Shown here: positions 1-64,000 of the stretch, in pieces | Layout: the number at the start of each line of letters is the position of its first letter | Numbering within the stretch: position 1 is the first letter of the stretch | Origin: an uncultured Verrucomicrobiota bacterium | GTDB taxonomy: Bacteria > Verrucomicrobiota > Kiritimatiellia > JAAZAB01 | NCBI GenBank assembly: GCA_964486075.1 | Contig: CAZALU010000002.1 | Location: 1,013 to 65,012 of the forward strand | Length of the DNA stretch: 64,000 nt | Reading direction: 5' to 3' | The notes under the pieces: model-generated | Database searches by the model: none | What the model saw: the letters and a program-made list of their open reading frames with translations, nothing else | Told to the model about the DNA's origin: nothing | Made by a program: the position numbers and the translations under genes

Positions 1-2290
1 GCAGTATTTCCTGCCGAACCAAATCTTGCACCTCTGGGAGTGCCGAAGCCCGGGTGCCTACGTAGATGGCAAAAAGGCCTGGCATGACAGCGGGTTGCTG
101 GATGGCGCCGGTGTAGTAGGCTAACCCCTTTTTGTCGCGGATCGAGACGAATAGATCGGAGGATAGTCCGGTCAGGGCTTGCTGCAGAATGCTCAAGGCG
201 TCGTTCCGCGGATCGAACAGGTCAATGCCGGGGAAGCCGGCCATAAAAACGGCTTGTTCGCGCGGTTCCATCCGGTGCACACACTGCGGTAACACGGGAT
301 GGGGTTTGGCGCATGCCGCCTGCGGGCGAGGGCCCGTCGGGACGTTCTTGAAATAACGCTCAGCCAGCGTATGTGCTTGAGCCGGCGCGATGTCTCCAAA
401 AATTGCCAGAACAAGGTTTTGATCTACCACCAGCCCGGCATGCCATGCCCGCAGGTCCTTCACAGTGACCGCTTCGACGGCCAGAGGACTGCCTTCTGGT
501 AAAAACCGGTAAGGATGGCCCGGGAACAACGCCTGCCGTAGTCCCTCCTGGGCGACGAATAATGGAGATTCCCTTTGCTGTTGAATGATTGAAACCTGGA
601 TTGGCTTCAGTTTGGCCAGCTCATCCGGCGCAAAGGCCGGAGCCACCAGGCAGTCGGCCATGATTTCCAGCAGGACCGGGACATCGCCTGACAGGCATTG
701 CGCGCGTAATCCGAAGCTGTTGCGGCTGCAATAGGCGGCCAGCGAGGCGCCCAGGGATTCCACGGTTTGTGCGATTGCGTCAGCGCTGTGTCCGCCGGCG
801 CCACGCAGCATCAGCTCCGCCATCATGCTGGTGATGCCGTTGTTGGTTTCGTTTTCCAAGAGCAAGCCGCCGCTGCAGGCGGCGCAGATCCAGACCATGG
901 GCAATTTGTGGTTTTCACGCAACAGGACGGGTATGCCGTTGGTTAGTGTTATTTTTTCGACCTTGCTTGCGGGGAGCGGGGCGGGGGAAGCCGTGGCTGC
1001 GGAGTTGGTGGATTCCGGCGCCAGGATAGCCGTGGTCCGGTTTTCAGTTCGCAGGTATTTGCGTGCGACGGCCATTACGGACTCGGGCGTGACCTTTTCC
1101 AGGCGTTGGAGATAGGTCTGAAAAAAAACGGGTGACCCGGTGTAGAATTCGCCGGAGGCAAAACTATAGGCCTGTCCCTGTACGGTCTGGAATGACGAAA
1201 TAGTGTCAAGCAGAATCATGCGGCGGGCTTTTTCAATCTCGGCTGCTGCAAACGGCTCGCGAGTCCAGCTCTGCGCTTCGTCGTAAATGGCCTGCATGAG
1301 AGCCGATTCCAGACCGGGATCACAGACAGCGCTTATACCGAACAACCCTTTATCGCGAGGGGTGAACGACCAGGCGCTAATTGTGTGGGCCAGCTTGAGT
1401 TTGTCTTTGATGGCGCGAGTCAGTCTGGAGCTCCTGCCGTTACCCGTGATTGTGGCCAGTAGATCCAAGTCGGGCGCGTCGGGGTCGCTCAAGGCAACCG
1501 TGTGCCAGCAGACTGCCACCCGGGTTGCGGCATACGGGCCGGCATGACGTGCACTCCGTTCAGCGATTTGTTCCGGTTCCGCCGGCAACAACGCCGGCGC
1601 GTGCGCCCGTCGCTGCCGGGCGCCGAACAGTTCCCGGATAGCGGATTCCGCTTCCGCGGCGCGAATATCGCCGGCCAGCGCCAGAATCATGTTGTCCGGC
1701 CTGTAATTCCTACGGAAGAAAATCAGCAAATCATCCCGAGTAAGCGTATTGAACACATCCGGATAGCCTATGATTGGTGCCCGGTAGGGGTGCACGCGGT
1801 AAGCTGTTTCCCATAGCAGACGGGAAATTCGGCGGTCCGGGCTGTCTTCGCCCATGGCCATCTCGCGCTGGATGACTTGTTTTTCGCGCTGCCATTCATT
1901 TTCAGGGAAGGAGGCGTTTTGCAGGGCATCCGCCAGGACTTCCAGGGCGGTGCGCCAGCGCGGCGCGGGTGCGTCAACCAGGAAGACAGTACGGTCGAGG
2001 GAGGTGTAGGCGTTTATGTTGCCGCCGAGGTCGCCGATAGTTTTAGCGATCGCGCCGGGCAGCTGCGTAGGCGTGCCCTTGAAGATCATGTGCTCCATCC
2101 AGTGGGAAAGCCCACCGCCGAAATATTCCTGTTCGTCGGCGGAGCCGGTGCCGACCCAGATCTGGGCCGAGATCAAGGGAGCGGAAGTATCCTCCTTGAT
2201 CAGGACGATCAGTCCGTTGTCGAGGACGACCCGGGTTAAACCGTTGGTCATGCCGGTTGTGGTATTTTCGATGTTTGCTTGCCTGGTCAT
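1..2290 (-). CDS. M16 family zinc metallopeptidase (insulinase/pitrilysin-like, two tandem M16 units); N-terminus complete, C-terminus runs off the window edge
   Basis: Own translation from ATG at 2290 on the minus strand: MTRQANIENTTTGMTNGLTRVVLDNGLIVLIKEDTSAPLISAQIWVGTGSADEQEYFGGGLSHWMEHMIFKGT... This carries the inverted zinc-binding motif HxxEH (HWMEH). The frame stays open to position 1 (about 763 codons). The second half resembles an inactive M16 unit (...YLQRLEKVTPESVMAVARKYL...). It is absent from the supplied ORF track, apparently because no stop codon lies inside the window. Confidence 0.8.
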   Translation of the reverse strand, partial: MTRQANIENTTTGMTNGLTRVVLDNGLIVLIKEDTSAPLISAQIWVGTGSADEQEYFGGGLSHWMEHMIFKGTPTQLPGAIAKTIGDLGGNINAYTSLDRTVFLVDAPAPRWRTALEVLADALQNASFPENEWQREKQVIQREMAMGEDSPDRRISRLLWETAYRVHPYRAPIIGYPDVFNTLTRDDLLIFFRRNYRPDNMILALAGDIRAAEAESAIRELFGARQRRAHAPALLPAEPEQIAERSARHAGPYAATRVAVCWHTVALSDPDAPDLDLLATITGNGRSSRLTRAIKDKLKLAHTISAWSFTPRDKGLFGISAVCDPGLESALMQAIYDEAQSWTREPFAAAEIEKARRMILLDTISSFQTVQGQAYSFASGEFYTGSPVFFQTYLQRLEKVTPESVMAVARKYLRTENRTTAILAPESTNSAATASPAPLPASKVEKITLTNGIPVLLRENHKLPMVWICAACSGGLLLENETNNGITSMMAELMLRGAGGHSADAIAQTVESLGASLAAYCSRNSFGLRAQCLSGDVPVLLEIMADCLVAPAFAPDELAKLKPIQVSIIQQQRESPLFVAQEGLRQALFPGHPYRFLPEGSPLAVEAVTVKDLRAWHAGLVVDQNLVLAIFGDIAPAQAHTLAERYFKNVPTGPRPQAACAKPHPVLPQCVHRMEPREQAVFMAGFPGIDLFDPRNDALSILQQALTGLSSDLFVSIRDKKGLAYYTGAIQQPAVMPGLFAIYVGTRASALPEVQDLVRQEIL

Positions 2291-2415
2291 CGCGAAAAGG
2301 TTTGGCGTTAAATTAAGAATTAAGCATGAAGTATACAGGATACGCAACAGAGCGGCCGGGCCACGGCGCTTAAACATGGCAAAAGCGGTACAAAGTTGTT
2401 TTGAAAATGAACCCT

Positions 2416-2823
2416 TCATTTTTCATTCTGCATTCTGCATTTCTTTTCCGGCTTGAACGGCGTGCGAAAAGCGGTCTCGAAGTCAAAGCCATTATTGAAG
2501 TCTGCGAGAGAATCTTCCTCGGTTTTACCAAGGATTTGCTTGTTGACCATATTAAAAACGATATATCCGATATCGCGGCAATCGTGGACGCCCCAAGCGT
2601 TGAGGATGGTTTTGGACATAGGCCCGTATTCCTGGAGCGCAAAAATCCTGATTCCTTCCAGCAACTCGCCCCCGCTGACGTGGCGGCTGAGACCGGTAGC
2701 TGGTTTTTTAAGTTTCTTTGTCGTGAACTCGAGCGCTTCGCCGACAAAGAGATAGGCGTCCGCCGCATAACGCGGATCTTCTTTCAGTATCTGAGCGGTT
2801 TCTTCCTGAGTAATAATTCGCAT
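2416..2823 (-). CDS. conserved hypothetical small cytoplasmic protein (135 aa)
   Basis: ORF track protein MRIITQEETAQILKEDPRYAADAYLFVGEALEF... It is co-oriented with the neighbouring genes. An antisense ORF at 2401..2832 overlaps it and looks less protein-like. A family assignment (possibly the Plancto-Verruco conserved Minf_1886-like family) cannot be verified from the sequence alone. Confidence 0.5.
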   Translation of the reverse strand: MRIITQEETAQILKEDPRYAADAYLFVGEALEFTTKKLKKPATGLSRHVSGGELLEGIRIFALQEYGPMSKTILNAWGVHDCRDIGYIVFNMVNKQILGKTEEDSLADFNNGFDFETAFRTPFKPEKKCRMQNEK

Positions 2824-2965
2824 AACAGATAGGTTTTTACACTATGAGGGGTGGGCAGGTCAAGAGCAGACGTCATGCGGCTCGGACAGGGGGGCGCATG
2901 GCAGTTCCGCAGGGGATTTCTGCAAGCGACTTTGCCGTGAAGATAATAGCGTAATCCCTACGGAA

Positions 2966-3409
2966 CTAACTTTTGCTCTTGACCAAGGCGTTGGGTAGGG
3001 CGCCTTTGATGCTTTCGGCCAATTGACGGATTGCATAGGGGTCGGCATCGGGTTTGGGATGCCAGTTCCAAGAGTGGCCATCCTGCAGGAAACGCGGGAT
3101 TACGTGGAAATGAATGTGGGGCACCACCTGGCCTGCAGCCTTGCCATTGGATTGCATGACATTGATGCCGTCGGCCTTCAGAGCGCGTGTTTGCGCCGCC
3201 GCTATTTTTTGAACCACGGCGATCAATTGGCCCAAAACCTCTGGCGGAGTTTGGATCAGGGGGTCATAATGTTTTTTGGGAATAACCAGCGTATGGCCAC
3301 TGATTATGGGCCCGATATCCATGAAGGCCAAGGTGGCGTCGTCCTCGTACACCTTATAAGAAGGGAGCGCGCCCGCCACTATTTTGCAAAAAATACAATC
3401 AGAACTCAT
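2966..3409 (-). CDS. HIT family (histidine triad) nucleotide hydrolase
   Basis: Contains the histidine triad HIHFHVIPR and an N-terminal CIFCKI zinc-ribbon-like motif typical of Hint/HIT proteins; 147 aa. Confidence 0.85.
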   Translation of the reverse strand: MSSDCIFCKIVAGALPSYKVYEDDATLAFMDIGPIISGHTLVIPKKHYDPLIQTPPEVLGQLIAVVQKIAAAQTRALKADGINVMQSNGKAAGQVVPHIHFHVIPRFLQDGHSWNWHPKPDADPYAIRQLAESIKGALPNALVKSKS

Positions 3410-3451
3410 GGCGGCATAGACCCTTGCCCGTCAATAAGCACTTTTTGGCAC

Positions 3452-5569
3452 CTACTGCTGCTGGTCGCTCAATCCCTTCTCCTGCATCGCCGCCTTGCGG
3501 CTGAGCTTGACGCGGCCGCGATCGTCGATGCCGATGCATTTGACCCACATCTGGTCGCCGATCTTACAAACATCCTCCACGCTTCGCACACGAAAATCGG
3601 CCAGTTCGCTGATATGCACCAAGCCGTCTTTGCCGGGGATGATTTCCACGAAAGCGCCGAATTCCTTTATGCCGGTGACGGTGCCGTTGTAGATGACGCC
3701 TTCTTCTGCCTCGGCCGTGATCAGGCTGACTTCGCGCACCGCCATTTCCATGGACGCCGCGTCGGCGCTGAAAATATTAACCGTGCCGTCGTCGTCGATG
3801 TCAATCTGGGCGTTGGTCAGATCGGTAATGCGGCGGATGTTCTTGCCGCCCGGCCCGATCAGCTCGCCGATTTTTTCCGGATGGATTTTAACCACCGTTA
3901 TCCGTGGGGCATAGGGTGACATCTTCTCCCGCGGCGCGGCGATGAGTGTGGCCATGAAGTCCAGGATTCGCAGGCGCGCCTGACGAGCCGCTTCGAAAGC
4001 CAATGCTGCCACGTCCCAAGACAGTCCATGAATTTTAAGGTCAACCTGGAAGCCGGTGATTCCGTCGCGTGTCCCGGCCACTTTGAAGTCCATATCGCCG
4101 CAGTGGTCCTCCTCGCCGTTGATGTCGGTGACCAGCACGGCCTGGCGGTCGTCGCTGAACAGTCCGATAGAAATACCGGCGACCGGCTTGGTGATCGGCA
4201 CTCCGGCATCCATCAGGGCCAGGCTTCCGACGCAAACGCTGGCCATGGATGAAGATCCGTTGGAGCCCATGATATCCGAAACCATGCGCACGGTGTAGGG
4301 ATAATCCGGTGGCATGACTTGTTCCAGAGACCGTTCGGCCAGGGCACCGTGCCCCTGTTCCCGGCGATTAGTCGATCCGAGTCGGCCGACTTCGCCTACG
4401 CTGTAGGGCGGGAAATTGTAATGCACCATGAATTTTTTTTCGGTCTTGCTGTCCGGTCCGCCGGTGATGACGTCAATTGTCTGGGAATCGGATTGGCTAC
4501 CCAAGGTGACTGTGCCCAGGGACTGGGTTTCGCCCCGGCTGAACAGTGCGGATCCGTGTACCCGTGGCAGTAAGGCGACGCTGCCGGTCAAGGGCCGGAT
4601 TTCATCGAAAACGCGTCCGCCGATCCGCCGCTGATGCTTCAATATGTTTTGCCTCACCAAGCGGATTTCGAGCTCGTCGAACATGGCCCGGAATTGTTCC
4701 TCCGTTGTATCCGGTTTGGATTCGAGGAGTTTACTCTTAAGGGTTTCCTTGCTTTTCTTGATTTGCGAACGACGCGCAGTTTTTTCCGGGATGATTAGCG
4801 CTGCCAACAGGTCCTGTTCAGCGATGTCCAAGGCCATTTGCAGGAGCGTCTGATCCGGCTGGGCATCCGTGACCGTTTTATCGGGCTTGCCCAGCTTGCG
4901 TCGTAGCTCGAGTTGGGCGTCGATCAATTTGCGGCAGAACTCGTGGGCAAACTTCATGGCCGTCAATAGGTCTGCTTCCTTGATTTCCTTGGCGCAACCT
5001 TCGATCATTACCGGAATGTCGCGGTTGGCTGCGTATATCAGATCCAAGTCGCTGCGCTGGCGCTCGGCGTTGGTGGGATTGACGATCAGCTCGCCGTCAA
5101 TTCTCCCGATCCGGACGGCGCCGATGGGGCCATGGAAAGGCAACTCGGAGAGGGTCAGCGATGCGCTGGCGGCGACGATGCTCAGAATATCCGCGTCGTT
5201 CTCGCCGTCTGCCGACAGCAGCATATTGTTAATCTGCACTTCGTTGATGAAGCCTTTTTGGAAAAGAGGGCGGATGGGGCGGTCTGTAAACCGAGCTGTC
5301 AGGACCTCTTTTTCCGAGGGCCGGGCTTCGCGTTTGAAAAATCCGCCGGGAAATTTTCCGGCGGCATAGTATTTTTCGCGGTATTCCACCTGCAGCGGAA
5401 AATAATCGATGCCCTCGCGAGGTTTTTCGGCGGCGGTGACGGCGGAAAACAGGATGGTATCGCCGAGGCGCACGGTAACGGCGCCCGCTGCCTGCTGGGC
5501 CAGGGTGCCGGTTTCGATGCGCAATGTCTTGGAGCCGAGGGGCGTTTCAACGAAGGATGCTGTATTCAT
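3452..5569 (-). CDS. pnp: polyribonucleotide nucleotidyltransferase (PNPase)
   Basis: 705 aa. Two RNase PH-like domains followed by KH and S1 domains (C-terminal ...[28 protein letters not shown]...). Located downstream of rpsO, as in the canonical operon. Confidence 0.95.
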
Positions 5570-5624
5570 AAATGAGCCTGTGTTTTGAACCTTTTCTTTT
5601 TGATGAGAAGCTTTGCGGGCCGGG

Positions 5625-5653
5625 GCGTCGCCCGAGTTTGAGGGCGGTGACGC
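5625..5653 (-). promoter_or_regulatory. stem-loop in the rpsO-pnp intergenic leader (candidate RNase III / autoregulatory hairpin)
   Basis: GCGUC-GCCC-N8-GGGC-GGU-GACGC imperfect palindrome in the 110-nt spacer between rpsO and pnp. The position is analogous to the RNase III-processed hairpin of the enterobacterial pnp leader. Confidence 0.3.
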
Positions 5654-5678
5654 ATCTCCGGTATGCTTGGCTTCCGGG

Positions 5679-5942
5679 TTAGCGCCGCAGTTTCAAACGC
5701 TCAATAACGGATTGGTAGCGTTCGGTTTCAGATCGCTGGAGATAGTCCAGCAACTTGCGGCGTGCGCTCACCATCTTGATCAGGCCGTAGCGCGAACTGT
5801 GATCTTTGGCGTTGGCCTTGAGGTGTTCAGTGAGCTGTTCGATGCGATGGGTTAGGAGAGCGATCTGGACGGCGGCAGAACCGCTGTCTTTTTCGTGGGA
5901 CTTAAATTCTTCAGTGATTTCTTTTTTTGTTTTTATTTGCAT
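5679..5942 (-). CDS. rpsO: 30S ribosomal protein S15
   Basis: 87 aa; MQIKTKKEITEEFKSHEKDSGSAAVQIALLTHRIEQLTEHLKANAKDHSSRYGLIKMVSARRKLLDYL is a classic S15 sequence. Confidence 0.95.
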   Translation of the reverse strand: MQIKTKKEITEEFKSHEKDSGSAAVQIALLTHRIEQLTEHLKANAKDHSSRYGLIKMVSARRKLLDYLQRSETERYQSVIERLKLRR

Positions 5943-6038
5943 GGCATCTTCCGCGTCGGTTGTCTTTTCCTTTTCTTATTCAGGGCGCGATTATAGGAAA
6001 TCGTTGTGAATTTGTAAAGGGGTATAGTTGATTTATTT

Positions 6039-6986
6039 CTACGACCGTTTTTGTGCTGCCGGCATGAGCCCGCGGGCTCGGATAATATCGCGCGCGATCT
6101 GGTTGCGCAGGGCTGCCGGTGTGGAGAATTTTCGTTCCGCACGGAGGCGTTTCAAAAAAAATATCTCCAGCGTTTCACCGTATAGATCCTGGCACATATC
6201 GAGAACGTGTAATTCTAGGATCGGTTGACGCGATCCTGGTCCGGGAAAGGTGGGTCTTATTCCCAGGTTGGCCACACCTGCGTGGCGCTTACCGCGAATC
6301 AGCGCCGTGACCGCATAGACGCCTTGCGGCGGACAGGCCTCGTTAAGAAAATTCAGATTGGCAGTGGGAATGCCCATAGTTCGTCCTATCTTCCGACCAT
6401 GGCGTACGGTGCCCAAAACACTGAAGGGACGGCCCAGCATGTTGGCGGCATCTGCCATCCGGCCGCCGGCGACTGCCCGCCGGATGCGCGTGCTGGAGAT
6501 GGGGTGGCCACGCCAGCGGACTGGTGGAATGGCCACGACCCGAAAATCGTGGCCGGGAGCCATTTTCTTCAGGAGCGCTGCATCGCCCCGTCCATTCCGT
6601 CCGAATTTCCAATTCAGGCCGATATAAAGACGGGAGATGTTGGGAATCGCCTTCTTGAGAGCAGCGATAAAAGCTTCCGGTTCCTGGCGCGCGGTGGCTT
6701 GCGTGAAAGGCGCCACCACGCAGCCGCTGACGCCCAACGCTTCCAGAAGGCGTAATTTATGGGCTGTGGATGTCAGCAGGGCGGGGGCCGCTGCCGGGCT
6801 CAATATTTTTTTGGGATGTGGGTTGAACGTCATGATCCAGGTCTGGCCCAGTCCGCGCCGGGAAGCGGCCAGCGCTCGGCGGATAAGATCCTGATGTCCG
6901 CGGTGCACGCCGTCAAAAAACCCGGCTGCCAGTAGAATTGGCCGCCGCTTGTTTTGCAAGTCGTTAAGTTTCTGAAGAATTTTCAT
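6039..6986 (-). CDS. ribF: bifunctional riboflavin kinase / FMN adenylyltransferase
   Basis: 315 aa. N-terminal FAD synthetase nucleotidyltransferase motif (GFFDGVHRGHQ) and a C-terminal riboflavin kinase domain. Confidence 0.9.
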   Translation of the reverse strand: MKILQKLNDLQNKRRPILLAAGFFDGVHRGHQDLIRRALAASRRGLGQTWIMTFNPHPKKILSPAAAPALLTSTAHKLRLLEALGVSGCVVAPFTQATARQEPEAFIAALKKAIPNISRLYIGLNWKFGRNGRGDAALLKKMAPGHDFRVVAIPPVRWRGHPISSTRIRRAVAGGRMADAANMLGRPFSVLGTVRHGRKIGRTMGIPTANLNFLNEACPPQGVYAVTALIRGKRHAGVANLGIRPTFPGPGSRQPILELHVLDMCQDLYGETLEIFFLKRLRAERKFSTPAALRNQIARDIIRARGLMPAAQKRS

Positions 6987-7247
6987 TACTGCGGGCGCGG
7001 GATTATACCCTTAATCTATTGTTATGCTTGATTCACTTCCGGAAGGAGGTTGGCAGCAATTATAATTATGGCCTTTAAATCCCCGCAAGCTTGCGTCGTG
7101 GGTGAAGAAATTGGATGGGAAAGTAAGTTTTGCCAGCCAATCTTGTGTCCCTGCCGCACGAGGCGGCAGAAGGCGCCAGCCATAATGCGAATTACTGGGG
7201 GGGGTGGGTTGGATGGTTGATTTTATCTTGGCACCGTTCATTATCTT

Positions 7248-7994
7248 TCAAGTCCGTGGAGCTTGCCTGGACTGCAGGATGCGGTGCAAGGGTATCATCA
7301 GCTCAGCGAGCTGGGCGTGGTCCATTTTTAATAATTCGTCCAGCGGAGTGGCGTTGCTGATGTTGAAATCCCCGCTTTGTATCCGGCGCAGTTGTTCCAG
7401 GTGAGCCCCGCAGCCCAAGGCGTCGCCGATATCCGAGCACAGAGTGCGCACATATACGCCTTTGCTGCAGTGCAGGTGGAATGTGGCGCGTGGTGGCGCG
7501 AAATCAAGCAGGCTGAATTCATGGATGTGAATCAGTTTCGGACGCCGCTCTACCGTCTGGCCCTTACGCGCCAGCTTATACAACGGCACGCCATTTTTTT
7601 TCACTGCGGATACCATGGGCGGCGTCTGCAGGATGTCTCCGGTCAGGCGTTGTATCTGGGCGAGGAGCTCTTCGCGGGTCACCTGCTGGTAGTCGCTTTC
7701 CCGGATGGTCACGCCGGCAGCGTCCTGGGTGTCGGTAGCCACGCCCAGTCGCAGGGTGCCGTCGTAGGTTTTATCGCCCGCCAGCAGGGAGTTCGCCAGC
7801 TTGGTGCCCCGCCCGATCATGATTACCAGCAGGCCGGTGGCCTGCGGATCCAGAGTGCCGGCGTGGCCAACTTTGTCGAACCGGAAATAGCGACGGATGC
7901 TGTCCACTACATCGTGCGAGGTGAGACCGGCAGGCTTGTCAACCAGAGCAATGCCGTCCATGGTTCTTTGAAATGAAGGGGTAAACATTTGCAT
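7248..7994 (-). CDS. truB: tRNA pseudouridine(55) synthase
   Basis: 248 aa; LVDKPAGLTSHDVVDSIRRYFRFDKVGHAGTLDPQATGLLVIMIG contains the catalytic Asp motif of TruB. Position between rbfA and ribF/rpsO is canonical. Confidence 0.9.
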   Translation of the reverse strand: MQMFTPSFQRTMDGIALVDKPAGLTSHDVVDSIRRYFRFDKVGHAGTLDPQATGLLVIMIGRGTKLANSLLAGDKTYDGTLRLGVATDTQDAAGVTIRESDYQQVTREELLAQIQRLTGDILQTPPMVSAVKKNGVPLYKLARKGQTVERRPKLIHIHEFSLLDFAPPRATFHLHCSKGVYVRTLCSDIGDALGCGAHLEQLRRIQSGDFNISNATPLDELLKMDHAQLAELMIPLHRILQSRQAPRT

Positions 7995-8057
7995 GGTTTG
8001 GGAACACTTTCTGCGTTTGTGTGGCTACCGTCCGCCTGGCTGACGAACCATTTTATA

Positions 8058-8227
8058 CGTTAAGTTTCGAAAATAACCCGTTGGGTTGTTTTCGAAACTA
8101 ACGTGGTTAACCACGTTAGGCCTCGTTTTACGCGGCCATCATCACGTGACCGCGTTGGCACGTGGAACGTGACTCACGTGGCGGACTTTTGGGCGAATTT
8201 TGCACCGGCTCGGCGCAAAATTCAGGT
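8058..8227. repeat. copy A of a ~170-bp dispersed element (CACGTG-palindrome cluster plus a 16-bp hairpin); reverse-complement of copy B at 21402-21572
   Basis: Direct comparison: the reverse complement of 8058-8227 aligns with 21402-21572 at roughly 85% identity. The 56-nt core aacgtggttaaccacgttagtttcgaaaacaacccaacgggttattttcgaaactt is near-identical in both copies. It contains CACGTG three times, the palindrome AACGTGGTTAACCACGTT and the hairpin AGTTTCGAAAA-N15-TTTTCGAAACT. Confidence 0.85.
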
Positions 8228-8271
8228 TATATAACTGTTTAAATGAAATGCCCGGGTGACGCAGTTTGGCA

Positions 8272-8658
8272 TCAGGTGACGGGCGCGTCATCTTCCTTTG
8301 GCGCTGGATTGTCGGTTTCCAATTTGGAAAGCAAATTCAGTACCCGGTCACCTTCTTCCAGCGAGGTGTCCAGATTGAAAGTCAGGCGGGGCGTGTATTT
8401 AAGGACAAGATTGGCATTGATATGTTCCTGTATTTCGGTGCGGTGCCGACCCAGCAACGTCAGCATGCGCGGACGTTCTGCATGATGATCGCGGATCGAG
8501 ACATACACTCGCGCTTCCCTCAAATCCTTGCTGGCCGCGACCCGGGTGATGGTCACGGCGGACAGATCAAACCGGTTTTCGTGCATGATCCGGAACAGGA
8601 CTCCGCCGATTTCGCGTTTTAGTAGCTCATTGACCCTGGTTAAACGATCGACACTCAT
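8272..8658 (-). CDS. rbfA: ribosome-binding factor A
   Basis: 128 aa; RVNELLKREIGGVL...ITRVAASKDLREARVYV is RbfA-like. Located between infB and truB. Confidence 0.9.
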   Translation of the reverse strand: MSVDRLTRVNELLKREIGGVLFRIMHENRFDLSAVTITRVAASKDLREARVYVSIRDHHAERPRMLTLLGRHRTEIQEHINANLVLKYTPRLTFNLDTSLEEGDRVLNLLSKLETDNPAPKEDDAPVT

Positions 8659-8679
8659 GGGAAAAATAGGGGAAAGAGG

Positions 8680-10785
8680 TTACAGCTTCTGGGGTACTTT
8701 TTCGATTTCAAAGAAATCGATCATATCCCCAACTTTAAAGGCGGCAAAGTTGTCCAAGCGTATGCCGCATTCCTGGCCTTCCCGTGCTTCACTGACGTCG
8801 TCTTGGAATCTCCTCAGCGACTCAAGCGATCCCTGGTAGAGGACATCATTTTTGCGGACCACGCGTGCGATGCAGCGGAAACCGACGCGTCCGCTGAGCA
8901 TGAGGCAACCGGCCACTTGGCTCTTCTTGGAGATCGGGAAAATCTGACGGACTTCGGCCTTACCCACAAATTTTTCGCGGATTTCCGGCGCCAGCATACC
9001 GGTCATGGCTTCCCGTAATTGGTCCACGATGTCGTAAATGATGTTGTAGAGCCGGATTGCGACGCCTTCCTGCTTGGCGGACTTGGTAACGCCGTCTTCC
9101 TTGCTGACGTTAAAGCCGATGACGACTGCGGCGGAAGCCTTGGCGAGCAGGACATCATTTTCGTTTATATTACCCACGCCGGCCAGCAGGATTGAGATGG
9201 CCACTTTTTCGCTTTTAATTTCCCCCAGCGCCTTTTCAATCGCTTCGAGAGAGCCGCGCGTATCGCACTTAAGAATCAGGCGCAATTCCAAGCGTTGATT
9301 CTTGGCCATCTGGTTGAAGAGTTCCTGCAAGGAAACTTTGGCTGGCGAGACGAGCTTTTGAGCGTGCAGTTCCTCACTTCTTTTTTCGACCAGCTCCCGC
9401 GCTGCCTTATCGCTCGCATAAACCTTGAACTTCTCTCCGGCCTGGGGCACACCCGATAGCCCTATGCATTTCACAGGGGTTGAAGGCGATGCCGTGCGGA
9501 CCTTGATGCCGTGATCGTTGATCAGCGCCTTGACTCTTCCGCAGAATTGTCCGCAGACCAACATATCGCCCACGTGCAAGATGCCCTGGGTTACTAGTAG
9601 ATGGATCACCGGTCCCATGCCCGCTTCCATTTTGGCTTCAACCACGAAACCGCCGGCACGTCCCTTGGATGTGGCTTTCAATTCCAGCATTTCCGCCTGG
9701 AGCATGATCATCTCCAGCAAATGGTCGAGCCCCTTGCCGGTCTGGGCGCTGACCGGACAGCAAATCAGTGTGCCACCCCAGTCTTCGGGCATCAAGCCGA
9801 TGGCCTGTAGTTGTTGCTTGACCCGATCGGGATTGGCCGCCGGTAGGTCCATCTTGTTGATGGCCACGATGATTGTCGTTTGCGCCGCCTGAGCGTGCCG
9901 GATCGCTTCCTCGGTCTGCGGCATGATGCCGTCGTCGGAGGCGATGACGATGATGGCGATATCTGTCAGGTTAGCGCCGCGTGCGCGCATGGCCGTGAAG
10001 GCGGCATGCCCCGGTGTGTCGAGAAACGTTATCTTGTAGCCATGATGGTCGATGGTGTAGGCGCCAATGTGCTGGGTTATACCCCCGGCTTCGCTCTTGG
10101 CGACCGCAGTGTTGCGGATGCGGTCCAGCAGGGATGTCTTGCCGTGGTCGATATGCCCTAAAAATGTTATAACCGGCGGGCGGTTTTCGAGATCTTCCGG
10201 ACGGATCAGCTCGTCCTCATCGTCTTCCGCCTTTTTGAGGGGCAGTTTCTGATCGATCTGTTTTTTTTCGTGCTCCAGCATCAGCCCGTGCTTTTCAGCA
10301 ATCTTCTGAGCTATTTTCAGGTCAATTCGCTCGTTGATCGAGGCAAAAATATTCATGGTCATCAGCTCGGTGATAAGCTGGTTGGGCTTCAAACCAAGTT
10401 GTTCGGCCAGATCTCTGACGATAATCGCACCCCGCATGATGATAACTTTGGGCGTTTCCTGCGCCGGAGCGGGCGCGGGGTCCGGGGCTTGTAGCTCCGG
10501 CGGGGGGGGGGCGAGAGCCGGGACAGAAAGTTTAGCCGCTGCTGCGTTAGTTTTGGGCGCCGGCGCATGAATCTTGGGCGATGCCGGTTTGGCGTGGGCG
10601 GGCATGGGCGCGGGCGCGGCGGGGGTTGCGGCGGCAGGCTGGGCGACTTCGGCCCGCATGCGGCTGACCGCCTGTTCATTTACCGAACTTGAAGGGCTTT
10701 TTGCGACGATGCCCGCCGCCTGCAAGCGGGCCATCAGATCCTTGTTCGTTAACCCAAGTTCTTTAGCTAAATCGTAAATTCTCAT
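8680..10785 (-). CDS. infB: translation initiation factor IF-2
   Basis: 701 aa. N-terminal [11 protein letters not shown], a Pro/Ala-rich linker, GTPase motifs ([21 protein letters not shown]) and a C-terminal IF2 beta-barrel. Confidence 0.95.
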
Positions 10786-12044
10786 TGTGGTTCGAGCGAT
10801 GGGGTTGCAGCCAAGGCGGCGGCTTCTTTAATGGCTTGAGCGGTCTCGACATCAAAACCGGTTGTTTCCTGCAAGTCGCTGATATCTGAGTCCAGAATGC
10901 CTTCCAAGGTCAGGAAGCCGGCCTTGACCAATTTCTCGGCCTTCTCTTGGTCAACTCCGTTCAGGCGCGTTAGGGCTTCGACGGCCATGGCCACTTTCTC
11001 GTCGAAGCTAATGTCGTCCTTGTTTTTCTCGATTTCGATCTTCCAGCCCAAGAGCTTGGAGGTCAGGCGGGCATTCTGGCCCCGCTTGCCGATTGCCAGC
11101 GAGAGCTGGTCGGTGTCCACGATGACCACGATCTTGTGTTGCGCTTCATCAATGACCAACTGGTTCAGCTTGGCCGGATTAAGCGCATTGGTGGCGTAAG
11201 TCTTGGTGTCGGCGCTCCAGCGCACAATATCTATTTTTTCGCCCAGCAGCTCCCGGACGATGTTTTTCACCCGCATGCCTTTCATGCCGACGCAGGCGCC
11301 TACCGGGTCCACCTTCTCGTCCTTGCTCAAGACCGCGATCTTGGTACGGAAGCCGGCCTCGCGGGCAATATCCTTGATCGTTACCGTGCCGTCGGCGATC
11401 TCCGATATTTCCAGCTCGAAAAGACGTTTGACGAAATTGGGGTGACTGCGGGACAGTACAATATGATGTCCGCTGACATGATCCTGTACGCTGAGAATAT
11501 ACGCCCGGACCCGGTCGCCGACCTGATATTCCTCAGTCATGACCCGTTCCCGGGCGGGCATAATCGCCTCGACCCGGCCAAGGTCCACGATCAGGTCGCC
11601 ACGTTCCAGGCGCACGATCGTGCCGCTTACAATATCGCCCAGACGGTCCATGTACTCCTTGACCACGATTTCTTTTTCCACCTGCCTGATTTTCTGGACA
11701 ATAGCCTGTTTGGCGGTTTGGGCGGCGATCCGGCCTAATTCCCTGGTGGGGATCTCAATTTCAATCTCGTCGCCGATCTCGGCTTCGGGTTTCGTGCGGC
11801 GGGCTTCATGCAGCGAAATCTGGGAGTTGCGGAACTTGACCGGCTGCGCAACATCCACCTTGGCGAAGGCGCGGATTGCCATGGATTTCGGGTCGATGAC
11901 GATGCGGAAATCACGCGCGGGTCCCACGCTCTTTTTGGAGGCGGATATCAGGGCGGCTTCGACCATCTGGATGAGCACTGTGCGATCGATGCCCCGCTCT
12001 TTCTCCATGTTCTCTATGACTGCAAGTAAATCTGGAGTACTCAT
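10782..12044 (-). CDS. nusA: transcription termination/antitermination factor NusA
   Basis: 420 aa; N-terminal domain, S1 and two KH domains (…VKNIVRELLGEKIDIV…). Its 3' end overlaps the infB start by 4 nt. Confidence 0.95.
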   Translation of the reverse strand: MSTPDLLAVIENMEKERGIDRTVLIQMVEAALISASKKSVGPARDFRIVIDPKSMAIRAFAKVDVAQPVKFRNSQISLHEARRTKPEAEIGDEIEIEIPTRELGRIAAQTAKQAIVQKIRQVEKEIVVKEYMDRLGDIVSGTIVRLERGDLIVDLGRVEAIMPARERVMTEEYQVGDRVRAYILSVQDHVSGHHIVLSRSHPNFVKRLFELEISEIADGTVTIKDIAREAGFRTKIAVLSKDEKVDPVGACVGMKGMRVKNIVRELLGEKIDIVRWSADTKTYATNALNPAKLNQLVIDEAQHKIVVIVDTDQLSLAIGKRGQNARLTSKLLGWKIEIEKNKDDISFDEKVAMAVEALTRLNGVDQEKAEKLVKAGFLTLEGILDSDISDLQETTGFDVETAQAIKEAAALAATPSLEPQ

Positions 12045-12263
12045 GTCATTACCCGGTTTGCATACCTAGCCAGGGCCTCCCGGCTCGTTGTCAAATATCA
12101 ATTCCCATGCCCGGCCTGCGCAATATCCATCCCGCTCCACATCATCTGAACGGCTGATTATCTTTCCGTTTGCTCCAAGGCATAGTCTCAAAAAAAAGCA
12201 ATCCTAAAAAAGTTTTGCATCAAAGTCAAGCCTGTTTCCCGACGATTTTTTAGGGGCAGGGAT

Positions 12264-12395
12264 GAATGGCGCTTACTTACGCTTCCGGCTCGGCACTAAC
12301 TTGTCCTACAACGGCCCAAAAACAGGCATTCTGGAGGGTGAAACTGAGCTGGGCCGCTTCCGAAACATGCCTTAAGTAAGGTAAGCGCCATTCGG
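12264..12395 (-). other. ~130-nt long imperfect inverted repeat (candidate structured RNA / leader element) upstream of nusA
   Basis: GAATGGCGCTTACTTAC ... GTAAGGTAAGCGCCATTC forms a 17-bp closing stem around ~100 nt that contains further GGCCC/GGGCC pairing and a direct CGGAAGCG repeat. It lies in the 508-bp non-coding gap between the ABC permease gene and nusA. No rimP gene is present in that gap. Confidence 0.3.
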
Positions 12396-12551
12396 GGCAG
12401 AGCAAATTTTGGATCTTCCGCGGAATCTGTGGGTTGATCGGAAATAATTCACCATAGCAGGCACGGAAGCACGGAGAAGAGATTGCTTGAAATTGCCTGA
12501 CAATTAACCACCCATAAATTGTGCTATGGAACCACATTTATTTTCTCCCGC

Positions 12552-14243
12552 TCAAATCCGGAAAATCGCACCCAATCGTTTCCCTAACAGAAAATTGGCC
12601 GCCAGGATGGTGATCAGCAGGAAGACCATGGCCCAGGTCCCGAGGGCTGAGGCGATGAACCGGCCTTCGCCCAGGAGCTGGAATAGTTCATACAGTGCCT
12701 TGGTGATGGGGTAGTAGATCTGCTTCTGGGCCAGCATCAGGGAATCCGAAACTTCCAGCATGGAAAAACTGAACACCAGCAGGGCGCCCGCGATCAGGTT
12801 AGCGCTGATCAGCGGCAGGCTGATGCGCAGGACCGTTCGGACCGGCGGACAGCCTAAATTGCGGGCCGCTTCCTCCAGCGTGACCGGTGTCTGCTGGAAC
12901 CCGGCTACGGCGGAGCGGACGACGTAGGGCAGGCGTCGGACGGCATAGGCGAGGATCAACAGTGGTACCGGGTTCTCGGTCGGATTCAGGAAGGCCAGCC
13001 AGCGTCCCGGCTGGCTCATGGCAATGTAACCGAAGGCCACGATGATCCCGGGCGCGGCCAGGGGTAGCATTGTCAGGGCATCGAGCGCCCCGCGCCAGCG
13101 CAGGGTACTGCGCACGATCACATAGGCGACGGCGACGCCTAGGAGCAGGTCTACGACCATGGCCAGGGCTGAATAGCGCAGGCTATTCTGGATGCTCGGC
13201 AGGGTCAGGCTGTGACCCAACGCCTGGAGGTAATGGTCCCCGGTCCAGAGGCCCGGCAGGATCGTGCGATACCAGGCCTGGCTGACGCTGGTCAATACCA
13301 CGCCCAGGTGGGGCAGGACTGCCAGCAGGAACACGGCGCCGAAGGCGATGGCCGCCAGCCAGGCCCGGAGGCCGGTCAGTTGGATCGGCGCGGCCATCGG
13401 TCCCGTTTTGGCCAGCATTGCGCTGCCGGTCCGGCCCAAAAGCATTTTTCCGGCCAGGTAGAGACTGGTTGAGGCCGCCAGCAGAATGACGACTAGGGCG
13501 TAGGGGAACGGGCTGGCCTCGATATCCTTGATACCATCGAAAATTTGGACCGCGGTGACGCGGGAGTAATCGAGCATCAGCGGTGTGCCTAGTTCCGTGA
13601 ACGACCAGATGAACACGATGATTCCGCCGGCGAACAGGCCCGGCATGATCAGGGGCAGGGTGATCCTGCGGAAGCGAGGCCAGCCGGAAGAGCCCAGATT
13701 TTCCGCCGCCTCTTCCAACGCCGGGTCGAGGTTAGAGATCGCAGCCACCGCGTTCAGATAAAATATGGGATACAGGTGCAGGGCTTCAGTCGCAGCGACC
13801 GCCCAAAAGCGGCCGGTTCCCAGCCAGTTGATGGCCTGCGGCCAGTCGATAATCCCCAAGTGCACCAGCGCGGCATTGATCGCTCCGTATTGGCCCAGCA
13901 GTTGCCGGATGCCAATCGCGCCAACGAACGGTGGCAGGATCATAGGCGCCAGGATCAGCCCGGAAAGCAGGGTCTTGCCAGCGAAATCGCAGCGGGCCGC
14001 CAGCATCGAGAGCGGCAATCCGACCAGGATCACCAGGAGCGTCGTCACCACCGCCAGCGCAAAACTGTTCCAGAGTCCTTCGAGGTAGATCGGGTTCTGG
14101 AAGACTTCGCCGAGGAAGGCGAGGGTGGGGCGCCCGTCGATCAGGAAGCAGCCCTTGATCGTCTGGAGCAGTGGCCAGATGAGGAAGATGCCCAGGAAGG
14201 CCAGGGCCAGCAGGCTGATTAATATGGCGCCGGTCTGTTTCAT
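12552..14243 (-). CDS. ABC transporter permease, fused two-domain type (FbpB/ThiP-like, 12 TM)
   Basis: 563 aa with two tandem binding-protein-dependent transport inner-membrane domains, hydrophobic throughout. Operonic with a solute-binding protein gene. Confidence 0.85.
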   Translation of the reverse strand: MKQTGAILISLLALAFLGIFLIWPLLQTIKGCFLIDGRPTLAFLGEVFQNPIYLEGLWNSFALAVVTTLLVILVGLPLSMLAARCDFAGKTLLSGLILAPMILPPFVGAIGIRQLLGQYGAINAALVHLGIIDWPQAINWLGTGRFWAVAATEALHLYPIFYLNAVAAISNLDPALEEAAENLGSSGWPRFRRITLPLIMPGLFAGGIIVFIWSFTELGTPLMLDYSRVTAVQIFDGIKDIEASPFPYALVVILLAASTSLYLAGKMLLGRTGSAMLAKTGPMAAPIQLTGLRAWLAAIAFGAVFLLAVLPHLGVVLTSVSQAWYRTILPGLWTGDHYLQALGHSLTLPSIQNSLRYSALAMVVDLLLGVAVAYVIVRSTLRWRGALDALTMLPLAAPGIIVAFGYIAMSQPGRWLAFLNPTENPVPLLILAYAVRRLPYVVRSAVAGFQQTPVTLEEAARNLGCPPVRTVLRISLPLISANLIAGALLVFSFSMLEVSDSLMLAQKQIYYPITKALYELFQLLGEGRFIASALGTWAMVFLLITILAANFLLGKRLGAIFRI

Positions 14244-14254
14244 TCTTAAAAGGT

Positions 14255-14275
14255 GTTCAGGGTTCGGGGTTCAGG
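14255..14275. repeat. heptamer tandem repeat GTTCAGG-GTTCGGG-GTTCAGG (= CCTGAAC-CCCGAAC-CCTGAAC on the opposite strand)
   Basis: Three tandem 7-mers sit 12 nt upstream of the permease start codon. A 19-mer (ctgaaccccgaaccctgaa) matches 41304-41322 exactly. Confidence 0.6.
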
Positions 14276-14283
14276 TGATGTAA

Positions 14284-14637
14284 TTATTCAGGTTTGTTTA
14301 CCGGTGCCATTGAGACGCGAGCTTTAACGACTTCTTCCTGATAACATCGCTCCTCACTTTTTCGTCTATTTGGATGCAAATTAAGAACTTTACCGGTGAA
14401 TGGTTGGGAATCTCCCTTCCGATACACCACAGAATCTCCGCTTGGCCCAAGGCCTTCTTCGATATCGTCAGGACGAACAACAACTGATGTGCAACCAGCC
14501 AGAATCAAGCCCCCAATAAAGTATGTGATTACGAATCGGAAGCGAAGCGTTCTATAGGCAAAGACGTGCAGCATTGCCGCTGTCGCCGCTATGGCGATCC
14601 AATGTGATCTTTTGATTGTCATCACCAAGTGCCGCAA
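14284..14637 (-). CDS. small putative lipoprotein / membrane protein
   Basis: 117-aa ORF. A hydrophobic segment is followed by a lipobox-like LILAGC, and the C-terminal part is hydrophilic. It sits between the SBP and permease genes. The start codon is uncertain. Confidence 0.45.
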   Translation of the reverse strand: MRHLVMTIKRSHWIAIAATAAMLHVFAYRTLRFRFVITYFIGGLILAGCTSVVVRPDDIEEGLGPSGDSVVYRKGDSQPFTGKVLNLHPNRRKSEERCYQEEVVKARVSMAPVNKPE

Positions 14638-14677
14638 AGCATGTGCGGCCTCTTTGCATGAATTTCCTGGCTGAACC

Positions 14678-16204
14678 CTAAAGTCTCTGTCCGGCCAACT
14701 CCCTGGCCTGCCGGTACTGCGCGCGGAAAAAAATTATCCACTCCCGCGCCAGGCGCACCTCCTCCAGCTTATTGCCCAAACGGTGGCTGCTCGTTGCAAG
14801 GATGGCGGCATAATCAGCGCCTGCGGGTAGGCTATTCAGCGCGGCCATGGCCTGCGGGCAGACCGCCGGGCCGCCCGCCCGGTGAATGGTTTCCCAGGCC
14901 GCCACCAACTCGTTATGCGTGTCGATGCACATGGCCCGGACCAGGACGCGGATGACGCTGAACAAAGGGCCGGTCCATTCCGGATGATAGGTAAATCCGG
15001 TGGCTCGCTTATAGGGCATTGCGTTCGGATCCGACATGTGGCGGAGGTGTTCGGGCGTGTAGAGATCGCGGCGGACCGGCAGACGTCGCAGGGCGTAGTG
15101 GATCGGTCCCCCGGGTTCGCCGACGCGGTAATCCCACAACTGCTGGCCCTCCGGGCTGAGACAAAAATCGACGAAGCGTTCCGCCAGCTCACGATGCGGC
15201 GCGCCTTTCAGCATGCTGATGGGATCCACCGAGACCGAGGACCCCCCGGCCGGGGTGATGTAATGCATCCGTTGCGAATTTTCGTTGCGCGCCGTCGTTT
15301 CGCTTTCAAAACGTCCGTAGTAATCGATGCACATCCCGGCGGCGGCATCTCCTTGGGAAACGTCGGTAACCACCTTGCTGGCGGAATCGGTGAAATATTT
15401 GGCGTTGGCGCCGATCTGACGGACCACATTCAGGCCGCGCTGCCAGCCGATGGCGAGGGACTCGGGAGCGGCATCTACTGGCGTTTCCCGGCGCTCTGCT
15501 AGTTCGTTGGCCATCTGCTCCTGGATCAGCATTTCGAATGCTTTGGCGATCGAGCCGCTTTTGGTGGGATCGGCCAGGGCCACCTGCCGAAAATAGAGGG
15601 AATCGGTCAGATCAAGCCATTGGCGGGGGGTGCGTATGATGCCGCGAGCCCGCAGGACATCATCGTTGTAGCAAATGCCGAAGCTGGTCAGGCAACAGCC
15701 ATACCAGCGGTCCCTGGTGTCATAAAATTCTTCGCCCGAGAACGTGTGGGGAATGATGTCCTCGGTCAACCAGTCTGGGTGACGCTCGCTCAGGCCGCAG
15801 GGCTCGGTGCGGTCCTTGGCGGCCTGCCGGGCATGGTCGTATTGACCGCCACCGAAAAAAAGATCGATGCCGATGCCGGGTCGGTTCACCCTCCGGGCGG
15901 CTTCGTATTCGCTGTCGAGGTAGCGGACGATCTCGCTGGTGCCGCCGACATTCCGCCAGTCGATGGCCACGTTCTCGCCGAATTGGCGCATGTGCCAGCG
16001 CCGGAATGCGGTCTCGAACTCTTTCCGGACGGCCTCGTTATGCGGGCTGATGATCGTCAGCGTCCGCGCGTTACGCGGCGCGGCTTCACCTTTCGGCCGG
16101 AGCAGGAAGGGAATGGCCAGGGTTGCGGCCAGGGCCAGGAATAGCAGCGCGAGTTTAAGGTTGCGAGCGTTCATTGGTTTGATGCGGGCCATGTCCGCAC
16201 CCAT
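14678..16204 (-). CDS. ABC transporter periplasmic substrate-binding protein (family-1/Fe3+-type SBP, unusually long)
   Basis: 508 aa. Signal-peptide-like LKLALLFLALAATLA is followed by TLTIISPHNEAVRKEFETAF...WRNVGGTSEIV, typical of AfuA/FbpA/ThiB-type SBPs. No ATPase gene is adjacent. Confidence 0.75.
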   Translation of the reverse strand: MGADMARIKPMNARNLKLALLFLALAATLAIPFLLRPKGEAAPRNARTLTIISPHNEAVRKEFETAFRRWHMRQFGENVAIDWRNVGGTSEIVRYLDSEYEAARRVNRPGIGIDLFFGGGQYDHARQAAKDRTEPCGLSERHPDWLTEDIIPHTFSGEEFYDTRDRWYGCCLTSFGICYNDDVLRARGIIRTPRQWLDLTDSLYFRQVALADPTKSGSIAKAFEMLIQEQMANELAERRETPVDAAPESLAIGWQRGLNVVRQIGANAKYFTDSASKVVTDVSQGDAAAGMCIDYYGRFESETTARNENSQRMHYITPAGGSSVSVDPISMLKGAPHRELAERFVDFCLSPEGQQLWDYRVGEPGGPIHYALRRLPVRRDLYTPEHLRHMSDPNAMPYKRATGFTYHPEWTGPLFSVIRVLVRAMCIDTHNELVAAWETIHRAGGPAVCPQAMAALNSLPAGADYAAILATSSHRLGNKLEEVRLAREWIIFFRAQYRQARELAGQRL

Positions 16205-16511
16205 GTTTACTTGCTAGTCTCAGTGTGTTGAATTCGGTTCGAAAAAAAAAACGGCGGCGATCTCCACGTCGCTTCGCTAGTGGCCACTTGGCACCACAGG
16301 TGCCGAGGGGGTGGACCGTCTATGGGTTTGCCTCGCTCGCGCATACACGAATATGGCGCTTCACGCGGCGCACCCGCATCCAGCCCAAGCGGGCCTTGCT
16401 ATTTCGAACCCCTCGACAAGCTCGGGTACCCGAATTCGAAACACGGTGGCACCGGGCTTCGCTCGGAGCTGCGCCCGTAAAAATAGCTGACGCGGAAAAC
16501 ACAGGATTTGG

Positions 16512-17456
16512 TTAAAAGCTATTGGCCTTGATAAAGGCCATCAGTTCGGCCAGGTCGGCCGTGGCCAGGCCGACGCAGGTATCGGCGCAGCCGTAATAAA
16601 CGCTGATTTTTCCCCGGGATTTGTCGTGGAGCATGGCGGCAGGGAAGACGACGTTCGGGACGTCGCCGACGCGCTCGTAAAGCTCGGTCGGGGCCAATAG
16701 GTATTTTCGGGAGCGGTAGCGCACCTTCCATGGTTTTTCGAGATCCAGGATCGCTCCGCCGGCGCAGTAAATGAAGCCGGAACAGGTCGTCTTGACGCCG
16801 TGATAGATCAGCAGCCAGCCCTCGGGCGTCTCCAGCGGTGCCGGACCCGGCCCGACCTTGGTCGCCTGCCAGGACCCGGCCGTGCCGAACACGAAACGCT
16901 GGTTGCCCCAATGTATTATGTCGGGGCTGGTGGCGTAGAAAATTTCACCGAATGGCGTATGCCCGGTGTCGCTCGGCCGGTGCAGGAGCGCGAACTTCCC
17001 GTCGATCTTGCGCGGGAACAGCACGGCGTTGCGATTGAATGGGAACAGGATATCCTGTATCATGGTAAATTGCTTGAAATCCCGGGTCGAAGCCAGACCG
17101 ATCGCTGGTCCGCTGCCGTCCGTCGGGTAGTGGCAGAACGTGAGGTAATACGTGCCCTCGATTTCGACCACGCGGGGATCGTAGGGCGAGTTTTCCGGAC
17201 GGTTAAGATTCTTGATTTCCGGATCGTGGCATTCGAATTGGATCGGATCGTTCGCTATCTTCCAATGGATTGCGTCGTGACTGCTGCCGGTCCTGAGTTC
17301 CGAATACCAGTGTTGGTTGTCGACGCGAAAAACACCGGCATAGGCTTTCTTGAATGGCACCACTGCGCTATTGAGAACGCTATGCCCGTTTTTCAGGCCA
17401 TCGACGGTAATGATCGGGTTGCTCTTATGACGTTTGAATACTTCCTCGTTGGCCAT
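16512..17456 (-). CDS. glycoside hydrolase family 130 protein (beta-mannoside phosphorylase/hydrolase-like)
   Basis: 314 aa. The 5-bladed beta-propeller signatures of GH130 are recognisable (YHGV, VVFPAA, YYGCAD; N-terminal NPII..DG...NS). The family was recognised from these motifs, not from a database search. Confidence 0.75.
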   Translation of the reverse strand: MANEEVFKRHKSNPIITVDGLKNGHSVLNSAVVPFKKAYAGVFRVDNQHWYSELRTGSSHDAIHWKIANDPIQFECHDPEIKNLNRPENSPYDPRVVEIEGTYYLTFCHYPTDGSGPAIGLASTRDFKQFTMIQDILFPFNRNAVLFPRKIDGKFALLHRPSDTGHTPFGEIFYATSPDIIHWGNQRFVFGTAGSWQATKVGPGPAPLETPEGWLLIYHGVKTTCSGFIYCAGGAILDLEKPWKVRYRSRKYLLAPTELYERVGDVPNVVFPAAMLHDKSRGKISVYYGCADTCVGLATADLAELMAFIKANSF

Positions 17457-17635
17457 GGTTATCTCCTTCTAATAACACGGGCTTTGACCGCGAGGTGGAA
17501 GCTAACACGGGCAGGTGGCGGATGCAAGAGGGTTAAATAGATTAAATCTCTGAATTGATATTGAAAATAGGATTGCCGGCCTATATCTTTGTTTCACCTT
17601 CGTCTATAAATCTTGTGGCGTATTATTAAATCACA

Positions 17636-19804
17636 TTGGAAAGGCTAACCCTCATGAAAATTAAACGCATATTTCGCAACGGGCTGTCTTTGCTTTTCGC
17701 CACGGCGTGTCTCCAAGGACAGTCAATCATGGCGGACCTCCGCCTGCCGAGCATCATCGGACCGAACATGGTCTTGCAACAGGGTGGGCCGGTTCCCATC
17801 TGGGGCTGGGCCAAAGCCGGCGAAAAGATTACGGTCAAATTCTGCGGACAGGAAGTAAGCGCCGTGACGGACTCCGCCGGAAAGTGGATCGTGCGGTTGG
17901 CGCCGTTGAAGGCCGGTGGTCCGTTCGAGATGATGATCGCAGGCGAGACCACCCATGTCTTGAAAAATGTGCTGGTGGGCGAAGTCTGGCTCGGGTCGGG
18001 CCAGTCGAATATGGCCCTGCCTGTATCCGCTTGCAGCAACGCGGCCGCGGAAACGGCCCAAGCCGATTTTCCCGAGATTCGATTCTTCCGGGTGGCGCAT
18101 GCTTCAGCCGGAAACCCGCAGGAGGATGTGGCCGGCAACTGGATGGAATGCTCTCCGCAAACTGCCGGAAAATTCTCCGCGCTGGCCTATTTCTTCGGAC
18201 GGGATCTGTATCGGCACTTGCAGACGCCGGTTGGACTTATAAGCAGTCCCGTTAGCGGTACGGAGGCCGAGTATTGGACCCCACAAGAGGCTTTTGATAT
18301 GGACGCGGAAACACGGCAGATCATGGACAAATGGTTAAATGAAATGACCGTCTATATCGATAAAATTGAGAAGTCCCAGCAGGAGTTGCGCCTCTGGAAA
18401 CAGGCTGCCGACAAAGCCCGTTTGGAAAAATCTCCCATGCCGCTCCTGCCGTCCGCATTGAATGATCCGCGGTCCGCAACGCCGGGGCGTCTTTACAACG
18501 CCATGATCCATCCCTTGATCCCTTTTGCCATCCGCGGCGTGACCTGGTATCAGGGCGAGGCCAACGTCGCTGTGGCCAGGCAATACCGCAAGCTGTTTCC
18601 GGCGCTGATCAAGGGGTGGCGCGCGGCCTGGGGCGCGGGCGATTTACCGTTCCTCTTCGTGCAGCTCGCCGCTTTTACTCCTGCATCCGAAGAACCCGTC
18701 ATGACCAGCGGCTGGGCCGAATTGCGCGAGGCGCAGACGATGGCCCTGGCTCTGCCGAAAACCGGCATGGCCATAGCAATCGATATTGGCGATGCGAACG
18801 ACATCCACCCCAAGAACAAGCAGGAGGTCGGTCGGCGTCTGGCCCTGGCGGCCCGGGCGATCGCGTATGGCGAAGACCTGGTTTATTCCGGCCCGATTTA
18901 CAAGGCGATGACCGTGGAGAGCAATAAGGTGTACATCTCATTCGAGCATGTCGGGGGCGGGCTGCAGGCCAGGGGCGGTGAACTCAAACGGTTTGAGATT
19001 GCCGGATCCGATGGTCGCTTTGTGTGGGCCAAGGCCCGCATCGACGGTCAGAGAGTCGTGGTTTGGAGCGATGCAGTGTCACAGCCGTCCGCGGTCCGTT
19101 ATGCCTGGGCAACGAATCCCGAGGGTTGCAACCTGTATAACGCCGAGGGCTTGCCGGCATCGTCGTTCCGAACCGCCGATGCGGTCGCCATGCCGCTCCC
19201 GCGGGCAACGCATGTTTATCATTGCCGACGCGTTGACAAGGGGCCGGTTATCGACGGCCGCCTGAACGATCCGCTATGGGCAAAAACTCCAAGCATCGGC
19301 CCGTTCCAAGTCATCGAGCACTACCGCTTCTCGAAATATCCCACCCTGGCCAAGCTTGCCTACGACGCCGAGAACCTATATGTCGGATTCCGTTGCCAGG
19401 AAACGGATATGGAAACGTTGGTCTGCAAGGCCGCTGGACGTGACAGCGCCGTGTACGATGACGACAGTGTTGAGATATTCTTGGATACGGCCTTGGACAG
19501 TACGCACTACTATCAGTATGTGATCAATCCCCACGGTGAGATTTTTGACACCCGCAATCGCTGGGGAACGGACTGGAATGGCACTTGTGAGGTGGCCACG
19601 GGCCGGGAGAAGGACGCCTGGACGGTAGAGCTGGCGATCCCCTGGAAATCGCTGGATATTGAGCCGCCGAAACAGGGTGCCCGGATGGGGCTGCAGCTCG
19701 CCCGTACGCGCGCGCAATTGCCAGGGGAGGTTTCTCAGTGGGCTTCGACCCAGGGACCTTCGAACCACAAGCCGACCCATTTCGGGATGCTTATTTTCGA
19801 GTGA
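17636..19804 (+). CDS. sialate O-acetylesterase (SASA family) with C-terminal CBM9-like carbohydrate-binding domain
   Basis: 722 aa. Signal peptide, the SASA SGNH-like motif GSGQSNMA, a second SASA half, then a C-terminal domain DGRLNDPLWAKTP...YVGFRC...EIFLD typical of CBM9/DOMON-like modules. Confidence 0.75.
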   Translation: MERLTLMKIKRIFRNGLSLLFATACLQGQSIMADLRLPSIIGPNMVLQQGGPVPIWGWAKAGEKITVKFCGQEVSAVTDSAGKWIVRLAPLKAGGPFEMMIAGETTHVLKNVLVGEVWLGSGQSNMALPVSACSNAAAETAQADFPEIRFFRVAHASAGNPQEDVAGNWMECSPQTAGKFSALAYFFGRDLYRHLQTPVGLISSPVSGTEAEYWTPQEAFDMDAETRQIMDKWLNEMTVYIDKIEKSQQELRLWKQAADKARLEKSPMPLLPSALNDPRSATPGRLYNAMIHPLIPFAIRGVTWYQGEANVAVARQYRKLFPALIKGWRAAWGAGDLPFLFVQLAAFTPASEEPVMTSGWAELREAQTMALALPKTGMAIAIDIGDANDIHPKNKQEVGRRLALAARAIAYGEDLVYSGPIYKAMTVESNKVYISFEHVGGGLQARGGELKRFEIAGSDGRFVWAKARIDGQRVVVWSDAVSQPSAVRYAWATNPEGCNLYNAEGLPASSFRTADAVAMPLPRATHVYHCRRVDKGPVIDGRLNDPLWAKTPSIGPFQVIEHYRFSKYPTLAKLAYDAENLYVGFRCQETDMETLVCKAAGRDSAVYDDDSVEIFLDTALDSTHYYQYVINPHGEIFDTRNRWGTDWNGTCEVATGREKDAWTVELAIPWKSLDIEPPKQGARMGLQLARTRAQLPGEVSQWASTQGPSNHKPTHFGMLIFE

Positions 19805-20203
19805 GAATAGTTGCAAAGATCAGACTCGGCCGGTCCGTAGGCATGCTGTCTCTCCCCAAGCTCCAACGCATGGGTATGCCAAAGGGTGGGGTGGCGTGTC
19901 GCTGGCCGAAGTTTGTTTCACAGCATCGGAGATAGCAGGGATAAATCCTGCGCTACTTGGGTTTGCCATGCCGTTTGCGAAGCGCTTTGCGTAGCGATGC
20001 GGCGGGTACAGCCTGCCTTATTGCTTCCCGCCCGCGAGAACCATCCTGGCATAATTTTGGTAGTGAGCGAAGGGGACTTCCGGCGGAATCATGTTTCCCA
20101 CCGTCCCGGAAACCAGGCAGCTCACGCACGCGGTAGCAGTTTGGAGAGCATCGGATGCAAGATGCGATCCTTGTGCCACGATCCTTGCCGCGCTTGATGT
20201 CAC

Positions 20204-20225
20204 GCATCGAAGATGCCGTTTTTCC
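20204..20225 (+). terminator. candidate Rho-independent terminator (GCATC-GAA-GATGC + CGTTTTT)
   Basis: A short GC hairpin is followed immediately by a T-run on the plus strand. It lies ~400 nt downstream of the esterase gene inside a 475-bp convergent gap. A near-identical hairpin (GCATCGGATGC) lies 55 nt upstream. Confidence 0.3.
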
Positions 20226-20280
20226 ATTCTTTGTCAGAAAGTCCTATGGCGCTTGAACCAGCAATCATAAAAACTGCTTT

Positions 20281-20496
20281 CTACGGTACCGGGTCAATGC
20301 CGCCGGGGTGAAAGGGGTGGCACTTGACCAGCCGCAGGAATCCCAGGCCGAGCCCTTTTACGCAGCCATGTTTTTTCACCGCTGCCAAGCAGTATGATGA
20401 ACAAGACGGGTAGAAGCGGCAACAGGGACCCAATAGAGGAGAAATAAGAAACTGATAACATCGGATCAGGACAATCAGCAGTATTTTCATGAGCAT
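20281..20496 (-). CDS. yidD: membrane protein insertion efficiency factor YidD
   Basis: [48 protein letters not shown] is the classic YidD sequence. The ORF-track start at 20604 is an upstream extension. Confidence 0.8.
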
Positions 20497-20611
20497 GGCC
20501 CTCCATCGGATGGAGATATTAAGGAGTCCAAATAGTCTATATACTGCAATTGGTAGAGCAGGCTTTACGCCTGCTATTTGGCCGGAAAAAACCGTACCTC
20601 CCATATCTAAA

Positions 20612-21031
20612 CTATTGTGGACTTACTTGTAAAATACCCGCTTGTTTGGCCAGCCGGAGCAATTCCTCCTCAATATCTTTCCAGGAGGCGTTGACTATGG
20701 ATCGTCGCGCGATCAGGATGATGTCCACTTTGCCCTGAAAAAGATGGCGGTTCAAACGAAATGCTTCCCGTAAGCGACGCCGGGAACGGTTGCGCGCCAC
20801 CGCTGCTCCTGTTTTACGGCTGGCCACTACACCCAGACGCAAGGATGCATCCTCCGCTTTCCGCAGCCATAAGACCATTAACCGGCCTATACAACGGTGG
20901 CCCTGGGCATAAGTTTCCTGGAACAACGCCGAACGGATCAGCCTTTGGCTCCGCGCCAAGCTGCGATTAATTGGAGGGTCGGGATTCACGATCGGCAAGC
21001 AACCGGCCATCCTCCCTGCGAACCGTGTCAT
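20612..21031 (-). CDS. rnpA: ribonuclease P protein component
   Basis: Basic protein with [20 protein letters not shown]...[28 protein letters not shown] matching the RnpA RNR motif region. Located between rpmH and yidD. The exact start (21031 or the internal Met at ~21010) is uncertain. Confidence 0.8.
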
Positions 21032-21084
21032 GGGTTCGCGTACGCAGGGTCATGCCGCAGTTTACGGCAAGCCCAGAGCTGGTT

Positions 21085-21219
21085 TTAGACTGCCAATCGG
21101 GTGCGCCCTTTGCGGCGCCGGTTGGCTAAAATCTTGCGTCCGTTGGCCGTGGCCATACGGGCGCGGAAGCCGTGTTTGCGTTTGCGTTTTTTGACGGAGG
21201 GTTGATAGGTGCGCTTCAT
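21085..21219 (-). CDS. rpmH: 50S ribosomal protein L34
   Basis: Not in the ORF track because it is shorter than 60 aa. Own translation: [44 protein letters not shown], 44 aa with TAA stop. Lies upstream of rnpA. Confidence 0.9.
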
Positions 21220-21401
21220 TGCTTGGTTTTTTCCTTTCTTATAATGCCTAAAAAGTAACTCACTAAATCATAAACGGTGGTTTTATTCAACCTGAATATT
21301 GTTTGGCAGTGCGCTACGTTCCGGAGCGCGGCCAAATCCGTCCTCCTGCTAAATTTAATTGTTATAAAATTTCTTGGACTTTCGCCGGGATATTTAGTAT
21401 T

Positions 21402-21572
21402 ACCTAAATTTTGCGCCGAGACGGCGCAGAGTTCACCTAAAAGGCCGCCACGTGAGTCGCGTTCCGTGTGTCAACGCGGTCACGTGATGATGGTCGCGTA
21501 AAACGCGGCCAAACGGGGTTAACCACGTTAGTTTCGAAAACAACCCAACGGGTTATTTTCGAAACTTCACGT
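21402..21572. repeat. copy B of the ~170-bp dispersed CACGTG-palindrome element (sense copy relative to the DedA gene)
   Basis: See copy A. It is flanked by a near-perfect 14-bp direct repeat: ATATTTAGTATTAC at 21390-21404 and ATATTTAGGTATTAG at 21632-21647. Confidence 0.85.
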
Positions 21573-21633
21573 CTTTCGCCAGCGGGCAATGCCCGCTTAG
21601 GCGAAAGTGAACATTGCACGATTATCGTGCAAT
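21573..21633 (+). other. two consecutive long perfect hairpins (15-bp nested stem CTTTCGCC-AGCGGGC..GCCCGCT-GGCGAAAG; 10-bp stem ATTGCACGAT-T-ATCGTGCAAT)
   Basis: Read directly from the sequence, located between repeat B and the DedA start codon. Confidence 0.6.
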
Positions 21634-21660
21634 ATTTAGGTATTAGGATGGCCGTGTTGC

Positions 21661-22326
21661 TTGAAATATTCAAGGGATTTAAATATGCAACCATCTTTGT
21701 TCACTGCCCGACTTGCGCTCTGGTGCCGTACGCCATTCGTGTGGGTTAAACGGCTTTACCATTGGGTATTGCATTGGGCAGATACTCCCTATGGAATGCC
21801 GGCCCTGTTTCTACTTGCTTTTGCCGAGTCGTCATTCTTTCCCATTCCGCCGGATGTGTTGTTGATAGCCCTGGCGCTGGCGATGCCCTCCCGCAGCCTG
21901 TGGTATGCCGCGGTTTGTTCGGCTGGTTCCGTTCTGGGTGGCATGGTCGGATATGCCATTGGTTATTTTTTCTGGGACACCGTGGGCCAACCGATTATCA
22001 ATTTTTATCAGGCCCAGGCGGCATTTGCCACAGTACAGGGGTATTATCAGGATAACGCTTTTTTCTATATCTTGTTGGCGGCTTTTACCCCGGTCCCCTA
22101 TAAGGTCTTTACCATTGCCGGCGGGATTTGCCAAATCCAATTCTGGCAGGAACTGGTCCTGGGTTCGCTGATTGGCCGCTCGTTGCGTTTTTTCGCGGTG
22201 GCCGGCCTGTTTTATTTTTTTGGGCCGCCGATCAAGAAATTTATCGATCGATATTTTGAGCTGCTGACCGTTCTTTTCGGAATTCTGCTGGTCGGCGGTT
22301 TCCTGGCTATTAAATATCTGCATTAA
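21661..22326 (+). CDS. DedA/YqaA family inner-membrane protein
   Basis: 221 aa, polytopic, with the AFAESSFFPIPPDVLLIALA motif characteristic of YqaA/DedA (SNARE-associated) proteins. The start may be the second Met (MQPSLF...). Confidence 0.75.
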   Translation: MKYSRDLNMQPSLFTARLALWCRTPFVWVKRLYHWVLHWADTPYGMPALFLLAFAESSFFPIPPDVLLIALALAMPSRSLWYAAVCSAGSVLGGMVGYAIGYFFWDTVGQPIINFYQAQAAFATVQGYYQDNAFFYILLAAFTPVPYKVFTIAGGICQIQFWQELVLGSLIGRSLRFFAVAGLFYFFGPPIKKFIDRYFELLTVLFGILLVGGFLAIKYLH

Positions 22327-22359
22327 ATGCGTTACGACAGGGCCCGACCAACCACTTGG

Positions 22360-23262
22360 TCACCAGCGCAATCCCGCTCGTAGCCCGCATAACGACGTGT
22401 TGTTGGCCGGCTCGAAAAACGTATAGAGTCCTTCCGATGTCAGGACGTATTTTCGCTCGGATTCCCCGATGTCCCAGTACTGAAAGAAGGGCTCCAGCAT
22501 CAGGCCCAAGGCGCGTGTCAGGGGACGTTTTAGGAAAACCGACGCCTTAGCGCCGTAGCCGGAGTGCTGGCTAAGATCAAGCGTCGCGTTATCGGCGAGC
22601 GGGAAGTCCGTGTTGCGGTTAAGCCCGGCCCAGAAGATGTCGAATTCGGCGCGGACGCCCAGCGTCCAGGCCTTGCCGAAGGTTCCGCTGATTTCCATGC
22701 CCAAGGGGCTGTATAGATAGAAGTTCTGCCGGTTGTAACCCCCTGCGTTGTTAGCTCCCAGGTTGTCGTTCAAGCAGCGCAGTCCGATGCCGGCGAACGG
22801 GGTGATGGGGCGCCAATTATATCCGACCGTGGTGCGCAGATCCAGGATCCGGTCAGGGGTGTCCACTGCCACTGGTTTGCCGCCCATGGTTTGTCCTTCG
22901 TAACGCAGAGTTCCCGCCGCCAGCGAGGCCCCCAGGTCCCAAACCAGATTGCTTTGAAAGGTCGTTGTTAAGGCTGCGAAGCCGCCATATAGGAAACCGT
23001 ATTCCTTCATCAGGCCCGGCTCCCGGTAATTAAAAGAGAGCAGTTCGGGGCCAAATTCAAGGACACAGGTCGTGCCGGCCGGCGCACGCAGAACAGGCAG
23101 GAGCAAACAGATCAAGAATCCCGCATATTGACGCCATCGGAGCGAGCGTGGTTTGCCAAGACGCGCCTTCTCAGAAGTAGGAGCGCACGCCGAAGTGCAT
23201 GCCGCAATCACTGCTTTGGTCGCGCCCATTATTATTGAAGACGTTTTTACTGGCCAAATCAT
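22360..23262 (-). CDS. outer-membrane beta-barrel protein (hypothetical); start codon uncertain
   Basis: Alternating amphipathic beta-strand pattern with Gly/aromatic-rich segments. It overlaps the upstream OMP gene by 90 nt if the first Met is used, so the true start is probably an internal TTG/ATG before the ICLLLPVLRA signal-like segment. Confidence 0.5.
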   Translation of the reverse strand: MIWPVKTSSIIMGATKAVIAACTSACAPTSEKARLGKPRSLRWRQYAGFLICLLLPVLRAPAGTTCVLEFGPELLSFNYREPGLMKEYGFLYGGFAALTTTFQSNLVWDLGASLAAGTLRYEGQTMGGKPVAVDTPDRILDLRTTVGYNWRPITPFAGIGLRCLNDNLGANNAGGYNRQNFYLYSPLGMEISGTFGKAWTLGVRAEFDIFWAGLNRNTDFPLADNATLDLSQHSGYGAKASVFLKRPLTRALGLMLEPFFQYWDIGESERKYVLTSEGLYTFFEPANNTSLCGLRAGLRW

Positions 23263-23704
23263 AATACAATTCCGCCGCCAGGGCTACGTTTTCGGATAGG
23301 AAGAACTTCAGACCGCCAGCGCCTTCCGTCAGGAGATGGTCGGATATGTATAAGTCGCCGAAATTGGCCGTCAGGCGCAGGGCAACATACGGAACCACTG
23401 CTGAATGCAGGTCGAAGTTGATTTCACCATAAGGGCCCAGTCCCCAGCCGATGTCGCTGCCTTCGCAGGCGAATTTGGCAATACCGCCGACCTGTACATC
23501 GTCGATGACAAAGTAGCCTAGTGACAGTTGGATCGCGGATTGGACCTTGCCGTCATGGTTTTCAAAGTCCAAGCCCCCGTTGAGTCCGACTTCCATGGTG
23601 TCCTGCTGCAGGACCGTGCCGAATCCAGACACGGCACTCAGCAGTATAATGCTCGCGATGATTTTTTTCATGGTGTGCTTGGTTCTCCTTTTTTTATTGC
23701 TCAA
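23171..23704 (-). CDS. small outer-membrane beta-barrel protein (OmpW/OmpA-like 8-strand barrel)
   Basis: Signal peptide MKKIIASIILLSAVSG (the probable true start is Met12, giving a 5' end at 23671). The C-terminus ends ...HFGVRSYF with terminal Phe, typical of OMPs. Confidence 0.65.
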   Translation of the reverse strand: MSNKKRRTKHTMKKIIASIILLSAVSGFGTVLQQDTMEVGLNGGLDFENHDGKVQSAIQLSLGYFVIDDVQVGGIAKFACEGSDIGWGLGPYGEINFDLHSAVVPYVALRLTANFGDLYISDHLLTEGAGGLKFFLSENVALAAELYYDLASKNVFNNNGRDQSSDCGMHFGVRSYF

Positions 23705-23779
23705 AATTAGCTATCTCTTAAAACATAGCCTGCCGTTCCATTTTCAGTCAAGCCCAAATGCGACCCTGATAAAAAAACT

Positions 23780-25222
23780 TTGTTTTTCAAGCCGAAGCTG
23801 TATCCTGTTGTCAAAACTATTAGCTTTGGAGTCATAACCGCCATGATACCGAAACAAGAAACCAAAATTCTGGCCACTTTGGGGCCAGTCTCATTCAGTC
23901 ACGAGATGATCCGGGCCTTGATTAACGAGGGCGTCGATGGGTTCCGAATCAATATGAGTCATACCAAGGCAGAAGATCTTGCCGGGCATGTACAGGCGAT
24001 TCGCGCGGTCGCCACGCGGGAACAAGTGCCCATCGCGGTGGTCGTGGACTTGGGCGGTCCCAAGATCCGCGTGGGCATGCTGGCTGGTGGACAACTCGCC
24101 CTGGCCGCTGCTGCCGAACCGGTGCTTGGCGCCGAGATTCCGATTTCCCATCCCGAAATACTGGCGGACATCCGACCCGGCCACAGGATTCTTATGGATG
24201 ACGGCAAGCTGGAGCTGGAAGCGATCGCTGCCGTTGACGGCGGCTTTAAAACACGTGTGAAGTTTGGCGGCCTTCTATTCCAGGGCAAGGGCCTCAATTT
24301 GCCGGATACCGAGGTGCGCCTGCCGGCCTTGACGGAAAAGGACATGCAAGACCTGGCCGCCGCCGTCAAGGCGGAGGTTGACTATATCTCCCTTTCTTTT
24401 GTGCAGCGTCCCGAGGATATGATCATGGCCCGGCGTGAGACCGAACGCCACGGGCGTTGTCCCTTCCTGATCGCCAAAATCGAAAAGCCGCAAGCCGTGG
24501 AAAGGTTCGAGGAGATTCTCAAGGTGTCGGACGGCATCATGGTGGCGCGTGGCGATCTGGGGGTTGAGGTTTCGCCGGCCCGCGTCCCGGTGCTCCAGAA
24601 ACATATCATCAGCCGCTGCAATGCCCAGGGCAAAACCGTGATCACGGCGACCCAGATGCTGGAATCCATGATTCAGAATCCCCGCCCGACCCGCGCCGAA
24701 GCGTCGGATGTGGCAAATGCCGTTTGGGACGGGACGGATGCCGTCATGCTTTCTGGGGAAACCGCGATTGGCCGCTATCCGCTCGAATGCGTCGGCATGA
24801 TGCGCGACATAATCACCGAGGCCGAAAAAGCGGCCACGCCCCGCCGGGAGCCGTTTCTGGAAGCCACGCGTGTGCATGCGCTGGCGTCTGCGGCGGTGGA
24901 TGCGGCCGAGGCGCTCCATGCCCGGGCAATCGTGATCATCACTTTGTCGGGTTTCACGGCGCAGATGGTGGCCCAGCGGCGGCCGACCGTGCCTCTGATC
25001 GCGGTGGTGCCTGATCCGCGGATCTACAACCGCCTGATGCTGGTGTGGGGTATCCTGCCGGTGGTCGTGCCTTGGGGAAATAATTCGGATGCGCTCCTGG
25101 ATGGGTTGCGCAAAACATTGCTGGCCGGCGGGCACATCCGGGACCAGGACACTATTATTATAATCAGCGGTTCCACCCGCCTGCGCGGCGCGGATTATAT
25201 CATGAAAATTCAGGCGCCCTGA
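23780..25222 (+). CDS. pyk: pyruvate kinase
   Basis: TKILATLGPVS...GVDGFRINMSHT...KIENQEAV-like motifs (IAKIEKPQAVE), MVARGDLGVE and a C-terminal allosteric domain. The probable start is MIPKQETKI at ~23843. Confidence 0.9.
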   Translation: MFFKPKLYPVVKTISFGVITAMIPKQETKILATLGPVSFSHEMIRALINEGVDGFRINMSHTKAEDLAGHVQAIRAVATREQVPIAVVVDLGGPKIRVGMLAGGQLALAAAAEPVLGAEIPISHPEILADIRPGHRILMDDGKLELEAIAAVDGGFKTRVKFGGLLFQGKGLNLPDTEVRLPALTEKDMQDLAAAVKAEVDYISLSFVQRPEDMIMARRETERHGRCPFLIAKIEKPQAVERFEEILKVSDGIMVARGDLGVEVSPARVPVLQKHIISRCNAQGKTVITATQMLESMIQNPRPTRAEASDVANAVWDGTDAVMLSGETAIGRYPLECVGMMRDIITEAEKAATPRREPFLEATRVHALASAAVDAAEALHARAIVIITLSGFTAQMVAQRRPTVPLIAVVPDPRIYNRLMLVWGILPVVVPWGNNSDALLDGLRKTLLAGGHIRDQDTIIIISGSTRLRGADYIMKIQAP

Positions 25223-25446
25223 TTTTGGGTATCCGGCGCCGTCACTGTTTTCGTGCCGCATACCGCCGATGGGATTACGCTTAAAAAAAGTAATTGTAAT
25301 TATGGCCGGCGCCTCCTGCCGCCTTGTGCGGCAGGGGCGACAGATTGACTGACAAGGGTGTTTGTCCAGCCAATCTCTTCACCTGCGAGGCAAGCGGCGA
25401 GGGCCTCAAGACCATAATCCAAATGGCTGCTTAAAAAATTCTAAAG

Positions 25447-25476
25447 TTGACACGGTGCGGGTGAACTGGTAACAAT
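25447..25476 (+). promoter_or_regulatory. candidate sigma70-type promoter (TTGACA-N17-TAACAAT) upstream of the dksA-like gene
   Basis: A perfect -35 hexamer with 17-nt spacing to an A/T-rich -10-like element, ~160 nt upstream of the 25636 start. Pattern match only. Confidence 0.25.
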
Positions 25477-25635
25477 AATTGCAATTAATTTTCAACACTT
25501 TGATTCGGAAGGGTGCGAGCGGGAGCCAAGTGGGCCGGTCTGAAAATTGGACGGCGCGTTATGCGCCATTAACGCCATCTAGTGATGGGGGTGTATCATG
25601 CGAAAAAAGAATGTTGAAAAAAAATAAAATCGATT

Positions 25636-26202
25636 ATGTCTAAAACGCACCCGGTCAACAAAAAGGCGGTGGTCGTGTCTCGGCCGGCGCGCCCGGCGCT
25701 CAAGTCTAAAGGCGCCAAAAAGAGAACGTCGACGCCGCCGGTGGCGTCGGCCCCGAAAATTAATATTCCCAAAAAATATCGGCGTATTTATGAGGTCCTC
25801 ATTCACCAACGCGAACGGCTGGCGAAGCAAATCTCTTTTTTGGCGACCGATAATTTAACCCGTACCCAGGATGACGTGGAAGTCGATTTCCGGTCGAAGG
25901 AACAGGGCACGGATAATTTTGATCGCGAGTTCGCCCTGAACTGCGTCAGCCGGAACCAGGACATGATTTTTGAAGTCGATCAAGCCTTGAACCGGATCCA
26001 CATCGGAACTTTTGGCAAGTGCGAAAGCTGCGGGCACGCCATCGAAGAAGCCCGCCTGGAAAGCTTGCCTTATTCCCGCATGTGCATTGCGTGCAAATCT
26101 AAAACGGAAACCGGTTCTCGCGACAATCGCGTCGCGCGCACCGGCTTATTGTCCAGTAATAACGACAAGTCGCTTGCGGAAGTTGGCGACGATGACGAAT
26201 AG
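25636..26202 (+). CDS. DksA/TraR family C4-type zinc-finger protein with long basic N-terminal extension
   Basis: 188 aa. The C-terminus has CESCGHAIEEARLESLPYSRMCIACK (C4 zinc finger of DksA/TraR). The N-terminal ~60 aa is Lys/Pro/Ala-rich and basic (KKAVVVSRPARPALKSKGAKKRTSTPP...). Confidence 0.75.
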   Translation: MSKTHPVNKKAVVVSRPARPALKSKGAKKRTSTPPVASAPKINIPKKYRRIYEVLIHQRERLAKQISFLATDNLTRTQDDVEVDFRSKEQGTDNFDREFALNCVSRNQDMIFEVDQALNRIHIGTFGKCESCGHAIEEARLESLPYSRMCIACKSKTETGSRDNRVARTGLLSSNNDKSLAEVGDDDE

Positions 26203-26214
26203 ATACCACCGCAT

Positions 26215-26715
26215 ATGCTGACCGTCATCATCGGATTTGTCATCGTGGCGCTGGATCAGGCCACGAAATTAGCCATCCGACACAACCTGCGCCTAGGGGA
26301 GTCGTACCCGGTTGTTGACGGGTATTTCAACCTTAATTATCTCAGGAATACAGGAGCGGTTTGGGGTATTTTCCAGTCCCAAAACGCATGGCTTATTCTG
26401 CTTTCGTTCCTGGTGCTGGTGCTGATCATTGTCTTCTATCGTTGGCTGGTGGATCAGCGCGGAGTGCATCGCCTGGCCATGGGCTTGATGATCGGCGGCA
26501 TTGTCGGCAACCTGATTGACCGGATCAAGCTGGGATGGGTGACCGACTTTCTGGACTTTCATTGGCAGACCGCTCACTGGCCGTCATTTAACATCGCGGA
26601 TTCCGCCATTTGCGTGGGCGTTATCATCTATCTCGTATCTTCATTCCGGCGTCCGGTCCCGAAACCCGATGCGCGGGAAAAGGCGCAGCAAGAGCATGCG
26701 AGCCCCTCACCATAA
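26215..26715 (+). CDS. lspA: lipoprotein signal peptidase II
   Basis: 166 aa; NLNYLRNTGAVWGIF...GNLIDRI...FNIADSAICVG are conserved LspA motifs. Confidence 0.9.
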   Translation: MLTVIIGFVIVALDQATKLAIRHNLRLGESYPVVDGYFNLNYLRNTGAVWGIFQSQNAWLILLSFLVLVLIIVFYRWLVDQRGVHRLAMGLMIGGIVGNLIDRIKLGWVTDFLDFHWQTAHWPSFNIADSAICVGVIIYLVSSFRRPVPKPDAREKAQQEHASPSP

Positions 26716-27652
26716 GCAGCAGGCGTTTTTTTTGGTCGGCCCGACGGCGGTTGGTAAAACCGCCGTTGCGCATTGGATTGCCGAAAACCACGCTTGCGAT
26801 ATTCTTTCCGCGGATTCCATGCTGGTATATCGCGGGATGGATATCGGCACCGCTAAGCCCTCGGCCACGGAGCGCGCTCGCTGCAGGTACCGGGGACTGG
26901 ACCTTGTCTCGCCTCACGAGCCTTTCAGCGCCGGGGATTACCGGGCGGCGGCGCTGGCAGCGATCCGCGCAACGGACGCCGCGGGCCGCAGGCTGATCGT
27001 GACCGGAGGAACAGGCCTGTATATCAAGAGCCTGACGGATGGACTGGCGGACAGACCTCCGCGCAATGAAGCCATCCGGCGTCAAGCTGCGAGTCTGCTG
27101 GCAGAGCAGGGAATCAGGGCCTTGCAGGAATGGCTTGCCCGCCTGGATTCGGGCCGCCTGCAAGCGCTTGCCGATCCTCAGAATCCGCGCCGCCTGACCC
27201 GGGCGATCGAGCTGGCCTCGGCGGGAAAATCGACGCCGGACAAGACCTGGGAGAAGCTCCCGGACAGTCCGCGCATTCCGGGCTTGTTGCGACACCTTGA
27301 CGCGCTTTATGTGCTCATTGAACAACGGGTTGAAAGAATGTATGCCGACGGACTGCTGGAGGAAGTGCGAGGCCTGGTGGCGCAGGGATTGGCCTTGGCA
27401 CCGACCGCCTGCCAGGCCATCGGGTATGCCGAGGCCATCAAGGTCCTTGACGGGCGCTTGACACGTGCGCAGGCCATTACCGCCACTGTAATCCGCACCC
27501 GCCATCTGGCCAAACGCCAGCTAACCTGGTTTCGTCACCAAGCCAACGTGGACTGGCTGGAAATCGATGCGAAGCTGCCGGTGCCCGATTGCGCGCGCCG
27601 GGTTATGGAGTATTGGCAGACCCATGGCCCGACTCCGATTGCCGGGATATGA
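26669..27652 (+). CDS. miaA: tRNA dimethylallyltransferase
   Basis: P-loop FFLVGPTAVGKTAVA, DSMLVYRGMDIGTAKP and LIVTGGTGLYIKSL. The probable start is MRAPHHK at ~26696. Overlaps the lspA 3' end. Confidence 0.9.
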   Translation: MRGKRRSKSMRAPHHKQQAFFLVGPTAVGKTAVAHWIAENHACDILSADSMLVYRGMDIGTAKPSATERARCRYRGLDLVSPHEPFSAGDYRAAALAAIRATDAAGRRLIVTGGTGLYIKSLTDGLADRPPRNEAIRRQAASLLAEQGIRALQEWLARLDSGRLQALADPQNPRRLTRAIELASAGKSTPDKTWEKLPDSPRIPGLLRHLDALYVLIEQRVERMYADGLLEEVRGLVAQGLALAPTACQAIGYAEAIKVLDGRLTRAQAITATVIRTRHLAKRQLTWFRHQANVDWLEIDAKLPVPDCARRVMEYWQTHGPTPIAGI

Positions 27653-27661
27653 AGTGGTAAA

Positions 27662-28429
27662 ATGAAAACCCCAAATTCACCCAGCCAAAAAAACTCGCCC
27701 TTCGTTCCCGGCGAGCCGGTGAGTTACCGGGTGCTCGACCTGCCGGAGCAGCTGAGGCCTAGAGAACTTATGGACCGGTTTGGCGTGGAAAAGTTGCAGG
27801 ATGACACCCTCCTGGCCATTATTCTGCGGACTGGCGTGCCCGGTGTCAATGTGATGGAATTGGCGCGTCAGCTTTTGAAACAATATGGCTCACTGTCGCT
27901 CCTGGCCCGGGCTTCGGTCTCCGACCTGGCCCAGGTGCGTGGCATGGGAAAAATTAAGGCCCAGATTCTGAAATCTGCGCTGGAGTTGGCCAAACGCCTA
28001 ACGCACGAATCGCTTGCGGATCTGCCGATGGTGCGCACGCCCGCGGATGCTGCTGCCCTGTTGCGCGAATCGGCGCGTACGCTGGAAACAGAGGTCTTCT
28101 GGGTTCTGCTCTTGAACGCCAAGAACCGCCTACTGGGCGAGCCGGTGGAGATCACGCGAGGTCTGTTGGACTCCAGTCTGGCCCATCCCCGCGAAATTTT
28201 CAGGGATGCGGTGCGCGCGGCCAGCGCAGCCATCGTCATGGTGCATAATCATCCCTCTGGCGACCCTGCGCCTTCACCAGAGGATATCCGGATCACGAAA
28301 CAACTGGTGGCCTCGGGCCGGATCATTGATATCCGGGTGCTGGACCACGTGATTCTTGGGAAAGCGTCCCCAGCCAGAGAGCAGGACTACATTAGCCTGC
28401 GCGAAGCGGGACTGGTGGAGTTCGGTTAA
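27662..28429 (+). CDS. radC: RadC-like JAB-domain protein (UPF0758)
   Basis: 255 aa; N-terminal helix-hairpin-helix (DLAQVRGMGKIKAQIL) plus the JAMM-like motif HNHPSGDPAPSPEDIRITKQLV. Confidence 0.8.
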   Translation: MKTPNSPSQKNSPFVPGEPVSYRVLDLPEQLRPRELMDRFGVEKLQDDTLLAIILRTGVPGVNVMELARQLLKQYGSLSLLARASVSDLAQVRGMGKIKAQILKSALELAKRLTHESLADLPMVRTPADAAALLRESARTLETEVFWVLLLNAKNRLLGEPVEITRGLLDSSLAHPREIFRDAVRAASAAIVMVHNHPSGDPAPSPEDIRITKQLVASGRIIDIRVLDHVILGKASPAREQDYISLREAGLVEFG

Positions 28430-29562
28430 CCTTGCCAGTTTTCCGCCAGACGGACCATGGTTTCATAGTTGGCCATGGTGCGGGCCGTGATCTCGCGGCC
28501 GTAGGGGCAGGCCGATGGATGCAGAATGAATCCGCGCCCTTCGCCCGCCGTGCCTTCGCGCAGTGCCTTGGCTATCTTTTTCGCGAATACGGGCTCGGGC
28601 AGGTTCTCGATATCGGCTGCTTCAATGTTGCCCATAAGTACAGTGTCGTGGCCGATGAGCGCCTTGATTTCTGTCAATTCCATGTCGCCCTGGGGCGGCG
28701 GCTCCAGCGGGTCCAGTCCGTCCGGCTTCATCTTGGCGATAAGCGGCATGATTCCGCGCAGCCTGCCGTGTGAATGGATGCGGGCATAGCCGCCGTATTG
28801 CCGAATAGTTTGCACCATGTGCCCAGTGTAGCCGACCACGTATTCATCGTACAGGTGCGGCGGCAGAAACGGCGCGCTGCCGTATTCGGAGCCGCAGATC
28901 CGCCACAGGCGTCCAGGGCAGGCCCGCGCTATCTGTTCGCATTGCGGGAAAAGTATGCGCGCGCAGCGCTGCAGAAGACGATGAAACAATTCCGGCTCGG
29001 TCATGGCGGCGACCGTATAATCTTCCATCGAAAACAGCGAGGCGGCCCCGCAGAGCGGGTCGCTTAATTCAATGCTCACGATGCCGGCGTCGCCGAGGGT
29101 CTTTTCCTCGGCGAGGATGCCGGAGACATCCACCGTGCCGAGGGCGGGTTCCGGCAGCTTGAGGTAGGCTTCGATATCCTCGGTTGTTTTGAGGAAATGC
29201 TCAAGCGTCCAGATCGTCTGCACGTTTTTGCTCTGGCTGGTGTGCGCGGTCAGGGCCCGTCCCGGCGCCCGGATTGTCGTGCGGGTGAAACGCGTATCGC
29301 CTTCGCGGCGGCTCTCCCGGGTAATGAGCTGTCCCAGTCCGTTGTCCGTTCCGCCCCGCCACTCTGCTCCGACCATACGGATGAGGTCCGTTTTTGCGTG
29401 CGCCAGCCGGACCAGCGGGCGCCAGGAAGGATCGTTCCAGACCGTGAACTCGTCACTGTCGCGGTCCATCTTCCATCCGCCGACCTCGTAGAACGAGACC
29501 GCCGGGCGGTCCACGGGTTTGCCCTGCAGTGTGGCCATCAATCGCTCACGGCGTGTCATCAT
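28426..29562 (-). CDS. uroporphyrinogen decarboxylase (URO-D)-like superfamily protein, paralog 1 (MtaA/CmuA-like fold)
   Basis: 378 aa. N-terminal RERLMATLQGKPVDRPAV matches the URO-D-like signature (…R.L.A..G..vDR.P…). It is translationally overlapped (ATGA) with the upstream cupin gene. Confidence 0.7.
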   Translation of the reverse strand: MMTRRERLMATLQGKPVDRPAVSFYEVGGWKMDRDSDEFTVWNDPSWRPLVRLAHAKTDLIRMVGAEWRGGTDNGLGQLITRESRREGDTRFTRTTIRAPGRALTAHTSQSKNVQTIWTLEHFLKTTEDIEAYLKLPEPALGTVDVSGILAEEKTLGDAGIVSIELSDPLCGAASLFSMEDYTVAAMTEPELFHRLLQRCARILFPQCEQIARACPGRLWRICGSEYGSAPFLPPHLYDEYVVGYTGHMVQTIRQYGGYARIHSHGRLRGIMPLIAKMKPDGLDPLEPPPQGDMELTEIKALIGHDTVLMGNIEAADIENLPEPVFAKKIAKALREGTAGEGRGFILHPSACPYGREITARTMANYETMVRLAENWQG

Positions 29563-29927
29563 GATTTTGAATCCCTATGAGCCGCCCGGGGTGAAAACGC
29601 GGGCAGGCAGACGGCGATGTATTCGGCGCCACCTTTGTGGGGCGTGCTATAGCGGACCCACTCTCCGCGGTGCGCGATGATCGCCTGGCCGGCGCGGACG
29701 TCAATCGTTTTCGTTCGGGTCGTTACCCGCACAACTCCGCGCAGGACGACGGTATATTCGTCGAACGTGGGGGTCTGGCCCGGCTCGCGCCAGCCTGGCG
29801 GGCCTTTCATCCGGGCGATGCTGACGGCCCGCGTCCCGGAGCTGACCCGCCCGATGAATTCTGCGATGTGCTTGGGCTTGTTGCCAGTGGCCTGAAGAAC
29901 AACTGGTGATTTGATAAGTTTTGGCAT
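29559..29927 (-). CDS. cupin domain protein
   Basis: 122 aa, small beta-barrel with a Gly-rich cupin-2-like motif arrangement (…GEWVRYSTPHKGGAEYIAVC…). Confidence 0.65.
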   Translation of the reverse strand: MPKLIKSPVVLQATGNKPKHIAEFIGRVSSGTRAVSIARMKGPPGWREPGQTPTFDEYTVVLRGVVRVTTRTKTIDVRAGQAIIAHRGEWVRYSTPHKGGAEYIAVCLPAFSPRAAHRDSKS

Positions 29928-29946
29928 GGACTATTCCTCAGTAGCT

Positions 29947-30100
29947 GTGAAACAATTTCCAATACAAAGAGCGGACGCGACGGAGCGCGTCCCTCCATTT
30001 TGCTAGCATATTCGCATTCTTTTATTCATGGAGGGACACGTTTTATCGTGTCCGCCCGATGTTTTCAAGTTTTCACAGTTATTGGGGAGACAGCAAGATC
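29947..30100. other. nested cluster of three hairpins bounded by an 8-bp inverted repeat (CTGTGAAA…TTTCACAG)
   Basis: GGACGCG-ACGGA-GCGCGTCC; TCCCTCCAT-N30-ATGGAGGGA; GGACACG-TTTTAT-CGTGTCC. All were read directly from the sequence, in the gap between the ICMT-like and cupin genes. Confidence 0.5.
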
Positions 30101-30267
30101 ATGCCTGTAGTCGCCCCGCCATGGCCCCTCGTAGCTTCCTAGCGAAGGCGGCTCAGTCGGGGGCGCGCATTTGGTCTCCTGACACGGCGGCAGAGCGCCG
30201 TGGCTATAACCCAATAATTGACGTATTATTCTTTGGCCGTGTTTATACTATACAGCATTGTCAGATT

Positions 30268-30762
30268 CTAATCCTGATTGTTCATACCATCGCGTGAGCA
30301 CATAGGGGCAAACCTTCCGGTCCTTGCCGCGTAGGCGCGGTAGGCGTCTTGAAATTTAGCGAGCATCATTTGTTCTTCACGTCTGACCAGCAGATGCCAG
30401 ACGGGATGCAGGAGGAGCGCTGCGGCCAGGACGATCCAGGAGTTGAAATAGAGCGCCGCAGCCGGAAAGATAAAGCTAATCCAGGCGGCGTACATGGGGT
30501 GACGGAACCAGCGGAACGGACCTCGGGTGCAGAGTTCATCTTTGGCCCACCAGTTGCGCATCGTCCAGATGCTTCTCGCAAAAACCATCAGGCCCATGCT
30601 GGCCAGCGCGCCGCCGGCGATTTTGAGCAATGCCGGATTATCCATGATAGCGGCATGTCCCAGCCTGTGATCTGCCCAGGTGGCGGCCATTAGCACGCCC
30701 AGGCTGATTGCCGCGCCCAGCGGGCCGATGCCGAATAATTTTTGCAGTCCGCCAATGGACAT
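30268..30762 (-). CDS. isoprenylcysteine carboxyl methyltransferase (ICMT/PEMT)-family membrane methyltransferase
   Basis: 164 aa, 4-5 TM, with C-terminal RGPFRWFRHPMYAAW matching the ICMT/phospholipid-methyltransferase SAM-binding motif (RHPxY). Confidence 0.75.
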   Translation of the reverse strand: MSIGGLQKLFGIGPLGAAISLGVLMAATWADHRLGHAAIMDNPALLKIAGGALASMGLMVFARSIWTMRNWWAKDELCTRGPFRWFRHPMYAAWISFIFPAAALYFNSWIVLAAALLLHPVWHLLVRREEQMMLAKFQDAYRAYAARTGRFAPMCSRDGMNNQD

Positions 30763-30912
30763 TAAGTGCCTTTGTAATTCAGATTGCCTGAGTCTCGATC
30801 CGTGTTCATTCGCGCCATCTGCGGTTAAGCCCGTGCTGCTCTGTCCTGGCGAAATAAATTTGCATTAATTTTTAGAGCGGTTTTGAACAGAAACTAACGG
30901 GGCCCAATTGCA

Positions 30913-31923
30913 TCACCGGTACCGATCTACGGATTCGATCAGGGCTTTGACGTTTTCAAACGGCGCATCATTCTCGATCTCGATGTAGAAAATTCCGCCG
31001 CCCCGCAGCCGCTGAAAGCGCTCGGCGTACTCCCGGATTTTCGCATCGATGGCAGACGGAGTGCCCCTCGGGACCAGGCGCTGGCGGTCGGGATGGATGA
31101 AAATGGCGATTTTATGCTCTTGGCACTTGCGGAGATATGAGGGGTCGGCCTCGAACAGCCCGATTTGTGGCCATAGTCCTTTTATTCCGAGATCGAGCAA
31201 GTCGTCGAAGATCTCGCCCAGGAACCCGCAGCAGTGGAAGAAAACAATGCGGTTGGCCTGCCGGATCGGCGCCATGAGTCTGTCATAGCGTGGTTTGAAC
31301 ACCTCGCGAAACAGGGCCGGCGCTATGATCGGCGCGCTCTGCGTTCCCCAATCGTCGCCGAAGCTGATGACGTCCGCCCCTGCCGCGACCAGGGATGCAA
31401 TCGCCTCCAGCCAGTAATCCGTCAGGCGATCCAGGAACGCCAAGAGATCGGGATCCCGTTCCTGGATGTCCATCAGGACTTCGTCCATCGGCCGGAGCGC
31501 GCAGAGTCGCTCGAAGATTGAAATTCCGCCCGCAAAAACCAGGAAGTTTTTGCTTTGTCCGGCGATCCAGGCCGGATCGGGTGCGGGGTGGGGCGGGAAC
31601 CGATAGTGGGCACCATCTTTCCAACTGGCAAGCGGGTAATGACGCGGGTGACCCCAAACGCCGAATATCCTATGCTCCCATTCCGTTCCCCATGCGTCGG
31701 TCCTGATCTCGTGATACTCGCCGGCTTGGTTGACGGTTCCGGGCGGCGGTGCCAGGATGGCATCGAAGCTAATCGGGTTGTCCGGCGGGTAACTCCGGAA
31801 TAGGTCGAGCAGCTTCCGGCCGTGAACGTGCAGGCCCGCCGGCGAGGGATGATAGACGACCGGTATGCGGTCGGGGTCGCCGTAGTCGAACGCGGCCTGC
31901 ATGCGTTGGCGGGAGGGCATCAT
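30913..31923 (-). CDS. URO-D-like superfamily protein, paralog 2
   Basis: N-terminal RQRMQAAFDYGDPDRIPVV URO-D-like signature. The probable start is MMPSRQ at 31923; the ORF-track N-terminus extending to 32034 is Gly/Pro-rich junk. The start lies 2 nt after the stop of the upstream 664-aa gene. Confidence 0.7.
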   Translation of the reverse strand: MMPSRQRMQAAFDYGDPDRIPVVYHPSPAGLHVHGRKLLDLFRSYPPDNPISFDAILAPPPGTVNQAGEYHEIRTDAWGTEWEHRIFGVWGHPRHYPLASWKDGAHYRFPPHPAPDPAWIAGQSKNFLVFAGGISIFERLCALRPMDEVLMDIQERDPDLLAFLDRLTDYWLEAIASLVAAGADVISFGDDWGTQSAPIIAPALFREVFKPRYDRLMAPIRQANRIVFFHCCGFLGEIFDDLLDLGIKGLWPQIGLFEADPSYLRKCQEHKIAIFIHPDRQRLVPRGTPSAIDAKIREYAERFQRLRGGGIFYIEIENDAPFENVKALIESVDRYR

Positions 31924-31925
31924 GT

Positions 31926-33920
31926 CTATCCCAGCAGCACCACAAGTTCCCACTGGTGCATGGGGTGGCCCAAGCGGATGACATCCGCGTCCACTACGAC
32001 TGCCAGGCGTTTCCCCGCCGGCGTAAGATGCCATGCTTCGACAATTGGCGGCATGCCGCGCGGACGTTGAATGCGGAACGTGTCCACCTCATCCGGGCCC
32101 GCGTTCCACACCACTCCGCGCCATGTTCCGCGGTCCTTGAGAAACTGCGGGACAAGCCAGGCGCCGCCATCCACCCGGCCCGTGCCCTCGCCATCGGCGA
32201 GCCAGTCCACGACGCGCTTGAGCTGGGTGGAGCGGTGGATGTCCATCATGGGCACGCTGTCCACGCCGGCGTCCCAGGGCACGACCGCGGTGCGGCCGCC
32301 CAGTTCATTCTTGAAAATGAATGCGCCGTGCCCGACGACTTCTTGTAACGGATTGCGTAAGTCGCTGATTACAGCCGCGCCGGGCATGAGTTCCGCCTGT
32401 AACATCCGACGGGTGTGACTTGCCCCGTTGATGGATATTTGAGCGCCGACCCGCAAGGCAAATTTTGCGTCTCGGCACTCCTCCATCGAATAAAGCCTTT
32501 CTTTCTGAGTCACAAACCGGGCCGATTGCGCGCCGATCCACTTGCCGAGCCCGCGCTCGATCAGGATTGACGCGGCGCCGCCGTCCAACAGCAAGCCCGC
32601 CGCCAGACATTTTTTCAGCGTGGCGTCATCAAAACTCCAGGCGATCGGTCCGGCCAGGGAGTTAACGTGCTGCTGCGGTCGGGCCGAGAAGGCGATGCCT
32701 GCCGTCCCCAGCCAGTTCGACCACCCGCGGCTTGCACATTGCAAGTCAGCCCAGGAACGCCCCTCCTCGAGGCGGATTAAGCGTCCCATGTCTTGTGACC
32801 ACGGGACGCCGACTCCGACGCTTTTCAGGGTCATGGGAAAGTGGTCGGCCAGCCAGTCCATGTTGGGCCGGACCTTTTCCAGGAACGCCGTCCGTTCCGG
32901 CTCGTCGTCGGGCCGGTTTCCCATAAAATCGTAAAGGCTGATATTGAGATTGGTGGATCCGAGGATATGCGCCACGGCCATTTGCGCGAAGGTCTGGCGA
33001 AAGGACTTGTTCCATTTTCCATAGGAAAAGTTTTCGATTTCCGGTCCGCTTTCGAGCACAGAGGGTTGAATTGAGCGATTCTGATCGAGGCTTGCAATGC
33101 CATGCACCAACTGGTGGCCGGTCCAGTCCGAATAACCCCAGAAGGAAGGCCGATGAATCGGGGGCTGTTCGCCGCCAAAAACCTGCCACCATTTTTCCCA
33201 CTGGCGCCCCTCGGCGGCATGGGATTCCATGGCGCTGGACATCAGGCCCATTCGCGTGCCGCCCTCCGCCAGGATCTGCCGACACTCGTCAAGAAACTGG
33301 AGTATCGTTTCCTGCCACATGTCCATCCAGATCGTCCGCCACGGGTGCGGCGCGCCCGGCGCCAGGCAGGCGCGGACGATCTCCTCCCGGCTGGCGCTGG
33401 CGCCCGCCCGTTGGTTGAACTCCGCCACATGCAGCGGGCAGAAGCATCCGCCCCATTGAAGCGTTCCGTGATTATGGTAGCGGATGTCGTCGTCGATCCA
33501 GACCACGCGGAAGCCTTCCGGGGCGTACATGCGAAGGGTTTCAAAATAGTAGGCGCGCCAATTCGGGTCGAGGATGCAGACCACCGCATCGGCCCGAGTC
33601 CCGACCGGGTCCACCATGGTCCGCCAGTCCTGGCCCGGCTTGAGTTTGCGCCCGCGATCACAGTGTAGCATGCTGTGCCAGGGATTCAGGCTCACAGCCA
33701 CGCCTGTCTTCCGCAACGCCTCGCGGTAGGGGCGGGAGCGATCGATCCACTGTTGCAACCGATCGAGGGTGTCATGCCCGTTGTTCTGTTCTTCGGCGAA
33801 GTAGAAGAACATGACTTCGTCCACCGGCGCTTCGCGTACCAGCCGGAGTAGTTGCTCCGTGATCTCCGCCGGGTCCTGGTGCGGACCGAATTGCATGCGC
33901 AGGCTGAAATGGCTTGGCAT
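31926..33920 (-). CDS. large hypothetical protein (664 aa), function unknown; translationally coupled to URO-D-like paralog 2
   Basis: Long ORF with no stop and coding-like composition. No transmembrane segments or signal peptide are evident. No motif could be assigned with confidence; it possibly has a glycoside-hydrolase-like TIM-barrel fold. Confidence 0.55.
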   Translation of the reverse strand: MPSHFSLRMQFGPHQDPAEITEQLLRLVREAPVDEVMFFYFAEEQNNGHDTLDRLQQWIDRSRPYREALRKTGVAVSLNPWHSMLHCDRGRKLKPGQDWRTMVDPVGTRADAVVCILDPNWRAYYFETLRMYAPEGFRVVWIDDDIRYHNHGTLQWGGCFCPLHVAEFNQRAGASASREEIVRACLAPGAPHPWRTIWMDMWQETILQFLDECRQILAEGGTRMGLMSSAMESHAAEGRQWEKWWQVFGGEQPPIHRPSFWGYSDWTGHQLVHGIASLDQNRSIQPSVLESGPEIENFSYGKWNKSFRQTFAQMAVAHILGSTNLNISLYDFMGNRPDDEPERTAFLEKVRPNMDWLADHFPMTLKSVGVGVPWSQDMGRLIRLEEGRSWADLQCASRGWSNWLGTAGIAFSARPQQHVNSLAGPIAWSFDDATLKKCLAAGLLLDGGAASILIERGLGKWIGAQSARFVTQKERLYSMEECRDAKFALRVGAQISINGASHTRRMLQAELMPGAAVISDLRNPLQEVVGHGAFIFKNELGGRTAVVPWDAGVDSVPMMDIHRSTQLKRVVDWLADGEGTGRVDGGAWLVPQFLKDRGTWRGVVWNAGPDEVDTFRIQRPRGMPPIVEAWHLTPAGKRLAVVVDADVIRLGHPMHQWELVVLLG

Positions 33921-34359
33921 TGGAAAGATCCTTGGTGATTAAGCATCTCGCTTTGTGTGGACCAATTTTTAAAAAAAGTGCAGTTCTGTAGCCGCGACCG
34001 TTGGTCACGGTCCTGAGCAACGCAGGCCGACATCATCTGTCGGCTACAGGAAAAGTTGCTCTGCGTTTACGGGGCCTCCAGTATGCGTATGGGATATATT
34101 GACATCTATGTCGTCAGGAATATCAATCGAACGCCAACAATGTATCCGAGCGGCTGGCAGTGTCAATTCGTAAAGAGCATTTGCCAGCCATTTTAATTAT
34201 GGCCTTTAGACCCGAATTACAGAGCATTCACGGGCGAATCCCCAAGGCTTAGGTATGAATCTTCTGTTTTTAGGTTGAATGCCGCTGGCGCATGCTCTAA
34301 AACCATAGCCAGTTTGCATGCGATAGGGCCAATAGCAATATAACGTCAAAGGAATCCAC

Positions 34360-35172
34360 ATGACCACCATTCATCCCACGGCCATCGTGGCCGCCGGTGC
34401 GCAGATCGGGGCCAATGTGACGATCGGACCTTATGCGGTGATTGAGGATAAAGTCTGCATCGGCGCGGACACGGTCCTCGGGCCGCATGTCACCCTGTGC
34501 CGCTTTACGACTATCGGCGAATCCTGCGCCATTCACGCCAATGCCGTCCTGGGTGATTGGCCCCAGGATACGGCCTTCGATCCGAAAGAGGAAAGTTACC
34601 TGCGGGTTGGCGCGCATTGCATGATCCGGGAGGGCGTAACTATGCACCGGGGAACCAAGCCCGGCACCGCCACTGAGGTGGGGGATCACTGTTTCCTCAT
34701 GGTCAACAGCCACCTGGGGCATAATGTCAAGCTGGGCGCATCCGTGATCATCGCCAATGGCGCCTTGCTGGCGGGCTATGTCGAGGTGGGGGACGGTGCC
34801 TTTATCAGTGGCAACTGCCTCCTGCACCAGTTCACCCGGGTGGGACGGTTGGCCATTCTGGCCGGAGGGACCGCGATCAACAAGGATGTGCCGCCCTTCT
34901 GTAAAACAAAAGGACTGGCACCGAATACCGTGCTGGGCTTGAACGTGATCGGTTTGAAGCGCGCCGGGATGGGGCCCGAGGACCGGTTGGCTATCAAGCG
35001 GGCCTTCACGATCCTTTACCGGTCCGGCCTGAACGTTTCCCAGGCCGTGGCACGGATGAAGAAGGAATATCCGTCCGGATTGGCCGGCGAGTTTTGCGCC
35101 TTTATCGAAGCTTCCAAGCGCGGCATCTGCCGCTGTCGCGTTCTGGCCGGCAAAGATGCCGAGGATGAATGA
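34360..35172 (+). CDS. lpxA: acyl-ACP--UDP-N-acetylglucosamine O-acyltransferase
   Basis: 270 aa; left-handed beta-helix hexapeptide repeats throughout (IHPTAIV, IGANVTIGPYAVI, IGADTVLGPHVTL...) and an LpxA C-terminal helical domain. Confidence 0.9.
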   Translation: MTTIHPTAIVAAGAQIGANVTIGPYAVIEDKVCIGADTVLGPHVTLCRFTTIGESCAIHANAVLGDWPQDTAFDPKEESYLRVGAHCMIREGVTMHRGTKPGTATEVGDHCFLMVNSHLGHNVKLGASVIIANGALLAGYVEVGDGAFISGNCLLHQFTRVGRLAILAGGTAINKDVPPFCKTKGLAPNTVLGLNVIGLKRAGMGPEDRLAIKRAFTILYRSGLNVSQAVARMKKEYPSGLAGEFCAFIEASKRGICRCRVLAGKDAEDE

Positions 35173-35237
35173 AGCTGGCCGCGGGGGCTTTGCTATTTAA
35201 GGTTAAGTTCGCTGGCTTATAAATATACCAACGATCC

Positions 35238-36278
35238 ATGATACCGCGCGAACGAGTTTTAGCTGCCGTTGCTCACCGGCGCACCGACCGCGCCCCGGCT
35301 GATTACGGCGCCCACCCGGAGGTGACTGAACGGTTGATGGCCCGCTTGGGCGTCAAGGATTACGAATCCTTGCTTCAGGCCCTGGGCGTGGACATGCGCC
35401 GGATCGGGTTTAGATATGATCAGCCGGAAACTGGTCCGGACAGCGGCGGGTACCTGCGCAATATGTGGGGAGTCCGGTACCGCGACAAGGCACCCGGCGA
35501 TGGTCGCCCAAATATCATTTTTCCCTTTACCGAAGACACCACCGTTGAGGATGTGCATCGCCATGCCTGGCCGGATCCGGCCCGCCTCGATTATTCGGGA
35601 ATCCGGGAACAATGCGTAAAAGCATACGGAACCTATGCCACGTTTGGCGCGCCCTGGAGCCCGTTCTTCCATGAAATTGGCTGGATAATTGGCCAGGAAA
35701 ACTTTTTTATATGGATGGCGTCGCAGCCGGAACTGGTGCAGGCGATCATCGAGCATGTGGTGGATTACGAGGTGGAGGCGACCCGCCGCTTCCTGGAAGC
35801 GGCGGACGGCATGATCGACATCGTGTTTTTCGGTAACGACTTCGGGACCCAGCGGGGTCTTTTCATTTCCCCGGCCATGTGGCGGCAATTTATCCGTTGT
35901 CCGTTAAAACGATATTACGATGTCTCGCACGCCTTCGGATGCCGCGTCATGCAGCATTCCTGCGGCGCGATCCGTGCTATCATTCCCTGGCTCATGGAGG
36001 ACGGAGTGGATATCCTCGACCCCGTTCAATCGGCGGCGGCCGGCATGGATCTGCCGGGGCTGGTCCGGGACTTCGGAGACCGGCTGGCGTTCCACGGCGG
36101 GGTGGATACGCAGGGAGTCCTGCCGTTCGGCACGGTGCGCGAGGTCCGCGGCCAGGTCCGGTCCTATCTTGATCTCACACGCGATCAGGGAGGCTATATT
36201 CTTTGCGGAAGCCAGGACCTGATCGAAGACATCCCACTCGACAACGTTCTGGCCATGTACGACGAAAACACACGCTAA
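35238..36278 (+). CDS. URO-D-like superfamily protein, paralog 3
   Basis: 346 aa; N-terminal ERVLAAVAHRRTDRAPAD signature and a C-terminal HSCGAIRAIIPWLMEDGVDILDPV motif typical of URO-D/MtaA-like enzymes. Confidence 0.7.
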   Translation: MIPRERVLAAVAHRRTDRAPADYGAHPEVTERLMARLGVKDYESLLQALGVDMRRIGFRYDQPETGPDSGGYLRNMWGVRYRDKAPGDGRPNIIFPFTEDTTVEDVHRHAWPDPARLDYSGIREQCVKAYGTYATFGAPWSPFFHEIGWIIGQENFFIWMASQPELVQAIIEHVVDYEVEATRRFLEAADGMIDIVFFGNDFGTQRGLFISPAMWRQFIRCPLKRYYDVSHAFGCRVMQHSCGAIRAIIPWLMEDGVDILDPVQSAAAGMDLPGLVRDFGDRLAFHGGVDTQGVLPFGTVREVRGQVRSYLDLTRDQGGYILCGSQDLIEDIPLDNVLAMYDENTR

Positions 36279-36295
36279 CGGGGGAGGGTTTTTTT

Positions 36296-37555
36296 ATGAC
36301 ATTTTCGAGTCAGGATCGACGGATTCTGCGCGATTTGGCGACGCGGGTCGCGGAGGTTGCCGACCACCCCAGGATGCCCGTGCGGCGGCGGCGCTGGATC
36401 GCGCATAACAGCTTGCGCTCCACATATCCAATGATGCTGGTGTTTCCGGAAGGATCGTGGGGGGAACTTCTGCCGGAGACCTGCTTGCAATGCGTCGATC
36501 CCCGGGCGCGGGAAATTGAATATGCGTTTCGCATACGCCTTTATACCTTCGAACATTTTCAGGACGATACGGTGATCGAAAAGGAATGGGTTGTTCAACG
36601 ACGGATCCGCTACACGGGGTGGGGGCTGGAGCCCCGCCGCGTGCCGAGCCCGGCAGTCCGGGGCGCTTGGCATTTCGATCCCGTCATTCGCGTTCCGGCC
36701 GACCTCAAAAAACTAAAATACCCAGAAGTCATCCTGGACGAAGCGGAATCGCGCCGCGATCTGATGTCCGTGCAGGATCTTTTTGGGGATATTTTGGCTG
36801 TACGCAGCGTGGGCCTTCAGCATTTGTCCTACCATTTGATGGCTGAATACACGGCCCTGCGGGGATTGGAAGAGGTCATGCTGGACATGTATTCCGAACC
36901 TGGCATGCTGCATGACGCCATGGCGTTCCTGGAGGAAGGTCACCGGCGCTTGTTGCGGCAGTATATCGAACTGGGATTGCTCTCGTTCAACAACAATAAC
37001 GCCTACCAGAATTCGGGCGGCAACGGCTATACCGACGAATTGCCACTTCCAGACGCCGATCCGGACCGTGTTCGGCCTTGCGATATGTGGGCCAGTGCTG
37101 AAGCCCAGGAAATGGCCCAGGTCAGTCCGGAGCATCACGCCGAATTCATACTGGCCTATGAAAAACGTTTGCTGGCGCCTTTCGGACTTACCGGCTATGG
37201 CTGTTGCGAGGATCTAACACGGAAACTGGACATCGTTTTTGGCATTCCCCGCATAAGGCGGATATCTATTTCCCCTTGGTCGGATGTGGCCCGTTGCGCG
37301 GCCAAACTAAAAGGTGGCTATATCTTTTCCTGGAAGCCGAATCCGGCGCACCTGGTCGGTGAGTTCAATGCTCAAGCCGTCCGGTCCTATATCCGGCAAA
37401 CGCTGGATGCGACCCGTGCCTGTGGATCTGTCCTGGAAATGGTTCTCAAGGACACGCACACCTGCGAACAACATCCGGAGCGGTTCGATCACTGGACCCG
37501 CATCGGGCGCGAATTGATCCAGGAAATGTGGGGCGAACTGTCGGCTGGCGGGTAA
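36296..37555 (+). CDS. URO-D-like superfamily protein, paralog 4 (divergent N-terminus)
   Basis: The C-terminal GYGCCEDLTRKLDIVFGIPRIRRISISPWSD...GGYIFSWKPNP parallels the HxCG...GVDIL...G.dP pattern of URO-D-like proteins. The start was chosen at MTFSSQ, which follows a GGAGGG Shine-Dalgarno sequence; the ORF-track extension to 36203 overlaps paralog 3. Confidence 0.55.
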   Translation: MTFSSQDRRILRDLATRVAEVADHPRMPVRRRRWIAHNSLRSTYPMMLVFPEGSWGELLPETCLQCVDPRAREIEYAFRIRLYTFEHFQDDTVIEKEWVVQRRIRYTGWGLEPRRVPSPAVRGAWHFDPVIRVPADLKKLKYPEVILDEAESRRDLMSVQDLFGDILAVRSVGLQHLSYHLMAEYTALRGLEEVMLDMYSEPGMLHDAMAFLEEGHRRLLRQYIELGLLSFNNNNAYQNSGGNGYTDELPLPDADPDRVRPCDMWASAEAQEMAQVSPEHHAEFILAYEKRLLAPFGLTGYGCCEDLTRKLDIVFGIPRIRRISISPWSDVARCAAKLKGGYIFSWKPNPAHLVGEFNAQAVRSYIRQTLDATRACGSVLEMVLKDTHTCEQHPERFDHWTRIGRELIQEMWGELSAGG

Positions 37556-37598
37556 CGCCCGCCCGCTGGACTGCGGGACAGGGCTCGGATTTTCGTCA

Positions 37599-37627
37599 TT
37601 GACCTGTTTTGCCTGTCCAGCTATGCT
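37599..37627 (+). promoter_or_regulatory. candidate sigma70 promoter TTGACC-N17-TATGCT
   Basis: Pattern match ~35 nt upstream of the MMFITHF start of the PpiD-like gene. Confidence 0.3.
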
Positions 37628-37661
37628 CTTGCCCCGTAACTTTCTTGAAAGGTATCGAGCC

Positions 37662-39380
37662 ATGATGTTTATAACGCATTTTAATAAACTGATCCGAAAT
37701 AAGATCCTGTGGACTATTTTTGCGGCCATCATCATATGTTCCTTTGTGCTGTGGACAACCCAGACCGGCGGGTCCCAATCGGAGGCGTCGCTCAATCGCA
37801 CCGGCAAACTCGATGGAAAAATTGTGCCGGAACAGGAATTTCAATCCGCTTACTTCAATTCTATGCTCTCCATTTCGCTCATGTTCGGGAGGCCGATAAA
37901 GATCACTGCGCGGGTCAACGAGGAGTTGCGTGGCATGGCTTGGCGGCGGCTGGTGTCGTTGCGGGCGGCCCAGTCCATGGCTATATCCGTTACCCCTGAT
38001 GAAGTGGTCGCTGCGATCCAGCAACAGCCTTATTTTTTGGATAAGGGTCAATTCCAGCAGGACCGTTACAACATGTTCGTGGGCCGGTTTCTCGCCAGCC
38101 TCCAGACGAGCGAGGCGCAGTTTGAGGAATATATACGCCAGGAATTGATTTTGAATAAAACCAAGCATCTCCTGGCCCAGGGCGCCTGGGTGGCGCCGTT
38201 GGAGGTGGAGCAGGTGTTCGACCAGTTGTACGACGCTTTTGTCGTCAGCTATGTCTTCCTGGCGCAGGACGATGTCGCGCCCTTGGTCAAAGTCAGCGAG
38301 GATCAGGCCCAGGCCTACTTCGAAGGCCACCGGGAATCCTTTAAGATTCCGGAAAAAATGCGCGTAAAATGGGTCGCCTTTCCCATCGAGCTTTTTCTTG
38401 ATGAAGGCAATTTGGATGAGCAAACCCTGCGTTTTTATTATGACGAATACATTGAGGATTTCACCGTGCGTGACTCCAACGACCAGTTGCTCGCCAAACC
38501 TTTCGAGGTTGTGGAGGATGATCTGCGGTCAAAGATGGCTTGGGAGGCCGCGCTGGCCCAGGCGGGGGACCGGGCCTCGGATTTTGAGGTGGCACTCGCC
38601 CCGGACCGGCAGGGCAAGGCTCCGAGTTTCGAGGATGCAGCCCGAGCCGGCGGTTTATGCGTGGCGACATCGTCCTATTTTGCCGTCTCTCAGACGATTC
38701 CCGGGCTGGAGGACAACTTGGAATTCAGCAAGGCGGCTTTCGAACTGCGCCAAACTCCGGACGATTATTTCAGCCGCGTGCTTACGGGATCAAACGCTTA
38801 TTATCTCCTGGCGCTCGACAACCGGGTCGATGCCCGCATACCAGAATATGCAGAAGTTCGCAGCGCTGTTATCGAGGCGGCACAAGCGCAAGCCATAACT
38901 GAAAAATTGGAGCAGTTGGCCCGACTCTATTACGAGCTGGCGCTTGACGGCGTGGAGCAAGGTCTGTCTTTTACGCAAAGTTTGCAAGGAACCGGGTTGG
39001 AAGTAGAAACCACGGAACCGTTCTCGGTCAAGGAAGGATTCGAAAATACAGAGCTGGAATATTTCAATGCGCTGGTCAAGGAGGTGTTGACGCATAACAG
39101 CGGAGAGATGACCAAGCTTATTCCGGTCAAGAACGGCTATGTTTTTGGCCGCGTAGATTCGCGCCAGCCTGCCAGCCGCACCCTGTTGGAGTCGGCCCGC
39201 GCCGACCTGGTCCGCTATATCCGGCGCAGTCGGGAAGGCCTGGTTTTCAACGAATGGGAGGGATACCTGCTTGCTTCCGCCAAGTTTGAGGATCTTTTGC
39301 CCAAGCAGAGCGCTGCGTCGGAATTTGCGGACGATGATGCATTCCCCGAAGATGAGTTCCCGGACGGGGAAGATGAATAA
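37662..39380 (+). CDS. periplasmic chaperone of the SurA/PpiD family (N-terminal membrane anchor plus SurA-N-like domain)
   Basis: N-terminal TM helix ILWTIFAAIIICSFVLW followed by a long helical SurA-N-like region. No clear parvulin PPIase motif was recognised. The start was moved to MMFITHF (37662). Confidence 0.6.
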   Translation: MMFITHFNKLIRNKILWTIFAAIIICSFVLWTTQTGGSQSEASLNRTGKLDGKIVPEQEFQSAYFNSMLSISLMFGRPIKITARVNEELRGMAWRRLVSLRAAQSMAISVTPDEVVAAIQQQPYFLDKGQFQQDRYNMFVGRFLASLQTSEAQFEEYIRQELILNKTKHLLAQGAWVAPLEVEQVFDQLYDAFVVSYVFLAQDDVAPLVKVSEDQAQAYFEGHRESFKIPEKMRVKWVAFPIELFLDEGNLDEQTLRFYYDEYIEDFTVRDSNDQLLAKPFEVVEDDLRSKMAWEAALAQAGDRASDFEVALAPDRQGKAPSFEDAARAGGLCVATSSYFAVSQTIPGLEDNLEFSKAAFELRQTPDDYFSRVLTGSNAYYLLALDNRVDARIPEYAEVRSAVIEAAQAQAITEKLEQLARLYYELALDGVEQGLSFTQSLQGTGLEVETTEPFSVKEGFENTELEYFNALVKEVLTHNSGEMTKLIPVKNGYVFGRVDSRQPASRTLLESARADLVRYIRRSREGLVFNEWEGYLLASAKFEDLLPKQSAASEFADDDAFPEDEFPDGEDE

Positions 39381-39382
39381 TG

Positions 39383-40108
39383 CTAGCCGCTAGAAGCGGC
39401 GCCCCCGCCGCTTTCTTCTCTTGGCAAGTTCCTGAACTTCCTGATCATCCTGAAAAAACGGATTGTGTCGCGCAGCGGGCGGATCTTACTGATTTCATCC
39501 CGGTAAATGACTGTGATGGGCACTGAGCCCATGCGGACCCCGCGTGCCGCCAGGTGCAGGAGAATTTCCGACTCGGCCGCATATCCCGAGGATACCGGTG
39601 CTTCCGATGGGAGCACAGCGCAGCGATATAGACGGAACCCGCATTGTGTGTCGGGGACAGATTGCTTCATTTCCCGGCTGAGGTATCCGCTCATGAAACG
39701 GTTAGTCCAGCGCCGGATGAGTGGCATACTTCGCGGATTGCCCATGCGATTACCAACGAGGACCGGGAGCCCACTGCCGGCATAAATATCCAGAAAACGT
39801 GGAATATCAGAAGGCGCGTGCTGGCCATCGGCGTCCATGGTTAAGAGATGATCGAAACCATGTTCCCTGGCGTATTTAAAGCCTGTGAACAGGGCCACCC
39901 CTTTGCCGAGGTTGTGAGCGTGGCGCAGGACAATGGCGCCCGCCGCCGCCGCTTCCTGCGCCGTTTGATCCGGCGAGCCGTCGTCGATGACGATCACCGG
40001 ACGGATTATGCTGAGCACACTGCGGATCACTTCCCCGATCCGGCCCTGCTCCAGGTAGGCCGGCATGATCACGCAACCGCTTGTTGTTGATGTGTCAGAT
40101 CGATTCAT
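39383..40108 (-). CDS. family 2 glycosyltransferase (Dpm1/polyprenyl-phosphate sugar synthase-like)
   Basis: VIMPAYLEQGRIGEV...VIDDGSPDQT...TMDADGQH are GT2 DxD and associated motifs. The start was placed at MNRSDTS (40108); the long ORF-track N-terminal extension is Cys/Arg-rich junk that overlaps the next gene. Confidence 0.75.
   Translation of the reverse strand: MNRSDTSTTSGCVIMPAYLEQGRIGEVIRSVLSIIRPVIVIDDGSPDQTAQEAAAAGAIVLRHAHNLGKGVALFTGFKYAREHGFDHLLTMDADGQHAPSDIPRFLDIYAGSGLPVLVGNRMGNPRSMPLIRRWTNRFMSGYLSREMKQSVPDTQCGFRLYRCAVLPSEAPVSSGYAAESEILLHLAARGVRMGSVPITVIYRDEISKIRPLRDTIRFFRMIRKFRNLPREESGGGAASSG
39393..39422 (+). terminator. Rho-independent terminator (GAAGCGGCG-CCCC-CGCCGCTT + TCTTCTCTT)
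   Basis: A 9-10-bp GC-rich stem and a U-rich tail begin 13 nt after the stop of the PpiD-like gene. It shares an 18-mer (gctagaagcggcgccccc) with a degenerate copy at 63832. Confidence 0.55.
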
Positions 40109-40976
40109 GGTTCCTGTTGGGTTGCCAGAATTCGTCGAACATAAACCATTGCAGCGGGTGACGGGCGATTTCCATTTCCATTGCATCCCGAATCTGACGG
40201 CGAAGGTCAAGCACCGAGGTTTTGCCTGAGGGCACGATCGGCCGGTGCATACGGAGCAGGAAGGTGTCATCCGGCTGGCGCACCAGGAATGTCGGGACAA
40301 TTGGCGCACCGGTCTTGGCCGCGATGCGCGCGGGCCCGCTGGGCAAGCGCGCCGGAAGTCCGAAAAAAAGGAGCGGTTCATCCTGGTGAGTCGTGTAATC
40401 GCGGTCGGCCAGCATGGCTACGTATTCCCGATTCTTCAAGGCCTTGAGCACTCCGCGGGCGGCCTGGCCGAAGGGGATCAGGCGCAGGCCGCGCCTGGTG
40501 CGGTGCTTCTCGAACAGGTCGTTGACCTTGCCCGCGCGCTGGGGATAGAAAACAGCGCACAGGCGGCGGCCCAGCGCGCTGAGCACAGCCCCGCCCAGTT
40601 CCCAGTTGCCGAGGTGGGCTGTAACCAGGATTACGCCCCGTTCCAGGTGTTCGGCTTCCTCCAGGTAATCCAAGTGTTCCAGGCTCACCAGCCGGTTCAC
40701 TGCCTTGAGGTCGAAGCGCGAGAATTTAAAAAAGTCCACCAGGTATTTGCCGAAGTTCTGGAAGTTCTTGCGGGCCATCTGGCGCAGAGTGTCTTCCGAT
40801 GCCTGGACGCCTTGTGCTGCCAGGATCTGGCGGAAGTTTGACATCACTGCCTGCCGGCCCCTTTGATCCGTTGCGAAAAAACGGTCGGCTATGCGCAGTC
40901 CAACCCAGTAGGCGAAACGACGCGGCAGACCACGGCTAATGAGTTGCGCCAGCTGGTATGATATGTAGGGGGTCAT
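40095..40976 (-). CDS. lipid A biosynthesis late (Kdo-lipid IVA) acyltransferase family protein (LpxL/HtrB-like)
   Basis: 293 aa; an N-terminal hydrophobic anchor and the catalytic HLGNWE (HX4E) motif of the LpxL/LABLAT family. Confidence 0.75.
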   Translation of the reverse strand: MTPYISYQLAQLISRGLPRRFAYWVGLRIADRFFATDQRGRQAVMSNFRQILAAQGVQASEDTLRQMARKNFQNFGKYLVDFFKFSRFDLKAVNRLVSLEHLDYLEEAEHLERGVILVTAHLGNWELGGAVLSALGRRLCAVFYPQRAGKVNDLFEKHRTRRGLRLIPFGQAARGVLKALKNREYVAMLADRDYTTHQDEPLLFFGLPARLPSGPARIAAKTGAPIVPTFLVRQPDDTFLLRMHRPIVPSGKTSVLDLRRQIRDAMEMEIARHPLQWFMFDEFWQPNRNHESI

Positions 40977-40982
40977 GGGAGA

Positions 40983-41037
40983 ATGGTTAATGGTTGATGG
41001 TTAATGGTTGATGGCTGATGGTTAATGGTTGATGATG
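40983..41037. repeat. heptamer tandem repeat ATGGTTR x ~7.5 (ATGGTTA ATGGTTG ATGGTTA ATGGTTG ATGGCTG ATGGTTA ATGGTTG ATGATG)
   Basis: Read directly. It lies immediately upstream of the LpxL-like start codon and covers the stop codon of the small secreted-protein ORF. Confidence 0.8.
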
Positions 41038-41273
41038 TCCCGGAATGGTTCAGCTTTGTGCCGTCGAAAAGGCGTGAGCAGTTCGGTGTTGGCAATCCAG
41101 AGGGCAGGGTAGGGGGTCTGGGCAGGGATTTGGTTTGGGTTCGCGTTGGAAAGTTGATCGAGCGCCGCCTTGTCAAAGGCGACGAATCCCGCCTGGATCT
41201 CAACATTATAGCTTGCTTGCGCATGAATTGACGAAGTCATCAGGGCCAAAAGGCCAATAAGCCACTTGTTCAT
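41022..41273 (-). CDS. small secreted hypothetical protein (83 aa)
   Basis: Signal peptide MNKWLIGLLALMTSSIHAQA. A GGAGAAG ribosome-binding site lies upstream. The C-terminus runs into the heptamer repeat. Confidence 0.4.
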   Translation of the reverse strand: MNKWLIGLLALMTSSIHAQASYNVEIQAGFVAFDKAALDQLSNANPNQIPAQTPYPALWIANTELLTPFRRHKAEPFRDIINH

Positions 41274-41295
41274 ATTCTTCTCCTCGACAAATACT

Positions 41296-41326
41296 CCTGA
41301 ACCCTGAACCCCGAACCCTGAAAACC
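41296..41326. repeat. heptamer tandem repeat CCTGAAC CCTGAAC CCCGAAC CCTGAAA
   Basis: Read directly. It lies between the lipA stop and the start of the small secreted-protein gene. It shares a 19-mer with 14256-14274 in the opposite orientation. Confidence 0.8.
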
Positions 41327-41333
41327 AGCGTTG

Positions 41334-42218
41334 TTACGCTTGCCGGAACAACTCCTCCGCCTTGTAGGACGAACGTACCAGCGGACCGGCGGCCACGGCC
41401 GTAAAGCCCATGGATAGTGCCCTTTCCTTGTACTCGGCAAATCGCTCCGGCGCAACGAACCGGTCAACGGGGAGGTGGCGTCGCGACGGTGCCAGGTATT
41501 GACCGAGCGTCAGGATCTCGCACCCTGCCGCTCGTAAATCCTCCAGGGCTTGGAACAATTCGGCGTCGGTTTCGCCCAGGCCGACCATCAGGCCGGATTT
41601 AATTGCGGGATGCGAGTGGTTCCGCGAGGCTTCCTGGAGCACGCAGAGCGAGCGCTGGTAATCGGCCTGGGGCCGGGCGTTCGGCTGGAGCCGTTCGACG
41701 GTTTCCAGGTTATGGTTGAACACGTCTGGCCTGGCCTCAAGCACGGTGGTAACGGATTGCGCATTCCCTTGAAAATCGGGAGTCAACACTTCTACGGTGA
41801 TACCGGTTCCGTGCGAAGCTCCGATGCGAGGCTGGGTTTTGATCCGGTTGATGGTGGCGGCGAATGCGCCGGCGCCGCCGTCCGGCAGATCGTCCCGGGT
41901 GACGCTGGTGACGACGACATGCCGCATGTCCAAGTGAGCCGCCAGTTCAGCCACCCGGCGCGGCTCGGCGGGGTCGGGAGGCGATGGAATGCCTGTCTCA
42001 ACCGCGCAGAATCGGCATTGGCGCGTGCAGAGGTTGCCAAGAATCATAAACGTGACCGTGCCGTGCTGAAAACATTCCTGGCGGTTGGGGCAGCGCGCAC
42101 TTTGGCAGACCGTGTTTAGACCGGCGCTCTCGATCACGTCATTAATTTCGGCCAGGCGTCCGTCGCTTTGCAGCCGGATTCGAATCCATGGAGGTAGTCG
42201 CTTCATGATTGCATGCAT
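41334..42218 (-). CDS. lipA: lipoyl synthase
   Basis: CPNRQECF... and CTRQCRFC radical-SAM and auxiliary cluster motifs; 294 aa. Confidence 0.9.
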   Translation of the reverse strand: MHAIMKRLPPWIRIRLQSDGRLAEINDVIESAGLNTVCQSARCPNRQECFQHGTVTFMILGNLCTRQCRFCAVETGIPSPPDPAEPRRVAELAAHLDMRHVVVTSVTRDDLPDGGAGAFAATINRIKTQPRIGASHGTGITVEVLTPDFQGNAQSVTTVLEARPDVFNHNLETVERLQPNARPQADYQRSLCVLQEASRNHSHPAIKSGLMVGLGETDAELFQALEDLRAAGCEILTLGQYLAPSRRHLPVDRFVAPERFAEYKERALSMGFTAVAAGPLVRSSYKAEELFRQA

Positions 42219-42254
42219 AGGATTTCAAGATCGTAGAAGCGACGCCGTTTCACT

Positions 42255-42668
42255 TCAGCTTGGCCCTAACAGCGGCGGGACCGTTGCTTCCACCTTATCA
42301 GCCATGGCAAAATTAATGCTTTGTTCAGCTGCTGGGTCCAGTTTGAATTGGGCCTGGCAGGGGGATGTTAATTCTTCACGTCTCCAAACAGTTGGAAAAT
42401 CGCGGCACTGCCGGGGCTTGACGGGCTGAATCCGGCACGTATTCCCTTCCAGAAACACACAGGCGCCGTCCCCGGCCTCGGTGAGGATGAGGCCGGTACG
42501 GGAAGGATGCAGACGCGTGAAGCGATCCACGAACGAAACCGGTGTAAGATCCAGGAAACGAGCGATGGTTTCCAGTTCTTCCGGCAGAATCCGGACGAAG
42601 CCTGGCCAGCGGCAACAATTTCCACAGCGTGTGCATAGAGGTTGGGATGTTGCAGAATTGTTGATCAT
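42255..42668 (-). CDS. YkgJ family Cys-cluster protein (UPF0153, putative Fe-S/zinc-binding)
   Basis: CTRCGNCCRW...CVFLEGNTCRIQPVKPRQCRDFP matches the CxxCxxCC...C...C pattern of the YkgJ/flagellin N-methylase-like family. Confidence 0.7.
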   Translation of the reverse strand: MINNSATSQPLCTRCGNCCRWPGFVRILPEELETIARFLDLTPVSFVDRFTRLHPSRTGLILTEAGDGACVFLEGNTCRIQPVKPRQCRDFPTVWRREELTSPCQAQFKLDPAAEQSINFAMADKVEATVPPLLGPS

Positions 42669-42742
42669 GGTTGATTCTTCAAAATATTTGCCATACAGTA
42701 TGTCAGGTTAGTGACGTTTATTCAATCTGAACTTAGGAGGTC

Positions 42743-44034
42743 ATGTTGAAAACAAAAACGACGCCAGGCGATACGCGCTGGTTTGTGAGGGACCGGTTCG
42801 GCATGTTTATTCACTGGGGTCTTTATGCCCTGCCGGCGCGGCACGAGTGGATCAAGCAGGTGGAACAGATTCCGGACGAGAAGTATGCGACCTATTTTCG
42901 GCATTTCGATCCGGATCTGTATGATCCCGAGCTCTGGGCCCGGGCGGCCGCCGGGGCCGGCATGAATATTTCGTGGTCACCACCAAGCACCACGAGGGCT
43001 TCTGCCTGTGGGATTCGAAGCTGACCGATTACAAGGCGCCCAACACCCCGGCCGGGCGCGATCTGCTGCGCCCCATGGTCAATGCGTTCCGAAAACAGGA
43101 TATGCGTGTGGGCTTCTATCACTCCCTGATCGACTGGCATCACCCCGAGTTCACGATCGACGATATGCATGCTCTGCGGAATCACCCGGACCGCGCCAAG
43201 CTGAACCGCAGCCGGCGCCAGGAAATGTACGTGCGATACCTGCACGGGCAGGTCCGCGAGCTGTTGACCCGCTTCGGCAAGATCGACATCATGTGGTTTG
43301 ATTTCAGCTATCCGACCCGCGCCGGCCTGAAGGATTGGGTGGGCAAGGGCCGCGCCGAGTGGCAGAGCGAGAAGCTCTATAAACTGGTCCGCAAGCTGGC
43401 CCCGCACATCATTCTCGACGACCGGCTGGATCTCGATGAGGGCTGGGACATCAAAACGCCGGAACAGTATCAGCCGCGTGAATGGCCGATGGTGAATGGT
43501 CAACCCGTGGTCTGGGAGGCCTGCCAGACGTTTTCCGGCTCGTGGGGCTATCACCGGGATGAAGCCAGCTGGAAGAGCATCGATCAGCTCGTCCAGATGC
43601 TGGTCGACACGGTCAGCAAGGGCGGCAATCTGCTGCTGAATGTCGGACCCACCGGGCGTGGCGAGTTCGACCGGCGGGCGCTGGACCGGCTGGCGGGCAT
43701 GGGCGAGTGGATGAAACGCCACAGCCGCTCGATCTACGGCTGTACCCAGGCGCCAGCGGAATTCGTGACGCCGCGGGATTGCCGTTTGACGTACAATCCG
43801 GATAAGCGCCGGCTCTACGTGCATGTTTTTGCCTGGCCGTTTATGCACCTGCACCTGGACGGCTTGGCCGGCAAGGTGGCCTATGCGCAATTGTTGAACG
43901 ACGCTTCGGAAGTGCTCGCCAGCGAACCCGCCGAGCATCAGAAATCCTCGCAGGACAAGGGCACCATGGTCTTGACTCTACCGGTCCGCAAACCGGACGT
44001 AACCGTTCCCGTAATCGAGTTGTTCCTAAAATAA
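42743..44034 (+). pseudogene. alpha-L-fucosidase (GH29) interrupted by a single-base frameshift
   Basis: ORF 42743-43024 ends ...FGMFIHWGLYA...AAAGAGM, and ORF 42973-44034 begins (K)YFVVTTKHHEGFCLWDSK. Together they reconstitute the GH29 signature ...AGAKY-VVLTTKHHDGFxLWDS. The sequence catgaAtattt at ~42964-42967 lacks one A relative to the expected atgAAAtat. Confidence 0.75.
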
Positions 44035-44332
44035 ATCCAAGCGCGCCGCGCTGTGAACGGCACCAAGACCATAAGCGGTATTGGTTGTAGCCCCGCTCTA
44101 TGAGCGGCCGGCAGCGGAGAAGATGCGTTCCCCCGTGGATAATCTTTTGTAGCCCTCCGGCACTTGCCGGAGTGGTATTGGTCTGGGGAAGCGAGGTCCG
44201 ACATCACCGATGTCAGCTACAGTAAGAGTCGCACTCCGATTTGGATCGCTGGACCTAAATTACCAGGGAACACAAAGCAAATCTGCATGCCGAAAGCAGA
44301 CCCGCCCTCGGTGGAAATAGAGGAGACCATAA

Positions 44333-44692
44333 ATGGCTACTCGACAAGCACGGATGACGGCGATCGGAGTTTATAAATTATTGGCGTTGGTGGTGCTGGC
44401 CGGACTGATTGGCGCTCCACTGGTCAGGGCCGATCCTATAACCAACTTTTATACGACGGGAGCAGGGCAAGGGGCTGATGCCGGTGCCGGTGTTGGACAA
44501 GGGGAGTTTCCATCCGCCTGCGTTAACGGATTGGCAGACGGGTATAATTCTTGCACTGGAACCAAGCGTCTGATGCCCGGCACTATTTTTACCATTGTTT
44601 GGATGCAGCATGCGCCCAGCCTGTCCGTCGCCGGGCAGGCGGAAGGCCGGGAGCGAATGCATCTTGCCCAGCGTGCTACCCTGCGCCGATAA
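44333..44692 (+). CDS. small secreted hypothetical protein
   Basis: Signal peptide MTAIGVYKLLALVVLAGLIGAPLVRA, then a Gly/Ala-rich low-complexity segment. Weak support. Confidence 0.3.
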   Translation: MATRQARMTAIGVYKLLALVVLAGLIGAPLVRADPITNFYTTGAGQGADAGAGVGQGEFPSACVNGLADGYNSCTGTKRLMPGTIFTIVWMQHAPSLSVAGQAEGRERMHLAQRATLRR

Positions 44693-44728
44693 ATTCCGCG
44701 GGGCGGAACTGATATTGGGTTCGACTGT

Positions 44729-47356
44729 GTGCGAACGTTTTTAATCAGAAAATCTGATCGCATGATACCACCGGCGCGTCCATCCCAGCCCTTGCGGCGG
44801 CCGTTAATAGGCCTGGCCCTGGCCTTTGTCGCCGGGACCTGGGGCGCTGTGATGATCGGTAATCTTCCCCCGGCCGCGGCGGGCGCGCTTTCCGCCGGCT
44901 TGCTGATTTTTGCCTTTTTATGCCAGGCGGGGGTTAGTCTTTATCGACGCCGCCAGTCGATGGGTTCAATCGGTGTGTCTGCCTTTGCTGTTCCATCCCG
45001 TCTATTGCCCGGGCTGATCACGCTCTGCCTTTACCTTGCGGTGGGCGCTGGCGCCTGGTGCGTAGCCGGCTTGAAACTGGATGATCCCTTCCCGAACGCG
45101 CTCGCGGCCTTGCTGGAAAAACCGCGCGAGAGCGTGGAAGTGGAAGGCGTGGTCGCCGCCGAGCCGGTTGTAAGACGGCTGGCGGGCGGTGTTCGTGTGT
45201 TGGTTGATTTCCCCTTGCGTTTGGAGGCAATCCGGCGCGTAAACCCTTGGCAGAAGGCGCGGGGTACTATCCAGATTACCTGGCCGGTTCTGGCGGGCGG
45301 GGCTTATCCGCGCTACGGCGAACGCTGGCGGCTGGCAGGCGTGCTCACGGATAATGCCCGCTTCCCGGAGCCGGAATTATTTGCAGACACCACTCCCCAA
45401 TCAAAGATCGGGAATCTAATATCTAAAATCGGCTACCCCGTGACCAACGCCTCCCGTCCGGTTCTGGACTGGATCAAGCGGCGCTATACATTTTGGGCCG
45501 ATCCGGCTGCCGCGGCATGTCTTGTACCGAGCCAGGGATCCTCCCTGGTTGCGGCCTGTTTCCAGATGCGCCGGAAATGCGCCGCTACCCTGGCGTTGGG
45601 TATTGAGCATCGTCCTGAAGTCACGGGCCTGTTGCAGGCCCTGCTCCTGGGCTACCGCCGGGAACTGCCGCAGAAACCGCGCGGCGATTTTAGCCTGACC
45701 GGCACCTATCATATTTTCGCGATTTCCGGACAGCACGTGGCAATTCTGGCGTTGTTCATTGTCGTGCTTTTGCAATCCTATCGTATCTCGCGCCTAAGAT
45801 GGTTCTGGTACGTCGCTCCCATTCTGGCGGCGTTTACGGTGGCAACTGGTATGAGTGCCAGCGCCGTGCGCGGTTGTTTAATGGCCCTTTTGTGTTTCCT
45901 GGGACCGTTGCTCGGGCGGAAACCGGATATTCCCTCGGCCATAGCCTTGGCGGCGTTGATTATCATGGGCGTGGACCCGTTTCAACTTTTCGATTATGGT
46001 TTCTTGCTCTCGTTTGTGGCGGTGACCGGATTGATTGTCATGTGTCCCCCGCTGATCGAGCGCTTGACGCCGATCTTGGCTGCTGACCCCTTGCGTCTCC
46101 AGCCGGAGCCGAGGCTTGTCCGTTTAGGACGGCAATTCATCCGGGTTGTTATTTTTCTTTTCATCACGTCCTGGGCGGCCTGGTTGGCGACCACCCCTTT
46201 GATTGCGCGCTGGTTCAACCTGGTGTCGCCCATAGCATTGCTGGCGAATTTGATTGTGATCCCGGTGGCGACTCTGGTGCTGCTGGCGAGTTGTCTTGCC
46301 ATTGTTTGCGGCCTGGTACTGCCGGCTTTGGCTGAAGTGTTTAATTTCGCCAATGTGGCGCTGGTTTCCCTGTTGCTATGGATCACGGATTTAATGGCGC
46401 GAGTTCCCTATGGACACGCCTATGTCAGATCCCCGCCGCTGTGGAGCCTGGCGGTATGGTACGGCACTCTCTTGGCCTGGGTTGCCTGGCGTCAACGAAT
46501 TGTTTTTGGCATACGGCGCATCTGGCTGGCCGGTCCGATCATCCTATTCCTGGTGCTTGGCGCCGGCCGGCTTGGGTCATGGAAGACCGCGACCATGGAC
46601 CTGCTGAACTATGGAGATCAACCAGTCTGTTTTATAAACATCCCCGGCGCGGGCGATTGGCTGATTGATACCGGCGGACGATACCAGGCGCGCAAACTTA
46701 TCCGCCATCTGCGCCGCCAGGGAGTGGACCGGCTGCAGGCGGTGATCCTGACCGGAGCGGACAGTTCCCGCGCCGGCGGGTTGCCGGAGCTGCTGCAGGC
46801 CATGCCGATCCGGGAGCTATGGCTTCCGCCCGGCGCGGAAAAATCGCGAGCTTTGCGGGGCATGCTCGAAATCGCGCGCAACAGAGGCGTGCGCCTGCGC
46901 TACTGGACGGAAAACAGTCTCTCAACTGCTCCGCAATCGGTCCACATTAACATCGAACCCGGAATGTTTTATCCGACTTTGCCAGTCGCTCTGGAGTTCC
47001 ATTTATCCGGCGTCGCACAACACGCTGCGCCGACCTGGCTTCTAAGCCGGGGAACTGTCGCGCTGCTTTTCATTGATGGCGGCCCGGATTCATGCGCGGC
47101 TGCAATCCGTGATGCGCATCCGGACTTCAGTCCTAAGGTCCTGATCGAAAACCGTATGGCGGATGAGCATGAGCACAAGCGGTGGGGCGCGGAGGATGGG
47201 CGTCCGGCATGGCGGATCATCTGCGTCCGGGATTTGTGCGCAGGTGGTGATTCTGATTCTCAGCCCTGTGATCGGGATCTTCGCCTTGTACCGGGGCAGG
47301 GGATGCGTATCCGGCTGGATCGAAGCCTGGTGCGCATGGAGCGTTTGGCTCTTTGA
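44729..47356 (+). CDS. comEC: DNA internalization competence protein ComEC/Rec2 with C-terminal metallo-beta-lactamase domain
   Basis: 875 aa, polytopic. The competence-domain motif LTGTYHIFAISGQHVAIL is present, and the C-terminal ~250 aa is MBL-like. Confidence 0.85.
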   Translation: MRTFLIRKSDRMIPPARPSQPLRRPLIGLALAFVAGTWGAVMIGNLPPAAAGALSAGLLIFAFLCQAGVSLYRRRQSMGSIGVSAFAVPSRLLPGLITLCLYLAVGAGAWCVAGLKLDDPFPNALAALLEKPRESVEVEGVVAAEPVVRRLAGGVRVLVDFPLRLEAIRRVNPWQKARGTIQITWPVLAGGAYPRYGERWRLAGVLTDNARFPEPELFADTTPQSKIGNLISKIGYPVTNASRPVLDWIKRRYTFWADPAAAACLVPSQGSSLVAACFQMRRKCAATLALGIEHRPEVTGLLQALLLGYRRELPQKPRGDFSLTGTYHIFAISGQHVAILALFIVVLLQSYRISRLRWFWYVAPILAAFTVATGMSASAVRGCLMALLCFLGPLLGRKPDIPSAIALAALIIMGVDPFQLFDYGFLLSFVAVTGLIVMCPPLIERLTPILAADPLRLQPEPRLVRLGRQFIRVVIFLFITSWAAWLATTPLIARWFNLVSPIALLANLIVIPVATLVLLASCLAIVCGLVLPALAEVFNFANVALVSLLLWITDLMARVPYGHAYVRSPPLWSLAVWYGTLLAWVAWRQRIVFGIRRIWLAGPIILFLVLGAGRLGSWKTATMDLLNYGDQPVCFINIPGAGDWLIDTGGRYQARKLIRHLRRQGVDRLQAVILTGADSSRAGGLPELLQAMPIRELWLPPGAEKSRALRGMLEIARNRGVRLRYWTENSLSTAPQSVHINIEPGMFYPTLPVALEFHLSGVAQHAAPTWLLSRGTVALLFIDGGPDSCAAAIRDAHPDFSPKVLIENRMADEHEHKRWGAEDGRPAWRIICVRDLCAGGDSDSQPCDRDLRLVPGQGMRIRLDRSLVRMERLAL

Positions 47357-48002
47357 TAAAAAAGCCATTACAGGACTCAATCCAATGACCCATTTCTGGA
47401 ATGCCCGACAGACGGCCAAGAACGGAGGCGCCGGCGCTTCGGCGTCCGTTAAAAAAAGCGCGCCGCGTCCGTTGGCCGACTTGCTTCAGGCCCGGGCGTA
47501 TCCAGCGAAATCCAGATCGGGAAATGGGGTAAAACCTGGTAAAAATGCGGGAGCAACGGCGTTCGCAGCAAGTGGCGCAGCGCGATTTTCCCGTATTTTC
47601 ACGTCGCTTTGCAAGTGGCAGGTGCGCTCTGACGAATCGTAGTGACGATTGACTATGATCCGGACGTGTCCCGGCGAAGTTTCTATACGAAGACGGATGG
47701 CCTCCTGGAATGATTTTTCCTCGATATATTCAGCGCACAGAGTGACGTTACCCGTTTTGTCTGTGGCGACTGACGTCGCATAATATATCTTATGTCGCCT
47801 TATTGCTGGTCTTGGCCACTATCTGTTGAGGTTTTGGAATAGTTAGGCGTCAATTAGCCCCTAGCCTGAATTATTTGTCAACCGGTGAATAATTCACACC
47901 TCCGGGGTCGTGATTGGCGGGTTTAGCGCCACAAAGCTGGGCAACCACGTTGGCGACCGTGTCGCACCATGTAATCAGTCAGGCTAGCGCGCTTAGATCG
48001 GG

Positions 48003-48908
48003 CTAACGCACCAGATAGATTAGTTGTTCCGGTTTGCCGTTGCGCTCGATGTCCAGTACGAACCCATTTACGCGGTTGTTCACAAATTCTCGAATGAAGT
48101 ATTCCGCTCGGGTTTGACTGATCATCGGTATCTTGTTGACCGTGCGGATGACATCGTTCTGTTTTAATCCGAAAGCATTGAACATGTCGCCTTCGCCCTC
48201 GATCGCCAGTGTATAACCCGCTATCTTATCGGCCTTGTATACTGGTTTAAGGGAATCAAAAACTTTAGCCAGGCGTTCGGTGTTGTTAAGCAGCTCTGAA
48301 TAGTATTCGAGCAAATTTTCGCGTTTCAGTACCCATCGCGTTGCGCCCACCCGCTTGCCGAACCGATTTAGCATTTCTGACCCGCCAGCGGCCATTTCAG
48401 CGTTTTTATTCGTTCCGCCAGGTAGGGGGCGTTTGTCTGAAAAGCTCAGTCGCAATTCCTCGTCCCGATCCCCTGCCCTGACAATTATTTTCTCGGGGAA
48501 AATAGAAATAACCTTGACCGATTGATCCAGCAAATCGCCCTCGCATACCAATTGCTGTTGCTTGCGCTGCAGATCGTCAATGATTGCTTTGCGGGCCTGT
48601 TGGTTGCTGCCTATCGCAAAGAAAGTGCCCGCCAGTCGAAAACGCTTTGCAAGCGGACCTAAATTCTCCAGCAACGGTTCCGTAGCACGTTTTTTAAAAA
48701 CAGAACCATCGAACTCTCCGACGTCGCCCGGTGGTGAAGCCGGCCATGCGAGCGGCATGGCCGGGCGCACGGAGGAGGTTCTTGGGCATGGCGTGGGCAG
48801 CCTGGCATATAAACGGGTGTAGCCCCCGGCCAATAGCAAGGCGGCGATGAGACTCGCCCAGGATAACCCTCGCAGCCAATCATGGGTGAAATATCTTGCC
48901 ATGGCCAA
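48003..48908 (-). CDS. hypothetical membrane-anchored protein with C-terminal PDZ-like domain (GspC-like?)
   Basis: N-terminal TM segment LSWASLIAALLLAGGY. The C-terminal GYTLAIEGEGDMFNAFGLKQNDVIRTVNKIPMISQ resembles the PDZ domain of type II secretion GspC. The assignment is tentative. Confidence 0.4.
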   Translation of the reverse strand: MAMARYFTHDWLRGLSWASLIAALLLAGGYTRLYARLPTPCPRTSSVRPAMPLAWPASPPGDVGEFDGSVFKKRATEPLLENLGPLAKRFRLAGTFFAIGSNQQARKAIIDDLQRKQQQLVCEGDLLDQSVKVISIFPEKIIVRAGDRDEELRLSFSDKRPLPGGTNKNAEMAAGGSEMLNRFGKRVGATRWVLKRENLLEYYSELLNNTERLAKVFDSLKPVYKADKIAGYTLAIEGEGDMFNAFGLKQNDVIRTVNKIPMISQTRAEYFIREFVNNRVNGFVLDIERNGKPEQLIYLVR

Positions 48909-48947
48909 ATAACCGAAGATATGGCTATGCTATACGGTCCGCGCGCT

Positions 48948-49423
48948 ATGGATACCAGCGGCCGAAGCTATAAGCCGGATTCTGTGCTCCGCTGCCGGGA
49001 CAATCGCGTCCCGGATTGGACGACGGCCATTTGTCTTGCTGTTGCCGTCGCAAGGACGGGAACAGACTTATTGCGATCAACCCGAAACTGCCCCCGATAT
49101 TACATCGGGGTTAAGGCGGGCCGCCCGTGACAGTTTCATATTTGATCTTGCTCCAGGTGGGGTTTGCCTTGCCCCCGACATTGCTGTCGAGGCGGTGGTC
49201 TCTTACACCGCCATTTCACCCTTACCCCGCTCACCTCTGCAGAGAGGCCCGCAGGGCGGTATTTTTTCTGTGGCACTTTCCGTATCCCGCGCATTACCGC
49301 GGGATCCCCCGGCATTACGCCGGGGCACCCTGCCCTTTGGAGTCCGGACTTTCCTCCCCCCCATCCCGGACTAAAACCACCCGGGAGGCGGAGCGGCCGT
49401 CCACTGCAACCGCCGATATCCAA
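48948..49423 (-). ncRNA. rnpB: RNase P RNA, bacterial type A
   Basis: The minus-strand sequence contains the universally conserved P4 elements GGAGGAAAGUCCGGACUCCAAAGGGCAGGGUGC at the 5' side and CACAGAAUCCGGCUUAUAG near the 3' end. The interior has AAGGGUGAAAUGGCGGUGUAAGAGACCACC (P10/11/12 region). The P1 stem pairs 5' GGAUAUCGGCGGUUG with 3' CUUCGGCCGCUGGUAUCC. Overall length is ~475 nt. Confidence 0.85.
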
Positions 49424-49445
49424 TAAAAATACTAACAAACCAGGG

Positions 49446-50165
49446 CTAGTGTTTCCAGTATAAAATACGGCCGCAGAAATCGCAGGTTATGATCTCCTCC
49501 GCCCGGCGGGTGTCGTGAATTACCTGGGGCGGCAGCGTCATGTGACATTGTCCGCAGGCGCTGTTTTCAATCAAAACCAGCGCCTTGTCTTTCTTGTGAT
49601 CCATGACGTGATTATAGCGTGCGAGCCAGGCGGGATCGACCACGGCAGCCAAGCCATCCCTGGCTTGGCGGATCTTTTGCATTTCCTGCTCCAGGTTGTT
49701 GCGCCGCGTCTCCAGATTCTGCAATTCTTCCTGAATATGGGCGGCATCCTTTTCCAATTTTGAATTCTGCAATGCCACATCTGACTGGGCGAGATCGGCC
49801 TGTTCCATGGCTTCGATGGCGCGTTCTTCAAATCCGTCGATTTTGTCCTGGCAATGGGCGATTTCGTTATTTAATGCGCGATATTCTTCGTTGGACTTGA
49901 TCTGGTACTGCTGTTCCCGCAATTTTATTATTTGCTGGCGGCAGGTCTCTATTTCCAATTCCCACTGTTTGATGGCCGCCTGCCTGGTTTTCAGGTTTTC
50001 CTTGGCCTGCGCCAAGGCCTGGCGGGCATCGTCAATGGCGGATTGTATTTCTTTCTGGCGGGCGGGAATGTTGTCCAGCTCACGCTGGCACTGGGCAAGC
50101 TGGTTGTCGTGCTCTTGCACAACGAGCAGCTTGTCTATGATCTTAAGTACAGCTTGCTTTTCCAT
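49446..50165 (-). CDS. zinc-ribbon / coiled-coil protein (COG1579, DUF164 family)
   Basis: A long coiled coil is followed by a C-terminal C4 zinc ribbon CGQCHMTLPPQ...CDFCGRILY. The start was set at MEKQAVLKI (50165); the ORF-track extension to 50360 looks non-coding. It lies immediately upstream of rnpB. Confidence 0.65.
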   Translation of the reverse strand: MEKQAVLKIIDKLLVVQEHDNQLAQCQRELDNIPARQKEIQSAIDDARQALAQAKENLKTRQAAIKQWELEIETCRQQIIKLREQQYQIKSNEEYRALNNEIAHCQDKIDGFEERAIEAMEQADLAQSDVALQNSKLEKDAAHIQEELQNLETRRNNLEQEMQKIRQARDGLAAVVDPAWLARYNHVMDHKKDKALVLIENSACGQCHMTLPPQVIHDTRRAEEIITCDFCGRILYWKH

Positions 50166-50275
50166 GGCAGCAACTATACAATATCCGGCGAAACGTTCAC
50201 AAGCTAATATTAACACGCCCGGATGCGGGAGGAATAACGGCGGCAACAACAGGCGCGCCCTGCGAGGGAAAGAAT

Positions 50276-50719
50276 ATGGCCGGTAAAACAAAAGAGGGCA
50301 AACTGCGCAGCAGACGCGGGCAATTAACACTGCTGGGCAGGAAGACCGGAACGTTGCCAACCAGTCCTGACCAAGCCAGAATAGAAACCTTTTGTAATAA
50401 ATATCCGCAGCGCAATTATAACGTTTCTATCGAATGTCCGGAATTCACAGCGTTATGTCCGCTAACCAGCCAGCCGGATTTCGGCGTTATCGTCATCGAG
50501 TATGCGCCGAACCAGCTTTGCATTGAAAGCAAGTCGCTCAAGTTATATCTGCATTCATTCCGTAATATCGGCATGTTTTATGAGGAAGCGGTGAACCGAA
50601 TTCTCGACGATATAGTTAAAGCCTGCCGCCCCCGCAAAGCCAAGGTAACCGGCGTCTTCAATCCCCGGGGCGGCATTGCCATCACCGTGACCGCCGCCTA
50701 TCCCCCACCCCGCCGATAA
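50276..50719 (+). CDS. queF: NADPH-dependent 7-cyano-7-deazaguanine reductase
   Basis: EFTALCPLTSQPDFGVIVIEYAPNQLCIESKSLKLYLHSFRN matches the QueF Cys-thioimide and ESKSLKLY motifs. Unimodular type, ~140 aa. Confidence 0.8.
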   Translation: MAGKTKEGKLRSRRGQLTLLGRKTGTLPTSPDQARIETFCNKYPQRNYNVSIECPEFTALCPLTSQPDFGVIVIEYAPNQLCIESKSLKLYLHSFRNIGMFYEEAVNRILDDIVKACRPRKAKVTGVFNPRGGIAITVTAAYPPPRR

Positions 50720-50742
50720 TCCGCACGCAATTCTCGTGGAAT

Positions 50743-52240
50743 TTATTTCCACCCCTTACACGTTACCAGCAAGGTCTTCACCTCAAAGGGACGGAAGGTC
50801 AGCTTAATCTTGCCGCCCGCAAGTTGCACCTTGTTGCCCGTCGGGTTTTCCAGAAAATTAACTTCCCGGGCCGCGCTGATGCCTTGGCCTAGTTCTATAA
50901 TTGCCGCGCACGACCGGGCCTCTGGCAGGAACAGGCGCAGCACAATGCCGGTCGAATGCTCGGCGCGGCGCATGGCTGTGCAGAGAACCGAAGCGCTCCC
51001 TCGAATTACCAGCTGGGGCGCTTGGCTCAGCCGCGCACCGTCCGTAAGAACCGGCACCATGGAACGATTGAACGCCATGCCTTTGCGCACCAAGCTGGCG
51101 TTGGATGCTTTCGTTCCATGCGGTTCGAACGCGAACCGTATGACGTGTTTCCCGTTGTCCGTCTCCGGGTCGGGGGCATACGGATTTCGCAATAGCGTGA
51201 TGCGCAGCCGGGGACCCAGGGCATCCGTTCCATATTTCGAATCGTTGTATAAAGTGAATCCGAATTCCTGCCCCGATACGTCCGCCCATTTCTGAGTCGG
51301 CATTTCCAGGCCATTGGCCGGGATCTCGTCCACCGAGAACGGACCTTCGGGCCTCGTCAATGACTTGGAATACGTTTAACGCCAGCTCGGCGTGTGTGCT
51401 TGGCCCGTGAGTGAGCGGACGCGGGGCACCGTAGGCGACAAGTTCACGCCGTGAGCGTTTTGTCCCAGTAGGAGCCGATGGCGCCCGACGGCGTATGGAG
51501 CTTGACGATGGCTTGCGGGCTCTCCACCTCGAAGTAATCGCCCTTTTCCGTTACGGCGATCCTCGGGAACTCCCGCGCTTGGGGCAGTTCGAACAGGATA
51601 CGATAGGTCCTTTGCGAGAAGGCCGGAACCTTTGTTGCTATGAAGACAAAATTTTTATCCAATCTTTGGACCGGGATGAGTTGTCCATCCGAGTTCTGCA
51701 AGGCAACGGTATGGCGTGGCAGAGCGGCGCGCATCGGCTCGGTTCGCTCGAACCCAAGCGGGTTAAGCAAGGTCAAGTAATGCCCTTTGCGATCGGCCTT
51801 AACCAGCACGGCAACGGACGCGCTGATCACCCGGGCGGCCGTTGCCCGTGACGACTCGGCCCGCCGGTGCGCGTCGCTGTAACTGTCATGAACGGCGGCG
51901 CCATCGAAATGTCGTGAAATTGATTGAACAGCACTGGAATCCACACAGCGTGGAGTGCCGCGGTCCTATCCAGACCGGCTAATGCCGAGAGCGATTCTGC
52001 GGCCAGCAGATCGGCTTCGCACCTCCGATTGTCGCGTTTCAAGGCGGCGTGGGTGGTAAAACATCCTTCAAAATGGAGTAACATTGTCCCTTGGCTCAGG
52101 GTAAGTGTCGGGCGCCTAAAGAATCTTGGCTTTGCGGCCAAGGTGTTTAGTTGACCAGTCGGCGGCATACAACATGTGGCGGGCAATGGATTCACCATCG
52201 GCCATATTGAGATCGCCCTCGACCCAGGTGCCGGCCGCAT
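50743..52240 (-). pseudogene. alpha-mannosidase (GH38) remnant: 5'-truncated and multiply frameshifted
   Basis: Three minus-strand ORF fragments carry GH38 regions. Fragment 51827-52240 has the NQFHD motif (WIPVLFNQFHDI). Fragments 51444-51944 and 50743-51360 have the central and C-terminal domains (LYNDSKYGTDALGPRLRITLLRNPYAPDPETDNGKHVIRF). Frame changes occur between fragments. The ~300-aa catalytic N-terminal region is missing because the intact GH4 gene starts at 52633. Confidence 0.65.
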
Positions 52241-52632
52241 TTTCCCAGCGGCCTTCCTTGACCCTCGACTGGATATTGCGCAAGATAGCTGGGTCTAACT
52301 TTCTGGCCGTCGTATAATCGGAACCTGGCCCATGGTAAAGGTCAACTCAGGATAATCGTCCATCATCTTGGTCACTGATTTTTTCTAAGGGCCTTGCCCG
52401 TTTTTTTCGAGCTTGTGCCAGGTCTGCTTGAACTCGAAATCGAGCGGCCGGCGCAGAGGGTTGGCAGGGTAACGCCACTCCAGCGCCAGACGCCCGTTGA
52501 GTTCGGTGGATTGCTTGTCCAGTTCAGCCAGTAATTTTGGTCAGTCATGCCCCCCCCCCACCCTCTTCGGCAGTGCGCTGGATAAGGCTGTCGATATTCG
52601 ATTTTTTACATCCACTCCGGCGATGGAAAGAT

Positions 52633-53961
52633 TTAAATCTTCAGATGTCTGAACTGTGGCAGATACTTCTTGTTCTGGTTTAACATGGTCTGGACCATGC
52701 GCTTGATTTCCGCCAGCGAAAGCACCGCCGCGCTCAGGGGATCGTAGGCAATGGCTTGGAACACCAGGCGCGGGTTGCCGGTCAGGGCGGCTTCTACGGC
52801 CATTTCCTCCACGGCCACGCTGATGTTGTTCAAGGCGGCGCATTGCGGCGGCAAGGCTCCGACATGCACCGGGTTAAATCCGCGCCGGCTGGCGAAGATC
52901 GGCACTTCCACGCAGACGTTTGGAGGCAAGTTCGTGATCAGCCCGGTATTCGGCACGTTGCCGTTGAACTCGAAAACCTCTCCGCCCATCCGCGCGTTAA
53001 TTATGGCCGATGCATATTCCTGGCCACGCTTCAGATCCAGGGGCTTCGGGTTTTTTAGCCAGGCTCGTATTTCTTTACGCCAGGTGCGCTTGGCGCGACG
53101 ATAGCAATCCAAGATATAAGCGTGTTTGCCCGGATTCCAATCCGAGCCCGTAGTGCAGTATTTCTTGATCAGGTCCGGCCGTTTCCGGTACCACCAGCTG
53201 TATTCCGAGTTGTGCCCGCTGGATTCGGTGACGTAATAATCCAAGTGCAGGAACATATCGTTGCGGACCAGCTCATTCCGTTTGATTTTAGGATTTTCAA
53301 GGACCGCTTTACGAAGAAGCGGATAGGCGTCGCGGTTCTTCCATAAATATTTTACATACCAGGACTGGTGATTAATCCCGCCACAGACATAGTTGATTTC
53401 GCTCATGGGAGCTCCGATAAACTCCGCCAGCATCTGAGCCGTACCCTGCACACTGTGACAAAGCCCGGTCAACTGGATGCTGCTTTGCCTTTGCATGGCC
53501 CGGCACAGCATGGCCATGGGGTTGGTATAGTTCAGCAGAATCGCGTTCGGGCAAACTTCCTCCATATCGCGGCAGATGCTCAGCATGACCGGAATGGTGC
53601 GCAGTGCCCGAAATACGCCCGCCACGCTGCGCGTGTCCCCGATATTCATGTCCACGCCATAGCGCTTGGGAATCGTGATGTCATACTGCCAGACATCGAC
53701 ATCCCCGGCCAGAATCGTGCAGATGACGGCGTCGGCGCCTTTGAGGGCCTGTCGGCGATTCGTGGTGGCGATGACCCGCGCGGAATAATGGCCTTCACGG
53801 ATGATACGTTCGACCGCTTGCCGGACAAAGCCCAGCCGTTCGGGGTTGATATCCATAAGTACCAGGGTTGCATTCTCCAGTAATGGATACGTGAGAATAT
53901 CTCGGACCAAGGTCCTTGTGAACCCGAAACTGCCCGCGCCGATAAAAGTGATTTGAGCCAT
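52633..53961 (-). CDS. glycoside hydrolase family 4 (NAD+/Mn2+-dependent alpha-glucosidase/alpha-galactosidase)
   Basis: 442 aa; N-terminal Rossmann motif [15 protein letters not shown] and the conserved GH4 CHSV/GINH region (GLCHSVQG...CGGINHQSW). Confidence 0.85.
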
Positions 53962-53993
53962 GGCTGTTGTATGTCCTTTCGTTTTGTTGGTTG

Positions 53994-55706
53994 CTATGTG
54001 TAACGGAGGACTTCCTCCACGCTGGTTTGCCCGTCAAAAACATTACGCAACCCGTCATCGCGCAGCAGGCGCATGCCGTCCGCCAAGGCCTTGTTGCGGA
54101 TATCCAGCGTGGGTTGCCGCTGGCTGATCATCGTGCGCAGGGTGTCGTTGATGGCCATTATTTCATACAAGCCTTTACGTCCTCGATAGCCGGTATCATG
54201 GCACTCATGACAACCCTTGCCGTAATAGAAAGGACGTCCCCCCATGGATTCCTCGGTCATGTTCAGCAGGTCCAGCATCTGCTGATCGGGCGTGAAAGCA
54301 GTTTTGCAGTTGGCGCAAATCCGGCGAACCAGGCGCTGGGCGAGGATGCATTCAATCGACGAGGCCATCAGAAATGGCTCCACGTTCATATCGGTCAGAC
54401 GGGTTATGGCCCCGGCTGCATCGTTGGTATGCAGGGTGGTCAGCACCAGGTGTCCGGTCAGCGACGATTGGATGGCCATGCCAGCTGTTTCCGCGTCGCG
54501 GACTTCCCCGATCATGATGATGTCGGGATCCTGGCGTAAAAAATGACGCAGGATTTTGGCAAATGTAACTCCCACATCCTCGTTGACCTGGACCTGGACC
54601 AGGCCCTCGATGGGATACTCCACCGGGTCTTCGATGGTGATCAATTTCGATTCCATGACGTTGATCCGGCGCAGCGCGGAATAGAGCGTAGTTGTTTTAC
54701 CGGAGCCGGTGGGGCCCGTGACAATTATGATTCCGTTCGGTTTTAGAATATTCTGAAGAAAAACATCATGGACATCCTGAGGCATGCCGAGGTTATCCAG
54801 TTCCAGGGACACGGTGGATCGGTCCAGGATCCGGAGCACAACGCTTTCCCCAAACTGGGTCGGCAATGTCGAAACACGAAAATCGATGGGCCGGCCCAGC
54901 AGGTTCATCTGGATGCGATTGTCCTGGGGCTTGCGGCGCTCGGCAATGTTCATCCCGGCCATGACCTTGATGCGCGAAATAACCGGCAGGGCCAGACTGC
55001 GCGGTGGCGGCTGCATTTCATAAAGGGCACCGTCCACCCGGTAGCGGATTTTGAACTCCTTTTCAAAAGGCTCGAAATGGATATCGGAGGCCTTGGACTG
55101 CACGGCCTCGTAAAGAATCAAGTTCACGAAACGGACCACGGGCGCCGAGTTGGCCATTTCTTCGAGACCCGTTTCATCTTCGGCTTTTCCTTCCGTCAGC
55201 TTGAGGGTCATGCCCTCTTCGAGCTCCGACTCTAAAGCCGCAAGCATATCGTTAATGGAGGCGTCGTCATTGCTGTAAACGCGGCCGATCAGGGTCTTGA
55301 TTTCGTCTTCACGGGCCATGACAAAGGTAATATCCCGCGTCAGTACGAAGCGGATCTCATCCACGATTTCGGGGGTTGGCAGCTGGGATATGGCCAGCGT
55401 GACGGCATTGGGCCGGGTGGCTACAGGTACGACATTATACATGCGAGCCACGCTGGCGGGAATGGATTGGAGCACTTGGGGCTGGATTTCCTTGTCCTTC
55501 AGGCTGATCATCGTGATCCCGAGGTGATTGGCAATCAAGGCCAGCAACTCGTCTTCATGCATCATGCCCGTGTCGATGACGATTTTGCGGACAGAATTGG
55601 CGGTCCGGTCCTGTGCCTCGCGGACATCCTCCAATTGAGCGGCGGTCAGCGCCCCGTTGTCGATCATCAGCTGCAGCAGCGAATCCTGGATGGGTTCATC
55701 CGTCAT
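53994..55706 (-). CDS. GspE/PilB family secretion ATPase (type II secretion / type IV pilus assembly ATPase), paralog A
   Basis: 570 aa; N-terminal T2SSE_N-like domains, Walker [12 protein letters not shown], Asp/His boxes, and a tetracysteine motif CANCKTAF...CHEC. Confidence 0.85.
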
Positions 55707-55714
55707 AAATGCCT

Positions 55715-56812
55715 CTAGCGTCTTTTCGAATCCCGTCCCTGTAGTTTATTGAGAATTGCTTCGGGGTCCTGGGCCTTGGTGATCAGATCCTCGTAATTGA
55801 TTATTCCGGCTTCGTAGAGCACCAGCAGGTGTGCATCCAGGGTGAGCATGCCCCACTTGGCGCCGGTTTGAATATCCGACGTGATGCGAAATGTTTTGTT
55901 GTCGCGAATCAAGGCTTGAATGGACGGTGTGCTGATCATAATCTCAAATGCCGCCACCCGCCCCGGCTTGTCCTTGCGGATGATCAGCAGTTGTGAGATG
56001 ACCGCGACGATGCTGGATGCCAGCTGGGTGCGAATCTGTTCCTGCTGGGTGGTTGGAAAGGCATCCACAATCCGGTCCACGGTGCGCGCGGCGCCGGTCG
56101 TATGCAGCGTGGCAAAGACCAAGTGCCCGGTTTCCGCAGCGGAGATGGCTGCTTCCATCGTCGGCAAATCGCGCATTTCGCCGACCATTATCACATCCGG
56201 ATCCTGGCGCAGGGCGCGGATCAGGGCTTCTTTGAAGCCGGGCACGTCGACCCCGATCTCGCGCTGGGTGACGATCGATTTTTTGTGAGAGTGGTAATAT
56301 TCAATGGGATCCTCGATGGTGATAATATGGCAATCCCGTTCTATATTGATCAGGTCGATCATGCTGGCCAGGGTGCTGGTTTTGCCGGAGCCGGTCGGAC
56401 CGGTAATGAGAATCAGGCCCCGCGGACGGAACAGCATGTCTTTCACCTGCGAGGGTAACCCGATCTCGTCCAAGGTCATCAACTTATTGGGAATCTGCCG
56501 GAGGACCATGCCGCAATTACCCTTGGATTTCAGTACGCTGACACGGAAACGGGCCGCGTTGCCGAAGCTGAATCCGAAATCTATCCCGCCGACTTCACGG
56601 ACCTTTTGCTGGTAAGCGTCAGAGGTGATGCTCTTCATTAGTCGGTCGGTATCTTCGGGGGTCAGTGCCGGCAGATCCACGGATTGCAGATGGCCGTGGA
56701 GCCTGAGCATGGGCGGCAAACCCACGTTGATATGTAAATCCGATGCGCCTTCGTCCACGACGACCTGCAGCAGATCGCTCATGCTTACCTTCGTGTTTGC
56801 GCTTTCCGTCAT
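55715..56812 (-). CDS. pilT: twitching-motility (pilus retraction) ATPase PilT
   Basis: 365 aa; [16 protein letters not shown] Walker [24 protein letters not shown]-like ([23 protein letters not shown]) and a C-terminal PilT motif. Confidence 0.9.
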
Positions 56813-56815
56813 GCG

Positions 56816-58510
56816 TCAATCCCCCATGGTAATGCCCAGGACTTCCTGGAGCGTGGTCATGCCCGATATAACTTTACGGATACCATCTTCACGCAGGGTC
56901 CGCATCCCGACTTCCCGCGCTCGGCGCCGCAGTTCATCCGAAGTTATTTTTTTAAAGATCAGCTCCTTGATATCGTCGTTGATAATAAAAATTTCAAAAA
57001 GGCCTTTGCGTCCGAGATATCCAGTTTGGGCGCAGACACTGCAACCGGCGCCCTTGAACAGTTGGACTTGGGATAACTGCGTTTCCGTCGGGCCCAACAT
57101 GCGGAGTTCCTCTTCTGTTGGTTGATAAGGCTCCCTGCATTTTTCACAAATTACCCTGACCAATCGTTGGGCCACTACCGCCCGGATGGAGGAAGCCAGC
57201 AAGAATGGCTTGACCCCCATGTCCAGCAGGCGCGTGATCGAGCTGGGAGCGTCATTGGTGTGCAAGGTGCTGAAAACCAGGTGCCCGGTCAACGAAGCGT
57301 TGATGGCGATCTCAGCCGTGTCAAAATCGCGGATTTCACCGATCATGATTATATTGGGCGCCTGGCGCAGAATGGCACGTAAAACTGAAGGAAACGTCAG
57401 CCCGATGTCCTCGCGGACCTGGACCTGGTTGATGCCCGATAACTGATATTCCACAGGGTCTTCCACCGTAATGATCTTGCAATCGGGGCGGTTGAGGTGA
57501 TTCAGCACGGCATAAAGCGTTGTGGTTTTGCCGGAGCCGGTCGGACCGGTGATCAGCAGAATACCGTCAGGCATTCCGACCTGCTTTTCAAACACCTGCT
57601 GATCGTCGGCAAAGAACCCGAGCTTGGGCAGTCCCAGCACCAGGCTTTGCTTGCTGAGGATACGCATGACCATGCTTTCCCCATGGTTGGCGGGAACGGT
57701 AGACACGCGCAGGTCAAGGTCCTCGCCGCCCACATTAATCTGGATGCGCCCGTCTTGAGGCAGGCGTTTTTCCGCAATTTTCATGCCCGCCATGAGTTTC
57801 AGGCGGCTGAGGATGGTGGATTGCAGGCGCTTGGGCGGGTTCTCCACCTCGCGCAGGACACCGTCGATGCGATAGCGGATGCGAAAACTTTTTTCCATGG
57901 GCTCAAGGTGGATGTCAGAGGCGCGGTTGCGTTGGGCCTCGAGGATAATCAGGCTGACCAGCTTGATGATTGGCGCATCGGAATCCGTGGCTTCCATTTC
58001 GTCCGGCAAAGATCCTATGCTTGTCGATATCTTGCCGGTTACGTCGTTTTTGCCGATCAGTTCCTCGATCGTTTTTGCCTGACGCCCGTAATAATGATCC
58101 TGGGCAATCGCGATTTCTTCGTCCGAAGCCACGATACCCTCGACATTGCGCTTGAGAATGTAACGCAGGCTGTCCAAGGTTTCGATGTCCAGGGGGTCGG
58201 ACAACGCGACGGTCAGGGTGTTGTCGTTGTCGAACACGGGCATCACCTTGTAGCGGCGGGCTACGGCGGCGGGAACCTGTTTGAGGATCTCCGGAGTGAT
58301 ATCCTGGTCCGCAAGAACGATCACGTCCATGCCCAGCTGCATGGCCACGGTTTTCAGGACCTCCATCTTGGAGATCACTCCGGTGTCCACGAGCACGTCC
58401 ACAACGCTCTTGTTTGCATCGGCCAGCGGCTTGGCCGCCTCGATCTGCTCGGCCTGGATCAGGCCGACATCCTTGAGAATCTCGATGATGTAATCGTCGT
58501 TGCCTGTCAC
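56816..58510 (-). CDS. GspE/PilB family secretion ATPase, paralog B
   Basis: 564 aa; same architecture as paralog A (Walker [12 protein letters not shown]; CEKCREPY...CSVC tetracysteine). The stop is 4 nt before the pilT start. Confidence 0.85.
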   Translation of the reverse strand: MTGNDDYIIEILKDVGLIQAEQIEAAKPLADANKSVVDVLVDTGVISKMEVLKTVAMQLGMDVIVLADQDITPEILKQVPAAVARRYKVMPVFDNDNTLTVALSDPLDIETLDSLRYILKRNVEGIVASDEEIAIAQDHYYGRQAKTIEELIGKNDVTGKISTSIGSLPDEMEATDSDAPIIKLVSLIILEAQRNRASDIHLEPMEKSFRIRYRIDGVLREVENPPKRLQSTILSRLKLMAGMKIAEKRLPQDGRIQINVGGEDLDLRVSTVPANHGESMVMRILSKQSLVLGLPKLGFFADDQQVFEKQVGMPDGILLITGPTGSGKTTTLYAVLNHLNRPDCKIITVEDPVEYQLSGINQVQVREDIGLTFPSVLRAILRQAPNIIMIGEIRDFDTAEIAINASLTGHLVFSTLHTNDAPSSITRLLDMGVKPFLLASSIRAVVAQRLVRVICEKCREPYQPTEEELRMLGPTETQLSQVQLFKGAGCSVCAQTGYLGRKGLFEIFIINDDIKELIFKKITSDELRRRAREVGMRTLREDGIRKVISGMTTLQEVLGITMGD

Positions 58511-58554
58511 TGCGTTATTCCTTCCCCTATGTCCGATGCGATCGCATCATAGTC

Positions 58555-59994
58555 TCAAGCTGAATTCCCGGTCAACTTGATCTTCAGTAACTCGCGGACT
58601 CGTCCGGGATTGGCTTTGCCCTTGCTGGCCCGCATGGCCTGGCCGATCAGGAACTGCAGGGCGGCCTGCTTGCCGGTTTTGAAATCCGCCGCCGATTTGG
58701 AATGTTCGGCCAGAATTTTATCAACCATGGCTTCCAGGGCGCCGGCATCGCTGACCTGGGCCAGCCCTTTTTCCCTGACCCAGGCTGCGGGATCCCCACC
58801 CTGCGCAAAGAGCACGGTGAATACTTCCTTGGCCGTATTGGAGTTTAAGACCTGCTCTTCAACCATGCGCACCAGCGCGGCAAGACCCTCAGGACGGATG
58901 GCTGCCTGTTGAATAGTCATGTTTTTCTCCGCAAGCAGGCGCAGCATCTCGGTCATGAGCCAGTTGGATGCGGTCTTGGCGTAGGGCGTATGCCGGCAGG
59001 TTTCTTCAAAATAATCCGCCATATCTTTGTCGGCAGACAGCAGCCGGGCATCGTATTCAGGAATGCCATACTGCTGGACCAGGCGCGCGCAACGCTGACG
59101 GGGCAATTCCGGTAAAGTGGCCCGCCACTTGGCGATCTGTTCGGGCGTCAGCGCCACTGGCATCAGGTCCGGGTCGGAAAAATATCGGTAATCGTGGGCC
59201 TCTTCCTTGGAGCGCATGGATTCGGTGATGTTCTGCTCTGTTACCCAGCGTCGGGTTTCCTGGACAATCTTTTTTCCGGCGCGCAGGAGGTCTGTTTGGC
59301 GCACGATTTCATATTGCAGTGCCTGAAAGACACCCTTAAAAGTATTCAGGTTCTTTATTTCGGTTTTCACGCCCAGGGTTGCCTGGCCCTCCGGCCGGAC
59401 GCTGCAATTGACATCGCAGCGCAGGTTGCCTTCCTCCAAGTTGCACGGGCTGATGCCCCCGTACTGGAGGATCGGTTTGAGGGACTGCAGGAAAGCCAGG
59501 GCTTCTTCCGGGGAATCTAATTCCGGCTCGGTGACCACCTCCATCAGGGGGTGCCCCGCGCGGTTAAAATCGAGGGTGCTCATGTTCTGAGTGTGCATGC
59601 TCTTGCCCACATCCTCCTCCAGATGAATCCGGGTGAGATGGATTGATTTGTGGTTTCCGCCGATTTCGATCTCGACCATGCCCCCCAGGCAGAAGGGTTG
59701 ATCATATTGCGAAATCTGATAATTCTTCGGCACATCCGGATAAAAGTAGTTTTTACGGTCGAACTTGCTGAGTGGGTTGATCCGGCAGCCTAACATCAGG
59801 CCGGTCAGGACGGTCAGGCGTACAGCTGCTTCGTTGATGACTGGGAGGGTGCCGGGGTATCCCAGGCATATCGGGCAGACCTGCGTGTTGGGCGAGGCCC
59901 CGAAGTCCGTACGGCAGGCGCAGAACATCTTGGTTCGCGTCGCCAGTTGCACGTGAACTTCCAGTCCTATAGTTGCTGTATAATTCATATTCAA
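58555..59994 (-). CDS. gatB: Asp-tRNA(Asn)/Glu-tRNA(Gln) amidotransferase subunit B
   Basis: 479 aa; N-terminal TIGLEVHVQL...KMFC and a C-terminal GatB/YqeY domain. Confidence 0.95.
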   Translation of the reverse strand: MNMNYTATIGLEVHVQLATRTKMFCACRTDFGASPNTQVCPICLGYPGTLPVINEAAVRLTVLTGLMLGCRINPLSKFDRKNYFYPDVPKNYQISQYDQPFCLGGMVEIEIGGNHKSIHLTRIHLEEDVGKSMHTQNMSTLDFNRAGHPLMEVVTEPELDSPEEALAFLQSLKPILQYGGISPCNLEEGNLRCDVNCSVRPEGQATLGVKTEIKNLNTFKGVFQALQYEIVRQTDLLRAGKKIVQETRRWVTEQNITESMRSKEEAHDYRYFSDPDLMPVALTPEQIAKWRATLPELPRQRCARLVQQYGIPEYDARLLSADKDMADYFEETCRHTPYAKTASNWLMTEMLRLLAEKNMTIQQAAIRPEGLAALVRMVEEQVLNSNTAKEVFTVLFAQGGDPAAWVREKGLAQVSDAGALEAMVDKILAEHSKSAADFKTGKQAALQFLIGQAMRASKGKANPGRVRELLKIKLTGNSA

Positions 59995-60031
59995 TCTGCC
60001 CCCACCCTGCTATATCTTATCCTGTTTCACG

Positions 60032-61501
60032 CTATGGCAGCGCCGGTTTCTGCCGCTGCCATTCTGAATCCTGTTCATAGGCGTAGGCGACTCGGAAAAT
60101 TTGTTCCTCGTGAAAAGCAGGGGCAATGACCTGCAAGCCCACCGGCATGCGGTCAGGCGTGAAGCCGCAGGGAACCGAAATAGCGCACGCGCCCGCCAAG
60201 CTGGCGGGAATGGTGAAAAGATCTCCCTGGTACATCCGCAGGGGGTCGGCGATTATTGCGTCCAGCCGGTAGGCGGCGCTGGGCGTCACCGGCGCCAGCA
60301 GGACATCGCAAGCCTGAAAAGCACGCTCAAAATCCACTCGGATCAATGTGCGCGCTTGCTGGGCACGCAGATAATAGGCGTCATAGTAGCCACTGCTTAA
60401 TACATAGGTGCCCAGGATTATCCGGCGCTTAACCTCGGCCCCGAATCCGCTAGCCCGTGTTTTCCGGTACATCTCCTGGGGATCGGAGACGTTGGGCGCC
60501 CGCAATCCGTAACGCACCCCGTCGAAACGGGCCATGTTGGCCGAAGCTTCCGCGCAGGCAACAATATAATACACGGCCACGGCGTGTGGCGTCATCGGCA
60601 GTGAGACATCCACAACTTTAATGCCCAGCCTTTCGCAGTGGCGGATCGCTTCCTGGATCGTCTGTTCGACCGCGGGATCCATGCCCTCGATAAAATATTC
60701 ACGGGGCAGTCCGGCGGTGATTCCCTGTAAATCCCGCTGGAGAGATGATTCATAATTGGGTACTGGCATTGGCAGGGATGTGGAATCCATGGGGTCATGG
60801 CCCGCGATCGCTCCCAGCAGGAGCGCCGCATCGCGCACATCCTTGGTGATCGGTCCAATCTGGTCCAGCGAGGACGCAAAAGCTGTCAGGCCGTAACGCG
60901 ATACCCGGCCGTACGAAGGCTTGAGTCCGACACAGCCGCAAAACGCAGCCGGTTGCCGGACAGATCCGCCGCTATCCGAACCCAGGGCCGCGATGGCTTC
61001 ATCGGCGGCGACCGCCGCCGCCGAACCGCCGCTGGAGCCGCCCGGCACACACTCCAGGTTCCAGGGATTACGGGTGATATGGAAAGCTGAATTTTCCGTG
61101 CTGGATCCCATCGCAAACTCGTCCATGTTGGTGCGGCCCAGCAAAACAGCGCCAGCGGCGCGCAGGCGGGCAATGGCGGTGGCGTCATAAGGCGCGCGGT
61201 AATTGGCCAGGATACGGGAACCGCAGGAACAAGGTTGGCCGGCGACATTGATCGCATCTTTTATCGCAATCGGTACCCCCAGCAGCTGTCCTTTTTCGCC
61301 ATGCCGGCGGCGCTCATCTGTGGCATCAGCCATGCGCAGCGCTTCTTCCTCGTCGAGATGCAGGTAGGCTTCGATACTGGTATCCCGCGCCCGGATCACA
61401 CGGATCAGGTCGGCGACAAGTTCGCGGGAAGAGCACTCGCCCTCATTCAGCGCATCGCCGGCCTGATGGAGTGTAAATTGATTCACATTATTTTTATTCA
61501 C
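60032..61501 (-). CDS. gatA: Asp-tRNA(Asn)/Glu-tRNA(Gln) amidotransferase subunit A
   Basis: 489 aa amidase-signature protein (GGSSGGSAAAVAA; KDAINVAG). Confidence 0.95.
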   Translation of the reverse strand: MNKNNVNQFTLHQAGDALNEGECSSRELVADLIRVIRARDTSIEAYLHLDEEEALRMADATDERRRHGEKGQLLGVPIAIKDAINVAGQPCSCGSRILANYRAPYDATAIARLRAAGAVLLGRTNMDEFAMGSSTENSAFHITRNPWNLECVPGGSSGGSAAAVAADEAIAALGSDSGGSVRQPAAFCGCVGLKPSYGRVSRYGLTAFASSLDQIGPITKDVRDAALLLGAIAGHDPMDSTSLPMPVPNYESSLQRDLQGITAGLPREYFIEGMDPAVEQTIQEAIRHCERLGIKVVDVSLPMTPHAVAVYYIVACAEASANMARFDGVRYGLRAPNVSDPQEMYRKTRASGFGAEVKRRIILGTYVLSSGYYDAYYLRAQQARTLIRVDFERAFQACDVLLAPVTPSAAYRLDAIIADPLRMYQGDLFTIPASLAGACAISVPCGFTPDRMPVGLQVIAPAFHEEQIFRVAYAYEQDSEWQRQKPALP

Positions 61502-61548
61502 TGATCTGTGTTCCCTTGGAATTTGGGATTTGGCATGCCCATATATGC

Positions 61549-61899
61549 TTAAACAATCTTGGGCACCAGGAATTGTTCTCCATCCTGGGCCGGCGCATTG
61601 GCCAGCATCGTCTCGCGATCCAATCCAGCTCGCGGTTCGTCATTCCGAAAGACGTTCTGAATACGTACAGCATGCGCCATGGGGGCTATGCCGGCCACTT
61701 CAATCTGCCGGATATCCCGGATATATTCGACAATATGCTCCAATTGCCCTTGAAAGGCCAGGAGCTCTGCGTCCGTCAGCTCCAATTGTGCCAGGCGGGC
61801 TATATAGGCGACATCGATCTTTTTTACGGCTTCAGATGCGGCAGCAGTCATTGGCTCCTCCATCAGGATCGGAAATGTGCTTGCAAAGTAATAACGCAA
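61549..61899 (-). CDS. gatC: Asp-tRNA(Asn)/Glu-tRNA(Gln) amidotransferase subunit C
   Basis: The sequence KKIDVAYIARLAQLELTDAELLAFQGQLEHIVEYI is a typical GatC. The true start is probably Met17 (at 61851), giving ~100 aa. Confidence 0.85.
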   Translation of the reverse strand: MRYYFASTFPILMEEPMTAAASEAVKKIDVAYIARLAQLELTDAELLAFQGQLEHIVEYIRDIRQIEVAGIAPMAHAVRIQNVFRNDEPRAGLDRETMLANAPAQDGEQFLVPKIV

Positions 61900-62328
61900 A
61901 AATGCGGAAGCACTCTAACATGAACCTGGTAAAGCGTCCACTGCCAATGATAGTTGACATCCCCAGCCAAATAACCAGAATAGCAACAGGTTGGTTCGAG
62001 GCATAGGAGTTTTCCGATCTAATCCGGACCAGCGATTGCCGAGACTCCAACGGATAATTAATTACTAAGGAATTTTACGCCTGATGCGGATCCGCCTTCC
62101 ACCGTCGCTATGACTATGGCGGGCAAGCCGGCGGACAATGTTTTGCAACCGTCCCGACTCTCCGAGAGGTCGGGACTGGTCGCGGTCTTGGGGGGATGAA
62201 GACCGACATCACCTGCCCGCATTGCTACGCAAAGCGTTGTAGGCGGGTCGATGTTGGCTACAGGAAGAATTGTCCTGATCGCGCCACGCGCGATCGGGGC
62301 CTAATTTATTGATTTAAGGACTTTTTTT

Positions 62329-63537
62329 ATGTACTACAAATGGAATGGTTTATTAGCTTTACTCTTGCTGACACTGAACGCCGCCCCCACCTGGGCTATA
62401 ACCTTTGTCCAGACCAACACTTTCGACCTTGCTTCGCGGGAAAACCTGTCCTCCGAGATGGCGCTGATGGCTAACAACATTGTCTTGGCCGGAGATGCAT
62501 GTGAGGATGTCTTCTTGATGGCCACCCCGGCTTCAATGGGTAGTGATAACCCCGAGGACGGTTCGGTTATGCTGTCCGGAACGTTTCATAACGATGTCTG
62601 GGCCATGGGGAAACGCATAATGTTGACCGGCGAAATCAGGGATCATGCCCGCTTCGCGGGCCAGTCTATCGTGTTGAACGGATCTATTGCCAATTCTTCC
62701 GTTTTTATAGGGAACACGGTTCATTTAAGCCGCTCCGCCGATATCGCTGCCGATGCTTTGTTGATGGGACAAGATTTGATTATCGAGGGTTGGGTCGAAG
62801 GCAATCTCTCGCTGATAGGTCAAAATGTAACCTTGGCCGGCACCATCGGGCAGGATGTCGAAATCACGGCCCAGGATTTGGTGGCCTTGCCCGGAACCGA
62901 AATCATGGGTAATTTGACATATCGTTGTCCCCGTGAATTCGTGCCTGACAGCCGGGTTATCGTTCACGGGAAGATAATCCGCAAGCCAATCCCCGAAAAA
63001 GATACGGGGTTTTCCATGGCAACGCTGGTTTACCAAGGATGGTTATTGCTGGGCGCCCTGGTGGCAGCCATGGTCTTCATGGCGGTTTTTCCGTTCGCTA
63101 CAACTCGCGCGCTTCAGAACCTGCGCTATTCTTTATGGCGCTGCATGGCCATCGGCGGACTGCTCTTATGTATTGCTCCGCTTGCGCTGGGCGTCGCCCT
63201 GATGTCCTTTATCGGCATTCCCCTGGGACTGCTGTGCGCAGCCGGCCTGGCGGTGCTGGTCTATTTGAGCAAAATCACGGTGGCAATCAGCCTGGGGCTC
63301 TGGCTCCTGCGTCGGTCCAATCCACGTTCCTACACTCAGCACTTGCTGCCTCTGCTTATCGGCCTGTTATTCATCTATACCGGTGTCAGTAGCGGGCTAT
63401 TCGGCCTGCTAGTCTGGTTCCTAGTGACATCCGCGGGACTTGGTAGTCTGATCCTGGCCTTCTATCGGGCTCCAATGGGTGCCCCGCCCCTCAATAAGCC
63501 TGTGGTCATGACAACGCCGCCGCCCACACCCAAGTAG
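62329..63537 (+). CDS. bactofilin-like (polymer-forming cytoskeletal beta-helix) domain fused to a polytopic C-terminal membrane domain
   Basis: 402 aa. Signal peptide, then ~200 aa of repetitive xGxIxLxGxIxxDV-type beta-helix rungs (NNIVLAGDACEDVFLMA..., GKRIMLTGEIRDHARFAGQSIVLNGSIANSSVFIGNTVHL...). Four or five TM helices follow, and a Pro-rich tail. Confidence 0.55.
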   Translation: MYYKWNGLLALLLLTLNAAPTWAITFVQTNTFDLASRENLSSEMALMANNIVLAGDACEDVFLMATPASMGSDNPEDGSVMLSGTFHNDVWAMGKRIMLTGEIRDHARFAGQSIVLNGSIANSSVFIGNTVHLSRSADIAADALLMGQDLIIEGWVEGNLSLIGQNVTLAGTIGQDVEITAQDLVALPGTEIMGNLTYRCPREFVPDSRVIVHGKIIRKPIPEKDTGFSMATLVYQGWLLLGALVAAMVFMAVFPFATTRALQNLRYSLWRCMAIGGLLLCIAPLALGVALMSFIGIPLGLLCAAGLAVLVYLSKITVAISLGLWLLRRSNPRSYTQHLLPLLIGLLFIYTGVSSGLFGLLVWFLVTSAGLGSLILAFYRAPMGAPPLNKPVVMTTPPPTPK

Positions 63538-63885
63538 CAAGGATCAGTGTCACGGTCATACGGCGTTTAATACAATACTGACAGCTCCGATTCTCGAATG
63601 GGATGAACGTTGATTTTATTTTTTCAGCCTGACTCATGCCGGGTAGTCGTAGCCCTGCGCGCCAGAAGTGTCAAATGGGGGTCTCACTGATCGGCAATAT
63701 GGCCAACCCGTTGCGGAGCTTGGTCGTGTGAGAACCCCGGGATTGACTGCCACTAGCCGGGCGATCACCGCCTGCCGTCCTTTAATTTCCACTTTCCGCC
63801 AGCGACGGATCCGCCTTCGGTGAAAATCGAGCTAGAAGCGGCGCCCCCATCGCTTTCCGTTCTTGAGCATCAAGGTGTGTCCCGC

Positions 63886-63914
63886 GGGGGGGGGGGGGGG
63901 GGGGTTTTTTTTTT
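63886..63914. repeat. G19 T10 homopolymer junction
   Basis: cccgc + 19 G + 10 T + cctggc, read directly. It lies 19 nt downstream of the stop of a minus-strand gene that enters from the right window edge. Confidence 0.9.
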
Positions 63915-63932
63915 CCTGGCTTGGTAGGAACA

Positions 63933-64000
63933 TCAGATGCTTAACAGTTCCTTCACGTCATCCCAAGTCAGTTTCTGCATGACCTGCTCGTCGTCGGCAA
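63933..64000 (-). CDS. 3' end of an unidentified gene entering from the right edge (…ADDEQVMQKLTWDDVKELLSI-stop)
   Basis: Own translation of the minus strand; the frame is open from 64000 to the TGA at 63933-63935. Only 21 codons are visible. Confidence 0.3.
   Translation of the reverse strand, partial: ADDEQVMQKLTWDDVKELLSI

Follow-up and report, generated by a model that had tools for sequence, protein, structure and literature searches.

A hairpin-rich repeat in an uncultured Kiritimatiellia bacterium is probably a small mobile DNA element with inverted-repeat ends and 5-bp target duplications

Several families of small repeats occupy the spacers of bacterial genomes. Correia/NEMIS of Neisseria, ERIC and RUP are small non-coding MITEs with inverted repeats and target duplications that are found in intergenic regions and operon spacers and form hairpins when transcribed, and Correia duplicates the dinucleotide TA. 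REP/BIME elements are mosaics of palindromic units in operon spacers with possible effects on mRNA stability; like the IS200/IS605-type families, they lack terminal inverted repeats and insert without duplicating their target. A further group, the TIMEs, are reportedly miniature elements derived from Tn3 with 5-bp duplications. To our knowledge, the mobile elements of the Kiritimatiellia, an uncultured lineage of the PVC superphylum, have hardly been described.

Among autonomous insertion sequences, IS1380-type elements duplicate 5 bp of AT-rich target (PMC6061673, PMC3281130). ISEcp1, for example, is flanked by AT-rich 5-bp direct repeats such as TAATA, TAAGA and TCATA, and makes use of weak alternative right ends (PMC7864471, PMC6061673). 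Misrecognition of the downstream end has been described for the IS1380 family, giving units with a fixed left end and alternative right ends that vary in length (PMC9330008). Another member of the family, IS1247, has IRs of 16/13 and a 5-bp DR. Inverted repeats of 14-16 bp and AT-rich direct repeats of 4-5 bp are typical of the family.

Here we describe a repeat found in a 64-kb window, by which we mean the whole stretch of 64,000 nucleotides that was analysed, from an uncultured Kiritimatiellia bacterium. The repeat pair is real, as a repeat search of the window recovered two inverted arms (8057-8231 and 21398-21572; 175 nt without gaps, 90% complementary, 157/175) at the places where an earlier sequence-only reading had located them. 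That reading put the identity at ~85%, which was right as to similarity but too low as a figure, given that copy A and copy B agree at 152 of 169 positions inside the element proper (B span 21403-21571), with 11 transitions and 6 transversions between them. Copy A lies between rbfA (8272-8658, minus strand) and truB (7248-7994, minus strand) in the operon nusA-infB-rbfA-truB-ribF-rpsO-pnp, and copy B occupies the divergently flanked spacer between rpmH (21085-21219, minus strand) and a DedA/YqaA-family gene (21685-22326, plus strand). These are the only two copies that blastn-short and a covariance model detected in the 64-kb window; with a third copy from another metagenome (L026), three are known, of 169 nt (copy A), 238 nt (copy B) and 199 nt (L026). 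Reading frames are not conserved between the copies and no protein homologue was found, the sole match among representatives being a spurious 73-aa ORF, in agreement with the earlier view that no ORF is tied to the repeat. Both window copies are, as had also been stated, in sense orientation to the downstream gene, but with n = 2 this has a 50% chance of coincidence and thus no statistical weight, and copy B at the same time lies upstream of rpmH, which is on the opposite strand.

We judge with good, though not full, confidence that the repeat is a MITE (a small mobile element of non-coding DNA), which was one of the options first put forward (a MITE/REP-like mobile element) and the one favoured by the empty orthologous sites, the terminal inverted repeats, the 5-bp duplications and the third copy elsewhere. 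Three hallmarks of a MITE were found in turn: three small copies devoid of coding capacity, inverted repeats at the termini, and duplication of a fixed number of target bases, with perfect 5-bp repeats at both window copies and an empty site for copy B. Owing to its inverted-repeat ends and 5-bp target duplications, we class the element as a new family within a well-known kind rather than as a novel regulatory RNA.

The insertion is most directly seen at copy B, since the orthologous site of a relative (L024/L025) reads ...ACATTTAG TATTA GGATTGCC..., with one TATTA and no element. The rpmH-yqaA spacer measures 465 nt here versus 221-236 nt in three further relatives (L021, L022 and L023). The two ends of copy B, whose positions are fixed by the duplication, match each other at 12 of 14 positions (binomial tail 3e-6), and the left one, CCTAAATTTTGCGC, doubles as the 5' arm of hairpin H1. 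Copy B had initially been given as 21402-21572, whereas its right side runs 68 nt further, to 21640. Likewise, the 14-bp direct repeat once likened to a target-site duplication was correct in kind but not in extent, as only the 5 bp TATTA are duplicated and the remainder is the tip of the right inverted repeat, which by chance resembles the native flank. The insertion point coincides with the 3' end of a native motif, TTGGACTTTCGCCGGGATATTTAGTATTA, that may serve as a promoter; a sigma-70 scan did not call it. Coordinates of all features are given in Table 1.

Table 1. Features of the two window copies, with hairpin positions given on copy B and, where present, on copy A.
Feature	Position	Strand	Evidence or remark
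Native promoter-like motif 5' of the DedA/YqaA gene, TTGGACTTTCGCCGGGATATTTAGTATTA	21366..21402	+	Kept in relatives L024, L021, L023
Copy B, full-length element, 238 nt	21403..21640	+	TATTA on both sides; terminal inverted repeats 12/14; absent from L024/L025 orthologous site
Copy B left target-site duplication, TATTA	21398..21402	.	Single TATTA at L024/L025 empty site
Copy B right target-site duplication, TATTA	21641..21645	.	Junction matched by Logan contig L020
Copy B left terminal inverted repeat, CCTAAATTTTGCGC	21403..21416	+	12/14 to reverse complement of right end
Copy B right terminal inverted repeat, GTGCAATATTTAGG	21627..21640	+	Overlaps 3' arm of hairpin H6
Hairpin H1, AAATTTTGCGCCG-AGA-CGGCGCAGAGTT	21406..21432; copy A about 8197-8223 (-)	+	Folds; 4 pairs with two-sided change in L026
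CACGTG-box region	21450..21488; copy A 8141-8179	+	Outside conserved core
Hairpin H3a, GGTCGCG-TAAAA-CGCGGCC	21492..21510; copy A 8119-8137	+	3 two-sided pairs in L026 (GGCACTG/CAGTGCC)
Palindrome H3, GTTAAC-centred	21512..21529; copy A 8100-8117	+	Perfect in copy A only; no varying pairs
Hairpin H4, 37 nt	21530..21566; copy A 8063-8099	+	Identical in A and B; 3 two-sided pairs in L026
Hairpin H5, CTTTCGCC...GGCGAAAG	21573..21607	+	Copy B and L026 only; outer stem kept
Hairpin H6, ATTGCACGAT-T-ATCGTGCAAT	21613..21633	+	Copy B and L026 only; one A-T to G-C change in L026
Copy A, short form, 169 nt	8058..8226	-	Left end CCTGAATTTTGCGC (8213-8226) same as copy B
Copy A target-site duplication, rbfA side, TATAA on minus strand	8227..8231	.	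Flank comparison
Copy A target-site duplication, truB side, TATAA on minus strand	8053..8057	.	Flank comparison

Copy A stops on its right side just after H4, at ...CTTAACG. Hairpins H5 and H6 are missing from it, as is the right inverted repeat. Its actual right end shares only 7 of 14 positions with the left inverted repeat and is therefore called a variant end. The TATAA pair that flanks it could be due to chance, for which we estimate a probability of less than about 1.5%. The rbfA-truB spacer is 277 nt long here versus 24-36 nt in related Kiritimatiellia (TruB identity 79-89%), whose spacers gave no BLAST or covariance-model match to the element and did not include a direct empty site corresponding to copy A. 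A common left end is combined with different right ends in the long and short forms, each with a 5-bp flanking repeat, and a deletion in copy A would also be compatible with this arrangement.

The third copy, which was found via the spurious ORF, is diverged and sits in unrelated flanks. It is 78% identical to copy B over 140 nt, a stretch that spans H3 to H6 as well as the right inverted repeat, and its right end, GCGCAATATTCGGG, is the same end as that of copy B; since L026 has it in an unrelated flank, the right-end sequence is part of the element, not of the target. The ends of L026 match each other at 9/14 and those of copy B at 10-11/14, and its flanks, TATCA and TAATA, show no clean duplication, in keeping with decay. 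The entire CACGTG-box region (39 alignment columns) is missing from it, and every other module is kept. No match to the element was obtained from Rfam or the sequence collections, and neither 185,579 species representatives nor the JGI metagenomes contained a related sequence when searched with an H4-arm pattern, which was poorly chosen because the H4 arms vary in L026.

Both strands of the element fold far more stably than shuffled sequences (z between -6 and -7.3). In the comparison of the three copies, 96.3% of cells are paired, five hairpins are kept in L026 and 14 pairs have changed on both sides, a number that none of 500 shuffles reached and that compares with 0-1 in slid controls. The hairpins are thus conserved by compensatory change, although these changes could stem from palindrome-templated mutation instead of selection. 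H3 is the block of best-kept primary sequence, with 25 nt (GCCAAACGGGGTTAACCACGTTAGT) identical in copy B and L026, and H5 of L026 has gained one additional base pair through changes in both arms. Of the sequence-only reading, the GCGCCG hairpin and the 37-nt hairpin are both real, and its hint of structural conservation proved genuine when L026 was added, with the 14 two-sided pairs, but the A/B differences cited for it are not compensatory. Indeed, two-sided change is seen in none of the 57 pairs between copies A and B: the cited GGCCGCG/CGAGGCC stem contains a G.A mismatch in copy A, and the other case is a one-sided change from G-C to G-U.

These hairpins invite the question of whether the element is in the first place a structured RNA (a small RNA, as was proposed at first, or a cis-acting mRNA element), with the hairpins selected at the RNA level on the sense strand and the repeats being copies of an RNA module. 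We regard this as quite unlikely. The predicted folds are very stable, but the antisense strand folds about equally well, and the real covariation across three copies is accompanied by no Rfam family at threshold, the best being istR with 22 bits against a gathering score of 45. All six one-sided stem transitions of the A/B pair yield G-U on the sense strand; however, H4 of copies A and B as well as H1 and H4 of L026 show C.A on the sense strand and G-U on the other, and our own count of wobble versus A.C events (5 sense, 3 antisense) gives no strand bias. Although both window copies are sense to their downstream gene, no promoter or terminator was called. An Rfam 15 scan of the window matched only RNase P (48955-49412), with permissive scans yielding sub-threshold matches only. 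The element is furthermore absent from the orthologous loci and carries inverted repeats and target duplications, and its spread is therefore explained without an RNA function. The small-RNA proposal of the earlier reading thus fell on the Rfam result, the empty orthologous loci and the missing strand bias. The element could be taken wrongly for a regulatory RNA.

Mobility as single-stranded DNA by an HUH (Y1) transposase, as for REP/BIME- or IS200/IS605-type palindromic elements, is very improbable. As in REP/BIME, the element is a mosaic of palindromic units in operon intergenic spacers; its several hairpins include one at each end, and hairpin structure is kept while sequence is not. In contrast to these families, it is bounded by terminal inverted repeats and has duplicated its target, as the pentamer at the empty site demonstrates. 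In addition, the window copies are oppositely oriented on one replichore with no GC-skew switch, wobble events show no strand bias, and neither a Y1 transposase nor a RAYT gene was seen in the window. A derivation from REP/BIME or IS200/IS605 was thus rejected on the inverted repeats, the duplication and the lack of strand bias.

The CACGTG boxes had suggested a repeated cis-regulatory cassette with sites for a CACGTG-recognising regulator, which we now consider extremely unlikely. The two copies do hold 5 of the 11 CACGTG hexamers of the 64-kb window, and in copy A three boxes at 8-nt spacing are joined by the palindrome TCACGTGA. However, the boxes are decayed in copy B, so that of the three or four boxes initially reported, CACGTG itself occurs three times in copy A and twice in copy B, and only copy A has the 18-bp palindrome AACGTGGTTAACCACGTT in perfect form, copy B having AACGGGG. 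The box region is, moreover, the very part that L026 lacks, and the cassette is missing at both loci in relatives and is therefore not a conserved regulatory region.

A Tn3-derived miniature element is barely credible: 5-bp duplications are present, but ends of about 14 nt with CCT at the tip are unlike the 38-bp inverted repeats of the Tn3 family, which begin with GGGG (PMC7864471). An assembly chimera, or a segmental duplication that is not mobile, as might be suspected from only two window copies in a metagenome-assembled genome, has a practically negligible chance, considering the inverted repeats, the target duplications, the third copy with different flanks in another sample, and the two junctions, which are no assembly artefact because independent Logan contigs of SRR8925755 reproduce them at 100% identity (L027, equal to window 11130-8157, for the left junction of copy A and L020, equal to window 21582-25321, for the right junction of copy B).

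Returning to the MITE reading, the mobilising enzyme is probably an IS1380-type transposase. The left inverted repeat matches the IRL (CCTAGATTCTACGT) and the reverse complement of the IRR (CCTAAATTCCACGT) of ISEcp1, the one IS1380 member compared, at 10 of 14 positions each (binomial tail 3e-4), with all differences being transitions (ISEcp1 sequences from PMC7864471 and PMC6061673). The first 8 nt of the left end are identical to the ISEcp1 IRR tip, and the AT-rich 5-bp repeats TATTA and TATAA are likewise typical of the family. The link is therefore based on a 14-nt likeness to one well-known member, the length of the duplication and the behaviour of the ends. Like ISEcp1, the ISPme1 transposable modules and IS1247, the element has inverted repeats of ~14 nt with a CCT tip and AT-rich 5-bp duplications, and its long and short forms would be consistent with units that have one left end and a variable right end. 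Unlike these, it has no transposase gene and measures 169-238 nt instead of the about 1.65 kb of a full IS, and its hairpins take in the inverted repeats, which is not known as a feature of ISEcp1. No transposase gene was present among the 40 larger ORFs scanned in the 64-kb window; as no cognate IS1380 element bearing such ends was found either, IS1380 membership is a lead only. If the link is correct, the element would exemplify how the loose right-end recognition of that family yields miniature derivatives.

The complete form, represented by copy B, ends in terminal inverted repeats of 14 nt (CCTRAATWTTGCRC type), and each of them contributes an arm to the hairpin at its end, H1 on the left and H6 on the right, with four palindromes or hairpins in between. 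The element inserted into the AT-rich pentamers TATTA and TATAA and duplicated them. In the model that we propose, an IS1380-family DDE transposase from another part of the genome would most likely act on the element in trans, and copy A may be a shortened form of 169 nt that retained the left end and transposed via a weak right-end look-alike just past H4. The terminal hairpins might be part of extended transposase-binding ends. The internal hairpins, by analogy with REP and Correia-type repeats, might keep the element movable or harmless in transcripts. Both copies should be co-transcribed with the downstream gene, one in the rbfA-truB spacer and the other in the leader or promoter region of the DedA/YqaA gene. 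It is possible, if doubtful, that H3a, H4 and H5 constitute a functional single-strand or RNA module or that IS1380-type transposition requires hairpins, and we know of no such requirement described for an IS1380-type DDE enzyme. Were an RNA module present, it could act as a processing or stability determinant through which the element is tolerated in an essential translation operon and the expression ratio of flanking genes is reset.

As a MITE, the element compares in general terms with Correia/NEMIS, ERIC and RUP in being small, non-coding and spacer-located, with inverted repeats, duplications and hairpin folds. It differs from them in its sequence, which shows no similarity, and in being a mosaic of six palindromes rather than one long inverted repeat, and from Correia also in duplicating 5 bp. 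The element does not challenge current understanding, but adds a new family with clear hallmarks, namely an empty site, terminal inverted repeats, a target duplication and long and short forms. A second small repeat, unrelated to the element, adjoins copy A in the same operon. Because both sit in the nusA-pnp operon, even core-operon spacers tolerate such insertions. The element also breaks short-read assemblies at both loci, and all three retrieved ends of the two same-strain Logan contigs fall in repeat elements, which is only suggestive as to copy number.

Among the three candidates raised in the sequence-only reading, a mobile element is borne out by an empty site, terminal inverted repeats and 5-bp duplications, and the best explanation for the hairpin-rich non-coding repeat is a new family of miniature non-autonomous transposons. 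The repeat itself is real: a repeat search of the window returned an ungapped inverted pair (8057-8231 / 21398-21572, 175 nt, 90% complementary), sensitive blastn gave 157/175 identity between the two arms, and neither blastn nor a covariance model found further copies in the window. Beyond the core, likeness between the flanks of the two copies was not significant, with 30/500 and 64/500 shuffles scoring as high or higher. The short form, copy A, is housed in the rbfA-truB spacer and the full form, copy B, in the divergent spacer between rpmH and a DedA/YqaA-family gene; operon genes were named from NCBIfam, Pfam and ORF reading, with nusA, rpsO and pnp named from ORF size and synteny with annotated relatives, and the top TruB and YqaA relatives are Kiritimatiellia/Lentisphaerae MAGs, which makes the source an uncultured member of the Kiritimatiellia, in the PVC group. 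The sense orientation to the downstream gene that had been claimed is true of both copies, although n is only 2 and copy B lies equally upstream of rpmH on the opposite strand. A replication origin at copy B, which adjoins rpmH, was rejected, as there is no GC-skew switch and DnaA boxes are not enriched.

Coordinates of the short element copy, other repeats and neighbouring features (window positions unless a contig is named)
Feature	Position	Strand	Remark
Copy A	8058-8226	-	169 nt; 152/169 identical to copy B
Second small repeat family	7040-7196	+	~145 nt, unrelated to the element
Second small repeat family	25289-25440	-	
Second small repeat family	34181-34213	+	partial
DedA/YqaA upstream motif	21366-21402		
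DedA/YqaA upstream motif	L024 539-567		relative
DedA/YqaA upstream motif	L021 ~3863-3888		relative
DedA/YqaA upstream motif	L023 ~3932-3961		relative
nusA	10782-12044	-	ORF size and synteny
infB	8680-10785	-	NCBIfam/Pfam/ORF reading
rbfA	8272-8658	-	NCBIfam/Pfam/ORF reading
truB	7248-7994	-	NCBIfam/Pfam/ORF reading
ribF	6039-6986	-	NCBIfam/Pfam/ORF reading
rpsO	5679-5942	-	ORF size and synteny
pnp	3452-5569	-	ORF size and synteny
rpmH	21085-21219	-	followed by rnpA and yidD, both -
DedA/YqaA-family gene	21685-22326	+	

The boundaries of the element were fixed by a third copy. A spurious 85-aa ORF crossing copy B, searched against 1.8 billion protein representatives, had P0241 as its sole match, encoded on a 504-nt ENA contig (L026) whose minus strand has a diverged copy with 78% identity to copy B across 140 nt. 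This match starts at the GTTAAC palindrome, takes in hairpin H4 and then 68 nt that are found in copy B and missing from copy A, and stops at GCGCAATATTCGGG, while the flanks of the L026 copy are unrelated to those of copy B. Since the match extends to GCGCAATATTCGGG amid unrelated flanks, the ...GTGCAATATTTAGG at 21627-21640 is part of the element, and its reverse complement CCTAAATATTGCAC agrees with the left end CCTAAATTTTGCGC at 12/14 positions. With the right end thus located, copy B occupies 21403-21640 and is a 238-nt element with 14-nt terminal inverted repeats of type CCTRAATWTTGCRC and a 5-bp duplication, TATTA. No inverted repeats had been found with boundaries taken from the 14-bp direct repeat said to bracket copy B, a result superseded by L026; of that direct repeat the TATTA pentamer is indeed duplicated, whereas the rest is an 8-nt resemblance, ATATTTAG, between the right inverted-repeat tip and the native flank. 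At 21632-21645 the tip ATATTTAGG repeats the native ATATTTAG just left of the insertion point (21390-21402), and the native sequence is kept in the relatives L024 and L021. This match of tip and flank is unlikely to be due to chance, and the element may prefer targets like its own end.

Comparison with relatives shows the repeat to be an insertion. In the 87% relative L024/L025 the copy B site is exactly empty, reading ...GGGACATTTAG TATTA GGATTGCC... with one TATTA, against ...GGGATATTTAG TATTA (238 nt) TATTA GGATGGCC... with two in the window. The rpmH-yqaA spacer measures 465 nt here versus 221-236 nt in the relatives L021-L023 (82-83% YqaA identity), and the rbfA-truB spacer 277 nt versus 24-36 nt in L005, L006-L010 and L011-L013 (79-89% TruB identity), the spacers of the latter being without similarity to the element. 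Two Logan contigs from SRR8925755, the same strain, L027 (window 11130-8157) and L020 (window 21582-25321), are each 100% identical to the window, and independently confirm the left junction of copy A and the right junction of copy B.

Copy A shares its left end, CCTGAATTTTGCGC, with copy B, terminates at ...CTTAACG directly past H4 and has a perfect TATAA on either side, while its right end agrees with the inverted-repeat consensus at 7/14 positions only. Either a weak internal look-alike served as the right end when copy A moved, or copy A arose by deletion and its flanking 5-bp repeat is coincidental, with an estimated probability of at most ~1.5% for such a coincidence.

Both copies fold strongly on both strands (-75 to -81 kcal/mol, z -6 to -7.3 versus dinucleotide shuffles). 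Between A and B, two-sided compensatory changes number 0 in 57 pairs, and the compensatory pairs reported earlier do not hold, one being a one-sided G-C to G-U change and the other stem having a G.A mismatch in copy A. Aligning L026 with the two copies gives six helices with 60 pairs, 96.3% paired, and 14 two-sided changes (four in H1, three each in H3a, H4 and H5, one in H6), the three in H5 reflecting the gain, on both arms, of one additional base pair; 0/500 shuffles reach the observed pairing and change values, and slid controls give 0-1. Hairpin structure is thus conserved while sequence changes, as these 14 changes are unmatched in the controls, and the structural conservation suggested from sequence holds once more copies are aligned. 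An inverted repeat forms one arm of H1 and one of H6, which makes the two ends structurally symmetric, and we infer that the hairpins serve in transposase recognition or in tolerance inside transcripts.

An RNA gene, by comparison, gained no positive evidence. The hairpin conservation is not strand-specific: over the three-copy helix table wobble events split five to three between the sense and the antisense strand, and per-hairpin energies favour a strand that differs from copy to copy. A strand-specific RNA had been suggested by six changes to G-U on the sense strand between A and B, a reading not upheld after H4 and L026 were counted. At gathering thresholds Rfam has no match at the element, its sole match in the window being RNase P RNA (48955-49412); permissive scans there returned sub-threshold noise only, no tRNAs were found, and a homologue search with the translated open antisense frame of copy A gave no candidate. 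The element is not a CACGTG regulatory cassette, with two boxes lost in copy B and the whole region missing from L026; the boxes lie outside the conserved core, and the stretch whose primary sequence is conserved best, GCCAAACGGGGTTAACCACGTTAGT, is the same in copy B and L026.

No transposase was found among the 40 larger ORFs scanned in the window. Given the CC-tipped 14-nt ends and the 5-bp AT-rich duplications, we considered the IS1380 family. ISEcp1 has the inverted repeats IRL CCTAGATTCTACGT and IRR ACGTGGAATTTAGG (PMC7864471); the direct repeats it makes are AT-rich and 5 bp long (TAATA, TAAGA, TCATA), and weak alternatives can serve it as right ends (PMC6061673; PMC7864471). For IS1247, another member of the family, IRs of 16/13 and a DR of 5 bp are given (PMC3281130), and misrecognition of downstream end-like sequences by the family has been reviewed (PMC9330008). 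The left end of the element matches both ISEcp1 repeats at 10/14 (binomial tail 3e-4, with one family member compared), it shares its first eight bases with the IRR tip, and all differences are transitions. The behaviour of the family also fits long and short forms with a common left end. As a lead, an IS1380-type enzyme probably mobilises the repeat; no cognate element was found.

Scans of GTDB species representatives and JGI metagenomes with an H4-arm pattern (AGTTTCGAAAA-N12-18-TTTTCGAAACT) returned unrelated palindromes only, which does not establish absence as the arms vary in L026; plasmid, phage and viral-contig collections held no match to the element. One JGI pattern match, the AT-rich L016 (Ga0224499_10013814, 1044-1231), has H4-like outer arms, a different inner stem and then CACGT. 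It scores 18.8 bits on both strands against the covariance model and is probably unrelated, because the search pattern itself selected it and probably drives the score as well. Contig ends of L020 and L027 fall within copy A (element position 70), within copy B at H5 and 32 nt inside the second repeat family, that is, inside repeat elements in 3/3 cases. These breaks are consistent with both repeat families interrupting short-read assemblies, and suggest, without proving, additional copies elsewhere in the genome.

The ends of the second family resemble inverted repeats by eye (GCAATTATAATTATGGCC ... GGCCATAATTACAATTAC). One of its copies fills the truB-ribF spacer (261 nt here versus 0-16 nt in relatives), so that two different small insertions occupy consecutive spacers of the same operon. 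The ribF-rpsO spacer measures 342 nt in L006 (6699-7040) and L011 (6693-7034) versus 96 nt here, and L024 306-530 holds ~225 nt in the rpmH-yqaA spacer together with a second, degenerate copy of a promoter-like motif; these lineage-specific long spacers may be other small insertions. The motif, TTGGACTTYCGCC...TTTAGTAT, precedes the DedA/YqaA gene in all relatives and may be a promoter (-35 TTGGAC, 17-nt spacer, TATTAG/TATGAA), with no call there in a sigma-70 scan. Because the element inserted exactly at the 3' hexamer of the motif, the DedA/YqaA leader may now be ~240 nt longer.

In relatives, yidC comes after rpmH-rnpA-yidD. In the window, yidD (20281-20604) has as its next large ORF a CBM9/SASA esterase-like gene on the plus strand (17636-19804), the ORF list for 17636-20604 has no minus-strand entry of yidC size, and synteny looks broken there relative to relatives. 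Repeat families D1 and D2 represent coding paralogy and not mobile repeats, since three tandem type II/IV secretion ATPase (T2SSE) paralogues at 53994-58510 explain both. Finally, a 35-nt direct repeat at 39389-39423 and 63831-63865 (GCTAGAAGCGGCGCCCCCGCCGCTTTCTTCTCTTG, 86% identical) looks like a terminator, with a T-rich tail after a GC-rich hairpin.

Follow-up and report, generated by a model that had tools for sequence, protein, structure and literature searches.

Gene content of the locus

The locus lies in a window of 64 000 nt, by which is meant the whole stretch of DNA that was analysed. All eight ORFs named in a preliminary description of this DNA were present at the coordinates given there, and are listed here with two non-coding features.

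28426..29562, minus strand: P1, URO-D-superfamily protein, 378 aa (PF01208 match)
29559..29927, minus strand: small probable cupin, 122 aa (weak Cupin_2 match, below gathering score)
29961..30065, unstranded: inverted-repeat and hairpin region between the ICMT and cupin genes (consensus match only)
30268..30762, minus strand: ICMT/PEMT-family membrane methyltransferase, 164 aa (Pfam PEMT and ICMT matches)
30913..31923, minus strand: P2, URO-D-superfamily protein, 336 aa, H-C-C-G motif (PF01208 match)
31926..33920, minus strand: U664, GH42-like three-domain glycosidase-like protein without a Pfam family (predicted fold)
34139..34166, minus strand: sigma-70-like promoter match TTGACA-16-TACATT, upstream of U664 (consensus match only)
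34360..35172, plus strand: lpxA, positional neighbour (TIGR01852)
35238..36278, plus strand: P3, URO-D-superfamily protein, 346 aa, first of a two-gene variable insert (PF01208 match)
36296..37555, plus strand: P4, Pfam-invisible URO-D-fold protein, 419 aa (predicted fold, remote profile link)

The stop codon of the cupin gene overlaps the start codon of P1 by 4 nt (ATGA, 29559–29562), the ATG of P2 at 31923 is 2 nt past the U664 stop codon (31926–31928), and lpxA, P3 and P4 follow one another on the plus strand, 65 and 17 nt apart, which confirmed the tight couplings described previously. Independent gene calling on a Logan contig reproduced the gene models of P3 (346 aa) and P4 (419 aa). The promoter match falls in the divergent lpxA/U664 intergenic region. 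A terminator-like stem (29973–29992, consensus match only) was detected in the hairpin region, and this region probably divides the minus-strand block into two transcription units. On inspection of the sequences, no N-terminal hydrophobic signal-like segment was seen in any of the six soluble proteins.

The ICMT/PEMT ORF passed the Pfam gathering scores for PEMT (40.8 bits versus 25) and ICMT (37.9 versus 24), so that a membrane methyltransferase of this family does lie between the paralogs, but it was below the cutoffs of more specific models (isoprenylcysteine methyltransferase, 60.7 versus 160; LmtA, 16.9 versus 325). The cupin reported beside P1 stands as regards the coupling, whereas its Cupin_2 score of 24.7 bits did not reach the gathering score of 27.2; weak matches to four further cupin-type families were obtained as well. 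The LpxL-like gene, GT2 and glycoside hydrolases mentioned earlier were found in the window (GH29, GH130 and GH4), together with a SASA esterase, and there were no further URO-D-like ORFs in its remaining ~55 kb.

Superfamily placement of P1–P4

Three of the four proteins described as URO-D-like, P1 (46.5 bits), P2 (49.7 bits) and P3 (63.0 bits), passed the PF01208 gathering score of 23.9, with matches that started at profile positions 138–162 of 346 and covered the C-terminal part only. For P4 the assignment held at the level of fold only, as it matched no Pfam or NCBIfam model and had no BLASTP similarity to P1–P3. Its AF2 model (pLDDT 92) has the URO-D fold, an hhalign comparison of A5 with the P3 family, used as a test of the fold, gave E 1.7e-5 over 257 columns, and weak PF01208 matches were found in 15 of 43 relatives. 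The mutual divergence noted before was borne out, with BLASTP identities among P1–P4 of 0–27 %.

The best NCBIfam models for P1–P3 were of the MtaA/CmuA type, although the scores against TIGR01463 (P1, 33.4; P2, 47.7; P3, 53.5 bits; no match for P4) were far under the cutoff of 235.4 bits. The hemE models in NCBIfam matched none of P1–P4, and no sequence-level match to UroD chains was obtained, in agreement with the earlier view that these proteins are neither HemE nor classical MtaA. The accompanying claim that hem and corrinoid genes are absent nearby also held, since none of the 38 window ORFs searched against Pfam matched a B12-binding or hem family.

All four proteins had been said to share an N-terminal DRxP signature and a C-terminal HxCG...GVDIL motif. 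In fact, the latter was found only in P3, the corresponding motifs being HSHG...DGLDPL in P1 and HCCG...GIKGL in P2, whilst P4 lacks both the N-terminal DRxP and HxCG and carries an invariant YGCCE (Y-G-C303-C304-E) instead. P3 possesses H240-S-C242-G, the HSCG of its profile aligning with HICG of MtaA, plus a C323 that is T or S in some orthologues. The nearest solved structure to P2 was MtaA (4ay7, E 1.5e-6), with FFHCCG aligned on VLHICG; P2 matched the P3 family over its full length (hhalign probability 97 %, E 9.6e-11), but has no counterpart of the third Cys, C323. P1 lacks Cys altogether. In an alignment of 73 P1 family members H263, H265, E226, E314 and R356 were invariant, and the family hallmark R-x-H263-x-H265-G-R replaces the MtaA H-x-C motif; hhalign against the P3 family (probability 93.8 %, E 1.7e-7) aligned H263/H265 with P3 H240/C242. 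C304 of P4 likewise aligned with P3 C242.

Where MtaA has its H-x-C zinc motif, the putative metal ligands would therefore be H-x-H in P1, H-x-C in P2 and P3 and C-C in P4, an assignment based on alignments at 10–27 % identity. Members of the UroD superfamily activate a substrate heteroatom at a Zn site; S-methyltransferases use His-Cys-Cys, and O-methyltransferases have one or both Cys replaced (PMC10418091). P1–P4 appear to fall on the MtaA/MetE-like (metal-site) side of the superfamily and not with HemE. Their difference in ligands suggests that P1–P4 act on different substrates and are not four steps of one pathway.

Each protein has its own relatives across phyla (46–86 % identical for P1, 63–73 % for P4). 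The P3 family gave 2989 matches at 68–80 % identity and the P4 family comprises ~2,900 clusters at 50 % identity. A lineage-specific expansion, as proposed before, is not supported, given this ancient divergence and the wide distribution of each family across phyla; by sequence, the four proteins appear to be four old, separately conserved families and not recent duplicates.

U664 and the gene neighbourhoods

For the 664 aa protein, structure comparison had been suggested, and its predicted fold proved to be GH42-like, with a TIM barrel, a middle α/β domain and a C-terminal β-sandwich. None of 25 family members matched the Pfam Glyco_hydro_42 or 42M models, even at E<=10, and U664 had no match among PDB sequences. 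At least 536 species carry the family, culturable Streptomyces and Micromonospora among them, with relatives 53–84 % identical across phyla. WIDDDIR and WGGCFCPLH motifs are invariant, as are many His and Arg residues. At the end of strand 4 D143-D144-D145 is followed by H-N-H, with no obvious N-E acid/base motif; in the model, the invariant D144/D145 and E294 (strand 7) are candidates for the catalytic residues. C115, C159, C161 and H164 are also invariant, in a spacing that we take to match the structural Zn Cys cluster of the Thermus GH42 enzyme.

Neighbourhoods were compared in a sample of ~175 loci, many of them on short contigs. In the closest relative (L004, U664 81 % identical) the order lipA-lpxL-GT2-ppiD-lpxA, U664-P2-ICMT-cupin-P1, radC-miaA-lspA-dksA-pyk was the same as here, except that P3-P4 were missing and the slot after lpxA was occupied by an unrelated ORF with a signal peptide. 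The ICMT/PEMT gene was retained in this relative only. Among 80 loci with P1 homologues, the cupin was a neighbour only at >=84 % identity, adjoining P1 in just the closest relatives (L004, L094 and L099), and U664, ICMT, lpxA and radC were beside none of the homologues. Only about 10 of 83 U664 loci had a URO-D-like ORF at a distance of 10 kb or less, directly adjacent in four (L001, L004, L005 and L048) and of differing subfamilies. The notion of one cluster acting as a unit thus did not survive the comparison, in view of the missing P3-P4 and the variable contexts elsewhere, and the region appears from these gene orders to be two independently variable gene blocks and not one pathway.

Homologues across the sample were found with GH95, GH38, GH2, GH9, GH4, GH29, sulfatase, symporter, GFO/IDH/MocA and xylose-isomerase-like barrel genes. 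U664 homologues were flanked by GH95, GH38 and GH101, and those of P3 and P4 by GH29, GH10, GH2-SASA-GH9, GH4, sulfatase, heparinase, GFO/IDH/MocA and AP_endonuc_2. The 143 ORFs neighbouring P1 homologues represented 95 Pfam families, the sole recurrent one being a sodium : solute symporter (10 ORFs). The URO-D-like families therefore recur, across many phyla, beside glycoside hydrolases, sugar transporters and sugar oxidoreductase/isomerase-type genes. No hem family was present in the annotated homologue loci either, the exception being CbiX and TP_methylase genes at a distance of 7 kb from a single P3 homologue. Divergent URO-D-like genes also recurred close together: L045 has three, L084 and L175 each have two besides P4, and L028, L087, L103 and L160 have adjacent pairs. 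Some cooperation between paralogs is therefore possible.

The lpxA assignment was secure (TIGR01852, 296 bits; cutoff 231). Its adjacency to U664 was common only to L004 and the lpxA-P3-P4 adjacency not even to that, and no lpxA or other lpx gene was beside the other U664, P1, P3 or P4 homologues in the loci examined. A link to lipid A through co-location, put forward earlier as a functional hint, is accordingly not supported, and the gene orders indicate an adjacency that is accidental and not functional.

Possible functions and comparison with known systems

We consider it probable that the locus consists of two independently variable blocks of cytoplasmic accessory genes for carbohydrate catabolism, in which UroD-like metalloenzymes act on sugars and the proximity of lpxA is accidental. 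The carbohydrate setting proposed before is upheld by the contexts of the homologues elsewhere. Both blocks would be embedded among housekeeping and envelope genes of a Verrucomicrobiota-like chromosome: block A, on the minus strand, with an exo-glycosidase-type, GH42-like U664 translationally coupled to the MtaA-like P2, followed by ICMT, the hairpin and the cupin coupled to P1; and block B, on the plus strand, with the P3-P4 pair inserted between lpxA and ppiD. U664 would trim an imported oligosaccharide, and P1–P4, as cytoplasmic metal-dependent TIM-barrel enzymes, would modify imported sugars alongside it. Their bound divalent metal, probably Zn, would activate a heteroatom of the sugar derivative, whether released or imported, from which a small substituent would then be removed or transferred without a dedicated co-encoded corrinoid protein, O-methyl being the leading guess. 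To our knowledge, all characterized methyl-transferring members of the superfamily except MetE-type enzymes require a corrinoid protein; none was found among the window ORFs scanned, which weakens the demethylation guess.

A bolder proposal, which we hold only tentatively, is that the P1, P3 and P4 families, with thousands of members, form a new carbohydrate-active class of the UroD/MtaA barrel, metal-dependent and independent of corrinoid proteins, that would act in concert with glycoside hydrolases and remove small substituents from sugars or transfer them, for example by oxygen-independent removal of O-methyl ethers; as part of this joint reading, U664 would be the founding member of a new glycoside hydrolase family built on the GH42 architecture. 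The recurrent pairs of a URO-D-like protein with P4 may be a two-subunit enzyme.

It is unlikely that these are classical corrinoid-dependent MT1/MT2-type components demethylating O-methyl sugars or other compounds, with the corrinoid protein, activase and acceptor encoded elsewhere. The MtaA/CmuA-type models, the nearest structure of P2 and the H-x-C conserved in P2 and P3 would fit such a role, but the model scores are far too low, and no B12-binding family was found in the window ORFs, in ~14 annotated homologue loci or among the 25 commonest of the 95 Pfam families of the P1 neighbours; nor was any riboswitch, cobalamin type included, found in 27000–39000. Genuine corrinoid systems almost always cluster MT1, corrinoid protein and MT2. 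In favour of this reading, the known superfamily members other than HemE and MetE are corrinoid methyltransferases (PMC10418091).

More doubtful still are true decarboxylases, cofactor-free or metal-assisted, acting on uronates or keto-uronates made by the neighbouring GFO/IDH/MocA oxidoreductases. Such oxidoreductase and AP_endonuc_2 genes do recur nearby, the invariant His/Arg of U664 are compatible with an acidic substrate, and the H-x-H and conserved carboxylates of P1 presumably resemble metal-dependent decarboxylase/hydrolase sites. Against this, neither HemE models nor UroD chains matched, the N-termini are DRxP as in MtaA-like proteins, and UroD chemistry needs an electron sink, the pyrrole ring, that sugars do not offer. 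Least probable is one co-functional lipid A/envelope locus with an LmtA-type ICMT-like protein and URO-D-like proteins acting on lipid A precursors: the genes adjoin lpxA, the LpxL-like gene, GT2 and ppiD, block A does so with lpxA in L004 too, and LmtA matched weakly (E 0.004), but at 16.9 bits against 325, with P3-P4 missing after lpxA in L004, no lpx gene beside other homologues, and a predicted glycosidase fold and GH neighbours for U664.

The region is moderately interesting as enzyme ‘dark matter’. Bacterial handling of methylated and decorated sugars is poorly known; the methoxy-sugar route found in the literature is an oxygen-dependent P450 acting on 6-O-methyl-galactose (PMC10033563). 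Several large, strongly conserved, uncharacterized UroD-like families, one of them (P4) invisible to Pfam, occur in glycan-degradation loci of Planctomycetota, Verrucomicrobiota, Armatimonadota, Chloroflexota and others, and with U664, a widespread GH42-like family without a Pfam model, they are concrete targets for enzyme discovery. U664 is directly testable because Streptomyces and Micromonospora carry it. For annotation, ‘uroporphyrinogen decarboxylase family protein’ is uninformative on haem here, and the position beside lpxA should not be carried over into annotations as a functional link.

Among known systems, GH42 β-galactosidases/α-L-arabinopyranosidases and their look-alikes GH164 and GH151 have the three-domain architecture and cytoplasmic location in common with U664, yet identity to GH42 is ~10 %, with no Pfam GH42 or PDB sequence match. 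HemE (EC 4.1.1.37; 4exq, 1j93, 2eja) has PF01208 in common with P1–P3, yet identity is only 12–14 %, its setting is one of hem genes, of which this window has none, and it has an arginine motif where the N-termini here are DRxP and MtaA-like. We further take HemE to be without metal ligands at the positions of the putative ligands in P1–P4. MtaA and other MT2-type methylcobamide : CoM methyltransferases (TIGR01463; 4ay7) have the same UroD-type TIM barrel, but P1–P3 reached only 33–53 bits against the cutoff of 235, and H-x-C is replaced by H-x-H in P1 and C-C in P4. The context of MtaA is C1 metabolism, whereas that of the P1–P4 families is glycan degradation, with no corrinoid partner found in any locus, and we know of no CoM synthesis in these bacteria. 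Closest in kind are the Mlp (MtaA-like protein) clusters of Kountz & Balskus (PMC10418091), likewise bacterial, non-methanogen MtaA homologues of the UroD superfamily whose function was predicted, as here, from the composition of the Zn site. Mlps are defined by >25 % identity to a characterized CoM methyltransferase and occur in clusters with corrinoid proteins and genes of sulfur or selenium metabolism (PMC10418091), whereas the P1–P4 families stand further off, have no corrinoid neighbours and lie among glycoside hydrolases.

Gene layout and synteny of the cluster

All of the genes named in the preliminary description were present in the ORF list of the window. Apart from lpxA, they form two blocks, each tightly coupled internally: block A on the minus strand (U664-P2-ICMT-cupin-P1) and block B on the plus strand (P3-P4, between lpxA and ppiD).

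Genes of the two blocks and lpxA (from the ORF list)
28426-29562, minus strand: P1, URO-D-superfamily protein, 378 aa
29559-29927, minus strand: small probable cupin, 122 aa
30268-30762, minus strand: ICMT-like (ICMT/PEMT-family) membrane methyltransferase, 164 aa
30913-31923, minus strand: P2, URO-D-superfamily protein, 336 aa
31926-33920, minus strand: U664, GH42-like protein, 664 aa
34360-35172, plus strand: lpxA, 270 aa
35238-36278, plus strand: P3, URO-D-superfamily protein, 346 aa
36296-37555, plus strand: P4, URO-D-superfamily protein, 419 aa

The couplings described earlier were recovered, with a 4 nt overlap between the P1 start and the cupin stop, 2 nt between the U664 stop and the P2 start, and same-strand gaps of 65 nt from lpxA to P3 and 17 nt from P3 to P4. 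For P3 and P4, an independent gene call on a Logan copy of this sequence was in agreement. None of the six soluble proteins had a signal-peptide-like N-terminus, and no riboswitch was found in the region. The ICMT-cupin intergenic region contained a 38 nt imperfect inverted repeat (29961-30065), within which a GC-rich hairpin (29973-29992) had a terminator-like score on both strands.

The background of the window is ordinary chromosome (pnp, ribF, truB, infB, nusA, pyk, lspA, miaA, radC, ppiD-like, lpxL-like, GT2, lipA, comEC, gatA/B and secretion ATPases), with carbohydrate genes (GH130, a SASA/CBM9 esterase, GH29, GH4 and GH38 fragments) scattered through it. The longest ORFs of the GT2 and the LpxL-like acyltransferase (39383-40381 and 40095-40976, minus strand) overlap by approximately 290 nt; the shorter GT2 of the public gene call (241 aa) reduces this overlap to 14 nt, which suggests that lpxL and GT2 are a coupled pair. 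One short ORF (50743-51360, minus strand) matched only the GH38 α-mannosidase C-terminal domains in Pfam (Glyco_hydro_38C and 38C2) and the adjoining short ORF (51444-51944, minus strand) had no Pfam match; both appear to be remnants of a GH38 gene that has decayed or suffered a frameshift.

The nearest GTDB genome, an uncultured Verrucomicrobiota MAG (locus L004) whose U664 is 81 % identical, had the order lipA, lpxL-like, GT2, ppiD, lpxA, U664, P2, ICMT, cupin, P1, radC, miaA, lspA, dksA-like, pyk. The order in the window is identical but for the presence of P3 and P4 between lpxA and ppiD. In L004 this position is taken by an unrelated ORF of 219 aa (7909-8568, plus strand), whose N-terminus resembles a signal peptide and which may encode a small outer-membrane protein. 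P3-P4 is therefore a two-gene indel, and the differing contents of the lpxA-ppiD gap make it a variable insertion site. The link to lipid A suggested earlier from co-location with lipid A genes was rejected on this synteny and on the absence of lpx genes near any other homolog. A mobile-element origin of the blocks was also rejected: neither flanking repeats nor a tRNA was found, and base composition did not change clearly at the blocks.

Conservation of the neighbourhood, proposed earlier as a check, was not found for the cluster as a unit. Of 83 U664 loci, only about 10 had a URO-D-like ORF less than 10 kb away; it was directly beside U664 in L001, L004, L005 and L048, with differing subfamilies. 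Among 80 metagenome loci with P1 homologs (46-86 % identical), the cupin was present only in the two closest, and U664, ICMT, lpxA and radC were never near P1 homologs. The U664-P2 and cupin-P1 pairs were confined to relatives at least approximately 81 % identical and were not retained as conserved modules. The cluster is not one unit, and its position around lpxA is accidental; taken as a whole, the reading as two separately variable blocks of carbohydrate-related genes with chance lpxA adjacency is considered reasonably probable.

Superfamily membership and putative metal ligands of P1-P4

P1, P2 and P3 matched the Pfam URO-D family PF01208 with scores of 46.5, 49.7 and 63.0 bits, respectively (gathering score 23.9 bits). 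Comparison of family profiles (hhalign) gave homology of P2, over its full length, to the P3 family (probability 97 %, E 9.6e-11), and the C-terminal half was aligned between the P1 and P3 families (probability 93.8 %, E 1.7e-7). P4 matched no family in Pfam or NCBIfam and had no similarity to P1-P3 by BLASTP. An exhaustive P4 profile search returned 2897 representatives (at 50 % identity) with E ≤ 1e-3, of which 698 had E ≤ 1e-30. A narrow P4 alignment gave an insignificant match to the P3 family, the comparison becoming significant (E 1.7e-5, 257 columns) only when the alignment was broadened to 43 of these representatives (30-50 % identical), 15 of which had weak PF01208 matches. An iterated search starting at P3 arrived at P4 without picking up unrelated proteins; a lenient jackhmmer run drew in one U664 homolog (L009), which was taken as drift and was absent from the stricter rerun.

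These profile links and weak PF01208 matches uphold the original count of four URO-D-like paralogs, with P4 belonging at superfamily level only; the statement that all four share the listed motifs was wrong, as P4 carries none of them. No further URO-D-like ORFs were found in the remaining ~55 kb of the window. Recent local expansion of a gene family, earlier put forward as lineage-specific, was rejected, since the paralogs are 0-27 % identical and separate sets of orthologs of each occur across many phyla.

Among NCBIfam models, P1-P3 matched only the MtaA/CmuA type, with scores (33-53 bits) far below the cutoff of 235 bits, and no hemE model was matched, which agrees with the earlier view that these proteins are neither HemE nor MtaA proper. 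The sole sequence relative of P2 among solved structures was MtaA (4ay7, E 1.5e-6), with FFHCCG of P2 aligned onto VLHICG, and the P3 profile was likewise placed, weakly, on the HICG motif of MtaA. PDB searches with the single P1 sequence, the single P3 sequence and the P4 profile (A2) gave no informative match.

Residues at the position of the MtaA H-x-C zinc motif
P1: H263-x-H265, invariant; no conserved Cys
P2: H-C-C; counterpart of P3 C323 absent
P3: H240-S-C242, invariant; C323 usual, not universal (family alignment)
P4: C303-C304, invariant throughout the superfamily; C304 aligned to P3 C242

In the UroD superfamily the substrate heteroatom is activated by a Zn site (PMC10418091). Together with the residues at the MtaA motif, this makes the four paralogs look, from sequence, like metal-site enzymes with four different putative ligand sets.

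U664 and the neighbours of homologs elsewhere

U664 had no Pfam family, even when 25 family members were tried at E ≤ 10, and no sequence relatives in the PDB. Its predicted structure was confident (pLDDT 90, pTM 0.91) and comprised a TIM barrel, a middle α/β domain and a C-terminal β-sandwich. The family is strikingly well conserved: homologs were matched in 536 species genomes, at 53-84 % identity in Verrucomicrobiota, Chloroflexota, Armatimonadota, Planctomycetota, Hydrogenedentota and Bacillota and at 45-49 % in Streptomyces and Micromonospora. Invariant residues included WIDDDIR (end of barrel strand 4), E294 (strand 7) and C115/C159/C161/H164, the last with a spacing that we take to be that of the structural Zn Cys cluster of a Thermus GH42 enzyme. 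The Streptomyces gene was flanked by GH95, a β-helix/CBM protein and GH101, and a 1 Mb metagenome contig carried a U664 homolog amid two GH95 copies, GH38 and a URO-D gene. We read U664 as a probable cytoplasmic enzyme of the exo-glycosidase type that belongs to a family separate from GH42.

Carbohydrate contexts were the setting of homologs elsewhere. P3 orthologs were found alone beside GH29, with an AraC regulator, GFO/IDH/MocA, AP_endonuc_2 and GH10, or beside an FGE-sulfatase-domain protein; P4 orthologs occurred in GH2-SASA-GH9-P4 rows, or beside a sulfatase and heparinase, DUF4838/GFO/AP_endonuc_2, or GH4. A Pfam census of 143 ORFs flanking P1 homologs gave 95 families, of which the sodium:solute symporter (10 ORFs) was the sole recurrent one; this association points to a small imported substrate for P1.

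Divergent URO-D-like genes were recurrently close to one another. In the window, L028 and L087 a P4-type gene lies immediately next to a URO-D-like gene, and in L084 and L175 the distance is 3-6 kb; some cooperation between paralogs, such as a P3-type/P4-type pair, is possible. The metagenome locus L175 is another case of divergent UroD-like genes clustered with a glycosidase: its 8 kb (2152-10443) contain GH4, a P4 ortholog, two URO-D genes with weak Pfam matches, and genes for 402-aa and 271-aa proteins. The Armatimonadota locus L084, in which a P4 ortholog accompanies two URO-D genes, also encoded paralogous 434-aa and 427-aa proteins (2110-3414 and 6286-7569, minus strand; 47 % identical, no Pfam match), one of whose genes stops 10 nt before a URO-D gene and which have homologs in L047 and L160. 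The 434-, 427- and 402-aa neighbours were not P4-like. In eleven metagenome loci, a protein of ~700 aa that matched no Pfam family was encoded near P1 homologs (L148, 6046-8178, minus strand; L123, L124, L130, L131, L136, L143, L144, L151, L155 and L167), in most cases shortly downstream of them on the other strand. A DUF5107-TPR protein and an SSF symporter often accompanied this ~700-aa protein, which was unrelated to U664.

Possible function and comparison with known systems

An imported oligosaccharide would be trimmed by U664, metal bound to the UroD-like enzymes would activate a heteroatom in a small molecule derived from sugar, and these enzymes would then take off or transfer a substituent. 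The leading guess for the last step is O-methyl removal, because heteroatom (de)methylation comes closest among the reactions characterised in this superfamily branch; (de)alkylation specifically is a tentative and rather unlikely assignment. No B12-binding protein was found in the annotated homolog loci or among the 25 most frequent of the 95 P1-neighbour Pfam families. The lack of a corrinoid partner would imply a new mechanism that needs no partner, a partner gene located elsewhere, or a different chemistry, such as decarboxylation.

P1-P4 and U664 represent real, abundant and uncharacterised enzyme families, and a literature search found no paper treating UroD-like genes in glycan loci, nor any confirmation of residue numbers for the GH42 zinc site or the MtaA zinc ligands. 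U664 shares the architecture of GH42 but was not assigned to it by sequence tests. P1-P4 fall within the known UroD/MtaA/MetE superfamily, although membership tests placed them in neither HemE nor MtaA/CmuA; sequence distance, neighbours and the absence of corrinoid proteins set them apart from the Mlp clusters (PMC10418091).

Follow-up and report, generated by a model that had tools for sequence, protein, structure and literature searches.

The window, the whole 64-kb stretch of DNA that was analyzed, carries on its minus strand a locus in the order lipA, a 60-nt spacer, an 83-aa ORF, a 45-nt spacer, a Lip_A_acyltrans gene, and a family-2 glycosyltransferase gene that overlaps the acyltransferase gene (Table 1). 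The lipA gene ends in TAA (41336-41334); its counterpart before the homologous locus in a relative, L012, shares 75% identity with it. The acyltransferase matches NCBIfam models only below their curated cut-offs, the best being a PIM acyltransferase model, and its lipid A substrate is only putative. A protein search with the acyltransferase led to loci in MAGs labelled Verrucomicrobiota or Kiritimatiellia, and the percentages given below for these relatives are acyltransferase identities to the window. The acyltransferase start codon is kept across the relatives, and no Shine-Dalgarno sequence precedes it in the window or in any of the relatives examined. No minus-strand terminator is predicted between the genes of the locus and no sigma-70-like promoter across either of its two repeat arrays, and an Rfam scan of 39000-43000 at E <= 1 gave no match. 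The 396-nt lipA-to-acyltransferase spacer RNA folds no better than shuffled sequences (z = -0.03), a result that rules out long-range pairing of the upstream GGUUCAGG units with the CUGAACC further downstream.

Table 1. Positions in the window of the genes, small ORFs and heptamer arrays discussed in the text.
Feature	Position	Strand	Basis or remark
Array ATGCAGA x2, ATGAAAA ATGAA	2415-2441	-	Overlaps stop of 135-aa ORF
Array CCTGAAC CCCGAAC CCTGAAC (transcribed strand; GTTCAGG GTTCGGG GTTCAGG forward)	14255-14275	-	Tandem Repeats Finder
117-aa low-GC3 ORF	14284-14637	-	Between binding-protein and permease genes; GC3
LpxL-like acyltransferase gene, LPLAT superfamily	40095-40976	-	Pfam Lip_A_acyltrans, E = 5e-44
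Downstream heptamer array (ATYAACC)	40982-41037	-	Tandem Repeats Finder and direct reading of sequence
83-aa ORF, signal peptide	41022-41273	-	In-frame deletion remnant; BLASTP and DNA alignment against L004
Shine-Dalgarno-like GAGGAG	41280-41285	-	6 nt before ATG of 83-aa ORF; direct reading
Upstream heptamer array, GGGTTCR x4	41296-41326	-	Tandem Repeats Finder and direct reading of sequence
lipA (lipoyl synthase, radical SAM)	41334-42218	-	Pfam Radical_SAM; synteny with relatives
Array CCAAATC CCAAATT CCAA	61516-61533	-	gatC-gatA spacer, 14 nt before gatA start

Tandem Repeats Finder, direct reading and shuffled sequences agree with the sequence-only reading that two different heptamer arrays bracket the 83-aa ORF. 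The two-unit patterns of the arrays occur 7 times against 1.03 expected and 5 times against 0.33 expected, counts reached in 0 of 100 dinucleotide-preserving shuffles. The upstream array reads GGTTTTCA GGGTTCG GGGTTCA GGGTTCA GG on the transcribed strand, with a period of 7 over 41296-41322 (3.9 copies, 90% matches), and extends from 7 nt past the lipA stop to 22 nt before the ATG of the 83-aa ORF. It had been described as four copies of CCTGAAC; the array is indeed present, but its fourth unit is degenerate and the unit on the transcribed strand is GGGTTCR. The downstream array reads ATCAACC ATTAACC ATCAGCC ATCAACC ATTAACC ATCAACC ATTAACC ATTCTCC on the transcribed strand, with a period of 7 over 40982-41034 (7.6 copies, 84% matches) and a higher-order period of 21 nt at 93%. 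Its units 1-3 and 4-6 differ by a single nucleotide, as if a 21-nt block had been duplicated recently by slippage, and the longest perfect tract of the arrays is 28 nt, a 14-mer repeated twice. The array contains one G in 53 nt, and folding leaves its leader essentially unpaired (-2.3 kcal/mol over 81 nt).

The downstream array also marks the end of the 83-aa ORF. The ORF takes its stop codon from the repeat, as had been read, by means of a TAA inside unit 2; a second TAA lies in the same frame within the array. This frame is also that of the acyltransferase gene, with the two TAA codons lying between, and the overlap of the ORF with the array is confined to its last four codons and stop. A change in copy number of the 7-mer had been proposed to alter the C-terminus of the small protein; the array does hold the stop, but changes beyond unit 2 would leave the protein as it is. 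The alternative-frame INHQP/STINHQP repeat is present and reads STINHQPSTINHQP, although it is merely an overlapping frame. Similarly, the array fills the spacer toward the LpxL-like gene but stops 5 nt short of the ATG that it had been thought to reach. A single copy of CTGAACC, inverted relative to the upstream array, lies within the last codons of the 83-aa ORF (41047-41053, minus strand).

For the 64-kb window as a whole, period 7 is the sole enriched tandem period, with three period-7 arrays at the score threshold of a period scan against 0.03 in shuffles and no array at threshold for periods 5, 6 and 8-12. A looser threshold yields five period-7 arrays, 5/5 of them between co-oriented genes; any statement on genome-wide array abundance is an extrapolation from these 64 kb plus about 150 kb of sequence from relatives. 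Between the end of the 14255 array and the ATG of an iron ABC permease gene lie 11 nt, and no array is found at this site in the relatives. The 2415 array lies upstream of a peptidase M16 gene. A DNA-uptake sequence or REP-like element was considered and rejected, since base composition predicts about 8 occurrences of the exact 7-mer and 7 were counted.

The same unit with its internal GTTCGGG variant, 20 identical nt in opposite orientation, is common to the unlinked 14255 and 41296 arrays, an observation counting against the slippage reading favored below. GTTCRGG in the intergenic DNA of the window is confined to these two arrays, and in the relative L014 the sequence GTTCGGTGTTCAGG forms one arm of an inverted repeat, GGTGTTCAGG...CCTGAACACC. 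The shared 20 nt and the L014 sequence are not easily explained by independent slippage, and GTTCAGG-type repeats at unlinked loci hint at selection for the sequence or copying between sites.

The bracketed ORF had been read as a small secreted-protein gene. Its N-terminus, MNKWLIGLLALMTSSIHA/QA, does resemble a signal peptide on visual inspection, but comparison with L004 (87%), the closest genome relative, identifies the ORF as the remnant of a larger gene. In L004 the position of the 83-aa ORF is occupied by a 576-aa ORF. The encoded protein has a signal peptide and matches Pfam Secretin over residues 58-206, and NCBIfam gives domain-level matches only, to type IV pilus secretins. A serpin domain guessed for the C-terminal half of this protein received no support from Pfam or from a PDB sequence search. 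By BLASTP, the 83-aa ORF aligns with residues 1-49 (76% identity) and residues 547-571 (68%) of the 576-aa protein, and DNA alignment shows that nt 150-1638 of the L004 gene (1,488 nt, 496 codons) are absent from the window. As this segment is missing in frame, the 83-aa ORF is a deletion remnant without the secretin domain. A large protein search with the 83-aa ORF matched only itself and no homologues. The 576-aa gene has a GC3 of 0.64 against 0.92 in its neighbor, which indicates a gene foreign to the operon, and the GC3 of the remnant is 0.62 against 0.71-0.74 in its neighbors. An apparent secreted-protein gene is therefore gene debris, a distinction useful for annotation.

The junction between lipA and the acyltransferase gene differs among the relatives. 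In L010 and L008 (89%) the acyltransferase gene directly follows lipA with about 97 nt between them, in L012 (86%) lipA is followed by an inserted restriction-modification pair that is BglII-like, and in L013 (76%), L014 (74%), L005 (68%) and L006/L007 (54%) the spacer is short. The arrays of the window have no counterpart in the relatives at 54-76% identity. In L004, one GGATTCAGGA aligns with the four GGGTTCR units of the window and represents a seed of the upstream array. The region 3' of the 576-aa ORF in L004 reads CCTGAACC GTGAACC CTGAACC GTTGAACC ATTCCCC ATCAACC, then 31 nt and CCATCAACCATTCCCC-ATG; here CCATCAACCATTCCCC is the seed of the downstream array, and CCTGAACC x4 occupies the site of the single CTGAACC of the window. 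L010 carries a degenerate CTGTAACC GTGCACC GCTGAACC GTTAAACC immediately before the ATG, as well as an array of its own, GATTTTN x4.5. The window has retained one CTGAACC and has grown ATYAACC to eight units. The seeds and the differing repeats of the window, L004 and L010 indicate that a separate seed was expanded in each lineage. L005 holds CCAAAAT x4.7, which is read in frame with lipA and extends the LipA protein at its C-terminus, and TTGGAAT x2.3 in the same spacer; a metagenome scan gained one further relative. Taken together, the sequence comparisons indicate that the junction repeats show the birth-and-death pattern expected for slippage-driven microsatellites, and the locus offers a clean birth series: the seed is a single copy in one relative, another relative has four units, and the window has eight. 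The length polymorphism suggested earlier is thus borne out on an evolutionary scale, with unit number and sequence differing between lineages with 87-89% identical acyltransferases.

Judged from the period-7 excess, the seeds and differing expansions in relatives, the remnant ORF and the lack of RNA structure, and from published repeats placed in the same way, the arrays are probably heptamer repeats born of slippage. They would lie in the transcribed spacers of a junction that evolves fast and is decaying, and would act at most as a passive or mildly tuning leader. Single-copy seeds would already have been present in the spacers of an operon consisting of lipA, in some cases a secretin-domain gene, the acyltransferase gene and the glycosyltransferase gene. 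Replication slippage would have enlarged the seeds, with 7-nt units added first and 14- and 21-nt blocks later. The junction itself appears to change quickly, with the foreign 576-aa gene present in one relative and 1,488 bp lost in frame here to leave the 83-aa ORF. The arrays would be transcribed as intercistronic RNA, in which the downstream array may form at most an unstructured leader with little G, where translation of the remnant would stop at two TAA codons and a Shine-Dalgarno-less start codon would then be offered to ribosomes. The downstream array could thereby serve as a passive or mildly tuning spacer and not as a reversible switch.

An unlikely alternative gives the arrays a more active role, in which the C/A-rich heptamers in the mRNA would be sites for RNA-binding proteins (S1-, Csp- or CsrA-like) or for ribosome standby and would constitute a post-transcriptional regulon controlling the translation of Shine-Dalgarno-less genes, as proposed for the TAACTGA repeats (PMC4679880). 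The analogy with those repeats argues for such a role, as do the C/A-rich strand being the sense strand in 4/5 of the window arrays, the unstructured acyltransferase leader predicted by folding, and the three arrays that end 5-14 nt before starts without a clear Shine-Dalgarno sequence; the remaining C/A-sense array (2415) overlaps the stop of the 135-aa ORF. However, the units differ by locus (AACCATY, CCTGAAC, CCAAATY, CAGAATG), which makes a single binding specificity unlikely, one array is oriented oppositely, and the arrays are not conserved across relatives.

The locus had also been proposed to be phase-variable. As a contingency locus, array slippage would reversibly alter expression of the acyltransferase and the small protein and result in phase-variable or graded lipid A acylation, an outcome that appears improbable here. 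Heptamer tracts are known to control expression in other bacteria, as in the hmw promoters of H. influenzae and in neuO of E. coli K1; furthermore, array length differs among close lineages, and the downstream array lies directly 5' of an envelope-biogenesis gene. However, both arrays are 100% identical in all three assemblies of the strain, which are the window, Logan SRR8925755 and JGI 3300015214 and which come from two or more samples, bearing in mind that consensus assemblies hide minority variants. The Logan SRR8925755 assembly also agrees with the window at the 14255 and 2415 arrays. L016, considered as a near-identical second strain, is the same strain, as its 14 mismatches all fall together where the contig ends. 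Neither array is a long, near-perfect, slippage-prone tract (84% and 90% matches), and neither is placed so that unit number would shift the frame or promoter spacing of a regulated gene. As both lie outside the acyltransferase ORF, they cannot frameshift it, and no promoter spans them. Similar arrays precede housekeeping genes (gatA, the ABC permease gene and a peptidase gene), a point that Rehm et al. also raised against a phase-variable role of the Xanthomonas and Nostoc repeats (PMC4692102), and most relatives do without any array. With identical assemblies, imperfect tracts outside the ORF, no spanning promoter and housekeeping neighbors, the tempting claim of phase-variable lipid A acylation is unsupported and has been removed.

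The inverted placement of GGTTCAG and CTGAACC, with one side expanded into arrays, raises the quite improbable idea that these heptamers are borders of previously undescribed promoterless gene cassettes, marking the ends of foreign ORFs, with the arrays as recombination sites or scars. Of the seven exact GGTTCAG/CTGAACC heptamers in the 64 kb, five are found at two places, where they bracket low-GC3 ORFs in the same inverted arrangement. The second of these places is the 117-aa ORF, with a GC3 of 0.43 against 0.75-0.80 in its neighbors, which has GGGTTCAG (14670-14677) on one side and the 14255 array on the other; in the relative L019 the two ABC-transporter genes that flank it here, for the binding protein and the permease, share a 4-nt overlap. 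The same inverted bracket surrounds the intact 576-aa gene in L004, and the lipA-acyltransferase junction holds different foreign genes in different relatives. Cassettes inserting into Kiritimatiellia intercistronic spacers would, if real, explain the common bracket of two unrelated ORFs and the 576-aa gene. However, the pattern was noticed post hoc, and L010, which has no full inserted gene, carries CTGAACC-type repeats, which may therefore be an ancestral acyltransferase leader. No recombinase was identified among the part of the window ORFs that was screened, two other arrays have no adjoining foreign gene, and the units depart from the integron core sites GTTRRRY/RYYYAAC. In particular, an integron attC site was rejected because position 4 of GTTCAGG is C, and in CCTGAAC position 1 is C and position 4 is G. 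If confirmed, the idea of cassette borders would carry more weight; it rests on two loci.

It is highly improbable that the GGGTTCR array folds into a G-quadruplex (G4), whether as DNA or as RNA, and thereby affects transcription or translation as the GGGNATC repeats of Xanthomonas and Nostoc may do. In favor of a G4, the unit combines a G3 tract with a 4-nt loop in about four repeats, with the G-rich strand coding <50 bp after the lipA stop and non-coding <50 bp before the permease gene as in PMC4692102. Against it, the G>=3 tracts number three in the 41296-41326 array and two in that at 14255-14275, short of the four tracts of a G4, ViennaRNA with G-quadruplex terms predicts none on either G-rich strand, and the AACCATY array has no G-tracts on the RNA.

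With slippage-born spacer repeats as the favored explanation, the arrays are intergenic heptanucleotide simple-sequence repeats that lie outside the G4 and TAACTGA families in the strict sense. They share with this class a tandem 7-nt excess and a preference for period 7, both seen over 64 kb only, as well as a non-coding location between co-oriented ORFs and variation between close relatives. The heptamers of cyanobacterial STRR are related long simple-sequence repeats (LSSR), and the arrays resemble the heptanucleotide LSSR class and STRR in favoring period 7, in being non-coding and in having slippage as their proposed origin. A literature search for tandem repeats in Kiritimatiellia found nothing, and to our knowledge heptanucleotide LSSR have not been described for this group. 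The arrays are also similar to the hmw and neuO tracts in consisting of 7-nt tandem units beside a surface-modification gene. However, those tracts are long, perfect, located in a promoter or ORF and variable between isolates, whereas the arrays described here are imperfect, intercistronic and invariant in three assemblies.

According to Mrazek et al. 2007, as cited in PMC4679880, heptanucleotides are the most abundant of the 5-11-nt prokaryotic repeats, and slippage was proposed as their origin. The GGGNATC and GGGGA(C/T)T heptamers of Xanthomonas and Nostoc described by Rehm et al. 2015 prefer about four units and concentrate between aligned ORFs, with the G-rich strand coding <50 bp after a stop or non-coding <50 bp before a start; the Xanthomonas repeats show extensive length and sequence variation among close relatives, and the study found no link to phase variation (PMC4692102). 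The present arrays share with them the G3 tract, about four units, the co-oriented ORFs, variation at one site between relatives, and the strand placements of GGGTTCR, at 7 nt past the lipA stop in one array and 11 nt ahead of the permease ATG in the other. They differ in the unit GGGTTCR, in having fewer than four G3 tracts and no predicted G4, in their occurrence in Kiritimatiellia/Verrucomicrobiota, and in an abundance known from 64 kb only.

The TAACTGA direct repeats described by MacGregor 2015 in marine Beggiatoaceae and in some Cyanobacteria and Bacteroidetes are present in 2-6 or more copies a few nt before Shine-Dalgarno-less starts, where a translational role was proposed; they have mostly one orientation, and the genes downstream are unrelated and often housekeeping (PMC4679880). 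The geometry is similar here, with forward repeats that lie 5 nt before the acyltransferase start, 11 nt before the permease start and 14 nt before the gatA start, each lacking a Shine-Dalgarno sequence, the 41296 array being the exception. The stop codons inside the units and the unrelated functions of the downstream genes are further likenesses. In contrast, the units are ATYAACC, CCTGAAC and CCAAATY, and several unit families take the place of one dominant heptamer. If the slippage reading is correct, a Kiritimatiellia lineage of the PVC superphylum would join the few groups that accumulate intergenic heptamers.

For the loci of relatives, the junction between lipA and the LpxL-like acyltransferase gene is occupied by several different kinds of sequence. 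In L012, whose acyltransferase is 86% identical to that of the window, genes for a BglII-like endonuclease and an MT-A70 methylase are inserted at this junction. Behind them, 84 nt lie between the arms of a 32-nt inverted repeat (GCATGGTTCAATTTCGGGTTAC...), and this structure has the look of a small MITE-like element. The more distant L005 (68%) carries two heptamer arrays: translation through CCAAAAT extends LipA at its C-terminus (..NSKIQIPKSKK..), and TTGGAAT is inverted and shares the same spacer. The L005 array and the gatC-gatA spacer of the window are alike in the unit CCAAATY. At the end of lipA in L010 (89%), the sequence encodes the peptide MNKSLAQAK*, and this may be a still smaller leftover of the signal peptide (MNK...LAQ) of the secretin-domain gene from which the 83-aa remnant ORF of the window derives.

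Nearer to the acyltransferase gene, the top sigma-70-like promoter match of the region (10/12, a match to consensus only) lies within the remnant ORF and is directed at the acyltransferase gene. The paired 13-nt sequence in L004 (87%) is located immediately 5′ of the acyltransferase ATG and looks like a start-codon context duplicated around a 41-nt insert.

Positions of features in the window and in the loci of relatives
Sequence	Position	Feature
Window	14252-14261	GGTGTTCAGG
Window	14284-14637	117-aa lipoprotein-like ORF
Window	39429-39454	9-nt unit TTCCTGAAC, x2.9
Window	41205-41234 (-)	TCGTCA-18-TATAAT
Window	42743-44034 (+)	alpha-L-fucosidase gene
Window	42960-42970	TT (Logan assembly, TTT)
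Window	63886-63914	G19, then T10
L004	5972-6038	AACCATTCCCCAT twice, 54 nt apart
L005	4945-4978 and 5064-5079	CCAAAAT x4.7 and TTGGAAT x2.3
L010	3740-3770	lipA end, ATGAATAAA..TTGGCACAGG
L012	798-2046 and 2141-2288	BglII-like endonuclease, MT-A70 methylase, then inverted repeat
L014	2146-2210	inverted repeat GGTGTTCAGG...CCTGAACACC

Two sites concern the assembly itself. The fucosidase ORF is broken into two frames (93-aa and 353-aa ORFs), and the one additional T of the same-strain Logan assembly (SRR8925755) in this gene is the sole mismatch between the two assemblies over 5.9 kb; the split in the MAG is either a frameshift or pseudogene, or else an assembly error. The G19-T10 tract is found 3′ of a gene for a 402-aa membrane protein, and Logan contig L020 terminates precisely where the G19 run stops. 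The tract could be a poly-G artefact of sequencing or assembly, or a genuine hypermutable tract.

Sequences related to the CCTGAAC arrays also occur elsewhere. The 9-nt tandem repeat includes this heptamer and lies within the C-terminal coding part of the glycosyltransferase gene, where it translates to ...RKFRNL.... In L014 (74%), the inverted repeat occupies a divergent intergenic region with GTTCGGT 5′ of it, and has GGTGTTCAGG in common with the window. The 117-aa ORF has a very low GC3 (0.43) and no match in Pfam or NCBIfam; it is an insert separating the substrate-binding gene from the permease gene of an iron ABC transporter, and in the relative L019 these two genes overlap by 4 nt.

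Follow-up and report, generated by a model that had tools for sequence, protein, structure and literature searches.

A one-base frameshift in a GH29 alpha-L-fucosidase gene of a Kiritimatiellia-like bacterium is not reproduced at that site in a second assembly

The DNA analysed, a stretch of 64,000 nucleotides called the window below, carries two overlapping plus-strand open reading frames that together spell an alpha-L-fucosidase of glycoside hydrolase family 29 (GH29). Enzymes of this family are retaining exo-fucosidases, made of a (beta/alpha)8 barrel and a C-terminal beta-sandwich domain. The features of the locus are the following:

42255..42668, minus strand: CxxCxxCC-domain protein (PF03692), divergent upstream neighbour, used as a synteny marker
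42735..42740, plus strand: Shine-Dalgarno-like AGGAGG, read directly in the sequence, with the fucosidase ATG 2 nt downstream
42743..44034, plus strand: GH29 alpha-L-fucosidase gene, complete with 430 codons after restoring one A (Pfam, PDB, homologues, synteny)
42743-43024, plus strand: ORF1, 93 aa, ATG start
42743..42964, plus strand: N-terminal part of the gene, residues 1-74, window frame 2 (tblastn HSP, 100% identity)
42965..42966, plus strand: the lesion, AA for AAA/AAG (Lys75), a 1-nt deletion (alignment with orthologues and with a Logan contig)
42967..44034, plus strand: C-terminal part of the gene, residues 76-430, window frame 1 (tblastn HSP over residues 75-430)
42973-44034, plus strand: ORF2, 353 aa from a GTG that is a mechanical start, the frame being already open from 42925
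44762..47356, plus strand: ComEC-like competence protein (PF03772, PF13567), downstream neighbour, used as a synteny marker

Beyond 42964, ORF1 continues out of frame to a TGA at 43022-43024. The frames of ORF1 and ORF2 overlap by 100 nt and the downstream one is -1 relative to the upstream one, so that the -1 shift described in the initial annotation was correct. In a Pfam search, PF01120 (Alpha_L_fucos) matched ORF1 over profile positions 28-108 (E 4.8e-14) and ORF2 over positions 112-343 (E 8.3e-64). The repaired protein, which is the translation obtained with one A inserted after 42966, matched the same profile without a break (positions 28-343 of 345, E 1.1e-87, 295.1 bits compared with a cut-off of 25.2). 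It was also aligned over residues 11-397 with PDB entry 6gn6 (E 3e-111), again unbroken across the lesion, and 54 PDB fucosidase sequences matched it at E <= 1e-3. The PF01120 and 6gn6 matches bear out the proposal that a GH29 enzyme of about 430 aa lies over the two ORFs. GC3 was 0.67 for ORF1, compared with 0.80 for the frame of ORF2. No Shine-Dalgarno motif was found ahead of the ORF2 GTG at 42973, where the upstream sequence is GGCATGAATATTTC. An antisense ORF at 42892-43938 (348 aa) was rejected as a gene: no family matched it, and its composition is that of a shadow ORF. Judged by homology, a Kiritimatiellia-like bacterium carries here an ordinary gene for a GH29 enzyme, a predicted alpha-L-fucosidase.

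Homology places the break between ATG (42962-42964) and TAT (42967-42969), where AA alone is left. In a DNA alignment, two of the three nearest orthologues read ATG AAA TAT at this site and the third ATG AAG TAC, compared with ATG AA- TAT in the window. The site lies at the border of VVTTKHHEGF, the family's most conserved motif, and in the Lys75 column 117 of 120 aligned sequences have K and 3 have R (the repaired window protein counted in). The homology and the orthologue DNA alignment thus agree with the conserved motif, the exact break position and the change from AAA to AA that had been read from the window at the outset.

The split was seen in no relative. Of the best 120 homologues in the database, 119 have the full length (420-478 aa, 73-87% identity); the sole short entry, P0004, corresponds to ORF2 of the window, which was deposited on its own as a 353-aa protein. 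When the repaired protein was used in tblastn, all 83 listed related loci gave a single HSP across residues 65-90 and the window alone was split, at residue 74/75. A degenerate DNA pattern specific for the deletion had no match in 241 million metagenome records and none in the 83 loci; the corresponding pattern for the intact version matched 9 of these loci. An exact pattern that tolerates either allele, GCCGGCATGAAN{0,1}TATTTCGTGGTCACCACCAAGCAC, had no match in JGI metagenome contigs, and the species is therefore absent from that collection. In a scan of genome contigs, the best identity was 73-76% among the matches listed.

The neighbourhood of the gene is shared with its orthologues: a CxxCxxCC gene likewise lies upstream at loci L001 and L002, and ComEC likewise lies downstream at L003 and L001. 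The best named relatives of the window's GatB are from metagenome-assembled genomes (MAGs) called 'Kiritimatiellae/Kiritimatiellia bacterium', at 66-72% identity, and the lineage is therefore a poorly sampled, Kiritimatiellia-like one. More widely, the GH29 homologues at loci L004-L083 (55-76% identity among the matches listed) come from MAGs whose labels include Limnochordia, Planctomycetaceae, Victivallales and Armatimonadota as well as Anaerolineae, Acidobacteriota, Bacteroidota and Streptomyces. This many phyla suggests a wide horizontal spread of the GH29 subfamily.

No additional lesion was seen in the GH29 gene, and its start codon and AGGAGG motif are undamaged. In the 120-sequence alignment, the repaired protein agrees with the family at all 149 near-invariant columns (mean number of departures in the family 0.44, maximum 4), and by its predicted sequence it keeps HWG, KHH, WFD and other family-invariant motifs. 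The dN/dS ratio (Nei-Gojobori) was 0.11-0.15 for comparisons of the window with the three orthologues nearest to it, and 0.13-0.17 among intact orthologues. Because there is no decay, and because constraint and the ribosome-binding site are intact, the break in the gene is, as far as these comparisons tell, either extremely recent or not real.

The window was compared with a second assembly, the Logan contigs of run SRR8925755, which may or may not be the source run of the window contig. Four of these contigs were traced via the window proteins GatB (P0125), LipA, QueF and ComEC, the exact ComEC product of the window being found on L087. They cover the following parts of the window:

33475-42996: Logan contig L085, SRR8925755
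44078-47448: Logan contig L087, SRR8925755
49327-53233: Logan contig L086, SRR8925755
54507-61132: Logan contig L084, SRR8925755

Over 23,427 compared bases there were 0 mismatches and 1 gap, and this gap is the missing A. At the site, L085 reads ggcatgAAAtatttc, with codons GGC ATG AAA TAT TTC GTG GTC ACC ACC AAG CAC CAC GAG, and the truncated product translated from it is ...AGAGMKYFVVTTKHHE; at 9,522 other bases L085 does not differ from the window. L085 ends 30 nt beyond the A-run, within the most conserved motif of the family. Logan graphs presumably use k = 31, which would place the end of L085 about k-1 from the A-run. This end suggests a branch in the graph, due either to an allele bubble or to k-mers shared with a co-occurring orthologue. 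For the gene body (42997-44077) no Logan contig was recovered: a search with the C-terminal 355-aa protein gave no near-identical Logan product, and exact look-ups of ORF1, of ORF2 (with V or M first) and of a guessed 355-aa partial product had no match. In the Logan-covered stretches, 852 homopolymers of 3 and 318 of at least 4 agree between the two assemblies (233 of 4, 61 of 5, 17 of 6, 6 of 7 and 1 of 10), and a general homopolymer error process is therefore excluded.

The rest of the window was screened for split genes, using stop-to-stop ORFs, a GC3 filter and then Pfam on about 45 ORFs. By Pfam these are ordinary full-length genes, and a single frameshift splits none of them. Among them are housekeeping genes (PNPase, IF-2, NusA, TruB, GatA/GatB, pyruvate kinase, MiaA, LspA, DksA, LipA, ComEC) and carbohydrate-active genes (GH4, GH130, a SASA/CBM9 esterase). 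Overlapping ORF pairs that had been considered as split genes proved to be distinct genes, each complete (DksA/LspA/MiaA, GT2/lipid A acyltransferase, the three T2SSE ATPases, GatA/GatB and others). The exception to this picture is a set of GH38 remnants:

~50743-52301, minus strand: heavily decayed GH38 alpha-mannosidase pseudogene (Pfam fragments in three frames, large internal deletions)

The fragments match GH38N (57-123/270), Alpha-mann_mid (3-61/96), GH38C (157-206/206) and GH38C2 and make up about 1.6 kb in total; an intact GH38 gene is expected to be roughly 3 kb. Since the remnants are identical base for base in Logan contig L086, they are taken to be a genuine old pseudogene, unlike the GH29 lesion.

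Several other features of the window were recorded. Three consecutive genes for secretion/pilus ATPases of the T2SSE family (53997-58546, minus strand) lie between GatB and the GH4 glycosidase; two encode proteins of about 580 aa with MshEN domains and one a PilT-like protein of about 366 aa. Three paralogous URO-D ORFs (28429-29574, minus strand; 30916-32088, minus strand; 35223-36275, plus strand) match the C-terminal half of the profile only, their N-terminal 130-200 residues being matchless, and they may be methyltransferase-like proteins of the URO-D family. A class A RNase P RNA (RF00010, 216.7 bits, full-length model) is found at 48955-49412 on the minus strand, and RnpA (20612-21031) and YidD (20281-20604), both on the minus strand, were recognised from sequence. 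Homopolymers of 10 bases are present at 10502-10511 (G10, in the IF-2 gene region), at 16242-16251 (A10, just upstream of a solute-binding-protein gene that ends at 16213) and at 52550-52559 (C10, between the GH38 remnant and GH4), the last of which was confirmed by Logan contig L086. At 63886-63914, in non-coding DNA just beyond the apparent end of a minus-strand ORF, G19 is directly followed by T10; this tract resembles a mis-join or a poly-G artefact of sequencing, and casts doubt on the local assembly quality.

Could the two ORFs be expressed as they stand? In the Sulfolobus solfataricus alpha-fucosidase gene fucA1 (SSO11867/SSO3060), ORFs of 81 and 426 aa are read by -1 frameshifting on A-AAA-AAT, a slippery site with rare codons and a putative stem-loop on its flanks, and the frameshifting was experimentally proven (PMC1616953). 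A similar programmed event in the window would yield the full-length enzyme by recoding; the precedent is in the same enzyme family (PMC1616953), and the geometry fits, with a downstream ORF in the -1 frame and an overlap of 100 nt. Nevertheless, we regard programmed frameshifting as extremely improbable here. At the site defined by homology the sequence is G-AAT-ATT, on which -1 re-pairing is impossible for either tRNA. No X_XXY_YYZ heptamer is present anywhere in the zero frame of ORF1, no A/T run of at least 4 was found in the 100-nt overlap (its only run of at least 4 is GGGG at 42953), and the fold of the downstream 93 nt is not unusual (MFE -30.5 kcal/mol, compared with a shuffle mean of -29.3 +/- 3.2, z = -0.39). 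With an A-run of 2-3 nt, the initial suggestion of a slippage-prone site is not supported, and transcriptional slippage was rejected in view of the same short run. The split is moreover unconserved (83/83 loci contiguous, 119 homologues full length), the same genome bears an unsplit version in L085, and the flank of the break differs (…K-N/K-FGPVTDFGYK in fucA1, …AGAGM-K-YFVVTTKHH here). We give as little credence to a split enzyme, in which ORF1 and ORF2 would be translated separately and would assemble to an active fucosidase: both pieces are open and keep the conserved residues, but the GTG of ORF2 lacks a Shine-Dalgarno motif, the break interrupts the one catalytic domain, PF01120 (between profile positions 108 and 112), the arrangement is found in no relative, and the N-terminal piece of the Sulfolobus enzyme is not an independent domain and bears essential catalytic residues (PMC1616953). 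It is equally hard to believe that the AA allele is real and gives a full-length fucosidase by non-canonical -1 recoding at G-AAT-ATT-T; if true, this would be a bacterial counterpart of fucA1, and the AAA and AA alleles would amount to constitutive and attenuated expression in the population. A recent pseudogene fixed in the organism, with the Logan AAA coming from a different co-occurring strain, is unlikely, though not to that extreme. The window does carry the deletion, and ORF2 was deposited as the separate 353-aa P0004. However, another strain should differ elsewhere, yet the 23,426 other bases are identical; the lesion is not reproduced in L085, and the gene has neither further lesions nor an excess of substitutions or other sign of relaxed constraint. 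We conclude that the frameshift is very probably neither programmed nor fixed in the organism, and that an intact GH29 gene is present in the sampled population.

The AA itself may then be an error or a young allele. We put at about one chance in two a local assembly or consensus error private to the window assembly. In such an error, the AAA codon of Lys75 would have been undercalled by one base to AA at a point where the metagenomic assembly graph branches, at the edge of VVTTKHHEGF, a stretch that co-occurring orthologues may share at the k-mer level. The sole difference in the compared bases is the missing A where L085 reads AAA, L085 stops 30 nt past the A-run in the conserved motif, the gene is without decay and has its start and AGGAGG intact, no single-frameshift split was found by Pfam among the other ORFs, about 45 in number, and the tract at 63886-63914 indicates that the window does contain what looks like a sequencing or assembly artefact. 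On the other hand, de Bruijn assemblers spell only k-mers present in reads, so that AA was probably in some reads, as a real variant would be no less than an error; the end of L085 could also reflect a bubble between real alleles or a third (AAG) variant; and the genuine GH38 pseudogene indicates that this genome does shed glycoside hydrolases. The chief alternative would be a real and very recent null allele, a 1-nt deletion in AAA coexisting with the intact allele and picked by the MAG assembler, which might belong to part of the population or to the population of another sample, and which we hold as possible at somewhat below even chances. The AA path in a de Bruijn assembly must presumably have had read support, L085 breaks off at a distance of at most about k, which is what a nearby branch of the graph would produce, and the GH38 remnants at about 50.7-52.3 kb, the same in L086, are an instance of glycoside hydrolase loss. 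Kiritimatiellia-like genomes typically hold many redundant GH29 copies; with this redundancy, losing one copy would be cheap. Against a null allele, there is no second lesion and no relaxed constraint, so that it would be extremely young; the sole independent sequence compared shows AAA; and the k-mer at which L085 stops is common to the AA and AAA versions, so that the exact break point is not predicted by the AA allele alone. That AA arose by error, and is not a real allele of a minority or a strain, is our inference. The sequencing or assembly indel envisaged in the initial annotation is favoured, the AAA that spoke for it being seen in a second assembly (L085), at the level of contigs and not of reads. 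The very recent inactivation also envisaged there survives in the weaker form of a non-fixed allele, and since L085 reads AAA, disruption of the gene is not established as a property of the organism.

The case has little biological weight: GH29 genes are abundant in PVC-group bacteria, and when one copy has a single-base indel, the cause is an error or else the routine turnover of genes. For annotation, P0004 (353 aa) is a truncated call, and the gene of the organism is best treated as encoding the 430-aa enzyme. More generally, apparent frameshifts in MAGs can be judged from another, independent assembly of a public run in place of read inspection.

The lesion was compared with known systems. 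Like fucA1, the window has a GH29 gene that opens with a short N-terminal ORF and goes on in the -1 frame with a long C-terminal one, and in neither case is a piece expected to be active alone. In contrast, fucA1 has a slippery heptamer, rare codons, a putative stem-loop and experimental proof, and the window is without such signals; the peptide at the break differs, and the window genome also has an unsplit allele. The lesion also resembles assembly or consensus errors of MAGs and frameshift pseudogenes: these likewise involve a single-base indel in a short homopolymer of a conserved gene that a second assembly does not reproduce, and no feature distinguishes the window case from them. The alpha-L-fucosidase of PDB 6gn6 shares GMKY..TTKHH.GFCL with the repaired protein; it belongs to another phylum, is more distantly related and has no frameshift. 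We take 6gn6 to be the Paenibacillus thiaminolyticus GH29 enzyme, the PDB record saying 'Alpha-L-fucosidase' alone. The GH29 enzymes of uncultured bacteria of the PVC/Armatimonadota type include P0001 (87% identity), P0002 (86%) and P0003 (82%, from GCA_964418925.1). They share with the window gene a length of 423-437 aa, the motif AAGAGMKYFV(V/I)TTKHHEGFCLWDS and the CxxCxxCC and ComEC neighbours; their genes are uninterrupted, whereas the window gene differs from them by one A of the Lys75 codon.
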